In this document: one piece after another, positions 1 to 64,000 of the stretch
Position numbering within the stretch: the stretch's first letter is position 1
Layout: every line of letters starts with the position of its first letter
Source of the DNA: Takakia lepidozioides
Taxonomy: Eukaryota > Plantae > Bryophyta
Assembly: GCA_030704615.1 (NCBI GenBank)
Contig: CM060733.1
Coordinates: forward strand, 13,020,001-13,084,000
Direction: 5' to 3'
DNA: 64,000 bases
Made by a program: the position numbers and the translations under genes
Notes under the pieces: generated by a model
Database searches by the model: none
Told to the model about the DNA's origin: nothing
What the model saw: the letters and a program-made list of their open reading frames with translations, nothing else

Positions 1-287
1 AGGCGCAAGTTTCCTTGCCACTTGGATGGGAGTCACCTGATTTTGGCACCGCGCAAACACACGATTAATCCAATTTACCTCTCCACTTTTGTAAGCTAGC
101 ATGCATTCTACACACTAGCCAACCATACATGCATTACCATTCCAAACAAATATGAAGCACAACATTTAGAAACATTTCATTTATAAACAAAATTTGTACA
201 CACAAGTTTTTGCAATCGGATTCCTGAGCTAGCTAAGCCGGACTAAACATGCATTTCCTCCCCCACGATCCAAGATTGATGTCCCCA

Positions 288-3200
288 TCAACGCTTCTTC
301 CGCTTTTGAGGTCGCCCTTTGAAAGCTGCAACCGCCTCAGATGAGTTTCCCATTTCTGAGGCACGCACCTAAGTTGCCTCCACTTGATGATAGCCCTTCC
401 ATTTCACGAGATACTCCGTTTCTCGATTCTTGAACCTCCTCGACTTAAGCATTGCCTCCACCTCGTACTCAGGTTCATTTTCATGATCCAACAGCACAGG
501 TGGCGGACGCAATACTTAATGCCGATTCAGACGTGCTTCATCTTTGAAGTAAGGCTTCAAAAGGCAAACGTGGAATACCGGATGCACCTTGCTGTTTGTC
601 GGTAGCCCCAATTCATACACATCCTCATTCATAACCTTCCGGATGCGAAAGGGCCCCGCATACGGAGGTACGAACTTTGGACTCACTTTTGGAGGTAGTA
701 AAAAATTCTTGATGTTCAACCAAACCTCCGTGCCTGCCTCAAACTTAATTTCCCTCCGCTTCCGATTCGCCTACCGTTCATATCATTTCCTAGCTTTGGC
801 AATGTTGTACTTTGCGAGCTCCAACAAACGTTTGCGTTTTTCCAGCACCACTGCTGCTGTCGGTTCCTCAACGTCCTGGGCGGCCCAACTTGTCGGCACC
901 AGAGGTGCTTTTCCATAGACCAATACGAAAGGGGAAACTCCCGTTGCGGAGTGCTTTGTGTTATTATAACAGAACTCTGCCACATCCAAGTGCTCCACCC
1001 AGTCTGACTGGTTTGCCGACACATAATTCCGCAAGATCTGCTTCACCACGGAATTCACTCTTTCCGTTTGGCCGTCCGTTGTAGGTCGGAAGGCCGTGCT
1101 CATCTTGAGCCTCGTCCCCATTTTCTTCCAAAGTGTTCTCCAAAATTTACTTGTAAACTTTGGATCGCTGTCCGAGACAATATCCTTCGGGAGTCAATGA
1201 TGCTTGAAGACGTGGGCGAAGTAAAGTCTCTCCGTCTCCTGCGCCGTTGCCGTCTCCTTGGTGGGAATGAAATGGCCCATTTTACTGAACCTATCCACCA
1301 CCACCATGATTGCATCGAATCCTTTTGATAGCGGCAAAGCAGTCATGAAATCCATCGAGACACTTTCCCAAGACCCCTCTGGAATCGGCAAGGGTTGTAA
1401 CAGCCCCGCTTGCTTTTTGTACTCGCTTCGGTTTTGTTGGCATGTGGTGCATGTCTTGACATATTCCTCGGCCTCTTCCCTCAGTTTGGGCCAGAAATAC
1501 TCTTTCTTCAAGAGTGTCGCGGTGCACTTGGCTCCGCCGTGGTCCGCAAGCAGGCCCTCATGACATTCTCTCAAGAGACTATCTCTGATCCCTCCCTTCG
1601 GCACGTAGAGACGCTTTTGCTTGTACCGGAGTTGTCCATTGTGCAAGTCGAACTACGATTTAACCCCCAACCTCAAGTCCCGCATCGCGGACTTTGCCAT
1701 CTCATCCTTCCGGTTAGCCTTCCGGATCTTTCTTTAGAGCGACGTCTTGCCCATATACACCAACATGAGCTGCTTCTTTGTACTTAAAGCATCGGCCACC
1801 ACATTGTCCCGTTCCGGTTTGTACTAGATATCCATGTTGAACACTGCCAAAGTGTCTTGCCATCTAAGTTGTTTTGGAGACAATATAGGCTGTGTGGCAA
1901 AATACTTCACCGTGACATTGTCCGTGAACACCTTCACCGGGTTGGAACCAACATAGTGGCGCCAAAGCTCAAGGCAATGCACCACTGTCTTCATTTCTTT
2001 CTCGTGCGTAGGCCACCGTCGCTCCACTTCATTCAATTTTTTTCTTTCATAAGTCATTGGACGTCCATCCTGCATGAGCACACCCCCAATTACGAAGTCC
2101 GACGCATCTGTATGAATCTCAAATGGACGGTCGAACTCCGGGATTTTCGGGACTGGAGTTTCCGTCATCTGCTGCTTGAACTCGGCAAAAGCTTGGCCAC
2201 AAAAGGTGTTCCATACCCATACCTTGGACTTACATAGAAGGACTGACAGCGGCCCCGCGATCTTGGCGAAATTTCTCACATACTTTTGGTAATAGGAGGC
2301 GAGTCCTAGGAATGATCGCACTCCCGGAACCGAAGTCGGAGGCTCCCAGTCCAAGATCGCCCTCACATTTCTGTCATCCATTTTGATCCTATCTTGTGTA
2401 ATCACATGCCCTAGGAACTCCACTTTTGTGACCCCGAATTCACACTTTGAAGCTTTGGCATACAGCTTCCCTTTCCGCAATTTCTGGAACACCTTTTTGA
2501 GGTGTTCCAGGTGCTCTTCCTTTGTTTTCGAGTACACCAAGATGTTGTCAATGTACATGATCACAAAGTCATACAACCACTCCTGGAAAAGGCTGTTCAT
2601 TAGCGTGCTAAAGGTCGCGGGTGCGTTGGTGAGCCCAAAAGGCATCACCAAGAACTCATATGAACCATATCTTGTCCTACACGCGGTCTTCTCCTCATCT
2701 TCTTCCGCCACTCGGATTTGATGGTAACCTGAGCGCAAATCGATCCGGCTGAAATACTTTGCTCCTGCCAACCGATCAAAGAGGTTGTCGATCCTTGGCA
2801 AAGGGTACCGATTTTTGATAGTCACCTTATTCAGAGCCCTGTAATCGACACACATCCGCAGCGTCCCATCATTCTTGTCTGCGAATAGTACCGGGGCTCC
2901 GTAAGTTGACTTACTCGGCCGGATGTACCCCTTTGACATTAGATCCTTGAGCTGGGCCTTCAGCTCAACCAACTCTCTGTGGCTCAACCGGTAGGGCGCC
3001 TTGGCAGGCGGCTCCGATCCCGGTATCACCTCTATCTTATGGTCAATTCCTCTTCGCGGTGGCAAGCCGCTTGGTAAATCCTCCGGCATCACATCCTGGT
3101 ATTTCTCCAGGATCCTCTAGATCCAATTTGGGCTAGGCTCCCTATTGACTTCTCTTTCCACTTGTCTTACGTAAAGCAAAAACTGGGGCTTGTGTGGCTC

Positions 3201-4790
3201 CTCCGCGGCCCACTCCTTTGCTATTAGCAGGTTTATTCGTCCTCCCACTCGGTTGGGCGTTTTCGACACCCGTAAAACTTTGCCACCATTCCCACAGGGT
3301 AGCGTGACTATTCTCTTGCAGCCATCTATGACCGCTCCGGATTTGCTCAAAAAGGTCATTCCCAAAATGAGATCCACTCCATCGATCTCGCAAATGGTGA
3401 AGTTCTCACGTCCCTCCCAACTCCTGAGCTGAAGAGGGACATCGAACGCCAACCTTGTCACCAGTTATGGTTCTCCTTTGGCATAACACACTTCAATAGA
3501 GGCCCCCACATCACTTGTCGGGAGCCCTGGCTTCCGTGCCGTTGCCGGTGTCATGAAAGAGTGCAACGCTCATGTGTCCACCAACAACGACACGTTAGTT
3601 CCGGAAATTATACCACTCACGAACATTAATTGACTCATTTTACGCAAGGGGCTAGTCTCCTGATACAACTCACAAGAGTAGTTGCCTACCTTGCAAGTCT
3701 TGGTGACTACCACCTCCACCAAGCGGCTGATGGAATCTTTGGACAGCTCCGTGGTCGCCCGAGTCATGTTCAATTGTCGGGGTTTCACGCACTTCTTGGC
3801 CATGTGCCCGGGTTCCCCGCAATTAAAGCACACTCCATCGAAGGTCGTCTTCTGTCCGCCATAAGCCGCCGCACCTGATTTTCCTTTCGGAGCACCAAGT
3901 GCCGCTTTGACGTGTGAAGGCCCTCCCTTCGATTTCCATGTGCGGGCCTTCTTGTGGTTCAGCTCCATACGGCCTTGTTTTTTGCCCCTAGGGACATCCG
4001 AGAAACATTCAGCCCTTTCAATTGTCTCGTTCAAAGTCTTAGGTGGCTTCTTCTCCAACTTCCGCCAGGTCCATGGGGCCAGTCTCGCCACAAAGTTGAA
4101 GACCATTTCTGGTTCCACCATATCCGCGATTTCGAGCAACGGCACATTGAAAGCCTGAACATATCCCCAAATGTCATCCGTTTGCTTCAAATTCCTCATC
4201 TTGTCCCGGGCGAGCCAAGACGCGTTGATGGGCACAAACTGTCTTTTCATAAGTTCCTTGAACCCATTCCAGCTCAAGGTTTCTGGGTTTGGACCTTGGT
4301 CATGAAGGCGTTTATGCCACCATTATTGAGCATAGCCCCTCAAATAGGTGGGAGCCACTTCCACCCGATCCTCGTCACTCAACTTGACCGCCCGGAAGTA
4401 CTGCTCCAGCTCCAAGAGCTAGGTATTGAGTGTCTTTCGATTTCGGACACCCTCGAAGGTGCCGGGTTCCTTAGGCTTTACCTTAAACTTTGCCTTAGTG
4501 GAAGTGGCATTAGCCGCCCTTATACATCTTTCAACGTCCCGCCAAACTGCGCCAACAACCCTTCCCAAAAGGCTGTTGGCATGGGAGACATCTGCTGGTC
4601 TAGTGGAGCTTCTGGGAAGTCCTCGGGCTCCGGCTCCCCAAATTCCTCCCGTTCTTGAGCGGCCTCGCTTTCAAAAGCATAAATCGCCTCTTTCAATTGC
4701 CGCTTCGGTGACACGTCACCCCCACTGGGCTCACCAGGATCATATCTTTCGGCCGTTCCGCTTTCACTTTGTCTTGCCCGACCCCATGAT
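288..4790 (-). pseudogene. gag-pol polyprotein of the chromovirus, disrupted
   Basis: ORF-track fragments 3570-4277 (gag), 3117-3461 (PR region), 1824-3092 (RT/RNase H), 1194-1646 and 783-1121 (IN), 516-719 (GPF), plus a chromodomain read by hand. Split by premature stops. Confidence 0.9.
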
Positions 4791-4828
4791 GAGGCCGATC
4801 TCAAGGACGATCGCGTACTGAACTCTAA

Positions 4829-4840
4829 GCTCTGATACCA
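4829..4840 (-). promoter_or_regulatory. Primer-binding site complementary to initiator tRNA-Met
   Basis: Reverse complement reads TGGTATCAGAGC, directly after the LTR. Confidence 0.9.
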
Positions 4841-5540
4841 CTTCGGTAAACTCACCTTCACGTCATAGCTACTCGCTTTGATGTACGTCCCTAACTCCCA
4901 AACTGGCCGTCGGGCCAACTCGGAGCTTCGGCTGCTCACCGGGACATAACGGTCCCCCTTTGCTCCTCCACAAGACCCTCGCTCACTTTGGGCCTAGTGG
5001 AAATTCCCTTTGGTTGTTGGCAGTCCGGAACAACTCCCCACACCTTCGTCGCTTTCCGGCTCGCACGCTTACTCAGTAGTTTTTGCTCACCAACGGGCTT
5101 GCACCGTTCTCGGGGTTACTACTCCCTATATATACTTCTGTGACTGTCCACGGGGGTTTCACAAACAACACCGTCCTTTTATGGCGAACCACCACAAAGA
5201 CCCTTGACTCCCGGTGATGAGTCGCGGTGAGTCTTGGCCCACCCACCACGGCCCCAATGGACCGTGATGAGTCCCATCGACTCCCACCATAAGGTCTCCG
5301 CCCCATGGTGAGTCTTATGCCACCCCACTAAGACCCACTAAGCTACCACCACCCCTCGTGGAACCACCCCACCGAAACCCGGTGTGCGGGGCTCCACGTG
5401 GTGAGCGCCTCCGCCTCATTGAGTGCCTTGGGCACTCAAGGGTGCTTCAGCCCCCGTACCTGTTGTTGCCACTGCCCCCACCACAGGGGCAGCCCCTCTT
5501 GTGTCCTGACCCCCTGCCCTCAAGGCAAAGGGCCGCGACA
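4841..5540 (-). repeat. 5' LTR of the chromovirus (~700 bp)
   Basis: Begins TGTCGCGGCCC on the minus strand at 5540, abuts the PBS, and is co-linear with the solo LTR at 10773-11499. Confidence 0.9.
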
Positions 5541-6120
5541 GTTGAAGCCCACATAATATTTTCCTTTGTCATTGGGCTTTCTCTTCTGCCTTGGAGAGGT
5601 GTTCCTCGTGTGGCTCAAGAGATTGGTGGGCTGTGAGAGACAGTGGAATTATGTGGGCTTCAACACCCGCATAATTTCTCTTAGAAAGTAAACTCCTGTA
5701 AAACATGTCCATAGTGGCATGAGAGCAGACACATTGTGGGTGTTGAAATATGTCCCTCTGTCATTGGGCTTTCTCTTCTGCCTTAGTCATTGACAGGAGG
5801 GTGCTTGAAGTGCGGTCCGCTCTCCGTTGTTGGATAGGTAGGTTTGAGCTGCATGTATGGAAAGTTCACTACTAAGGATTTTATGTGGGCTTTAATGCCC
5901 ACAATGATAACTTGGGAATTCTGTGTGATGATTCACCATGATGCTCTCGAATATAGGTCATCAGCGCAGTATAATGAGTGGGGTAGAGATTACGTGGGCG
6001 TTGAAGCCCACATAATCGATGTCTTCATATTCACCTTGAACTGTGCTTTTTTTATATGCTTCCATTGCCGTCACTGTGGAAATCTCCCATATTATGTGGG
6101 CGTTAGCATCCACATATTCC
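5541..6120. repeat. Array of imperfect ~28-bp palindromes (ATTATGTGGGC-GTTGAA-GCCCACATAAT) spaced ~90-150 bp apart
   Basis: Copies near 5541 (right half only), 5647, 5733 (internally deleted), 5879, 5988 and 6091. Confidence 0.65.
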
Positions 6121-8068
6121 ACAAGTAGTCTTCATTGAGAGCACCACACAATTAGACAATTTTCTCAGGAGAGGCGCCCAACCTAGCAGCCCAATTCGAA
6201 ACTATACCAGCCTCAGACGCAAGATAAGCAGGAGCAGGGGGAGGCAATTCTGAGAATCCCATAGCTGTGAATCGAATGGTGGTGAGAGACCAACTCTGAC
6301 ACCCCCCGCAAGAACTTGCGATCGCAATGAAGGTTCGGGGCTACACTCAAGACAAGAAACTAGAATCGCAAAGGAGATGAACATGATGTTGTTACAATGG
6401 GGGACCAACACAATGCCCACAACCTATATGCTTGCAAAAAATGAAGACGAGACCAACAACAACTTGCATACATGCCAGTAGCAGACAAAGAGCGGGAGAG
6501 GAGAGAAAGCGCGGGAGACGAGTGGGACCAGCATGGTCGCGTCAAATGAACCTGCCTCACAGCCGCCACAAAGCCCCCCGTGAAAATAGGGCACAACTTT
6601 GTGCTGGACCTGTGAATTAGGGCAATCAGAACCCATATTCTAAAACTAGAAATGATGAGCAAATGGATGGTCCAGATTTCATCTAATTTGGAGTGCTCAG
6701 ATTTGCAAAAATAATAATAATAATAATTTCGGTTGAGGGCGTGGTGGGCGTTTAGGGGTTGAAAGCCATTAGAAGCCCATCCAGGCCCGGAGACTTCATT
6801 GATGCCAGGGAGTCCATCGATTGTCCCAGTTCTTGCACTGAAAATGATTTTGCCAAGGCGGTGGCAAAGGAGAATGAAGGAAGTCCTTGCCAAATTTAAA
6901 AAAAAACTGGCTTATTGGTGCTCAGCGATGTTGTCCATAGTTGGCAGGGCACTAGTCGCAAACCAGGTTCTCGTGAATTCTCTATGGTTCTTTGTTGCCG
7001 TTTGGGACCCAGACACTGCTATGGTCAAAGAGATAAAAGCCATGGTCCGTAATTTTATATGGGGAGCCAACACTACAACCCCAGTGAGAAGGGCTTTGAT
7101 CTCGTGGGATCAACCGTGTCAAAAGAAAAAGAAAGGTGGCTTGGGCCTCATTGACCCTGCCTCACAGATCAAGGCACTGTTGGCAAAGTGGATACCAAGG
7201 GCAATCAAACATAGAAACAACCCGTGGAGCAAGCTTATTCAACCATACTTGATGGGATCTACTCCTCCAACCTCCACCCTATAGGCTCATTCCTTAAAAT
7301 GGATTGTACAGGAGAAAAATGCAGGTGTGAGGCTGGGCTCTAGGCCGTGGCAATTGATTTGGAAGGCCTGGCAAGCCCTGAGATAGAACCTCACTCAATC
7401 AATGCCATCTAATAGGCAGGAATGCTTGCGGCAGCCGCTTTTCTTGAACTACAATATGGACTCAGGAACTCTGCTAAGACAGACCCCATGGTGGGCTTTC
7501 TGGGAGGGGCAGGGGTTCACCCACTTGGCGACTATCCTTTCTGATGGCCAGTTCATCCAAGAGGGAACCATTGCTGCAATGTTGGGGAGAAGAGGTGTGG
7601 AATACAATTCTGGAAAATGTTCCCCAATACATGAACCCCATCCTGGAGGAATCAGATTAGACTCCCCAACCATGGATGGCCGCATCCCAGGGCAATCGTA
7701 TGACAATCATGCTGGCCCTGTCATCTAAAGGGTCTGTGGCATCAGGTCTAGGCTTCACCCCAGATTGTGAAGGAAATCTGGCTTATCACGGGGCAGTCGA
7801 CTTGAACAAGAAAGACCTTTTCCGTGTGAGAGTTCTGGATGGTGAAGGCACCCCAACCCAATGCCACCAGGTCTGGAATGGAGGCCCAACGGTCTTACCA
7901 CAAATCTTTCTCTTGGTTTTTCACCTGCCCGCTATGGCGTTGGATGAACACAAAGAAATCTCCATTATTTGGCTGCACGGTCAAGCTGGGCTACTCCCTC
8001 ATTAACCCACCTCGTTCCTTTGTAGCTAAATGGTCCACAAAATGGGGCAACCTTTCATTTGCACAAGG

Positions 8069-11000
8069 CACTGTAGGTGCATTAAAAAAAACGCAGATTG
8101 TTTTTTGAGTGTTTTTGAGCCAGGAGAGCTGAATTGTACACAGACAGTGAAGAACAAGGACCATTTGTATCAGAAATGGCGAAACATCGACACAGCTGCT
8201 GATATGGCCCACAAATGGAAGATGTCTGTGACGTCCATGAAGCCAAAGCGCTCAGGAGTTTATATGACTAGGGTACCTACATGGAGCAGCAGGGCGTGCG
8301 ATTCCAGCCGTCCGTTCGAACATCTAGGGGCCGATTAAACGACTGCTCAGCGGTCTGTCTATTCCTCACCTCAACATCCGATCGCCATTCAAGCATAGGC
8401 AAGTTAGAAAAGCTTGACCTCAATGACAAACTACCCACTGGGTTATTCTTTCAACGACACGGTTGATAACGGTCTCGCAATATGCCAGGTAGAAATTTTC
8501 ACGTTGCTTCAATGCAGTTCATGAGGATGCTGGAGGCGTGGAGCACACATGCTTATCATCCGATTTCATTTCCATGCTCGGATAAGTCGGTGATAGGGAT
8601 CAAGCATGGATTCCCCTATGTTTTAGTTCATTTATGTAAAACAAACACTACAGTGCGGCAAGTAGCAGACCGCCGGCAGTGATATCTTTTTCCCAGGAGG
8701 GCATTTCCACTTTTTGATGTGAATTCAATTCAAGAAGCTTCCAAGGAGTCTTGGTCTCCTACAAAAAATCCTAAAGAGGTTTTATCCAGCGGTAGTGGCC
8801 GACTGGGTTTTTGCTATGCGACGTACTTTCAGCGAACATGACGAAGCCGGAATCGAGCACTGTTTGGGGAGGGATTTTTTTGCGTGTCGTTAAAAGGGAG
8901 ACAAGATGATGTGGAAGGAGTTTCAGCCCCAAGTGTTGATCCGTTCCCAACCAAAAAATTATGCTACACGTTGAAACATAGTTTCACGTGCAAATGTGCT
9001 TGTTTTTAATGGTTGATAGTTGGACCACATGGACCGGAAGATTGGTGGGTGTTTCAAGCATATTGCAAGGGAGTTTTTGGCCAAGTTTCAAGATTTTTGG
9101 AGGAAGTTAGAAACAATTCACTATTTTTGAGGTTTTCGGGCGACCGTGGCCAAGAGAAATTCATTTTGATGGGATTTTTGGGTCCACAAGAATTAGCGCT
9201 GCCCCCAACCAGCTGGTTCGATGATTTGTGCCACCTAACAACCAAAAAGTGAATGATTGACTATTCCATCCAAGGATTTAGGATGTCATCCATTTTATTT
9301 TTATAATATTTCTAGTATAAGTAGGTTAGGATATGAGCTTGCTCATGACTTCACTTGTGTTTTTCTGCTTGTAGTTGCTTGTTAGTGAGTTGCTTAGAGA
9401 GCTAACTTGAAGCTTGTTTAGCTTTTGCATCTTGCTTGTGAAGTTCCTAGATTGCTTGTTGGCTTAAAGCTTAGCCTAGTTGTTTTAGGCAAGCTTGGAG
9501 GAAGCATCTAGAGTGCTAGGGAGACTAGGGAGATCCTAGGACCTAGTGTGTAAAGGCCAAGAGCCATTTTATGTGGAAAAGGAGAGAGACTTCCCCAAAA
9601 AGCAAGTGTGTTTCATTTGAGAGTGTGGTGAGCCTTTTGGGAGTGTGAAGAGGAGGTAGGAGCAACAAACCCCATTGGAGAGGTGAGCACTACCCCTTCC
9701 CCCCGAGTGTGATTTCATTAAGTTTAGAGCCCCATAGCTCATATAAGCTTGGGGGGGCTTAGTGTTGAAGGAACTAGTATGTTTTCTTTTGGTTTTGTTT
9801 GACTAACCCCAAGGGTTAGTGAAACCCAGAATGGTTGGCATGCTATGGGGATGGGCTGGGATTCTTTTCAGGGCACGATGGGCTTAAAAGTAGGCCATGA
9901 TGATGGTTTTATTGCTTAAGCCAATAGCCAAGGTGGCTATTGCATGGTATTAAGCACGAACCACGAGACAAGGGGAGAGAAGGTGTTGACTGACGTCCAC
10001 GGCTGTCGGCCTGCGCGGCAGGCCCGAGCAGTGGGGGGAGGCGTTCAAATCCCGGTTGGACCCTGTGGCTAAAGCTTATACCAGCCGGATAGACTGGGAC
10101 CCGCGTTAGCACCAATGGCACCGCGCCACGCAGCGGGTGGCAGGCCCCGCGACCGCCGGATAAAGACATCTCTTATTACCCATCGGTCCCTCATATAGAG
10201 GGGGTGACCATTTAATTCTCTTGAGGGAGGTTAATGTAGCTTGAAGCTTATGGATGGTGCATTAGGGGTAGTTTTTGGTGGCTAGTCTTGAATTCGAAGG
10301 GGCTGCCAAGGTCACCTTGGTACCGTCGTTTAGAGTCATAAGAGATGGCTTAGAGCCATGATGGCTTTGCGGGGTAACACGAACACCTCGGCAGGGATGA
10401 GAGGAGAGAAGGTCCACAGAAAACGTACCAAGTCTTTTTGGGGTTTCGAACGAGAGAGACGACCAGATCCTTGACACCTGGCTTGGGTAGGGATTTTTGT
10501 GGATGACCATTGGATGGAGGATGCAATTTTTTCATCCACAGGGTGGATGAAGTAGGGATGATTAGTGGATGAAATTAGGATAAAAATTTGCAGTTTTTCA
10601 TCCATTATAGGGATGAATAGTGGATGACCAAGGGATGAAAAAGCAGTTTTCATCCGCTGGATGAAAAATCAGTCTAGCTCTAGGGGGGTTTGTACCTAGG
10701 TCCTAGAGGCTATGGGCTATGTATTAAGGGCTTAGGGGGTTGTTTGGACCTATAGGACCATTACCCTATGGTTGCCGCGCCCCCTTGCCTTGAGAGCAGG
10801 GGGGTCGGGACACATGAGGGGCTGCCCCTGTGGTGGGGGCAGCGGCAGCGATAGGTATGGGGGGCTGAAGCACCCTTGAGTGCCCAAGGCACTCAAGGAG
10901 GCGGAGGCGCTCACTAGGTGGAGCCCCGCACACCGGGTTGCGGTGGGGGTGGCTCCACAAGGGGTGGTGGTAGCTTAGCGGGACTTAGTGGGGGTGGCAT

Positions 11001-12329
11001 AGGACTCACCATGGGGGCGGAGACCTCGTGGTGGGAGTCGTGGGGAGTCTTGGGACTCATCACGGTCCATAGGGGCCGTGGTGAGTGGGCCAAGACTCAC
11101 CGCGACTCATCACCGGGAGTCGAGGGTTTTCGTGGTGGTTCGCCATAAAATGGCATGGCTGGTTGTGAAACCCCCGCGGACAGCTATAGAAGTATATATA
11201 GGGAGTAGTAACCCCGAGAACGGTGCAAGCCCGTTGGTGACCAAAAACTAGTGAGTAAGCGAGCGAGCCGGAAAGCGACCAAAGAGTGGGGAGCTGTTCC
11301 GGACTACCATCTACCAAAGGGAATTCCACTAGGCCCAAATAGGTGGAGGGTTTAGTGGGGGAGCGAAGGGGGACCGTTATGTCCCGGTGAGCAGCCGAAG
11401 CTCCAAGTTGGCCCGGCGGCCAGGTTGGGAGTCAGGCGCGCGCATCAAAGCGAGTAACTATGACTTGAAGGGGAGTTTACCGAAGTGAGGTGCGCGACAA
11501 TGGTTCCCTTACCATGATAGTGGTTTTTGGGCAACATTGAAGGGTTAATGTATTATTTAGGGGCTGAGCCAGATACCATTGGGGAGCTTACACCAAGACC
11601 CACCTAATGCTTATTTTTCCAGAATTAGTGATTGTTTTAGGCTGGGAAATTAGTTTAAATTTAGTTTTCTGCTTAGAAAATCGCCAAAAATTAGGAATAG
11701 AAATAATTAAATCTAGGATTTTTATTTCTAGTTCATAGTTAGGAGAGCTTACTAGGATAGCATGTTCCCATTTTCTTTGTTATTTTTAGGAAAATAGCCA
11801 TGAGCCTTAGAAATTAACAGGGAAATTGGGATAGTATCCAGGAATTAAAGTTTTCTTCCGCTAGGCGAGGGTATGCTCTCCCCTCCGGATAGCGGAACAA
11901 AGGTGTCTCATTTGCACGCACGTGCGATCTGGGGAAGAGTGAATGTGAAGTCCGACCTAAGCGGATTGCTCTTAACGTTTTGCAGAGTCTTCAGGAAGAA
12001 GTCACTCCATGCGAGGAGGACCTTCCGAGGAGACCGTATAACTCCGGGATGAAGCCATGTTAATGCTAATAAAGAAGTTTTGGAAGGCAATTAGATAGGA
12101 GTAGATTCCGTAGGTGACACAAACGAATTTTGCCCCGCAAGCATATGAGTTGGACCCTGTGCTGGCTGGTAGTCTAGATTAGCGTTCCCTCCATTGACCG
12201 CGGACCCTCCGCCAAGCTTAGCGACACATCTCACGGGTGGGCGGTTCTTGAGCCCAACCCATCTCATTGACGTCGCTTCCTCCCCTTCGCGATTGCGCGC
12301 GCGGCGAGGCTCGTCATGCACCTGCGATA
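8069..12329. mobile_element. ~4.3-kb non-coding insertion splitting the L1 (TIR element or large solo LTR)
   Basis: L1 coding similarity stops at ~8068 and resumes at ~12330. Ends are imperfect inverted repeats (CACTGTAGGTGCATTA ... TCATGCACCTGCGATA) flanked by GG/GG. No convincing ORF. Confidence 0.55.
10773..11499 (+). repeat. Solo LTR of the chromovirus family with 5-bp TSD ATGGT
   Basis: Termini TGCCGCGC...GCGCGACA. ATGGT at 10768-10772 and 11500-11504. Matches the reverse complement of 4841-5540. Confidence 0.92.
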
Positions 12330-13314
12330 GGATCTGGAAAGACACATAGAGGAAAGATCGTGCTTCAAAAGTGTCAGGCTTTCTCTGGAACTTGCTCACA
12401 GAATTCTCCCTGTGAGATCAAAAACTCATGAGGACCAGCCAACCTGCCCTATGTGTCATGCAGAACCAGAGTATATTGAGCATTGTTTAACGTCATGCAT
12501 AATGGCTAGAAGCATATGGAGAGTTGTGGTGGGGTTTTACACTCACTGGGTCTCCTTCCCCCAACCAGTATGCACGTCTCTATTGCTTCTAAACTTTCAA
12601 CCAAACCATTCCCAAATTGACTGTCATGTCTGGGCCTCACCTAGAGCCCTTACTTTGTGGAATATTTGGAAGGCCAGATGCAAATGGGTCTATGAGGGTA
12701 AGTCCCCCAGAGGCAGATCCGTGTTGTTTTATGCATATGAGGATCTGCTTCCTGAGGGGAGAAAGGTTTGGGATTCTGTCTGTGCAGCTATTCCCAAAAC
12801 TTCAAAACAACGCTGTTTCAGGATTTCGAACAGTCCTGGGGAAAAAGCGGCGTGCTCGGCTCCTGTCTTCCCAACATGCATGTTAAATGGCAAGACACAG
12901 TCCCCCCTCAATGGGAAGTCGGGGAGGAGGCGGAATTCAATTGGAGGCACAAGAGAGCTCGGGACACTAAGCTTAGAACTCAACTGAGGTTTTGATACCT
13001 GGACCTTCAGTCGATCGTCTCCCAGCTGCTGCTACCAACGTCACTGCTCCAATTTCCTATCACGATCGTCTTCTTACTTCGGCACTATGCAGTTCCCCTG
13101 CTATCTCTTTGTGTTTCTCTTTGCTTACTTCAGTGCAGCTCAGATCAGCTAGATAAAACTCTCAACATATTGATATCAGCTGCCCTTTCATCACCCTCTT
13201 TGAACCACTACCTCCTCTTCAGTTACATCTCTTAACTATTCAATTCCACATTACTCCAATTCTCACCTTGGTTACCATATGTTTAGCATGTTGCTAGGGT
13301 TTCGGGGAAGTTAC

Positions 13315-14140
13315 CAGTGTTGGGCGGTTCTTGCATTTGTGAAGGAACCTTCGGTTCCGGTTCCACAATTATTTCAAGAGACGGTTCCGGATCCGGTTCC
13401 GGTTTTTTTTTATTGAGCGGGTTCCGGTCTGGTTCCGGATCCAACTTTTAAACATGGGGGCGGTTCCAGTTACCGGTTAGTTGCTGATAAAAACCATCGG
13501 TTCCGGTTAAGTTCCAGTTCTATTTAAAAATTATATTTGTTTAATTTAATTAGATTTAAAATGTTTTATCAGTCCGGTAGATTAAATAGCAGTGTATTCA
13601 CATATTTGAACTAAAATCCAACGATTTTGTTAGTTTTCACTAACACAAAAAAAACAAACAAAAATACTCTAAATAAACTGGTAGAAGAAAATGGGTAAAA
13701 TTTTAGGGTTGAAAGTACTATTCAGCTACCTGGCAAGTATTGGCATCTTCAAACATTTTATTAATGAACTTAGCCAGGATATCATGGAGCTGGAGATTGA
13801 ACCCAAGATCTCATGGCGCTTAAGCATTGAACATAGAATCTCATGGCCTTCAAGCATTGAACCCAGGATCTTAGGAGCTTGAGAGCATTAAATAAGTTTT
13901 GCCCTGGGCCCACCAGCCCCACCAAGGGGTCAAGAACCGGAACGTGTTTTTATCCCCATGCGCCCCGGTTCTCCGGTTCTCACACCCAGTAGGAACCGCC
14001 AATTCGGTTCTGCGCCGATCCCCATTGGCAGGTTCTGGTTCCGGGTCAGGTTCTATAGGAATGGGCCCGATTCCGGTCCGATTAACCTGAACCTGAACCG
14101 GCGGTTAACCTGGGTCCCGGCGGGTAACCGCCCAACACCG
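13315..14140 (-). mobile_element. Non-autonomous hAT derivative (MITE-like) of the element at 41964-49501
   Basis: TIRs CAGTGTTGGGCGGTT / AACCGCCCAACACCG with GGTTCC subterminal repeats. The first ~200 bp closely match the reverse complement of the right end of the large hAT. TSD only partly conserved (GAAGTTAC/GAAGCCTT). Confidence 0.85.
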
Positions 14141-15087
14141 GAAGCCTTCCCGGCCTCACTTGTGGTTATTTTTTCCACCTTTTGTGACATTTAATTTGAT
14201 TAAAAGGGCCATTGTTCCCCTTTCTTATTAAAAAAAAAAAAAGAAGCCATTTTTCCAGCTACCACCAATCTACAATTATGTGGCCTATCTAAAGAGCTTG
14301 GAGACCATTAAAATAGGATAACTTTACAATGATTTACTTCTACTTAACTAACTGAAACTATAATAGGTGTTTCTACAGTTTTGCCAAAATGCACTCTCTC
14401 TCCACACGAAATTCCTTATAACATAGTTGATCACCTGTATCTCACGAAACCAACTGCCGATTTTGGAAACCCCTCTTCGTCACTTTGTAATGTTAACGCC
14501 ATGCTAGCTATGAACAAAGGGGTTGTTGGATAGGGAATAAAACCCCTTGACCCACGCTGGGAACAAAGCTTGGCGGTAAGTGTCCTCCAAAACTGGGATC
14601 GTTTCAACACCTCTTCTCGAAGATGTTACAAAGATTAGAATAAAATAAATTGTACATTTAAACAGTCCAGATAATCTCACCACACAATACTAGGATCTGT
14701 ACGTGTCACTGCATCCGATTCTACTCGAGTATTAAAAGTACACTTAGCAATTCACAAAAAAGTTACATAACCATCACCACAGTATATGGCCATGAGCTGT
14801 GAGCTTGATTATAATGTTCAGATTGCTGCAGTCCTAAGGCCTGGATTTTGCCAACCACAAAGGTCTACATAGTCAACAGGATCGCTTGCTGGATCCTAAA
14901 CATTATGCCATCCGTACTAGGTTTTGGGTACTATGTATTCCAGTTGAAGGATCAATCAATCAATCAATCTACATTGAAAATCGTCATATCACCTATTTAT
15001 CACTTGCTTGACCAGACACTCAAACCCAGCATTTTTTTGGCTTTATACAGAAGATGGGAGAGAGAGGGAGAGGGAGGGTAGCAGCAG

Positions 15088-18000
15088 TCAGAAGTTCAAA
15101 CCGAGTCTCTGTAATCCATGTAGTATTGATGCACAAGTAAATTCCTCTGTAGTCACAATGTTGGGCCCCTGAGACTGTGCCACATCAGCCTTTTGGTAAT
15201 TCCTGCTGCCGCGTAGTTTCTCCTCAGACCCACCTTCCACAGCGTGTTTCAGGATTATAGTTTTATGTGTACCTGAGATCATCTCTTCATAATCGGTGTC
15301 CCCTGTCTCACCCATAATCACATACATATTGGCAACATCTAGTCCCCACCGAACAAAGAAGTACCTACGCCCAAAACCCACAACATCTGAGCATCTCCCA
15401 TCAAGACAAATTTGAACCCATCCTCTTTTATACTGATCTGCAATGTTCAGAAAGGTACTAATCCAAAAAATCTTGTACCAGTAAGTTACATTACTATATG
15501 ACAGTGTTCCCCTCAGGTTATGAACACAGCCAAAACGGATTGGAATGTGGTTATAGTTCAGGGGCAAGGCAACCTATTGAAATTTCTGCTTCCAGAGGAA
15601 CATATGAACATCTACAAAGAACCTCCCTCTCTGTTGTGCTTTTTGTTCGTTTGCAAATGTCCTGCAAGCCCTTTGAAATTCCTTGCATAGTATGTTCCAG
15701 GTAAAGTGCTTCTATGGTTCTCTCTCTCTCTCAATCGCCACAAGGCTCCGGCAAACAACGTCTAATGAGTACATTCTCTCTCTTTACAAAGCTCCATTTC
15801 TATCGAGAAACATTCTTGGTTCTCCGAGATGATAGAATCTTGCGGCCCAATTACCTTTCGGCAGCTTTATCTCCTTCTCTCCTGAGGGCATTGGGGAGGT
15901 TCAGGGTGGGCTCCCACAACCCACGGATAGAGACTGGCAGATGGGAAAACCTGCAGCGGGAGGACCGCCTATTGCACAGGGCGCAACCAGGAAATTGAAA
16001 CTGAAGAACACTTCTTCTATTGCCTTCTATATTATGAGATCTGTGGGAGATTCCACTGAGATTCCGTGGAACCCACACTGAAGTCTTTCACTATGAAGAT
16101 CAGAAATTCCTGGCAGCTTACCTGCATGAGGCACTCACCTTTAGAAATCACTCAAACAATAGTTTTTATCTCTGGCTCTGGTTTTTGTGTCCTCTCTCAT
16201 GTTTTCTTCCATTTTGTCCCATAAGCTCTATGAGCTTCCCACGGACGTTATAAAGCACCATTTCATTTCATTTCTCTTTCTTGTTTCTTTCTTTCTCTTG
16301 TCCGATAATCTCTTTGAGCTTTCCACTGAAGTACCATGTCATTTCATTTCCTCTCTGGGATGCAGCTCACACTTCAGATAGTGATCACGCCATGAACTTT
16401 CCAGATCAACAGGTTTGTGTGTTTTCTCTCTCAATATGTTGGATCAAACCCAAACAATGCAAGTACCTGAGGGCCTGTGCTCTTGAAGCCAACAAGGGCA
16501 GCACATGTAGTCTAGTTGCATTCTGGCAATATATTACATGGCACCGCAGCCCCCTCATCCGCAACCGCTGCCTTAGTTCATCAACAGGTGGAGCCTGCCC
16601 CATCCATACCAATACTCCACTGCCAATTACTCTCCTTAGACAGCAGCAAGCCCTACGTTGAGCTTCACTACTACCAGCACAATTTAGGTTTCCTGCTTGT
16701 TTGGAAGCCGTCTGCTTAAGAGTGTGAGAGACACAAGAAGAAAAATTCACTACAGGAGCACAACGTGAAGAGTTAAGAAAAAGCAAAGAAGAAATGAAAT
16801 GAACCTTCGGAAAGGAAAGGAAAAGAAAGGACGTTCTAATATCCAGTGATTTTCAGAGAGTTTATGGAGTCCATGAACTCAAAAAGCTTATGGCAGAGAG
16901 CTCAGATGTTTAACCCGAAACATGGGAACATTTACTTCTGCTTAGGGAAAAATTGGCACATGTCAGGAGAGAGTTTAGTGACATACGACAGACAGGTTGG
17001 TGACGTTGTATGCAAGGCAATGGGAGTTGCACCGGTTGTCCTCTTCCACTAAAGGACATTCTCCTTGCCTCTGCGATGCTTGTCCATCAGGTGACATCAA
17101 CCGGGGCATAGTCGTACGAAGACCTTCATAGGCCCAACGATAATCAATGTGGGATTCATAGTCAAGGTCCAAAATCAAAGTAGCTTCGGACACACATTTA
17201 GTATCCTCGCTATTCTGAGCAACTCCAGTGTAATAGAGCTCGCTGCCACTCCCACAAATTAGGGCATCGAATTCCTGAAGAGAAATCCCATTCATATTGA
17301 ACATTGACAATGTCTCCAACACACTCAGGGCAGTAGAGATGGCAAAAGCAGTCGACTGAGCACCGGACTCCCTTACAGCCTTGATAAGATCTTGAAAGAT
17401 CCTGAAAAGACCCTTACTGGGTTTCCCAGTTCGGGTATCATAGCTATCAACTGCAAACACCACCAGACTTTTCATCCTCTTCAATATCGGCACTTTGGGT
17501 TGTGGATTTCCACTACTGTGTGCCACCCCAGGATGTCCACCATGTTGAATGCACTCATTCTGGACATGGTTATTCAGTGCCTCCATCACATGCTCCATGT
17601 TTGTCTTCTGTCCACTGACGAAGTCAATGTTTTCGAAAACTTTCTCCACATTGGTTTGCTTGGTGGAAGACCCTCCGGTCAGCTTCTCTCCATCGACAGA
17701 AAGATGAAGAGAGATGTCATTAACATCACGCAGGGAATCTTCCTGAGACTTAATATCCAACTCTCCTCCATTTACTGTTGTCTGTTTCATCCAATGTGGG
17801 TGTCGCATCCGACACAATTTAATGCGGGAAAGGTAAGTGAGGCAGTGCTGAGGCCATGAGTAGAGGTGAATATTCTTCAACCCATTTCTTCGGCACTCAT
17901 TCCAGAGGATGCGGTCAGATACCAGCTTCAATAAAGCCTCTCCGATGGCTTTATGGTCATGTGGGTCGACCAGGACTCCATTGTTCAGGGCCTGCATCCT

Positions 18001-21000
18001 CATTACCAAGTTGCTTCGAGAGAGGAAGAAATGAAATGGGAAAAAAAGGAACTTTATAATGTCCCTGGGAACCTCACAGAGATTATGGGACAGAGGAAAG
18101 CATGACACGAACAAAAAGAAGTGGGGGCCCCACCATGCAGCCTAAAAACTACAATGATATTTCTAGAGAATCTCTAAGGTGGATAGCCTCATTTTGATAT
18201 GCTATCTCCGATCCCAAAATGAAACACCCTGCCAGACACTTGGGGTCCTCAAAACTGAAAGCTTATGCCACAGATTTGAGTTTCCCTAAGCAAAATTGGG
18301 ATTGGCTGTCTCTAAACAGGTGGCAGTAATGTTCCCAGATTCCATAGTAGAGAGAGGAAAAAGAAAGAAAAACTTTTTAATATTCAGAGGGCCGATGGCC
18401 AATGGGACAAGTAGAACAGGAAGAAACCACTTAAGGAAACATCAACAATCCCCAAAGACAAAGTGCCTCATGCAGGTAGAGGGAATGGGGTAGAGTTGAG
18501 GGACATACTACAATCAACATACACCAATAGGCATAATCAATTCTATCATCAGTTGCATTAATCAAACAATGGTCCTATCCCAGTAGAAGACTTCACAAAA
18601 ATGGTGGGAAGAAGGTACCCTATGAATATCAACAGGGCCTCCATTCTTTGTTGCCACCATTGGCAACCCATGCGCTGCAGCCTGCACTACAGCATGATGT
18701 CAGCCGAGAAATCTTCCTATCTAATACTAGATGTTACTTCAGCCTCACTAGCTCAATCCTGGTTTGTCTTGATTTGCTTCTGACTACCATCACATCAATG
18801 TTCTCTTTCCTTCTGGATTCAATAAGTTTCCTCCCAGTACCTCAATTAATGTGAGACCAAATGGTTCCACCAGAGCTGGGTTGATAAACACTCCCTGCAA
18901 GTTCCAAACATGATAGTTTTGAGCAGCTGTTAGATCAAAATCATCTGATACACAAAGATCATCTGACCATTCATGAAAACAGAGTCTCTGTTTCCCGGAA
19001 AGCATGATCTGACATTTTCGCTGAGAGCCCAACAGTGTGATGACAGTGTCAATTGGATGGTTAACATGTACTAGTGTCCTGTTTTGACTTAGAGGGAGTC
19101 CCGTGACGAGCAAGTACAGACAAGACAAGCAACCAATCCCATCCAACAACTTCCACCCCTTGATGAGCCCCCAGATTGAATTTACTACTAAAAACCATCA
19201 GCTGCAAAGTCTACACATAGCAAGAGTGACGACCTTGTACCTACACAGAGGTTGATATGACTACCAGACTACTATGTCCCAACAACATAATATCTATTTC
19301 ATCTAGTTCATTCCTCTGCCCAGATCATATTAATTTGTAACAAAAAATTTGACTAGAAAAAACCACGTACCTTCGTTTTAGCTGCAAGCCCGTAAATATC
19401 AGGCACATCACATTGCTTGTGGTGCTTGGGATAGGCCACTTGACCATAAAGGTCGTATTTGTCGATCAATTTCAGTGCTGTCATGAGTACCGCTCCACTG
19501 CCTCCAGACATGTCATCTATGTCATCTCTGTTCCCCATTATTAATGTCTGCAATCAAACCACCACAGCTTTGAGTTCCATTTTGATACAGAAGTTCACTG
19601 TAAGAATTCCAACTGAACTGTGTGGGAGAGAAGAAGAAGAAGCAGAAACATGATATGGAGAGAAAGCAAGAAACTTTATGATGTCCATGAAAGCTCAAAG
19701 TGCTCCTGTTCCACCCCAATATTACTATGCACTTCTGCAGAGAAATTCCCTGCAAAAGAGGCAGTAGTAGCGGCCACGGATTTTGCGGACAGTGAAAGAA
19801 GAAATGTTCCCACAGTCTCCATCTCTTGTCTGTCTTCTCCCTGCGCTGTCGAATGGTCATGCGGGCTTGGACTGGTAGCCACCTAGAGAAGGAACTTCAT
19901 AATGTCCACTGGAAGCTCAAAGAGCTTACGGGATAAAGGAATAGAGAGGGCTGGGGGTAAGGGAAAGAGGGAGTTACCAGATTGGCTAATTCACGCAGTG
20001 GACGGCACTCTCCAAATGCCCTCAACAAAGTGGTGATGTTCTTCTTTGGGTCTGGACGCGCCAGTGCCAATAACATGGGCTTGTGTGGGTTACTGAAAAA
20101 ACGCATTATCTGTTCTTCCCCATCCCAGCAGAGCACACAAATACACCCATTAAATTGCTGAGCGCTGATCTCTGTTGTACCTTAATGGCCACAAGGCTAC
20201 GGCAAACAACGTCTTATGAGTACAATCTGTTGTACCTCATCTTACAGAACATTTATGCCTACTAACACAATTTTTTGCATATCTTTGTCTAATGCTGCAT
20301 TTTTCTTCAAAGAATTGAAGGAGAGTCAGCAGGGCTCGAAAGCAAGGTTCCCTTCCACCCTTGTCTCTTTCTTCATAGAGTTTCTCTCTTTTTTTCTCTC
20401 TCACAAGAATTACTGCCATCCTCAAGATGCCATGGCTAGAACCAGGCTGCTGGACAAATACCTCATCCCAAATGGGCGGATTTGCAGAAGGTAATATAGG
20501 TGAAAGCGCAGTACCATCTGGGCCTGTGTCTAGATCACCTTCTAGAATATCGCCTGCATCTTGGTCCACCATGTTGCTGAAATCCATACCAGGAGGTATC
20601 ACCTACAACCACAACGGTGCATTCTATCATGCTGCATGATACCTCTTCCATGCATATAATCTTCCAATATCTGTTAAGTTTTTTGGCTTTTCAACATTAC
20701 TTTCTGCCTGCTCATCTGCCATTGCTGCAGCGAGAGAAATGAAATGGTACATTATAACGTCCGCGGAAAGCTCAAGACAGAGAGAGACAGAGAGAGTGGG
20801 AAGGGCCACTGACCACCATGCTAGGCATATAGCGGCCATGGGAGCTCACACAACGTCGTGCACGTGCCCTAAGTACCTTCTCCATCTTTACATCAAATCC
20901 ATCATATAAACCCCATTGCTGTTCAATCTCCTGCTTGGTACTTGTTATCACTAACTCTGCAGCATCCAATGCGAGCTCTTCAGCCTCAATACGCCGCATA

Positions 21001-24000
21001 ATTTTGTATGTTGAATTAATGTCCTCCGACTGTCGTCCCTGAACGAGTAACTGTTCCAGCTTGCTTCGACCAAGGGAATGGCCAGTGATAACCATGGGAA
21101 CGTTCAGGGCACCAGATAGTAGTGCTGCAATGTCACCAGCATCAGCATAGTGCCCATGAATCACATGGGGCCATATGAGCTCCCCACCAGAAATTTGTTC
21201 ACCCAGTGCTTTGGCCATATTGAGGATGTGTGCCAGTGCCCCATCAACAAACTCCTGGACATAGGGCCATAAAAGCTCCTTGCGAATGTATTGGTCCCTG
21301 TAAAATCTAGTACTGGTGAAAAATGATACAGAGAAAGAATGTCCTGATAAGACGTCGTTTGCTGTAGCCTTGTCCCACTACTGGAGTGAGCCTCTCACAA
21401 AGGTGGTGTATGTTCCCTCTTATTCCACCCAATCTGAGCGCACGGGGTCTATGGCCACCGCAGTACAAACAATTAGTGCGGGCTTTCCAGATTTCCTCAT
21501 AGAAATCCCTTCACACAAGCATCAATCTGCTGTGTGAGAGACCCCACGGCCAGGGCTTTAGGCTCAGCCTCGAGATTTTGAAAGTCTTCAGGCCATCCAC
21601 ACATAAGTGATTGATAATCTCCTTTTTCTCTCTTAATCAAAGTCAAAGTAGAACTACAACACCACCACTCTAAAGACTCCATACATTGCCTGGAGGAGGG
21701 CACACGGAGACACTGGGGAGAACCAGGGGAACCATGCACGTAGCCTGATTTTGTTGAGCTCATGCCCAGAATGGAAGAGACACTTCTGGATGACAAGTGA
21801 CTATACTTCAAGGAGAGGAGGGTTAGCATGACTAAGGATTACTGCTAGCATACCTGGGTCCGCAGGGGATGCGCACGATATATGCACCACTGCTTTCTCC
21901 AACTTCTTGATTGTCCTCACAGGGTCCAGATGTCAACATTTCAGTTGGTTCCCCATAGCTACAATCCACAACTGGGGAACAAATTTGTCGGGTCAAGAGA
22001 TCTACACGGTACACTTCCGGCATCATAGCCAATGCCCTTGCAAACTCCACCACATACTTCACCTGCCTCACCTCAGATTGTTACACAATGGTCAGTTTAA
22101 AGTGATAAGGAGGAGTAGTGACACTGAAGCTAAGAAAGTCCAGTCCCCTGGTTGTCTGAGTGCCATACTGTCTCACACTTCTTTCCTGGAGAAACTCACA
22201 AATTGCATCATTAAACCTTGAAACTTGGAAAGGACCATTGAGATGAAGGTATATATGTAGGCAAAAGGAGATACAACCAGAGTATCAAGTTTATCTTTTA
22301 AGGATTGAAGTAGGCTGCCATACAAGGGAATGAGAAATAATTAAATAGCAGTTCAACGTTATTACAAAGTTTAAATTATCAACCAGTTGGCATGCACTGG
22401 ACTTCAAATTCTTGTCCACAAGGCTATCAAGCAGGAAGATGTTTGTCTTGAGTAACCTGTCCACCAGTGTCTGAATCTCGGCCAAGCTCCATATTATCAC
22501 CACGCACAAGGCCATGCAAGCTGCAATCACACACTCAGACTAAAACACACTGTCCGTCCCTCGTGGTTTATAAGTAAAGAAGGGAATCTGAGTTTTGTTA
22601 GGAGAGCCCCCTTTCATGCTCCTTTGGCCAGAATCTGGATCAAAGGTTTGAGAATGTGTGAGTACTCTAACGACAGCACAAAGTCTACTGACATTGCCAA
22701 TTTGACCAATATTTTAAAAACTCACGTTGTCAATGCGATGCGAAATGCTGGTAGGTATTGACATTTTGCGGACTCACAAACAACATAATCCCTCTGACCT
22801 CTTTCCCCGTCCAAGAAACAGGGCCAGAATGTGATCAAAAGTCCACGTTGATGACAACTTAGTCAAAATGCCCTTTTACAGGCCATTAACAATCTACAAT
22901 TTGTCAAAAGGCGTAATCCTTCCATTTCATTTACCCTTTCTATGCAACAGGGTAGGAGAATTTTTTGCTGCCAGCCAGTCTCGTTGCATCCTTCTTCTTG
23001 GACAACCAATGAATAGAGTGGAAGAGAAAAAAGTTTCAAGTCATGAAACGCAAAGGTTTTATACCAGTGTAGCCCGCAGTTAGTTCTAGCATAAAACTTC
23101 GAAGTTGCAGCAGAGGACTCAAATTCCCCAATATATGGGCCTTGATGAAATATCGTCAACTTGATGGCATTTTCTTGCCTTTACAACATAAATAGAACCT
23201 CCCAGGTTCAACAACCACATAAAAGAACCTTAGTCAGAAAATACCTTATCAAAACAACATATAAATGCCGCTTCTTGGGTTGCTCTTTTGGGCCATCAGA
23301 TGCTTGGCTAACTGAAATAGCATTACTGCTATCCAATGGGGGTCCATCAAAAAAGTGGTCAGGTTTCTCCCCCTCTGACAACTCTTCAGACATGTCCTCT
23401 GTGGCATATTTGCGTCCTTGATCTCTCTCCATATGCCGCTGTGCCAGCTGCTTGGCATCCTCCCATGCAATCTGCATACAGGAAATTTAGTCTACATTAT
23501 TCCCTAAGGATGTATGTAGCCCATTGCTCCTATCAGCTCTGAGAAGATGAACTATCATCAAAATGTCCCAATTGCAAATGTGTGGATATGTCCACATCGG
23601 TCAGTAAAAGCTGAGTAAAAGCTGTCCCTGGACAAAGTTGCCAATCAATCATCCCCAGCATATGCTTTCCTGACAAGCAGCTATAGTGTTACTGCCCTTG
23701 GAGGCAAGTGTACCTCTAGCTCACGCCTAGCTATAGAACACAGGTGCAACTGACTATATTCTAACAAAACAAAAACCTGTAGTCATAATCATGTAAACCC
23801 TTATCCCTCTGCACCTCTACAGAAGTACAAACATCCGTCCTCACATAACCTGGCTCTCAGGATGCTCCAAGGCTGCGCAACCTTGGATGTGATATCTCAC
23901 TGGCATTTAGTCTATCTCCAGGAATCTGAAGTTTGTCCAGCAAACCAAAGTGTACACTGCATAATCCAAACTGCTCTGGTCTCTCTCTCACTAGTAGAGA

Positions 24001-25289
24001 TAGACAGTGAAGCATTAAGGACAAATATGACAGACCATTTTCTTCTTCCGTGTTATATGCCATATTCTCCAGCACAAATTCTCTAGCCGACCACTTCGTT
24101 CTTGTGAGCTCTTCGTAGCTGTAGCCTGTACAGTCGAGCGAAAGTCAGTTACATGTTCTGCGATAGGCACATGCATATTCTGTCACATCTATAGCATATG
24201 AGCATAAACATAACATTTTCTCCAGAGATGAAAGTAAGAAATATCTTTGAACAAAACATTGGTTTGGAGTTGCTTGCTACTCAATTGCTACATGACCCTT
24301 CCCCATGCTCACCCTCACAAGTAGGGATATGATTCCCTTTGTTGATTAAATCACTTCCAACAGAGAATACAAGGAAACGAGTAATTACGTGAAAAGAAGA
24401 GAATCTATGGAAGGATTCTACTTCCCAGCTTCAACCTGCTATCAGACACAAAATCATGCCCGTCCTATCAGCATCTTGGCATGTTTGGGCTAATTCTTGC
24501 TTCCAAGTTGAAACGGAGCTGACATATCAGCAGTCATCCAGTCGATCGAGAATTATCAGCACACGTAACTGCATGATGTGCCTAAGGACTTAAGCCATTA
24601 AGTGCGGCGAATTAATGTACGAAGAGATATATAGCATGCCCTTGGCAACTGTTTGTGTTTAGCACCAATGGTGAAGCATGGCAGATTCCAGAAAAAGACC
24701 GCTCCTGTACCAATGGTGAAACCTCGCTTGACTCCACAAGTGTACAGTGAATATAACCCCTTCGCCAAGACTCACAGCACACATCTTTTTAAAACACACA
24801 CCATGGACGATACATAATGTTTAGCGAAAAAGCTAATGTCAACAAGTCCTTTATCAGGAAGGTGTTCGCATAAAGATCGACATGGTGATTGTTAGTGTAT
24901 GTAGTTCGCGCAGCTGTTAGAAATGCACCGCGTGGTCAGAATGACGCATCTGTTATGCTGTCTCGCCTTTTCTTCTTCTCTAGTTGCAAGGAGCCAGGAA
25001 GAAATGTCAGAGAGCAGAGATCACTACAATGATGCGTGCTCCCAGACAGTCTCTCGAAACTGATTTGTCAGCATAACTTACGTGCACGTTTGTGATGCAT
25101 GGTAGTCACCTTTATCCAGGAGGAGTACAGGGCCGCTTCGTCGTGACCTACAACTTCCTCCACGAAATACTTGGCAGCAGTAGAGCCTTCCCTTCCAATT
25201 CCCTCGTCATGCATGCGGTAGTCATTTATACTTTCACCTGCGTCTAATATTGCCTCGAGGTAGCCACTGATCCATTCGTTTCCTGCCAT
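15088..25289 (-). CDS. SPS: Sucrose-phosphate synthase (GT4 glycosyltransferase plus C-terminal SPP-like HAD domain), ~14 coding exons
   Basis: Approximate exons: 25110-25289 [16 protein letters not shown]; 24036-24125 [10 protein letters not shown]; 23245-23472; 22457-22520 [21 protein letters not shown]; 21854-22062 [12 protein letters not shown]; 20815-21297 HGHYADAG; 20462-20602; 19978-20110 [13 protein letters not shown]; 19371-19547; 18842-18895 [18 protein letters not shown]; 18620-18682; 16995-17991; 16466-16594; 15088-15364. GT-AG boundaries where checked. Confidence 0.95.
15780..16275 (+). mobile_element. 3' end of a non-L1 LINE (RTEX/L2-like) in the last SPS intron
   Basis: [31 protein letters not shown] motif, followed by a terminal stem-loop (AAGCTC-TAT-GAGCTT) and a (CATTT)n tail. 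Confidence 0.75.
21345..21830 (-). mobile_element. LINE 3' fragment in an SPS intron, related to the copies at 55.2 and 61.1 kb
   Basis: Encodes LEAEPKAL...[18 protein letters not shown], matching ORFs 55389-55727 and 61086-61643. Confidence 0.7.
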
Positions 25290-26574
25290 CTTCTGAAGAA
25301 GAGAGCACACCCAGATTATGCTCTTAATTTTCCTCTCCAAGTTGGTTTCTCACGTTTCAATATAAAGCAAGAATACAAAGCAACTTTTTACTTAAATACA
25401 ACGCACATCAAGAAAGCAGCCGAAAGATATGTGACTGTAGCTGGCAAAGTTGGCCAATCAAAGTCGGCATGGGAATTGGAGAGCGGAAACAGCTTCGAGA
25501 GGAGGAAGAACAAAGACATCGGACTCCAGAGGCGACAAAGATACAAGGGAAGGGACATTAACTAAAAGATGAACAGAACACAAGACAAAAAGGGATCAAC
25601 AAGATCACGGGTGGAGAAAGCGAAAGGGCGAGCGCGCGGGGGGGGAGGGGCAAAGCGGAGGCAGATCAGATTTGGAAGGCCACCTTCGTGCTTCTGAGTG
25701 TTAAGGCGACCGCGAAATGATGGTCGGTGGTGACGCATGAATTCACAACAATTGTGAAGGCTGCTCAGGGGAGGGGAGAGAATTCAACCAAGGAACTCCG
25801 TGTATTCTGCACTTGACGGTGGAAGGAGAACCTATGACGTAAAATGGAAGAAAATTTGAAGGGAAGATGGACATGCAAAAACTTTATTGAAGCAAAACTG
25901 GACGGAGAGCGAGAACCAGAAGCGAAATTTGAGATATTGAACGGGGAGGGGAGAGAATGACTGGAGGAGAGGCTTTCATGACGATGAATACGAAGCAAGT
26001 TGCGAAAACTGTTGGGGACAAGAGTGCCGAAGTGAAAGAGAAACAATGAGGCGCCAAAGACCAAACCTGTGTGCGAGGTTTGAAAGCAGCAAGAAGAGAG
26101 GCGGAGGTTCATAGCCTCCAGGACACAATGGCCAATTTTGAGTTTCAGACGATTGTAGGCTAGCGGGACGGCTCAAGAGTAATAAAAGGGGGAGTTCGTT
26201 GAAGAGGGCCCACCATAGCTACCTCTTCTCTCACCTTCGCGATTTGTGTCGTGGTCTACCAGCGATTCTGATAATCATTTCATGGCTCTGCCACATTCCT
26301 CGTCACGTCACTAACTTATATCACACCGCCTTTCCCACTCATAACCACGCCCGGTTAGTAATGACTCTGACCTATTCCTCTCCGACTACGAAACGTGAGC
26401 CCCTAAACTTTAAAGGAATCGACCCTCGGCAGGTGCTGTTTTTCCTGCCCAAAAGAAGCAGGCTTATGCGGCAGACTATTCAGCAATAAGTGTGTTGTAT
26501 AATAATGGATTAATCCCTCGTATTTTGCATGCATGCAGAATGGCGAGTAAAGCAAAGCTCAGAACGCGATGTAA

Positions 26575-26815
26575 CAGGCCGGGCAGGCACCATTCTGCCC
26601 GGTTCAGCTTCCTGGGCCCGGCGAGAGTACCTTTCACGGGCAGAATTGACCCTGCCCGGCCCGCTCCTTGCTTCGATGGGCTTCTCTCAACAGGTCGATC
26701 GGACCAGAATTCAGGAAGTCCGCCTGAATTCAGGAACATTAGGCCAGTGATAGAAAGCTATGGGCATTCTCTGGGCGGTTTGTCACAATCATGGGAATGT
26801 CCTGCCCGCTGCCTG
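26575..26815. mobile_element. Possible MITE with CCTGCCCG/CGGGCAGG repeats
   Basis: Imperfect terminal inverted repeats CAGGCCGGGCAGG / CCTGCCCGCTGCCTG and internal copies of the motif. No clear TSD. Confidence 0.3.
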
Positions 26816-29026
26816 AATGTTGAATCTTGAGCAGCAGTGGTGACCTTCAGACTTCAGAGGGGTGGCTCAAACAAGGTAGGTGAAATAGAAGGTCCATCCG
26901 AGGAAGTTTCCATAGCTCGATTTGCAAGTAGATTGAAAATTTTGAAAACTTCGGAACGTGGAGTCTATGTCTTTCCCAAGACCAAGAGTTTGTTGAAGTG
27001 CCAACGAAAGGAAACTGCACGTCCAGATCCCCTCCGGACCACTACAAAGGAGGCATACCAAAATCTTGTCAAGAGAATCTGAAATTTTACCAGAAGGTGA
27101 CCAACATTGTCAGGCACGTTGTTGTGAAAATTGGCTTAAGCCACAGAGCATTTAGTTGTGAGCTTTTCGCCTACTCTGCAGAGGTTGCAGAAACTTTTGA
27201 TCATGCGTACGAAAAGTTCTAAAGATTCCAATTTCTATGGCAAACTGCCATGAAATTTTAAGTGAATCACAGTTCTCAGTTTATGGATCTTAAAATGTTC
27301 TTAGTTATGAATAATAGGTGGCGAGAGGTCCAGATTTTGCAGTCAAGGGTGAAAAAAGCTGTAGGTCCGTAGGGGCTAGTATTCGAAGCCTGAAGACCCT
27401 GAGTGCACGAATGCACCTTGTCCCTCTCCACTCAAGCTATGGATCAACTGGTTGCCTTGCTTATACTAGAACTACCAGTGCCACTAGAAACACCATCGTC
27501 CACCTCTACTTGTCCGACTAGTATTGATCCTCTATAATCTGCCACTCTCTATGTCCTACTTGGTGGCCACCAAAGGCCTCATAAGCCTGACCTCCAAAGA
27601 TTGGAAACGCAGCAGGAAGAGACAAGAAACCGTCAGTTCTCAGAAACCAAACGTATATTGGTACGAAACGAAATGAATCTATTATATGATCGAGTACTGT
27701 GTGTCTCCCTTGTGTATGAAGATGAGTGGTGAAGGCCAGTTATGTGGGGTTGTATAATAATGGGGTTGTCGCGACCGTCACAGTTTTTATATTCATGGCG
27801 GCTACTCTCTCATCACTTCCTCTCGTACAACACCGCTGCGTAGGTAGCTCTGCAGTGTAGTCTCCTTATTACACAGGCCATCACGGGGCCAGCAGGGCAC
27901 GTGTGCTCACAGCTTCACAAGCTGCCTTGAATGCTTCTCTTTGATGGTCTGAGACTGCGGCCCATGATAACCCTGAACAAAAACTACCTATGAGGACCTT
28001 GGGGGCTGGTGGGCCTTCTTGCCCATAAGTAGCATTGGGTGAATGGTTGACATTAAGAGATCTACTCTGTTTCTCTAGCTACTGACTGTTTCCAACTTTG
28101 ATCAGTGCATGCTTCTTCTGCATGTGCGTTGAAGACCGAATCTCTAAAACCTTACATATGATGGAGACCACGGGGAGGATCAACTGCGTAGCTCATCCTG
28201 GATACTGGACACTGGGTTATGGCATTCTAACACTAAGATTTCAAAAGTGCTCTTCTTCCCAACCCACCATAGATGCAACAATCCATCTTCTTGTATTCTG
28301 ATGTCTGGGTATACTGTCCGTTGCCATCTTTAGAGCAGTGGCAAACCATTTGACCAAAATGGGCAGCCATGGTGGTGCATTCAGGTCATTGCACCCTTTG
28401 CACCCTTGGGAAGTCCGTGTTCCTTCTCCACATGGTCTCCTGGAGTTAGAGGGTACTCTCACAAGCCTCCCCAAGGCTGCTTGCAAACTGAAAGTTTCAA
28501 GGTGTGGCCTCCGTCTTAATCTTCCAAACCACATCTGAGCTTAGAGGTGAACAGGATGCAGGGGCAAATGGACAGGGAATGATGACGAGCTTTAGAGTTA
28601 CCATTTCCAAAAATTGATCTTCTATCATGCTCTATGCACAGTACTGGAATTCACAGTCAAGTCCGCCCAACCACCATTTAATGGTGGGACAACCAATGCC
28701 ATGAAATACTGAAACGAAGGATCACCTACATAGCTGTTACAACGCATGCTTTCCAAGACACACGAATGCAATTCCTAAGCACAGTCACTGGTGCAACCAC
28801 ATAAACATGTGAAACATCTTTTTCAAGCTGTGCAGCAGTGCCGGAACAATGTAATGCCTTCTAGCCAGAGCATTGGATCTACCCTTAGTCCCCTGTCACT
28901 GGACAACCATGGTCACATCTCTTGCAAGCTAGAGGGCTAGAGGTGCAAGGCTGGAATGAAGCTCATGCTTTGTCTAGGCAGATTATTCCCTGTGGAGAAA
29001 GCCATTGAGTTGATACATTGCAACAG

Positions 29027-32000
29027 TCACTTGGTCCCTTTTTGCACGTGAGAGAGAGGTGGTACTGGTAGTGGAACCAGGGGGACAGCCAAGTTCAATT
29101 GCAAGTGTGAGCACCTGACAACTCCTAGGAGATGTTCTGGTAGCTCCTCTTCAGTCTCTCCCTGACAAAAATGGAAACATCCCACATTTCAGCCTAACAA
29201 CTCTGTTTTTAGCCTGTAGACTCTAGTACCATCTCCAATTAGAAGTAACAGCCATTTGTAGTGCAAAATGGTCCCCCGCTTAAGCTCCTACCACACCATC
29301 TTCCAACTCTAACTGATATACTGCAATACAATTGGCAGGCACTGCACACTGGCACTATCCATGCAGGTAGTACCTGCTAAAAGTTATGGAAGATAGACAA
29401 AACGTGGTTGAATGCGAGAATGCAGTAACTATCCACAGAACTTACAGCCACTGCCTTCCAGTTGGGCATTGCCTGCAGATGCATTCTTCTGTAACACAGT
29501 TCCAGACTAGTCACATCACGCGAAAGACTTACCCTTACAAAAAAGGCCAAGTCAACCACGAGAGCAGTAATGTAACCAAATACAAGGCCCATTACTCCAC
29601 GCACCACACCTGACGATCCAAGATTCACATCCACCTGTGGACATCCCACCATTCTCCTCAGAAGCAGTCAATGAAGGATAGAGTGCCCCATAAAACTGGT
29701 GGTTCCAGGCGTTTCAAAGGCATGATGAGATGGAGAACAGGCCCTCCAGGTGAGGAAAGACAGTGACTGGACACGGAGTAATTTGCACTATCCTAAGATC
29801 ACAACGCTCCTTCTGCAATAACTGTCTCTTATGAACATCAAAAAGTCCCATTGTCACATACATTGCAGACATCTTAGAAGAATTGGGGATGGTGAAAATT
29901 CAAACCTCCAGGTGGTTCAACCCAACGTGATAGTTGGCCTCCAAAATTTGGCCTAGTTGTACAGTCCGTACTCCCACGGCTTGCTTGATTATCCATGATC
30001 CCTGCCAAATCAGACGACAAAAATCACCTCACCTGTTCCCTTCATTTTTTCTATTCAGCTCACATCTGCCAGCAGCCATGGCAACTAATACTTAGAGGTA
30101 CTTGAAATGTCACAACTTCCTGTACACTTGACATCTATAAGCTCCGAGAATAATCCATTTGCAAGTAGTGGAGACAGGTGACTTCTATAGCTTAGAGCTT
30201 TACATGTGCAGAGTCTGTGAAGAGTTTCTCAATGCATGGGCCTATACCTCAGGTACGGCAGGTATTAGAGAAAGCCGGCTGTTTCGAAAGGTGTCATCTC
30301 CAACAATAAAACGACGAATAAGAGAGCCTTCAGTAATTGCTTTGGTTGTGGCAAAGTAGAACACAAGGCTGTAGTCCATTGAGTAAGGCACCTGCATGCA
30401 CGACAATGAGAGTCTGGCTTTAGGAGATTTGAACAGAGAATTTGCATTCAAAGAAAACCTGCTAGCAGGTTTGAACAGGATCGAGGCAAACCACAGTGAA
30501 CCAAAGATACTGCTTGTACACCCACCACAGCCATCCATTACAACGTACCCCCCTTGATATGGAATGTTTGGAGCCCAGGATCTGTGATGAAGTTGACAAA
30601 GCTCAAGATACACAAACCTGCAAGTTGACAACAAAAAAAAAGATGTCTCCATTCGATGCACCAACTTTCTGCATCAGCACCATGCTCATTCATGTGTCAG
30701 AGGTTGCAATAGAGAAATCGAACGTCAGGAAAAAAGTATACAGATGACAAATCTCCCAAGTAAACAAAAACTTCATGTGTTTTCAAAACTGTAAATGTAC
30801 TGAGAATGAAAACGGTCAACAGATATCACTCCAGAGTGAAACCATCATACCAACCATGAGAGTGAAGAGTCTTCAATTACCAATCCAAGTTACTAAACTA
30901 AGGATGAAATCATACAACTTTACAATCATTGATTCCTGAGTGCAACAGTAAGAAGAAAAAGAAAAATTCAGATGAAGTGATTAAAGGCTTGTGTCCAGAT
31001 CCAGCAGCCTTTGAAGAATCCAACTTAAGACCTGCAATTCTGTTCGTAGGAAATTGTCTTTTGCAGTACATTCGGTAGCCCAAGCCTGCCATCTAAGACC
31101 AAAGTCAATTGTTCTCCCTGTGGGCTTTCTTTCTTTCACACACACCCTACCCTATTTGTGGTACCATGTTGCTGTCAGTGCATCACAGCCAAATGGCATG
31201 GAGAGAAGGTGTAGTGCTAGACTAGCCATTCCAATATTAGCATCATCCCTTCTAGTATGATGTCCAAGGCAGCTGTTCAATCAGACATCGCTCTAACTGG
31301 ATCGTCTTCAGCTGTGGCTATATGCTATGCTATGGCAACTACTGAGTGGCATACAGCGATGGGTGCATTCGAGAAGGTCACTTGGCACATGGGAACTGTG
31401 CCTCAAGTGTACGTTAGCAAATGCTCATGAGGAAGAGTCAATAGGTACATCTCTCAGATACAAACCATAGGGACCATCTTCCGGTTCGATCTATTCTCCT
31501 AAACAGAGTTGACAATTCAACTCTAGCAGAAATTGCTGCCCGGAAGAACCAACTACCGGAAAAGATGTACTCATAAGACATTGTTTGCCGTAGCCTTGTG
31601 GCCATTGACCCCGCGCCCAGTTTGAGCGGAAAAACTACCGGAAAAGAAATAGCTAGGAAGAAACCTGGTGTAGAAAAGCACCTGGACAAGGCTGTGAGGG
31701 TGACCTGCTACGTGATCCATCCTCCCATTGGCCTTCAACCAGTCCACTGCCACCAGCTTGCACATGGGTTCTCCTGCAGCAACCTGCCATGAAAACAAAT
31801 CTCAAAAAAGCTTCAACTGCCTTCCGTTGTATGTCCACTGATGTACCACTACATCATGATGGATTTGAGCTACTGAACTATGTTTGAATCCAGCTATCTG
31901 TTTGCCAGAGAGAAACTAATCCATGAGCAGGTTCATGAGCACGTGAGCGTGAAATCCGTGAGGTCAGGCTCATGATGCACAGTGAATCACCCAAAATCGT

Positions 32001-35000
32001 GAGCACAGGCTCATAGACTAACAGTGTTCACTCACAGGCTCATGGGTGGAGGCTCACGAATTAGATTTTCCCTTTCTGCCAGCCAGTGCACACCAATGGA
32101 TATAGGAAACTTGTAAACCTACAGAACGGGAGAGGGAGCATCACTACTGTGGTAAGAGACCGCCTTACCCTAGAGCCATTCACCAAAAAGTTGCTCCCTC
32201 TGAGAAGGAAGTTACTCCCTTGTGGCTCAGAGAAGCAGTGTCGCCCACCTTGGAGGGGCCCTCTTCCAAGACTACCTTTGACCCTCGACCAGTCAAAATC
32301 GCCTGTGGGAGCTGTTGCACGATCTGCCACCAGCAGTCCCACACACGCTAAATAAGGCCACCAATGCATACTGCACCATAATGTAGTTGTGTATAAGAAC
32401 TGGTAAGATTGTAAAGATACAAGTTTGAGGACAAGGAGGAGTCTTAACTTCTGCAAAGAGGGTAACAAATTAACATAAAGCCCTAAAGCTATCTGATGGA
32501 CAACTTTTAAACCACGTCCAGAACAGTAGAGGCATTACTGCCGACCAAAGGGGCTTCACACCTAGCCTACATACCTGAGACTAGATTGTTGGATGAAACA
32601 GAGAGGGGAATGAAGCATGGCCCTTAGTCTCAAGAAGATTGTTACAGCAGGTCTCACCCCAATAGAAGGGGATCACAGGGAATAACCAACCCACGGGCAG
32701 ATGCAGCAAATGGCTCTGATATGGTCAAATTTGCCTGGGCTGGAGGGGGCCGGGTTATTGTTCGCTTTATTAGAAAACATTTACTAAGAGGCATCAATGG
32801 CAAAAAGAAAGACAAAGGTACCTCATACCATCTACAGGGAGATACTCTTCTTCTAACCTCCACAGGAAGCACAAGGACATTTCCTCATTTGATATTGCTT
32901 CCCATACCCTTGGCCCATATACCCTACACCGGAGAGGAGACAGAGTCACTCCACCTGCTTCGAGTGTCATTGTTTGATTGCTGCTTTCCAAGGACTCACT
33001 GACTATGTCAAATGAACCCTGCAATACCAACACCTGCACAAAGAATAATTAGAGACTATTCACCACTACCTGCCACACTCAACGGAAAAGACAACTCCAC
33101 AGCACTCCACTCTAATTTGTGGCCAACTGTGTCATGGAACAGACAATCTCAGAGCAACATTTGCCAGGTAGAGTAAGTCCTACCTCCAACAACTTTATGG
33201 GTAGTCCACAAGACCCTTTCCATTTGAAATAAATATGACAAGCTACTACTACCATGGAACATGATTGCCCTGCGGTTCCAGCCTTGGCAAATTATGTACA
33301 GGAGCTTTCTGACCTCTGAGCCTTCTGAGAGTTGCTCCATATTGGCATCGTGAAACTCTTCCAGATCTTCAGTACTAAGGAACGGGGTGACCGTAACAAC
33401 AGCTTCAGAACTGTCCAAGGAGTCTGGTAACAAATGGTCCTCCATAAACTCCTCAATATGCCGTTTAACAACAGTAACACTAGAGTTTACTCTCTGTGCT
33501 GCAACATGCTCCCGAATCCCTGCCAATGCAGACAGGCAAGACATTATGCAATTAGTAAGACCTGTCCATGCAAGTCTCTGGAAGTTTGGCCTTCAAAGAA
33601 CACGATGAGGTGGACATATCAGAGGAGGAAAACTAGAAAATTAGTCATTACAAAGGCAGTCACGCACGGGTAGAGATAATGAGAGAAAATTGCACCTGCA
33701 ACAACACTCAGAAGAGAGTCCCTCAGATGTACAGGGTATGCAGAGAGCCAATTTCCAACCAAAGACGACCACCCTGCTACATCCATCTCCAGAACACTCT
33801 CCACAAGCGTGCGTGGCTTCCCGCTAGCACTGCTCTTTAAGGGTGTCACAATGTAGCCCCCGCCTGTCCTCCCCACAGCGTTGACCATCTGTTGCTTTGA
33901 TACCGCACCTTCTAGGAACAGCCTGTAGTTCAAAAGGAACAAATACCTGGCTCCCTCTTCTCTCTCCTAGATGCTGTAAAGTTTCCCTGGTGGATGCGAA
34001 CCCCACTAAAGGCTCTGGGACGGTTGGTTTCCCATGGGGTCAATGGCTGTAAGGCTACGGCAAGCCGATGCTCGCAGGGAACGGCAGTACATACTCTCTA
34101 GATGCTATAAAGTTTCTTTCCGTATGAATCTCTTTCGAGTTATTTCCTTGTTCTTGTCCAAAAAGCTCTTCTGTGTTCTTTCTTTTCTTTCTCTTGCCAT
34201 GCCAAATGTTGTCTCGACACTTCAGAACTAACTCTTTGCTGATTCGCTTTTGCAAACTAATTAGAACCTCAATAATCCTTCAATAATGAAAAATTCAGGA
34301 CAAATGATGTGGAGCAAGAACTTACTGTGAATATATGCTCGGACAAATCCAGGCTGCAGGGGTTTGTGGACCGACCTATAAAACACAGCTGGCACCAATC
34401 ATGAAATGAAAGCACATTAACATGATCTTCCCTTCCGTCCTCCATCTGCTATGTTATTCATCCCAGCTATTCTGAAACCATTTTGTACAAGCCACAATCA
34501 CCAATTTACTTTTTGCAAAGTGATGAGGTTTTTTACGAGAAGTTCATAGGTGATGAGAGAGAAGAACAACAAGATTATTACATCCACAAGAGGCACAGAG
34601 GGCCCATCTGCAGTCAAGCAACTCAAACGCTACGAAGTCCAAAGGAAACCTGAAGCATAAAGAAGGGAACTTTATAACGTCCAAAGAAAGACCACGAGCT
34701 ATGTCAAAATCAAGGGAGGGAAAGGGGCGCATAAAAGTTACTTACAGTAGGTGCCATTGTCTTCTCGCATCCAATAGCGATATAAGCAGAAATCTCTCGG
34801 CCGCAGCCACCTGAACACAAATCCACAGTTATCAACAGAGAAGTATAGAGAAAACTGAGTGTCAGCAGATGCCAGGAGTATGCATGATAAATATTTATTA
34901 TTCAATGTCCTACGCAGAAACTTGAAACTGTTCCCAGCAGCTATTGGTAGGTGGCTCACTGGTATAACAACCCCTCCAGATACCTTCACCACAATTATAT

Positions 35001-38000
35001 AAGGACAGTACAGAATCACAATCAGAATGCACAGCTGGGCAGATTCTAGCAATAAAAGTTGAAGTCCAATGAGATTTGAGAAAAGAGAAATTGAGCCTTC
35101 TGAGACAGCATGACTTACATCCAATCTTGTCGGAGGCAAATATGCAATACGTCAGAGTGCCCATCGATGACTTCACTTACAGATGCACTTTCAACAGTGT
35201 TATCCCATCTGCACGGAAGGTATTGTTCCGCCAGAGCTCAAACCGATGCTAATTTTCTCACTGCACTAGCTTAAACACTACAATTAGGACAAATCATGCC
35301 AACAACCTAAAGACCTGCCCATGCATTTGGAACTGATAACTACGGAGAGCACAAACCATGACCCTTTTGCACCCGACAAAAAAACTATATAGCTGCAACC
35401 AGTAAGTGCACTTTTGTGTGAAAATGCAATCAATCTGTCCTCATAATCCTAGAACAACATCAGGAGCATGACCTACAATTGTCATATATCGCTATATAAT
35501 TCATTTCTGTAATGACTGATGCCCTTTAGCTCTGTGGAGGCCATATGTTGCTAACTAAATGTTGGACAGCTAGGTGGTCAATACACATTGAACAGTCATA
35601 ATCATGGCAGTGTTCACTAAGATGTCTAACATCTGGAAGGTAGAGAACAGTAATTGCCAATCCTCCAAAATAACTAGCCACTTTGAAGTTACAAAGGTGG
35701 TGTGACCAAAATGTGCCAGGCATGAAATGTTTCCCTACTGACACCAATGTCAACATAATTTTGAGAGCAGATGGCAAGACAGAAGCCCGTGACCAATTCA
35801 AACACCTAGCTTTTGCATATAGGCAAGAGTGCGACAATCAGCCAAAATTAAATGAATGATTTTGATATTACTAAGCAGCTATGCTCAGTCCATTTAATGT
35901 TATGTACATTAGGAAAGGCAGGCTCCTAAACCAACCAAGTGAGCCATCCATAGGGCTGGTCAAACTAAGGGAAAAAAGCACCCCAGCATGAACATCCAAA
36001 CTTCCCCTAACATACAACAATCGTCATGCCTTATAGCTTCAAATGATTCTTGCAACACTTGTATACTTACTGGACACGCTCACTTCCGTAATCCATGATG
36101 AGACCAAATATTTGATCAGCTGGAGCCTTCACCACTCCAACAGCTTTCATCACTGGTAGCTGCACTCAGTCAAACTCGAACACAGTCATGAAAAATATTT
36201 TCCGAGGCAACACGAAAGGTCTCCATTATGCTGACTCATGGAGCTTGAACCCAAAGCAAAGTACTTGCTAAAGCATCCAACATACATAACCAGAAATTTC
36301 AAGACGCAATAACGGTAAGTCAATAAAAAGTCACAAATGACCAAACGCTGCAGGCTGAATGCTAACCTTATATCTGAAGGGGAACTCTGAAGAAATCTCT
36401 TCAAAAAATCTCAACCCTGCAGAGCAAGGTTCACACTGAGACAAACGGCATCACTGATAACACCAAGCTATTTAACGTTTTTAACCAGGAGACACCAACC
36501 CGCTCAATGAACCACTTTTGTAAGTCAAAACTCCATGAAATAGACAGCCACAGATAGAGGCACTGCTATGCAGGGGCACAGAAAAACTTAAGAAGGTGAC
36601 AATGTAACCTTTTCAGCACCTTCACACGACACATTCTTAATTTGTTCTTCCTGCGCTGTGGGAAATACTCATCATTCACAATCCGAACATAGGAAGCAAT
36701 GGCAGCTTCAGGTAAATAAGAACATTTTTGCCATTGGCAAAGAAGGATGCTGGACCTGGATGTTCTGCCTCCACGACCTATACATGACCTTCAAGCAGGG
36801 CCCCATACCATTTTCACAACGAACAAGCCTCCATTTTGGTGTGGAGCTTGGTGACGCTGACTGGAAATCTCCCATACCTGCTGTACCAAAGCTCTCTGCC
36901 AGAAAAGGTGAATCTGCATGCCATATCAGAGCATCATTGTCCAAACATGCTACTGCCTGCAACAGGTGGTGTTTCAATGGGGAAACCTTATGTAGGTAAG
37001 AATCTCTGTGAAAGCAGGAGGCAACAAGTAGGCAGCTTCCCCCTCTTCTTGACAATTACCCAAAAGACAAAGGCAAAATCCATCATATATTTCCCCCGTT
37101 TGTTGCTTTGTAAGGCAAGGTAAAGTGGAAGATACCAACCATGGCCAATGGTAGTCAAGCTGGTGTAGGATTTCTCTATGTGCTTTCCATTCCGAGGTAA
37201 ATGTGGCTGCAGTCCCAATGACTCTCTCGGTCTCCCATCACCCACCCTTTACATGCCATCCCAGGAAAAGAACTGGTTAAGCTTTGAAAGAATCAAGAAT
37301 GAGTACACTTAAACAATCAAAACCTACCTCTAGCTCCACCAATGATTCTGGTGGAGAGGAAAGTTCAACGAGAGAACAGCATCAACGATAAATGCATAAT
37401 AGAGACTGTGCAATTAAAACATCAAGTCTATTTGGTGTCAAAATGCAATCCAGCAATCCGGCATGAAAGAAAGAATGGGCCCCTAATCGATCACTTAAAC
37501 TTTGCTCCGGCATCGATGATAACCCATCTGCTGGTGCTTTAGATAGTTCTATTTTTATTGATCTGCTGGTACTCAAATCTCCAGCTCTTACAAGCATGTG
37601 TATGTCAAACACAAGTTAATTCCCACAAGTACACTGGGCATATGTCACAATGTAATACTTTAGCAAAACCATATCAGTTCAGTATCAATAATTGATTGAC
37701 AAATACCTGAATAGCTAGAGGTCCAAACATGAGACCGCAAGTTGCTAATGAAATGAAGACAGATAAAACACCTACAGATTTTCACTGAGGTACGCAAGTT
37801 GAATGCCCAAAGACGGTGACCACGGCTCCAGCGTCAAGTCTAGGGGCTACACAGAAAGCACATCCAACATTGAGCCTTCGACACACTGAATAGGAGTGCT
37901 GTTCTCCAAACTCACAAATAATCGATCCCATTAAAAAAATACCATGTAGCAATGCACATCAGATCCAGAAAGCAATTTCCATTCATGTCACAGTAGAGTC

Positions 38001-40701
38001 CTATTGCACTTTTGAGTATCTACTAAATAGAAGCAAACCATGACACAAAGGTGACTACTTAGTCAATGTGCAACATGCAACCCATGGATACACTTAAATG
38101 ATTGTATGCCTGGATTCAAGGGGTGTAACAAACCACATCATCTGACACACCTTTCCAAGGGAAAATGTGAAAGCCTTGAGCCACTCTGCCACCTCCTCAG
38201 AACTCACAGCTCCCAGCTGTGCAAACCCAGGGATGTTCTTATCAAAGAAACAACTAAAAGGAATGGACAAGATCAACAAATCACATATGTACTACCAGCA
38301 GCACCTCTCATACTAGGTGGATGCTCATACCAGGGTAAACCACCATATTTGCCTTGTATTTCTACTGTCCGAGAGGGATTCCTCTACTGCACACAATGGT
38401 ACCCAGAGTTTATGCCTACAAAGCCATTGACCCTTATTCAGCAGGGACTGGCAGTGGACGAATCAGTGATCAATACTGCTAAGCCATGTTCGTGAACCAA
38501 AATCACATTGTATCGGACACTGAAAAAGTATGCATAGTTACTCTACTGGGCGTAGCTTTCTCTTCCTCCCTCTTGAGTTATCAAGGTAAGAGGCAAAAAT
38601 GTCTCTCTTACCAGCACCTCCTTTTTTGGATCGGTGATACTGTAGAGGCGAATGGTGTACAAAATCTGCATCCATGAGACAAGAGTCAACTTTGATCCTC
38701 ATAACATAGGCATCGCTCTCATTATTGCTAAATCTTACAACAAGTCATTAGTTGATATGCTCGTTTAATTTTCTATCGCATTCCTCCCTCAGAACTTCTA
38801 TAAAACTCAAGATTCCCAACTGAACCTCCTCCTCCAGTCCACATAACGCAAACCTCCCCCAACCCACCCACCCCCTGCCCTGCCACCCAAGCAAAACAAG
38901 CCTTTTATTGATATACTTCTTCTTCCCTTATTCTTCGCATTCATTGTCCCATAAGCTCTTTGGGCTTTTGGTGTACATTATCAAGTTCATCTCTGTTATT
39001 GTGGTTATGTTGTTGTTATACTTAGCCCCGGAAGCCCTCACAGCCCTCTACAGACATTGTAACATCTCTTTCCTTGTCTCTCTACTATGTCCCTAAAAAT
39101 GGAATCCTATTTAGAAAACAGGCATCAGATGGGGAGCCATAGTAGACAGCTTGGGAAATACCTTGCCATTCACAACTTGTCTGCCCGTATCTTCCAGACG
39201 GTGATCCAAATCAAGTAACCCTGATCGCAGTGGCACCTGGCCCAATCCCAATCCATACATCTCCAACTTGAAGACATACACTGTGGAAATGAGGGGAGTT
39301 CAAATCAAGAGCTTCCATTTGAGTTGTACGACTTGGCTACAATCTGTTTCTTCTACTGCTAACTACTTGACACATGACACGTGACCCTTTAGCAGTAGCA
39401 ACTTTTAATATTATCCAGGAAAGTCGCAGTTACCAAGACTATCTCAGAAGAAGAAAATGGAACCGGGGTCAGTACCAATCAAGCAGGCAAGGTACAGAAT
39501 GAATCCCAACTACGCACAGAAGGTTGGAGAAGAGATCAAGAAGTTGGCTGAGGCTAAGTTTATATACCCAATAGAGTATACAACTTGGTTGTCACCCATT
39601 GTGATAATTCCCAAGAAGAATGGTAAACTAAGAGTTTGTGTGAACTACAAGAAGCTGAATGCTTGTACGAAGAAAGATCCTTTCCCTTTGCCATTCACAG
39701 AAGCAGTATTAGACAATGTGGCAGGCCATGAGATGTACTCATTCATGGATGGCTTCAGTGGTTATAATCAAGTGCAAGTGGCAGAAGGAGACCAAGGAAA
39801 AACAGCTTTCATCACAGACCGGGGTGCTTATGCATACAAAGTCATGCCAGGCCCAGAGACAAATGTTTAATGAGTCCTTGCAAGCATTTGGCCTCAAGAG
39901 ACCTCGATTTGAGCATTTCACCCAGAGTGATACACTATTCAGAAATCCGAACTACCATGAAATTACATATGCCCTAGGTTAGAAGCACACAACTTAGACA
40001 TGAGGAATTGTGCACTAATACATTGTGCCTTGCAGGCAAAATCTCCAGATTTCACCTTAGGGGATAGACAGGCAAGTTGCAGATGTCCAGCCAAGATTGA
40101 CTGCAAATCTGAGACCTGAGCAATGTTCCCTGGATTGCAAAATAAAATTAAAATTCATGTTCCCAAAAATCAATTTGAGTGTAATAGTCAAAAGATAGTT
40201 TGCCAACTCTCAGCTGTAATCATTCATATCGGCTTACAAGCTGCGAAGCCTCAAGTTCATTTTGACAACCTTCATATCTGCTTAAAGTACTTCCAAGTTC
40301 GTCAGGGCACCTACGAAAATTTATTGCCCATTATCAACCTCTGAGATGCCAGCTCTTCAGCATTGAACCAGTCTACTGTGTTGGGCCCTTCTTACATCGC
40401 ACCTTAATCTCCCGCGCACAGGAGACACCACGAGAACTTACATGATGTGATAAGAACATAACACGGTAGTGCATGGGAATCAATCTAAGTCAAATGTGGA
40501 CTATCAAGACACGGTTCATTGGCAACGGGACCAAACGATGTAATATTTTTTCGGAAGGCATAAGAAACACACCAGGTCTCCTTTAAGACGCAACTGCGAA
40601 AACTGGCGTCTCGACAGCACGCAGAAGGTGAGAAAGCAGTAGATGCCTCCCTGCCGGCTGGGCCCAAAGCTGTACAAATAGCCCTCGATTGTGCTCGCCA
40701 T
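29027..40701 (-). CDS. EDR2L: ENHANCED DISEASE RESISTANCE 2-like protein (PH + START + DUF1336/EDR2_C), ~20 exons
   Basis: PH: MASTIEGYLY.. (40574-40701), VPLRSGLLD..LEDTGRQ (39162-39236), LGAVSSEEVAEW. START: LPVMKAVGVVEG, WLRPRDFCLYRYWMREDNGTY, GFVRA, GGGYIVTPL. DUF1336: FLLRGSNFL, LVAVDWLK..RMDHV, FRNSRLSLIP, GSWIIKQAVG, VDVNLGSS, GETEEELPEHLLG; stop at 29027-29029. Confidence 0.9.
39440..39850 (+). mobile_element. Ty3/gypsy RT fragment in EDR2L intron 1
   Basis: WLSPIVIIPKKNGKLRVCVNYKKLN..KKDPFPLPF..MDGFSGYNQV..KTAF. Confidence 0.85.
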
Positions 40702-41007
40702 CACTGCAGCTTCCTTAAATCCATCCACTTGCTTCTCTCCTAATCAATCGGCAGCTGACCACGCTGAGAGCACGAGCCCTCCTCCTCCTCAGTTTACTTC
40801 CGACTGAGAAGGAGACAAGGAAACGCTCCTGACTCGTCACAGATCACCCTTCTAATGTACACATGAAGATTACTTACTATCTTTACCATCCCGTACCCCA
40901 GTAGTTTTTGTTTTTTCCCCTGGGTGAAAACCGCAAGTTGGTAAGTTAGATATGACGGTTCGTTGGTGTCTCACTGTCTAAGAGGCAATTGAGAACTGTC
41001 AGCACCA

Positions 41008-41530
41008 CCAGTCGGTAGCTCAGTAGTCAGTAGGATGGTGCACTGAGTGCCACCCAGGTGATTCTGGGTTCAAATCCTGCTAACTTGTGGGGTGTGGTCC
41101 AAAATGTACAACGCCTCTCGCATGAAGCGTAAAGTATGGGTGTCACTTGACCCCCAAGGGCTACTTCTTCAAGCGGGGAGGTGGACACCTGGACACCTTT
41201 GTGACACCAATCGGTGGATTGAACTCACAACCACTTCCGACAAAGATTCCCTGCTATGATTGCGACGGCCGCTGCGTCCGGGCGCACCTTTGATTCCCGG
41301 TAGCGTCACCGGATGACCCTGTTATCCAGGTGGTAAGTGCCCATTATCAGATGTGGTATTCTTCTCCCACTTGACGAAGGCCTGAGTATATTAATAGCCA
41401 AGGAAAAAATAACCTTGCAGCAAAAAGTCCCGGAGGCAATAGAAAGGAGCCCAGGTGGTTATTTTTTCCACCATTTTGTAATCTCCTTTGCTTAATTTGA
41501 TTAAAAGGGCCTCTGTCCTAAGAAAAAAAA
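41008..41530 (+). mobile_element. tRNA-derived SINE-like element
   Basis: Pol III A-box-like TAGCTCAGTAGTCAGTAGG (~41016) and B-box GGGTTCAAATCC (41066-41077). A-rich ends at ~41405 and ~41523. Confidence 0.6.
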
Positions 41531-41564
41531 TTTAAGAATTTTTTTTTTTTTTAAAAACGACACT

Positions 41565-41885
41565 ACCCAGAGGAGTGTAGAGCCTCATTCCCTGCAATAT
41601 CCATCGTCCTATGGACATGATAAGGACTAGGTAACATTCGAGAGGAGCCCCTGCCACCGGATATAGCATGGAGCCAGGACCTACCGAGCTGCGTTAGTGG
41701 TGAGATGTCATAGCGACCTGCTATATCCGGTAGCAGGGGCTCTTCTCGAGCGCTACCTAGTCCTTCTCACGTCCATAGGACGATAGATATTGCACAGACA
41801 GGAATGAGGCTCTACACTCCTCTGGGTTAACGGGGCTTGGTAGGTCCTGGCTCCATGCTATATCCGGTAGCATGGGCTCCTCCTA
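41565..41885. repeat. Fold-back inverted repeat built from a ~135-bp unit
   Basis: 41566-41668 is nearly the reverse complement of 41719-41827. 41832-41883 is the reverse complement of 41644-41690. Confidence 0.85.
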
Positions 41886-42183
41886 GCAGGACATAACCGG
41901 TTTTTAGGGTAGCGAGCCAATCATTTTAGGGCAGCGAGCCAGTCAGTTTACTCTTGTACGTACCAGTGTTGGGCGGTTACCCGCCTGGGCCGGGTAAACG
42001 CCGGTTCCGGTTATGTGGAACCGGACCGGACCTGCCTGTGCAGAACCGGAACCGGAACCGCTCATTGGGGATTGTGTGGGAACCGGAACCGGCGGTTCCA
42101 GCTACGACCACATGTGTGGGAACCGCCGGTTCCGGTTCCGGTTCCGGTCCACCCGTGGGCTGTAGCCCTAAGTGTCTCTACGT

Positions 42184-42318
42184 CCCCAGAACGCGGCCCG
42201 AGCTCGGATTGGCCTCCGGCCCCTTCAGTGGGACGACCGTCTCGCAGGTTACGCACACTGGTGGGCCGTTGAAAGACGAGAGTATGGCGATTGCCAACTC
42301 CAGCACTCGGGAGGGCCA
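42184..42318 (+). pseudogene. Captured PR-1 (CAP/SCP domain) fragment
   Basis: [45 protein letters not shown] matches the PR-1 N-terminal half (HN.AR..VG..PL.WD..LA.YA..A....DC.L.HSGGP). Confidence 0.85.
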
Positions 42319-44200
42319 GCTGCAACCACTAGTCGCCCGCTCAGCATTGTTGCGGCGACGAAGAAGGCCGTTGTGGTGCTCAAAGGAACTTCGAACGTAG
42401 AAGGCATTGTCAATTTGGTCCAGGAAGATGATGGTTATTTCTGAAGACCTCTCTGATTGTGGTTTTGCATGTTGTGAAGAAATGTAGATATAGCTGTCAG
42501 ACGAAATGAAAATGAAGCATTGTGATCTTTGTTATAGATGGGAGTGAAAGTGATCATGGTACTGTTTGTTTAGGGTTTGGAGATGTATTTAGCTCCAACG
42601 GGGCATGCGATTGAAGAACGGTTTTAGAACACAGAATTCGTTGGCCGTGGTTTCTGCTGAATTCTCCCTACTTAAAACTTAAGACATTCCCCAGCGTCTT
42701 TGCATGCTGGGACCAGAGTGCCTGACAATGGCAGTGTGCGACCACTTTATCCCTATCATATGATTAATGCATTCCAGACATCGAACAGAACTACCGTGAG
42801 AACACATTGCACGGGAATCCCTGAACCACCACGGAGGAAGAATCTCTAAAGTTCGCATCTGCAGTAGGAGTAAGCGCTAGGGATTTGGATTCACATCCGC
42901 TAAGGCGAGAGGTCAGTTGAGGCCCTCCAAATTATACACAAGGAAATTTGTGTAGTTCTATTTCTGCACTCTGACTTTCGCCACTCTTTTCCAGACTGTG
43001 TTGTTTGTTGTGCCTCAGTATGGCAATATTGGGACAAAGTCAGAGAGAGACAGTATCCTGTGGAGACTACACTTTAAGGAAAATTGCTTTTCGACCAAGT
43101 TTGAATAGGGAGGTGTGATTTTTGAGCAGGTCCCACAACGGTGAATGTGAAGATTACTGGCCTTGCACCTGGCAAGCATGGTTTTCACCTAGTAACCACT
43201 TTTGGCTTCAACTTTTTGCTTTTGCATCTTTATATCCGAGATTGGAACATGTATAAGTAATGCCACTCTTGAATGGCAGAGGCCTAGCTCTGGAGAAGCA
43301 CACATTTTGGAACTTGTGATTAATTTTTATTATTTGTTGTTCAATCCACTTCAAGGTTTTGCAGAAATTTGGGAGGCTTCGCATTGTATGACTGCTGCGT
43401 TTCAGCTGGTCATGAATTTATCTGCCATTGTGCTTTGGGACACCAAGGGCTTTCAACTCCTAGAAGTGTACTGATTGAGGGAGAGATAAAAGGGATGACG
43501 GGCTTTCTAGTGGAGCAATTTTTCCGGGTGCTAGGGTGGGCTTTCCTTCCAGTTATGAGCAGCGTGGTATGATGGTTGCAGGTCTTTTTTCATCCAAATA
43601 GCCAGGGCAGGTGTTCCTCTTTTCGCTGTGTGTCAGGGAATCTTGAACAATGTTGAGTGGCGAGAGGAGGTATGTGAGCAGCCATTCCCCCGTCTCTTCC
43701 ATCCACTCCTTCAGGGGCTCTCTCGTTCATAGTTTCTGGCTACTCCACGTGGCACTGCATTCTGGCTGTCTTCACTTGTTTATCTTGTACGTCCGTCATT
43801 TTCTAAGCAATTCCCTGTCATTTCTACCTACTTGTTCACCCTTCCCTGGCCAGATTTCAGACCTGCTCTTACAAGGTTTGACAGTCATCATTGTCTTACT
43901 TTTTGCACTCTTACAGTGTCAGGCATGCTTATATTATGGACACTATCCTCTTCCACCTTCTGAAAGACCATGTCTCCAGACCCTTGTTGTTAAGCTTGAC
44001 CTAACTTCACTACTGGAAAGCTTGCATTAAGCGAGTTGTCCAAGTGTGAGGTTGTGGTCTGTTGCCTGGGTTGGAGTTGTGAAATCGATGTGTATTGCTA
44101 CCTGGAATATGTGTGGGTTTTAAGGTTACAGTTCAATGGTAGATTTTAATGATGTATTTGGGTTGAGTTGCTGCAGCACACCCACCAATGGATGCATGTC
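42319..44200 (+). pseudogene. CSD2: Captured chloroplast Cu/Zn superoxide dismutase fragment (exon 1 end, exon 2, exon 3 remnant, with introns)
   Basis: [36 protein letters not shown] donor at 42434; AG acceptor then exon 43130-43191 PTTVNVKITGLAPGKHGFHL, GT donor; remnant H..TNGCMS after CAG at 44176. Confidence 0.85.
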
Positions 44201-44689
44201 TTTGTTAACACAGTTCACTTTTAGCCTCATAGTTTTGTATACTAGCATATGAAGGGTTAACCCATGGAATCATCACTCTAGTGACCTCCTATGCTACTTT
44301 ATGCATGCACCTGTGTTTGGAATGTGCCACCAGTTTGTATCTGTTAAATCCTCTATGCTATTAAAAATGTGCTAAATGCTAAGTGTGCTGTCGTGGCCTT
44401 CTCTAGGGCTTTTGCAATTACCTTTCAGTAGAGATTACAGAAAGTCAACCTGGTCTTGGTTGTCAGTGATTTAGTCATCCAGTCGTCTCCAAGTGCTGTT
44501 CAGCTACTGAAGAGGGCTTTTCAAAAGAGAATGATCTAAGCAATCGAGTGGATATCAATGTTGTAGCAAGTAGAGTTAGTGACGTTGGTAAGCATCCACC
44601 ACTTTTGGTTATTTTACTGTTTTTAGCTTTAGTTCACCATGAAGCTAATGAGCTTCTTCCTTTCTTATGGCATGTGGTGCAAGAGGTAA

Positions 44690-46165
44690 GGAGGACGAGT
44701 AAAGAGGGCCCACCTGCAACCAGGCCCCTTGGTCCATGGTAATCATTGATCATCATTCTTCTTCTTTTTTCTTTTTTTTTTCCTGTTTTCTTTGATGATA
44801 TACCAAGGGGCTGATAGCCCCTTGCTCCACTATGGTAGATTTTACATTGGAGGGAGCACAAGCAAAGAGGGGCCCGCCAACCAGCCCACATTGCCCACTA
44901 GTAAGTATCTTCCCTTTCTTTAAATTTTTTTAATTCTTGATACAATTGGGGGTTGATAAGATAGCCCCTTTGGCTTCTATTATAGCAGATTCTGCATGAG
45001 AGGGAGGGAGCCCAAAGTAGGGAGGGACCTGCCAACCAGCCACCATTACCCTTGTAACTCCCTTTCATTGAGCTTTATTTTTTAGTTGTTTAAATTTTTA
45101 TTAAAAGAGGGGCTGATTAGCCCATTGCTCTTGTGCTACGGCTGATCGTGCATGGGAGGGAAATGAGGGCAAGTAAGAAGGCTGGCCAACCAGCCCCTCT
45201 TGCACCGCACATGTAAGCATCCCCCTTCATTTTTTTTCCCCATAAAATTGGTATAGCAAGGGCTGATTAGCCGTTGCTAATGCAGATCACACACAAGGAG
45301 GACGTCCAGTGCAAGTAAAAAAGCACGTCAACCAGCCCCTCTCATCTTGTAGTAAGCCCCCACCCTTTATCTTAGTTTTTTAATGTTATTCTTTCAAATG
45401 TGTGGTACAACAAAAGGCTGATTCGCCCTTCCTCATAGTGATATGTTGCACTCGGGAAGGGAGCAGAAATAGGAGGTCTCTTGACCCGCCAACCAGCCCC
45501 CATTACCTGCGTGTACTTCCCCTTCATCGTTCTTTATTTTCTTAATTATTTTAAGTTTGTGATATAAGAGGAGCTGATTAGCCCCTTGCTCTTTTGCTAT
45601 TGTAGATCGTGCATGGGAGGGAAAGAGGGCAAGTAGGGAGGCCTCCAGCCCCCGTTCCACCACACATGTAAGCATGCCCCTAATTCAATGTTGCATATTT
45701 TTTTTTTCCCAGAAAATTGGCATAGCAAGGGGCTGATCAGCCCCCTACTCTGTTGCTATGTAGATCACACACAAGAAGGAGGAGTGCGAGTTTAGAGCCC
45801 GCTAACCAGCCCCCTCATCCTATGGTAAGCCCCCACCCTTTAATAGCTTAGTTTTTTATTTTATTTTTTCCAATGTGTGGTACAACAGAGGGATGATTTG
45901 CTCCTCCTCTCATAGTGAAAGTTTGAACTCGGAAAGGGGAGCACAAATATCAAGAAGGCTTGACAGCCAGCCCCTACCTCTTGTGGACAATCACCCCACT
46001 TTAAAGCTTCATAATTTTTAGTTATAACTCTTCATGTTGTGGTACAACAAGGACTGATTTATTTATATGTGGTGGGGGCATTGCAGATCATCTCCCAAGG
46101 CATGAAGTAGCCAAGCCGACCACTGAAGCATAAGACTGGTCCACCCCCAACTTGCTAGGTAATTT
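44690..46165 (+). repeat. Tandem array of ~10 diverged ~150-bp units inside the hAT, each with splice-signal architecture
   Basis: Recurring T-rich tract, GGGCTGATTAGCCC, YAG, ~60-72 nt segment containing CCAACCAGCCC, then GTAAG. Confidence 0.8.
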
Positions 46166-46428
46166 TTGTAATTTGAAAATGTAAATGTACATGTAATAGA
46201 TTAAAAAAATAACGTAGATCTAAATGTAGGCCATGTATGTAACATTCAGCTCAATATGACATAATAAATTGAGCAGTGCGGTGTCTATCCCCACACTTTC
46301 GTTTTGGCCAGCCATATACCATCCCAAACTTTTGTAAATATATGAGTTTTGCACAATTATTAAATGCCTTTTGGATTCTTTGTTTGCATTGTTTTTACAC
46401 AGGAGTTGTTCCACAAGCTTTTTATGTC

Positions 46429-48768
46429 ATGGAGCCCAATATTTTCGATGAACTAGAAAGGGAAGTTGTTCCTGACAGCAATGTTGATAATGAGAGAGCT
46501 TTGTTGGAGTGCCATGTTGCGGAGGATGCTCATCATGAAGCCTCATTTACATCAGCTCATCAAGCCTCGGCTGCAATGTCATCTTCCACAGTTTCGCCAC
46601 CACACACGGTGTTGGATGTGGAGGCGCAGCTCCTAGTACTTGAAAAACAACGGGATTTTTGGAAGCCCCACAATCGCACTGCTTCGACATGGGCATTCTA
46701 TGCAACAAAAGACTCTGCTCCAGTGGACATATCAAATCCACAACAAATGAGGTGTGTTCTATGTCATCCTGTTGGTGTCACTCTTGCAAGCAAGAAGGGC
46801 ATTGTGACCTATAATAAAACCAATGGTATCTCTGCCCTTCGAAAGCATGTGGATCAAGAACATGACATTGTTTTGCGTAGGTGGATTGAGAGGGAAAATG
46901 AAGGACCTGAGAAGGCCCGTAGGCCAGCAAAAAAGAGGCCTGGCCCCACTCCTGGAAACATAGCTTCTTTTTTTGGGAGCTCCACTCCATACAACCAAAA
47001 TGATGATCAACAGAAGCAGTTCAATGAGGATTTAGTCTTATTCATTGCAAAGGAGTTGGTTCCACTGTCTTTGGTAGAATCCCCTTGGCTAAGAAGGATG
47101 GTGTTGAGGCAAAATCCTCGGATTGTTTTCCCTTCTCGACGGACATTTGTGAATGAGGCCATTCCAATCTTGGCAGAGAGGACGAAAGAGCGTTACATGT
47201 CCCCATCTCTTCAGAGTTGTGCTACTTGCTCCGTGAGTTTTGATTTGTGGATGTCAAGAGGGGGAACTGACACTTTTGTCATCATAGCGCACTTTATTAA
47301 TGAACAGTGGGAGCAATGTCATGTGACTCTTGGCATGTTTGAGACACCTCACACATCTGGGGCTGCCATGGCACATCAAGTCAACAATCTTCTTGTGAAG
47401 TATGGCCTCAATACTCGCATTATTACTTACGTCAAAGATGAGGGAGGTAACTTGGTCACTTTGACCAATGCTTTGAATTCGGTGGTCTCATGTGCGTGTT
47501 TGGGGTTGGATTCTCCATTTGTGGGTAGCTGTTTTAGGCATGCAATGTCCAAGTGTTGCCAGTATGCAACAAATGATGCAAAAGTATGCGCAGATATGAG
47601 ATCGGTTTCTATAAAAAATGCCCAATCAGAGTTGCAAAAAACCATTACTTGGACCAAAAAAAGTGGCAAAGGGAGACAAGAATGGGCAAAGGCATGTGTG
47701 GACAACGGCATTCATCCCTGCAAACTGAAGACTCCGGTGAAGACACGGTTTGCTTCCAAGGTGATCCTCTTCCAAGAGACTTTGGAGTTTAGGCAAGCCA
47801 TAATCACTTGTTACTGTAGGCAAACCTCATTGGCACTGCAGTCTCGCATACCAAGTCCACAAGTGTGGGCCATTGCCCAATCAATTTCTACAGTTCTAGG
47901 GCTGTGGTTCATGAGTGCATTATGAATCAATCTGGGGGATTTTGGTTGTTGTCCGATGCTCTTAATGCAGCCATTGCCACAACAATTCGCATGCGAGGAA
48001 GTAGTGCTGGGGGGGCTGCAACTGTGGATCATTGCATGGGGGATTTCTCAACAGAGTTGACATTGTTGGAATGGCGGATGGCTCGAGAGGTGGTATATGT
48101 CTTGGAACCATTTCTTTCTTTTTTGGAAGGGTTTCAATCGCGCAAAGCTCACAATATGCTCGCGCTTATGCTTGACCCACGTTACAAGGGGTTGTCATTG
48201 GTATCACAATATGTGGGCAAAGAGCGTGCTTTGCATATTGTGTCCCAATATGATAGTATGGTGTTAGAGCCTCTTTTGGTAAAGTGTTTCAAGGTCTTAC
48301 ATCCGGATACTCCGGCCCAATCACAGCCCACTTCTACAATAGACGAGATGTCCTTATTTGGTGTGCATGACCACAATGAAGACATGACATTGACAGTGGT
48401 GAGAGAACAACTATCACATTTCAGAAGGACGAAGATAAATGAGGGTGAGTGCGTGGCTCCTTTGAAATGGTGGAAAGAACACGAGTCTCTCTTTCCGTAT
48501 GTGGGATTTTTGGCACGGCTAATTTTGGGCATCTCACATTGAAGCTGAGAGGGTTTTTAGTATTGCAGGTGTCATAACAAACTTGAGACGGTGCAGGTTA
48601 AATATTGAAAACCTTGATATCCTTGTGAGTGTAGTCAAGAATTGGCCAAATGATGCTAGAGTTGGTTGCTTTAGTACTTCCATGAAAGAGTTTTTGGATA
48701 GGGAATAAGTCCTCTTAGATGAGAATGAGGACTTGATTGCAGAGGCAAACCTCTTTGAGGTAGACTGA
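46429..48768 (+). pseudogene. hAT transposase (BED finger, DDE, dimerisation domain), frameshifted
   Basis: W.F..CVLC..LRKHVDQEH (zf-BED), SFDLW, YVKDEGGN, CFRH, KTRF, LDPRYK, PLKWWK..FP..LAR, ERVFS.AG. Frame breaks at ~47900 and ~48535, stop at ~48706. Confidence 0.92.
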
Positions 48769-50089
48769 TTTGTCTTAGAGACAAATTATTGTTCAACATA
48801 TTACACTATACTCCTTTGATTGGAGTTTGTTTATTTGTCATTTTTATTGAAAATTTCAGTGACATCCCGTGTACTTAGTTTGTTGTATGCTATATTGACA
48901 AAGCATCATCCAAAAAACACAAATTTATGTAGTTTTTTTTAGTTGTGCTTTTGCTGCACCATAAAAGGTAACCATAGAATTACACATGTTTAATTTGTTT
49001 TGTATTTTGAATTAAGATCCTTATGTAGTTAGTTTGTTTTAGTTGTTCTTTGCTACACCATACGACAACTTATAAAATCTCTGGTTTTCCGTTTTTAATG
49101 GAGACCATGCGTATATAACTAGTTATATATACCATAAAAGACAATCACAAAAAACATATAAGTTTATTTACTTCTGTTTTACTAATAAATTCCCTGGTTT
49201 TAGTTGAAAATTCTCAGTATGACCAATCAGATCAGTTCATCTAATTTTCCAGAAGAATAAAAAATTAAAAGAATTTAATATATTTTTAAAAAAGAACCGG
49301 AACCTAACCGGGAACCAGTGTTTTTTTTCCAGCAACTAACCGGTAACCGGAACCGTCCCCATGTTAAAAAGTCGGAACCTGAACCGGACCGGAACCGCCT
49401 TAATAAAAAATAACCGGATCCGGATCCGGAACCGTCTCTTCAAAAATTTGTGGAACCGGAACCGAAGGTTCCTTCACAAAGGCAAGAACCGCCCAACACT
49501 GGTACGTACCTACCACCACGTTTTCTATCCATTTGGAGCTGTGATATGAAGTTTTCATCCCCGCAGCAGGTAGGTAGGTAGTTAAAATCTAGTAGGTCGT
49601 AGAATACCACATATAGCACCCCTCCTCAAATCCAGTAGAAACACGTCGCGTCAAGGAGTCTGCTCTAAAAATCGGTTATGATCTGCAACGCACGATTTAG
49701 GAGGTGATACGCCGTGGGGTTGAACAGCTGTCGTGAGATTGTTTTCGATCGTGCGTATGTGATGTCAGCTACAGGCTGAGATACAGAAAGTGACTAAGTC
49801 TTTATACACCGTTTCACATTACTCACAGGACAAGATACCAATTATGTGTTGAGCTCTGCTCAGAGATGATCATTAAGAGACATGCACTGTTTCATCAAAA
49901 TCTCATCTGTCGTAGAGGGCCAACATCCCTTTACTTATACAAGTATAATAAGACTGTTATACATATGGTGAGGTCTGGTACAAGGTGCTGGCCCCACTTC
50001 AACGTTATTGTCTCCCCATTCAGACCTGCAGCTCATTAAATCTATCCATGAATGATCTAGCACATCACATGTGTAGAGCCCCCCCTCCC

Positions 50090-52700
50090 CTCCCCCCTAT
50101 TGAGATGGAAGGAGCTCCTACAAATTTAGCAAAAACTGAACAGGAACAAACAGTGACTGCAGGTCCTATTGTCCCGAGTTGCAAGCTGCCAAGGACTCCT
50201 GACCCAGTCACGTTTTTGGTCTCACATGTAATGGCTGGTTTAAACCAACACCGATATCACAGGAAGAGCTGATCTAACTTTGCGTTTCCTAGCTACAGGG
50301 GCAATGAACTCAACAGTGTGACCTTCAAGATTAAGACAAGAGGAATCAAATTCCAATGTGCAATGAACTAAGTCAGCACCGGGTATGACATGTGATGGAG
50401 CTATGACAATAGAGGATCAATATTCGAGTTTGAACTTCCACCCAACTGGGACTTCTTGCACCACCAGAAAAGGTCTTTTGTACTTAGGCATAAACTTCCT
50501 CTTCGCGTCCTACTTCTTATGATGCCGCCATACTACCGTGTCTCCGATGGTGAAGGCAACACTGTAGATAATGCGCTTGTCGTAGTTCTCAGCTTAGACT
50601 TCCTGCACAACAGCTACGTTGTAGCGAGCCTCATCCTCAATGACTTGGCTACGCTTGTCGAGCTGAGTCATGTGATTAGAAAGGTCATGTGGATGCTCAA
50701 CCACTACATCATGTAAAGGCGTAATTCATGTAAAGGTGTGTTACATCCACGATTATAAACCAGCTCAAAAAGAGTAATTTAACCCGTGCTAGACTGGACA
50801 TTAGTTCTTTTTGCAAATAGGACAGCATTCAAAACTTTGTCCCAACGATCATCCTCTTGTGCGTTTTTGGTCAATTAAACACATAGTGTTTTGTTAAAAC
50901 GTTCTATCAGTCCATTGCACTGAGGGTGATAGGGTGAAATAGCTAACTGCTTGATACCCATGTGTATATGCACAAAATACCCATCAAGGCATTGCAGAAC
51001 TCAATGCCATTGTTGGTGAGGATCTCGAGAGGGCACTGTCGCATGATGATGCATGTCCTCATAGAAAAACTGCACCACAGAGTCACTATCCTTGCTCATG
51101 AACAAAGGGCGGAGCTCGACCCACTTAGACAGGTAGTCAGTCACTACAATTCAACGATATACTGATGGCCTCAACTACTAGTGGTCAGAGGCCCCAACAT
51201 ATCCGGACCTACTCGAGCGAAGGGCTCGGAGGTAGGGATAGGTTGAGAACTGGTCATGAGTTCTTTGGCCAAGGGCCGGTTGAGTTGGCAGGTGGTATAG
51301 AGTCTGATGAATTGAGCTACATCTACTTCTCACATAATCTGGCAATAGTCTTAGGAACTCCAAAGTGACCAGCAGAAAACTAAAATGAGTGAAACAAGGC
51401 AAGTAGGGCTGGAACTTCATCTCGGGTAGGTACTTTGAGGACATTGGTGATGTCGCTAGTTTTACCAACAAAAACAAGTTTTCCCTCAAGAACAACATGT
51501 GTTCGGAGGTGGTACCTTACTTATTTTCGTGTGGAGTCACATAGGCCTCTCGGGACTTCACCTGTAAGACATGCCTTGGTAAGTGCTCTATGCACAACAG
51601 CCTCCATGTTGGTCCTTGTCCTCTGAAAAATTGAAACGTTATTAGGATGTTGGGATGGAAAGAGTGTCCGCCCCTATGAGTTCTTGATGCCACAACACCA
51701 TACACATGAGTCAGAGAGAAAGAAACACATCATCTTTATGCAATACATACCGAAATCCATAATATCCAGCAAACTTGAAGAATTAGGTCTGATGCAAGTG
51801 GAACTTATCCAACTAAAACTTGCAAACCGAAGCAAGCAACAAGGTGCATATGCTGATGAGAGCCTAGATCCTAACTACGTGGAATAGCAAATTAAACCAT
51901 GATTGCCAATATTTTGTCAGGAACAGGCTGGATGCCTTGGGCCGAGATCAGGTGGCCAAGATACTTGTGTTCTCCTAGGCATAAGGCACATTCCGAGGCT
52001 TTTAGCTTCAGATTAGCAGCTTTCAACCTAGTAAGGAACACCTTCTGAAGATGCTCAAGATGACTCGAAAAGGACTTAGAGAACACATTTGATGTCATCG
52101 ATATATACTAAGGCACATTCCCATTTCAGGTTATCTAGTACAATCATTAAGCACTGAAATGTACTACTCTCATTACACAAACCGAAAGGCATGATCTCAA
52201 ATTGGAAGAGGTCATGCCGGCAGGCGAAGGCAGTTTTCTCCTTGGTTGCGCCTTCAATGAGAGGTACCTGCCAAAAGCCACTTGCCCAATCCAGCGATGA
52301 GAAGATGTAGGTTGACTCATTCAATTGATCAGGGGTAACATGATCACTTCGTGGGAGGGGATAGATGTCCTTTTTCGTGAGAGCATTCAATCTAATTCGA
52401 AAATCAATGCAAAATCTAGTGTTATGATCTTTCTCTCTACCAATACCATTGGATTGGCCCATGGAGAGATGGAAGGTCTAATGACTGTTGCATCTAGCAT
52501 TCGTTCAATCTCCTTCCTAACTATCTCTCTCTCTTTGGGACCCTCTTGTTAGGGGTGTTGTTTAACAAGATCCCCCTCAACCATAATGTCATGCAAGAGT
52601 ACAGGGGTGTGGCCTAGGTCTGTTGGTCCTGAACTGAAGACCTCTAGGTTGTTACGTATGAGAATTGGTTAGAGCTTCTCCTTTTGAGGAATAATATTAT
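50090..52700 (-). mobile_element. Degenerate Ty3/gypsy pol relic (RT, RNase H, integrase)
   Basis: RFCIDF..LNALTKKDIYPLPR, LDWASGFWQV, MPFGLCN, YIDD; integrase YHPQCNGLIERFNKTL (~50880-50940); purine tract on the minus strand at ~50080-50098. Confidence 0.8.
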
Positions 52701-53168
52701 CTAGCTGGATCTCAAACATCACATATGCCAACTTACATGCATCCTGGGACTTGAAGGGTTGGGATCAAAGTCCAGCACCTGGTAATGTTGATCTACCTCA
52801 TCGGAGTACTCATGAAGAGCAGTGTTAGGGGTAACACCTGTTGATTCTTGGAGAGAGTGTTCACGAGCACTACTCCACTAGGGAGACGGTAGTCGTGAGA
52901 GCATAGCTCCACAAAGGGCAAGAGAAAGAAGACTGTAGACGACGTGTGAAAGTATTTCCATGAAGATAGATGTGTTGTGTCAGGTCTGGGGCCAAGATTG
53001 TTATGTCTTGAACTAGTTATCATTTTACTGCTCGCTCTATTCCTCTACTCTTATGCTATTATTGTTTCTTATACTATTAGTCAGCTTCTCGATCTAATCT
53101 ATACTAGTGAAATACTTGTGTACAAATATTTATGTCTATAAACTTGTCTTGTTAAAGTTTTTTTTATC

Positions 53169-53891
53169 ATGGCTAACATGGATTTGTCCTTATCATCTCT
53201 GAACGAGATTAACAAACTTGATGGGGCCAATAACTATACTCTGTGGAAATTCAAGATTCAAACAATCTTGGAAAGGGATGAGATATGGGACCTCGTTGAG
53301 TCTTCTGAGAAGGGGAAGCATAAAGTCGACGTTGTAGGTGTTACAAATCCCAGCGAGTGTTGGGAGCTTTTGAAGAGACTTTATGGCACAAAGAACAATG
53401 CTAAGAGGTTGTACGTCAGGAACAAGTTCTCACAGTTGAAAATGGAAGACAACTAGCCTTCCATCATTCGAAGAACTTATCGGGTGTTTGCAGCTAGAAG
53501 AAACGCGATTCCTGAACCAACCCAAAGTACGGCGTGAAGAAGAAGCTTTGGTCGTCAAATTCAGGAACCTCCTGAATCGACGAGCAAATATTCAGGCCAG
53601 CAACTATGGGAGATGAACATGTCATAAGTGTGTCAAGGTGGGTCACTATTGGCGTCAATGTCCGGGCAGAGCAACATTCCCTAGACGTGAAAGTCTCGCA
53701 CAAGCACATGCAGCTGAAGTCAAGATTCCCGATAGTGTAGTTGAGCTGTTTGATGAAGCAGTGTCTACACTTGTTGCTGAGATCAAAGAGGAGCTCTGGT
53801 TTCTCGACACCGGGGCTATCAAACATGTCACCGGCAACCCTGATCTCTTAGAACAGATCAAACCTTCGGAAGAATCTCTGAATGACAGTAT
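53169..53891 (+). mobile_element. Ty1/copia gag-protease relic, interrupted by the CACTA insertion
   Basis: KLDGANNYTLWKFKIQTIL, W..LKRLY, CHKC..VGHYWRQC knuckle, WFLDTGAIKHVTG. Confidence 0.85.
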
Positions 53892-54244
53892 CACTACAGG
53901 AAAAGGGGGGGGGGGGTTCCGACGCCTACCCCACCATGGCACCTCTCCCGTGCGGCGCTTGGGCGTTGCAAAATATTGCCAAAATCTAATTTATGTGGAT
54001 TTTGGCCCAAGTCCTTTATTGCGACGCCTGAGGCGTCGCAATGGACATTTTTTTTTAAAAAAAATGTCGTAGCCTAGCGCCGCATCAAGCAAAAAAAAAA
54101 AAAAAAAAAAACGTCGCATTTTTAATGCGACGCCCTGTGCGTCGCATAAGCACCCCATGAGAGGAAAAAATAAAATAATAAATAATAAATAAAATAAAAT
54201 AATGAAAAAAAACCAAAAAAAGATCGCATTTTGAATGCGACGCC

Positions 54245-55200
54245 TGTAATGGCTAGATTCCCTCTACCTACCTTTTTGACATTTGGATGGACAGACACTG
54301 AATGATGACCGTTGGAAAGGGTTTGGATGAAACCAGCTAGAAACAATCTATTCTTAAACTAAGTATTGTCTTATATTAACAGCTAGTTTATCTCTAAAAT
54401 GGAATGAGGTGGCGTCCTATCTAGACATACACCCGGATGGAATCCAAATAACCAATCAGGGCTTGCCACTTGGTTAGATGAGATTGTGGGCCTTCGTTTA
54501 TAAAAGAGATCAGCACGACGCTTAAGGCGGCAGTGTACGTTTGGTGTGTAAACCCTAGTGTACTTGTGTGAGAGATTTGGATGAAGAAGGTGTGAGTGAG
54601 GATGTGCTGCTAACCCATGTGAATGATTCTGACTCCTCTCCGTTGGATCCTGCCTATCTCGCTAGCCTGCTTTACCGAGCACACATCCCCGTGATAGCTC
54701 AATACCCGTAGAGGAAGAGGAATAACGGGGTGGGCAAGAATCTTGGTGGAGAAGGGGTTGCAGGATTTCGTTAATCATTAGCTGCACATTCATTCCTTGT
54801 ACGTCAGGTAGTTGTACACTGACACTGTTGCCATGGCGACGCTCTACTGTTTCAGTTCTCGTTCATGTTTTTGCTTGCTCCTGGCTTTCATAGTATCTGC
54901 TTGCGTTTCTGTAACCTGTGGCAATGGCCTCCTCTTCTAATCCTCCAACTGACGCTGAGCTTAGCGCGTACAAAGAAACTCCCGCTGGTCATTTTGAGTC
55001 GATTTTTGCCAGCTTCGTGCATGTTGCGGTTGATCCTAGCCTAGTGGTTGAAGTTGATTATCCGCCTCTTGGCTTTGGTGCTTAGCCCCGAGCAAACAGT
55101 TAGTCCTGTACTACACATCCCGCCACATTAGCAAAAACAAAAAGTTGTCATGTGCATGGCTCATAATGCCATCTACCCCACTACGGTGCACAAGACTGTC
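54245..55200 (+). mobile_element. Probable LTR-retroelement fragment nested in the CACTA left arm
   Basis: Abrupt switch from GCGACG repeats to TGTAATGGC..., a TATAAA box at ~54500, a possible CA end at ~54806, then a short ORF start MASSSNPP. No PBS or TSD recognised. Confidence 0.35.
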
Positions 55201-55204
55201 GTCG

Positions 55205-56202
55205 AAACTTCCATGAACTTGTTTCCAGTCTATGATATGGGGGAGGAGATCTTGGATGACCTCAAGGGTCTACCCACTCTCGGCACTAGACTGAAATTTA
55301 AACTCGGGGCAGGAAGCAAACAGAAGCAGAGAGGATCGGGAGAATGCAATTGCCCGTTGTGTGGGCAATCTGAAGACATTATTCATTTATGATACACTCT
55401 CCGGGGTTCTCTCACCAAAGAGACGCTCTCTTCAAATCTATCAAGGGAATTGTGTATGTACCTCTGTTTACTAACTTTGAAAAAGTCGAGGCTGAGCCAA
55501 AAGCCCAGCCCCTTCTGAGGCCTAGTTTTTGGGCAACTCACACACAGCAGATTGATGCTTGTGTGAAGGGATTTGTAGAGGATATCTGGAAAACCCGGAT
55601 TAATTCTATATGTGAATGTAAGTTTTACTACCAACGTCAGCCCCTGATAGAGGTAGGATCTGTCCCTTTTGTTTCCCCAAGAGAGGGGGCAACAAAGAAA
55701 AGAAAAAAATGTGGGGGTGGGGAGTGACTGAGCAGCTCTCTTCTGTGCTGCTCTATTTTAAGCTCCCGATGAGATAAATTCAAGGTCAGATGGTAGGTTC
55801 AGCTGCAACATATGTCCAAGACCAGATATCCTAAGTTAATCGACTCTATATCTTGGAAACAGGACCGCCCTGTCAAACAGGGTAAGCCCTGGGAGAAGAG
55901 TGTAGAAGAGATTCTCAAGGATATGAATCTGGACCCGCAAGTCTTGACCTTGCTGGATAAACCTGACTTAGAGAGTGTAGTGTCCAAAGCCATGTCTGTT
56001 ACCAGAAAATTGTCCGATGAAAATGAAGTTATGAAGAAAACTTCCTTGAACCTGTTTCCAGTGTGACATGGGGGAGGACATCATGGATGCACTCAAGGGT
56101 CTATCCCACTCTTGGCACCAGACCAAAATTTAAACTCAGGCTAGGAAGACTACATTTGAACAGTAAACAGAAGCAGAGAGGAAATGGAGAGTGCAATTGC
56201 CC
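55205..56202 (+). mobile_element. Two overlapping LINE-derived 3' fragments (RTEX-like CCHC region)
   Basis: TRLKFKL..CNCPLCGQSED.IH...[17 protein letters not shown], followed by a second piece MSKTRYPKLIDS.. Confidence 0.75.
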
Positions 56203-57309
56203 TGACGCACCTCTGCTGCTTGCTGCTGCTGCTGCTGCTTAAAGCGAGCTAGCGCGGCGAGCTGTTGCGGTGCTGTCGCGGCTGCCAACGGCGCGGGTCC
56301 TCGCCGCTGCAGGGCGTCTCTCCCCCGCTCACCATGGCCCCATCTCTCTCTTCAGCTCGTTTAGATCGCGCCTCTGCGCGGCGTTCCTACCACACAGGGG
56401 AGAGAGAGATCAGCCCGTGCTTAGGGCAAGAAAGCAAGAGAGAAAGTGAGGGACGAGGCGGTGCTTATCTTGGGCGTTGGAGCGGCGTTGGGGCAAACTC
56501 CTTGGGGCCTTGTGACCACCTTGAGCTCAGCAGCAGGTGCGTTTCTCCTCCACCCTAAACCCCACTCTCTGAACTACCTCTCTCCCAAAGACAAAACAAA
56601 AACGGGAGGGGAAAGAGGTGCTTCAAGCACTTAGGGAAAAAAAAGGGCGTGGCGCCTACGTGCGACGCCCGGCTGTCGCACGCCTGCGCCCCGCCCTTTT
56701 TTTGAAATGTAAAAATGGTATTTGCGACGGCGGGCCGTCGCTGCTTGCGACCCCCGGCCCCATGAATAAAAAAACACGTCGCCCCCCGCGACGGCTTTCC
56801 GTCTCGGGGTGCGACCCCCAGGTAAAAATTTGAAAAAAATGCGTCGTCAAATGCGACGCGAGGGTGTCGCAGGAGGCGACAGCCGGCCTTTCTGGGTTTA
56901 GGGTTTAGGGCCTTTTGGGGTTCTTAGTTTTTATTTTTATTTTTATTTTTTTTCATATGGTATTGGGTTAGGGTGTTTTCTTTTCTTTATGGTGCTGGGT
57001 TTTGGATTGGCGATTTTGGTTGTGGGTCTTGGGGTTGAAAGGATAAACGGTGTAAGTAGGATTCACATATCCAAAATGTGGTTCAATCTGATAAGCGCAA
57101 AGTGCTGGGTCTCAACAAATTTTTCCATGGTGTGGGCATCCTGAAGATAGAACGTGAGGAAGGATTTATTGTCTTGTGCTCTCTAGCACCATAGGGATGC
57201 TCCGCCTTTGGTTACCAATTTTGAAAGCCCCGAGGCTGCGGCACAAGGTTTTTTCGCCAACGGTTTTTGAGAAATGAAAGTGCTGGTGGTGTGTGTTAAT
57301 TAGGATGCG

Positions 57310-58401
57310 ATGATGAGGAAACATCAACCCGTCTCCCTCGAGGATGAGGAGGTAGTACCACATATCGATTGTGGCCCTAGAGCTACTGTTTTTCATGGTG
57401 AGGAGCCACCCATTGTACCTGATCCAATATAGGCTGCCGGGCACAATCGTAGAAGGGACAGGGGCCAAATTTCAGGTGATGCGGAGGATGTTGACACTCC
57501 GGGATCGAGTTGGGCGCGCCGCGGGTTGCCCCCTCGCGGGCCACCCTGTCCAACCACGTAACCACCTCCACTTTCATCTCCTCCGCCAGCAGTACCACCT
57601 CCACCTCCACCACCACCTCCACCTCCACGTGCATGTGCCCCCCGAACCCCTAGGAGGGGTCGGCTTCGCCCTAGGTTTCCTCCCCTTCGGCTTGGGCGGC
57701 CTGAGCCGGATCCTCGCTCCCGATGGGAAACGCATAGGACTATGTTACTGAGGACCGTCCAACCTCGTTGTTGGGGGAATCATCTCGACCCTCCCACCCT
57801 CATCCGAGAAAATGTGGAGTTCGAGTATTGGGGGAGATGGTATGTTGTGAGAGCCGCTACAGATCCTGCTATGGGTCGGGGTTTATTCACGGTCAATGAT
57901 ATTGTGGTTCCTCCTCGGAGAAACAGCATGGTGGACTTGTTTCCCTACTACGGTCCATACTACACCTCCGCGGAGTTCCGTACATTACGCCTCGAAGCCC
58001 CATACATCCTACCCTACATTATGTGTGTCAACGGACAAGATGTACGTAGATGGGGGTTGTCTCCCATTGAGATCAAATTTTGTGATGGTGACCCCGACAT
58101 CTTCGACAATGTAACTGGGCTGGTCAATAGTTCTTTTGGTCATCCTAGGATAACCAATGTAGTATAGGACGAGCGAAGCGATGGGCATAAGAACTTTTGT
58201 GGTCATACGTCAGTATACTGTGAGGGGATGCACATGTTTGTGATGACATGTGCTAGTAGGACTATTAGGGCTGGCAGCGAACTATTTGCATCATACGAGT
58301 TCTCCCGGGATGATTGGGACCTCCGATTACAGCGTGAGTGGGATGTGTATGATAGAAATAGGGTTCCTTTGAGACAGGAATCGCGTAGAGGGGCATTGTA
58401 G
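57310..58401 (+). pseudogene. Transposon-borne proline-rich plus SET-domain (lysine methyltransferase-like) gene with three in-frame stops
   Basis: Single frame from ATG 57310 to TAG 58399-58401. SET motifs MGRGLFTVNDI, PYYGPYY, DGDPDIFDNVTGLVNSS and CASRTIRAGSELFASY. Stops at 57430, 57559 and 58165; no frameshifts. Confidence 0.8.
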
Positions 58402-59393
58402 ATATTCTCATGTCGATGTACTTTGTATACATCCGATTAATCGATTGATGTAAGAAAAAAATTGTTGCTCATGTGGGTTGCAACTTTGCATATGTGATCT
58501 AAACATTTTTATGCACATGTGGACCAAATATGAGCTTGAACCAAGTTGATTCAATGGGTCATTCTAGTGTTGAATGCAGCTATGTGTCATAGAGATGGAA
58601 AATTGCGTTTCGCCTGCAGATGATTTTTTTTTTAATTCCATTTTCAAGCCATATGCTTAATGATAGCATATGCAATGTGCGTGCAAAATTTGAGAGTAAA
58701 CAAAAGTCATTTGGACCCATAACCAGATTTTGTTCTCTGATTGGCACTCCAAAGTTGAGTTATCTTCAACTTCATCTACTCTTCATAGAGAGTTCTACAA
58801 AAGTGACCCTAGAAACACACTTATTTTTTTTCCATTTTGTTTTTGTCCAATTTTTTGCATGGATGTAGTGGTGCAAAGCCCGATGTCACAGAACAAAATA
58901 GAGCTAAGAATAAAATCATTACGCCCCTCAAAACCGCAATCATATATTTTCTAAATGCAAATATTTATTTTAAATTCATTTAAATTCGATTTAATTCAAA
59001 ATTGGTGCAAGGGTGAGTGCGTCGTAGGGGAGGCAAATGTTTTTTTTTTTTTTTTCTGCTGGATCTTTGTACAGGTGTTGCACACATATTTTAGCACATG
59101 TAAGAAAAAATAAAGCTTGAGCCACATTTGTTTGTTGGGTGCAATGGCATGAGAGGATTTTCTTTCACATTAATAAACAAAAATTGGTTGATAGGGTGAA
59201 TGCATCAGCAAATGATTTTGTTTGGGTTTGAAACTTTGCATGCGTGTATGTTGCGCACATACATGTAATTATTGAATGACATATTTGATGCACGCACACA
59301 TTGAAGGTTGTTGTTTGCATTTCGCTTATAATGAAGTGTATGGTTGCAAGGACACATTACAATATATGTCATTATGTTCATTTGTTCGTATCA

Positions 59394-60985
59394 GGACTTT
59401 GTCCATCCCTTCCCGGTCCTTTCTCTTGGCACCCCATCCGAAAACAACCCAAGTACATCAGGCGGGAGCCGTGGGCGAGACGCCGCCCCCACGGTACCGG
59501 ACGATGATGACGATGACAGTGACAATGACAGTGACAACAACAATGAGCATAGAATCAACCAAGAGGATGTGCAAGCCATGGAGGATCTCTTAATGCATAA
59601 TGTGGGCTCTAATGCATCCATGAAGAGGGAACCCGACCAATCGATGATCCTGAAATGGCCCCCTCAAATGACATGGAGAGGGAGGCGAGAACTCCCTTGT
59701 ACAAAGGGGCGAAAGTGAGTCGACTTTCAACAATCTTACTTTTGCTCAATCTTCAAATTCGATTTGGCATAAGTAATGTTGGGATGTCTGCCATAATACG
59801 AACTATTGCAGACTATATCTTTGCTCTATACTTGAAACCCAAGATGCCACGGTCGCAGAAAGAGGCGCGCGAAGTCTTGGACTCTGTGGGGATGGGCTAT
59901 AAGATTTTTCATGCATGTCCATGTGATAAAACCCTATACTACGGAGAGTCTCACCAATTGCCCAAAGTGCAAGAAAGACCGATATCGGGATGATGTCCAA
60001 GGGGAAAAAGTATCACGCAAGGTATAAGCGCCATTCCCCCTCGCATGGAGATTACTTTCTTTAATCTTCTCAATGTATGTAAAGTGTATTCCACAAAATT
60101 TAGGGTTTAGAGAGTAGTATTCATGCAAGATCTGATTGTGGTTTTGGAAGGAGTGAGTGAGGAGTGGAAGGAGCGACGTTCGGTTTTGACCATTCACACT
60201 CAAATGAGGGAGAGGTTGCATAAAAGGAAAGACATAATGGTGTTGTATTATGTGTGCTAATGGGATGATTACATATGGGGGGCGTGGGGTATTTCATCCT
60301 AGAAAATGCATTACTTTCCGATCATCCCGCGATTGAGGGCACAGTATCGAAGCCCCGAATTGGCCAGACTCGTGAGATGGCACGCCTCGCATCGGAGCCC
60401 CCCGTGAAAGGTGTGCGGGCCACAAGATTCACAAGCATGGAGGCATATTGAAGAGATGTGGCCTTCTCTCTTGGAGGACCCACGACATGTCCACCTCGGC
60501 TTCTCCTCGGATGGGGTCAACCCATTCTCTGTCCAATCATGTAGTCATTCCACTTGGCCGGTGACCATGGTAAATTACAACATCCCTCCGTATCTTTCAA
60601 TTAAAAAAGACCATATCATGTTGGCTGCCATTGTGCCAGGTGAGTGTACTCATTTCATGTTTATTATTGCCTTAGACTTTACATTAAACTTATGATCTCT
60701 GACGCAATTCGGATGCAAGATTGATGAGTGACATAATCATGAAGTAAGACGTGTAATTCATTTAGTAGTATAATTTGCATATTGGTGGAGCATTGAAACA
60801 ATGATGTGAATGTCTCATAGGGAAAACACAAGTGGCAAACATGGACACGTACTTGCGACCTCTTGTTGATGAACTTAAGGAGCTATGGAGGGGGGTCCCG
60901 CCATTGGATGCTTCACTTGACCCTGTGGCCGGACAATCTTTTCAGATGAGAAACATCTTGCTTTGGACAATGCATGATTATCCAG
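59394..60985 (+). pseudogene. CACTA TnpD/Tnp2 (Transposase_21-like) transposase, spliced, disrupted and truncated
   Basis: ARTPLYKG, YKIFHACPCD..LYY..CPKC..DRY, intron 60022-60302, YFPIIPRL..WH..DSQAW..DPRHVHLGFSSDGVNPF..STWPV..YNIPP..IVPG, intron, MDTYLRPLVDELKELW..WTMHDYPG. Confidence 0.9.
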
Positions 60986-61084
60986 GTATATTATGTTCCC
61001 CATGAACAACCCGCGTACAATGCCGGATAATATCGATGATGATTGGGGTTTTTGCCTAACTTCATTTTCATCTACTGCTGCTCA

Positions 61085-61912
61085 GTCACTCCCCCCCCCC
61101 CCCACATTTTTTTCTTTTCTTTTCTGCCCCCTCTCTTGGGGAAACAAAAGGGACAGATCCTACCTCTATCAGGGACTGACGTTGGTAGTAAGACTTACCT
61201 TCACATATAGAATTAATCCGGGTTTTCCAGATATCCTCTACAAATCCCTTCACACAAGCATCAATCTGTTGTGTGTCAGATGCCCAAAAACTAGGCCTCA
61301 GAAGGGGCTGGGCTTTTGGCTCAGCCTCGACTTTTTCAAAGTTAGTAAATAGAGGTACATGCACAATTTCCTTGATAGATTTGAAGAGAGCATCTCTTTG
61401 GTGAGAGAACCCCGGACAGTGTATCAGAAAATGAGTATTGTCTTCAGATTGCCCACACAACGGGCAATTGCACTCTCCCTTTCCGCTCTGCTTCTGTTTG
61501 CTGTTCAAATGTAGACTTCCTGCCCGGAGTTTAAATTTCAGTCTAGTGCAGTGAGTGGGTAGTCCCTTGAGGTCATCCAAGATCTTCTCCCCCATGTCAT
61601 AGACTGGAAACAAGTTCAGGGAAGTTTTTTTGCCTAACTTCATTTTTATCAGACAATCTCATGGCAACAGACATGGTTGGACACTACAGCCTCTAAGTCA
61701 GATTTATCCAGCAGGGTGAAGACTTGCGGTTCCAGGTCTAGGTCCTTGAGAATCTCTTCTACTGTCTTCTGCCAGGACTTAGCCTGTTTGATAGGTCGGT
61801 GGGCGGTCCTGTTTCCAAGATATAGAGTCGATTAACTTAGGCTATCTGGTGTTGGACATATGCTGCAGCTGACCCCACCATCTGACCTTAAACTCATCTC
61901 GTTGGGAGCTTA
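61085..61912 (-). mobile_element. LINE-derived 3' fragment (~830 bp) inserted after the last visible TnpD exon
   Basis: LSSQRDEFKVRWWGQLQHMS..PKL; KLRAGSLHL..CNCPLCGQSEDNTHFLIHCP..R..LF; same family as 55205-56202. Confidence 0.8.
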
Positions 61913-63474
61913 AACGTCTCTTCACCATACCCTGGCCTAAGCATCTAGCTAACAAAGCCATCCGGGTTGGAACATAACAGGGGCATTTTACCAACATGGG
62001 TACCCGAGTAGCTGCAGCAAACAGTTCCTTGCAGCCTCTCAATTTGTTTCCAACTACCATAAGGTAAGCAAAGCAAACTAGGGCCTGGAAAACAGATGTG
62101 TGTCTCTCACACAAGCCATCATAAACCCGGCTGTCACAACAAAGCAAAGGTTTTCCATTGGCTGGGCCATAGCCCATTGTAGAAAACATTACACTTGTTC
62201 TTCATAAATAAAGGAAGGAGAGAGGTAGGATCAAGAAAAACCATAGAGTAGTTGAGTTTTTCAACATTTTAAGATGAGTCCCTGGCAAGCAATTCCTTCC
62301 CCGGCTCTGCAATCCCACTTGGCATCTAGCAGCACCTAGACATCAGTATATCAAGTGGAAGCCCTCACCTGTGCCCGTCCCAAAAACAACCACAACGCAT
62401 TGTGAGTTAGTGAGGATGCACGAGGTGAATAGCAGGCTTCCACACTTGCTATCGAGGTCACATACACTTGAATCTAAGCGCAAAGAATGCCAAAGAAAGC
62501 AGGGAAGCAAGACAAACAATTTTTTATTTTATTTTTTACTGTTTGGGGGAGAATCGCCATCTCTCCACAAGCCTAACCGGCAGGGAGGTCTCTGCCAGCA
62601 CCACAACACTGCTACCTTAACCAAAACAAAGTCTTGCCAAGCATAAGAAAAAAGAGCTTGGTCTCAAAAGGTGGGGTTTATAAAGGGAGGGAGAGAGAGA
62701 CTTCCTTGTTCTACCAAGACGCCGCCATTCATCAAAGATCCAGAGGAGGGCTCCTAGGGAAACGTCATAAGTAGGCAGGTGGTACCTCCGCCATGCCGTG
62801 GTTCCCTTGTGCAGCAAAAAAACAGACAAATGAGACAGTGAATCTTCCCTCATCTCTAAGCCACCGCCACCGCCTTAAAGAGCCCGCATAGGCGGCACTC
62901 ATAGGAGCCATAACTACTCAAGGATTGGCAGCTCAAGGTATCTGCAGCACGAGCACCATCGCGCGCACTCTCGCAACGCAAAAAAAAGACATTAGGGTTG
63001 CGCAGGGTTTTCCCCTGTCTGGCCCATCATTCATCATTCTTAGGATGAAAAACATCCGCCAGTCTGTTCGCCCGACGGACGTTATCCGTTTTCCATTCGC
63101 GGAAGATGAAAAATGTCGTGCGTTCATCCTGTCTTGAACTGGACGGATGCAGTCCGCTTTTCATCTAGTTTAGATGAAAAACATCGGGGTAAAAAATCTT
63201 TGTGTAGACCTGTCTTGTCCCGTATTTTAGGTCCTGACAGATGAAATCTTTTTTTCATCCAGGTTGGATTGAAAAACTAAACACTGACGGGCGTTTTGCA
63301 CTCAGTATATTCCGGGTTGGTGTCCGGATGAAGCAAAAAACCTCACAGGTATTAGTGAAGAAAAGTTTTACTAGGGAAAAAAATGTATTATGAATGAAAA
63401 ACATCTAAAATTCCATGCAACCCAATTTTTTCAATTTTTTCAAAAATGGAAGTCGGGACAACAATTCCATAAAC

Positions 63475-63700
63475 CCAGTTTCCAGAGGGAGAGAGAGGGA
63501 GAGAGAGGGACAGAGAGAGGGAGTGAGAGTGAGAGATCAGGAAACGAAAAATAAAATAAAATAAAAAAATTGGGGGGGGGAGTGACTGAGCAGCTGTCCT
63601 CAGTAGCTGCAGCTGCAAGGTCACTCCCCCCCCCCCTCCCACATTTTTTTTTTCTTTGTTGCCCCCTCTCTCCCTTTGTCTCCCTCTCTACTGGGAATTG
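63475..63700. repeat. Inverted duplication of the LINE-derived tail, with (GA)n microsatellite
   Basis: GGGGAGTGACTGAGCAGC at ~63575 faces GTCACTCCCCC...ACATTTTTTT at ~63620; the same tail occurs at 55710-55737 and 61078-61140. Confidence 0.6.
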
Positions 63701-64000
63701 GCAGTTTGCTATCAGTGTTGACTTCTTGTTTTCTCATCCTCTATCGGATTAATTCTATATATGAAGGTAAGTCCTACTACCAGAGGTTGTAGAGGTTGTA
63801 GAGGTTGTTTCCTAATGAGGCTAACTTGTGGGTTTGCATGACAGGTGCCAGCTTATGGGGAAAGAGAAGAAGTCCCCTGCCCCAAAGAAAGGGGCGGACA
63901 ATCCGTTTGCTCTGCCGGCACGTGTGATGTGCCAGGGCGTCTCACGGTTAACCAGCCCTATTGACAGCCGCAGCCGGAGGGCTCGTCTGCCCCCCGAGGC

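Follow-up and report, generated by a model that had tools for sequence, protein, structure and literature searches.

In the moss Takakia lepidozioides, the 64-kb stretch of contig CM060733.1 analysed here (the window, 64,000 nucleotides, whose own coordinates are used throughout) carries a degraded CACTA transposon in which a divergent SET domain precedes the transposase TnpD. Profile searches, fold comparison and the loci of relatives indicate that the domain at 57727-58314 is a real SET domain, that it belongs to a family-wide CACTA gene of seed-free land plants and is not a chance capture, and that in relatives it forms a terminal exon within a stretch that would otherwise be the first intron of TnpD. 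The window copy itself is, as its sequence reads, a dead pseudogene, unable to make a full SET domain. The element is laid out as follows:

53892 to 53904, + strand: left-end terminal inverted repeat (TIR) of the CACTA element, inside a Copia pol frame
53920 to 54244, unstranded: subterminal GCGACG/CGTCGC palindromes, first block, recognized by motif clustering
54245 to 56202, unstranded: foreign insertions within the element, namely a putative LTR-like stretch starting with TG and a zf-RVT-like repeat at 55205-56202
56638 to 56882, unstranded: second block of GCGACG/CGTCGC subterminal repeats, recognized by motif clustering
57310 to 57726, + strand: Pro/Arg-rich linker frame with a putative start and two stops, at 57430 and 57559
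57727 to 58314, + strand: SET domain core, broken by the TAG at 58165-58167
58315 to 58401, + strand: short C-terminal tail and stop, with post-SET cysteines absent
59395 to 61060, + strand: TnpD transposase remnant, with a phase-0 acceptor at 59395, an acidic linker and Transposase_21 pieces

The stop-free pieces of the window were searched separately, and the read-through protein was analysed with X at the stops. Taken by itself, the 141-residue window piece drew blanks in Pfam, in a word-indexed homologue search, in a PDB sequence search and in the ESM Atlas. An exhaustive phmmer search with 57742-58164 recovered 39 relatives at 28-43% identity, and 23 of 33 homologues match Pfam SET (PF00856; best 6.5e-9), with no other Pfam domain detected in them; Pfam support for the SET identity proposed in the first-pass annotation thus comes from the homologues and not from the window pieces. 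A profile built from the 39 homologues spans the third stop in its match to 57727-58314 (E 3e-49) and matches nothing elsewhere in the window, while the piece beyond that stop matches the family on its own (hhalign probability 96.7, E 3e-10). Furthermore, the model of one homologue, P0013 (pLDDT 91.5), has a SET fold (VIA Z up to 12.3; Foldseek to SET8, E 7e-7), which together with the profile and the Pfam matches bears the proposed identity out. The model of the truncated 141-residue window piece is weaker, and SETs rank best for it but below significance (Z 4.0 or less).

The affinities of the domain within the SET superfamily are loose. The P0013 model matches SET8, SET1, EZH2, SET7/9 and LegAS4 at VIA Z 11-12, with the top hits tied, and the structural hits show no preference among SET1, EZH2, SET8 and SET7/9 as the closest histone methyltransferase family. 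PDB sequence matches to EZH2, MLL and ATXR5 all have E > 0.01, the best PDB sequence match being a weak one to Legionella LegAS4 (E 3e-5), and the family shows neither the flanking domains and cysteines nor a clear sequence affinity that would link it to one of the host plant classes SUVH, ATX, ASHH, E(z) and ATXR5/6. The absence of a post-SET cysteine cluster, first remarked on in the window, extends to the 39 relatives (0/39 have one). Among the ESM Atlas clusters next nearest to P0013 by features are haptophyte-rich SET families (score 0.95-0.96), a possible lead as to origin.

Translation of 57310-58401 on the + strand yields, as originally described, a frame with in-frame stops at 57430 (TAG), 57559 (TAA) and 58165 (TAG) and no frameshifts. 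The accompanying argument, that each stop lies one transition from a sense codon, is weightless because it applies to every stop codon; the sole informative stop is the third, since it is located in a Trp/Phe column of the family. Apart from this interruption, the core keeps the GxG, YxG, second Tyr, DG, N-S-S and GxEL...Y motifs, and the Arg/Pro-rich N-terminal tail noted earlier is recognizable as the Pro/Arg-rich linker, with an Arg-rich patch. The linker frame contains a candidate phase-0 donor at 57352 and a candidate acceptor ending at 57432, and the first stop (57430) may in truth be a splice acceptor. The candidate introns 57352-57432 and 57398-57475 were not accepted, because they are shorter and more GC-rich than those of relatives (111-174 nt, 27-36% GC). 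In a quick version of the family tree, the position of the window copy, which lies on a long branch, is unsure.

The surrounding element can be recognized from both sides of the SET frame. The sequence CACTACAGGAAAA at 53892 occurs as a single exact copy within the window, and a Copia pol frame is interrupted precisely there, its Pol_BBD match stopping at the same point; since the frame is cut exactly at 53892, this position is taken as a real insertion junction. Of the GCGACG/CGTCGC-type motifs, 15 fall in 53892-54250 and 13 more in 56620-56890, compared with 27 over the remaining ~63 kb, and this clustering, together with the Copia junction, sustains the left terminus and subterminal repeats of the first-pass annotation. 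Downstream of the SET frame and on the same strand, the expected TnpD is confirmed by a Transposase_21 match at 60411-60692 (Pfam, E 1e-25). The remnant is broken by stops and a frameshift, is 40-45% identical to the TnpD of relatives, and is truncated near 61.07 kb by the inverted copy, at 61077-61914, of the zf-RVT-like repeat. The right TIR is absent from the 64-kb window, and we infer continuity between the left TIR and the SET frame across the ~2-kb foreign insertion (54245-56200).

Several features of this region are worth recording in their own right. The Copia gag/pol remnant at 53169-53891 ends at the CACTA terminus, which gives the order of insertion. The putative LTR-like stretch at 54245-55085 has a TG start, a TATA-like box and a PBS-like TGGCGAC near 54835, followed by a short frame, and returned no match in a Pfam search. 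The zf-RVT-like repeat family is represented at 55205-56202 and 61077-61914 and by pieces at 21471-21585 and 63553-63782, with copies 85-96% identical; the inverted pair, 5.4 kb apart, represents two insertions in one CACTA element that flank the SET-TnpD block. A GC-rich stretch at 56200-56620, which separates the insertions from the second subterminal block, resembles a promoter or an untranslated first exon.

Named relatives of the SET domain come from the liverworts Riccia sorocarpa, with many paralogues, and Calypogeia fissa, from Sphagnum species, of which one cluster comprises 360 sequences, and from the fern Ceratopteris richardii, with no seed-plant member among them; a search of bacterial genomes and viral contigs found no relative with the family motifs. 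In 9/9 independent long loci (L001-L007, L022 and L023, from Riccia, Sphagnum, Ceratopteris and metagenomes), TnpD lies 0.2-1 kb downstream of SET on the same strand, and the Ceratopteris locus L023 (5758-19236) is a bounded 13.5-kb element whose TIRs match at 13/14 bases and whose target-site duplication reads TAT/TAT. In the sole pair with unsaturated synonymous sites, two Riccia paralogues, dN/dS is 0.21, far from the value near 1 of a neutral passenger; the remaining copy pairs, at 35-56% protein identity, have saturated synonymous sites. In the corresponding TnpD comparison, the rows of the window copy were set aside as out of frame.

These observations bear upon the possibility that the SET frame is a passive, Pack-CACTA-type capture of a host SET fragment with no role for the element. 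The state of the window copy, a pseudogene on a long branch, would be in keeping with such a capture, but the domain occupies the same position in liverwort, moss and fern elements, has a single-exon core and evolves under purifying selection, and none of the loci fetched is a non-transposon locus. The family is thus not recent, partial, confined to one family or neutral, as Pack-CACTA fragments are. Because of the 9/9 linkage to TnpD, the bounded Ceratopteris element and the dN/dS of 0.21, passive capture is rejected as very improbable, and the early suggestion of a dedicated accessory gene, which the multi-copy nature of the family also favours, is upheld. The identity matrices of SET and TnpD are correlated (rho 0.70, p 0.008), but co-evolution is not claimed, because a single close pair, along with the divergent copy in the window, accounts for the correlation. 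In the annotations and ORF lists of the fetched loci no TnpA-like gene appears, the window copy being truncated.

The arrangement of these loci also revises the view of the SET frame as an intronless, stand-alone gene. A CxCxxC...H zinc-ribbon motif lies upstream of the SET core in 10+ loci; among loci with enough flank, L018-L020 alone are without it. Of the corresponding peptides, 7/10 match Transpos_assoc (PF13963) weakly (E 1e-4 to 0.1). Transpos_assoc is the usual N-terminus of TnpD. In seven loci the motif exon ends in a phase-0 donor, followed by an AT-rich intron of the length and composition given above, a phase-0 acceptor and the SET frame, while TnpD exon 2 starts at a phase-0 acceptor in L003, L005 and L006, as the window TnpD does at 59395; in one relative (L021) the motif reads through to SET with no intron. 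Since the SET exon sits inside the first TnpD intron, one promoter could give either a zinc ribbon-SET or a zinc ribbon-transposase protein, and from these genomic signals we infer alternative splicing to SET or to TnpD. The first exon escaped detection when the window was scanned by HMM and by a frameshift-aware method (score 16.5, against a null mean of 17.4 and controls of 38-55), and a RIYC-like stretch near 57160 was rejected as a candidate, its score being that of background.

We give an even chance to an overall scheme in which a zinc ribbon-SET methyltransferase, produced by intact elements through alternative splicing, acts on the chromatin of their own copies so that they stay expressible. 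On this view the window holds the defunct remains of an element from a CACTA (En/Spm) lineage in which a single transcription unit of each autonomous member encodes two proteins: if the SET exon is included, by splicing or by read-through, the product would be a zinc ribbon, a basic Pro/Arg linker and a minimal SET, and if it is skipped, the transposase. The SET would methylate histone tails on copies of its own element, to which it could be brought by the shared zinc ribbon or by the transposase, and this methylation would keep the element expressible or mobile; SET would then have the accessory function that in the CACTAs of flowering plants is served by TnpA. The fuller proposal, that an undescribed old land-plant CACTA lineage splices its zinc-ribbon exon onto its own histone methyltransferase and uses this enzyme to mark its own copies protectively, is put forward tentatively, at below even confidence; that such a SET would then be the catalytic counterpart of TnpA and VANC in seed-free plants is an equally tentative part of it.

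The same architecture could serve self-limitation, either through a repressive mark (H3K27- or H3K9-like) laid on the element's own copies or through a SET exon that diverts splicing away from the transposase. The structure makes the two products mutually exclusive, and both activation and repression are possible for Spm TnpA. Bryophyte PRC2, moreover, represses transposons (10.1101/2022.10.24.513474). Splice diversion alone, however, would leave the catalytic residues unkept, and the transposon chromatin factors so far described (VANC, and the proposals for TET/JBP) counter silencing, which makes self-limitation quite unlikely in our estimation.

A protective mark presupposes catalysis, and we consider it probable, from residue conservation, that the SET of intact elements is an active SAM-dependent lysine methyltransferase, likely able to add more than one methyl group. 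The change from NHS to NSS, first thought a possible sign of lost catalysis, turns out to be the family norm, with Ser in 56, Asn in 4 and His in 0 of 60 homologues, and active LegAS4 likewise lacks this His, having Phe in its place. The residue two before the terminal, catalytic Tyr is small, not Tyr or Phe. According to the Phe/Tyr-switch rule, a small residue there would permit multiple methylation. LegAS4 is an active H3K14 methyltransferase, and the changes in its dead allele include Y135, Y159, N181 and Y220 (10.64898/2026.05.29.728679); these residues align with conserved columns of the family and are retained in the window copy. Intact copies are probably active because the catalytic Tyr and Asn are kept.

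An inactive SET acting as a reader, decoy or scaffold, in the manner of SUVH9 and many PR domains, could instead mask a histone tail or guide insertion. The family-wide lack of the motif His would accord with this, as would the replacement of the motif Asn by Gln in 8/61 and of the YxG Tyr by Phe in 19/61 and the absence of a post-SET cap. Yet the family, at 30-45% identity, conserves GxG (59/60 homologues), the Asn, the second Tyr and the terminal Tyr (45/48), and LegAS4 is active although it lacks the motif His; an inactive role is therefore regarded as unlikely.

Of similarly low probability is an active methyltransferase with a non-histone target, be it the TnpD of the element itself or a silencing factor of the host, that would tune transposition. 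SET7/9 is among the tied top fold hits, minimal SETs such as SET7/9 act mostly on non-histone proteins, and the common first exon could recruit SET to TnpD. Against this, the basic linker suits nucleosome engagement, and the best PDB sequence match, weak as it is, is to a histone H3 methyltransferase. An Arg-rich or basic patch lies ahead of the SET core in 18/31 relatives as well as in the window copy, and in RomA a basic patch mediates nucleosome binding (10.64898/2026.05.29.728679). LegAS4/RomA, SET8 and SET7/9 share with the present family the fold, the catalytic Tyr and Asn and the absence of pre- and post-SET zinc clusters; the family differs from them in having 15-28% identity to them and no ankyrins, and a shared substrate is not implied.

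Transposon-borne SET domains are already known from HarbingerS, oomycete MuDR and red-algal Plavaka elements. The red-algal Plavaka transposons, members of the EnSpm/CACTA superfamily, carry a long-conserved SET accessory, PAG2 (bioRxiv 10.1101/2025.02.11.637652). Compared by architecture, PAG2 is a fusion of an N6-adenine methylase and a SET domain within a three-gene cassette with PAG1 and PAG3, whereas the present family has a lone minimal SET within a canonical TnpD (Transposase_21) gene with a common first exon; its homologues carry SET alone and have TnpD exons as neighbours, which sets them apart from PAG2. SET cargo has likewise been described in Phytophthora HarbingerS and MuDR families and in SET-capturing Helitrons (PMC12730594; bioRxiv 10.1101/2025.02.11.637652), which belong to other superfamilies and hosts and in which, as far as these sources describe them, SET is a separate gene.

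In maize En/Spm (TnpA/TnpD) and in Arabidopsis EN/SPM3 and 7 (PMC13547354), transposase and accessory protein also arise from one unit by alternative splicing. The present accessory differs from TnpA, to which it is unrelated, in being a predicted enzyme and in its upstream location inside the first intron of TnpD; TnpA-like domains are reported in flowering plants only (PMC13547354). The likeness to VANC of VANDAL Mutators lies in the proposed action of an element-encoded factor on its own chromatin, VANC being a protein that binds specific DNA sequences, has demonstrated activity and lacks a SET domain.

A literature search, with Repbase Reports and subscription papers outside its scope, yielded no description of a SET domain in canonical land-plant CACTAs, nor of one sharing the first exon of a transposase, and the literature searched revealed no transposon-encoded histone methyltransferase with demonstrated action on the element encoding it. 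The distribution described above suggests that plant CACTAs have swapped their accessory gene in evolution, this gene being SET in seed-free and TnpA in flowering plants. It also carries a warning that many bryophyte and fern gene models named 'SET domain-containing protein' are transposon genes. Although other members suit further work on the family better than the window copy does, intact frames exist in Sphagnum, Riccia and Ceratopteris, which are sequenced and partly tractable, so that the idea is directly testable.

Some further observations concern the loci of relatives and the rest of the window. The Ceratopteris element in L023 is missing the N-terminal region of TnpD and contains several kb of microsatellite padding. 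In L001, an Ulp1-like Peptidase_C48 gene at 16473-19574 (- strand) lies near the Riccia SET-CACTA element and is possibly further cargo, and in L018-L020 (near 1803, 1150 and 1101, respectively) a CACTA terminus splits the SET core of the relative P0012, representing a nested CACTA insertion. Elsewhere in the window, 1194-4939 (- strand) holds gag, RT-RNaseH and integrase pieces of a Ty3/Gypsy retrotransposon, and exons judged by eye to resemble a plant sucrose-phosphate synthase gene lie at approximately 16975-21218 (- strand). A further CACTA end may be represented by CACTACTGGAAAG at 44008, and frames of a hAT-type transposase, with a weak Dimer_Tnp_hAT match, lie at 46276-48542.
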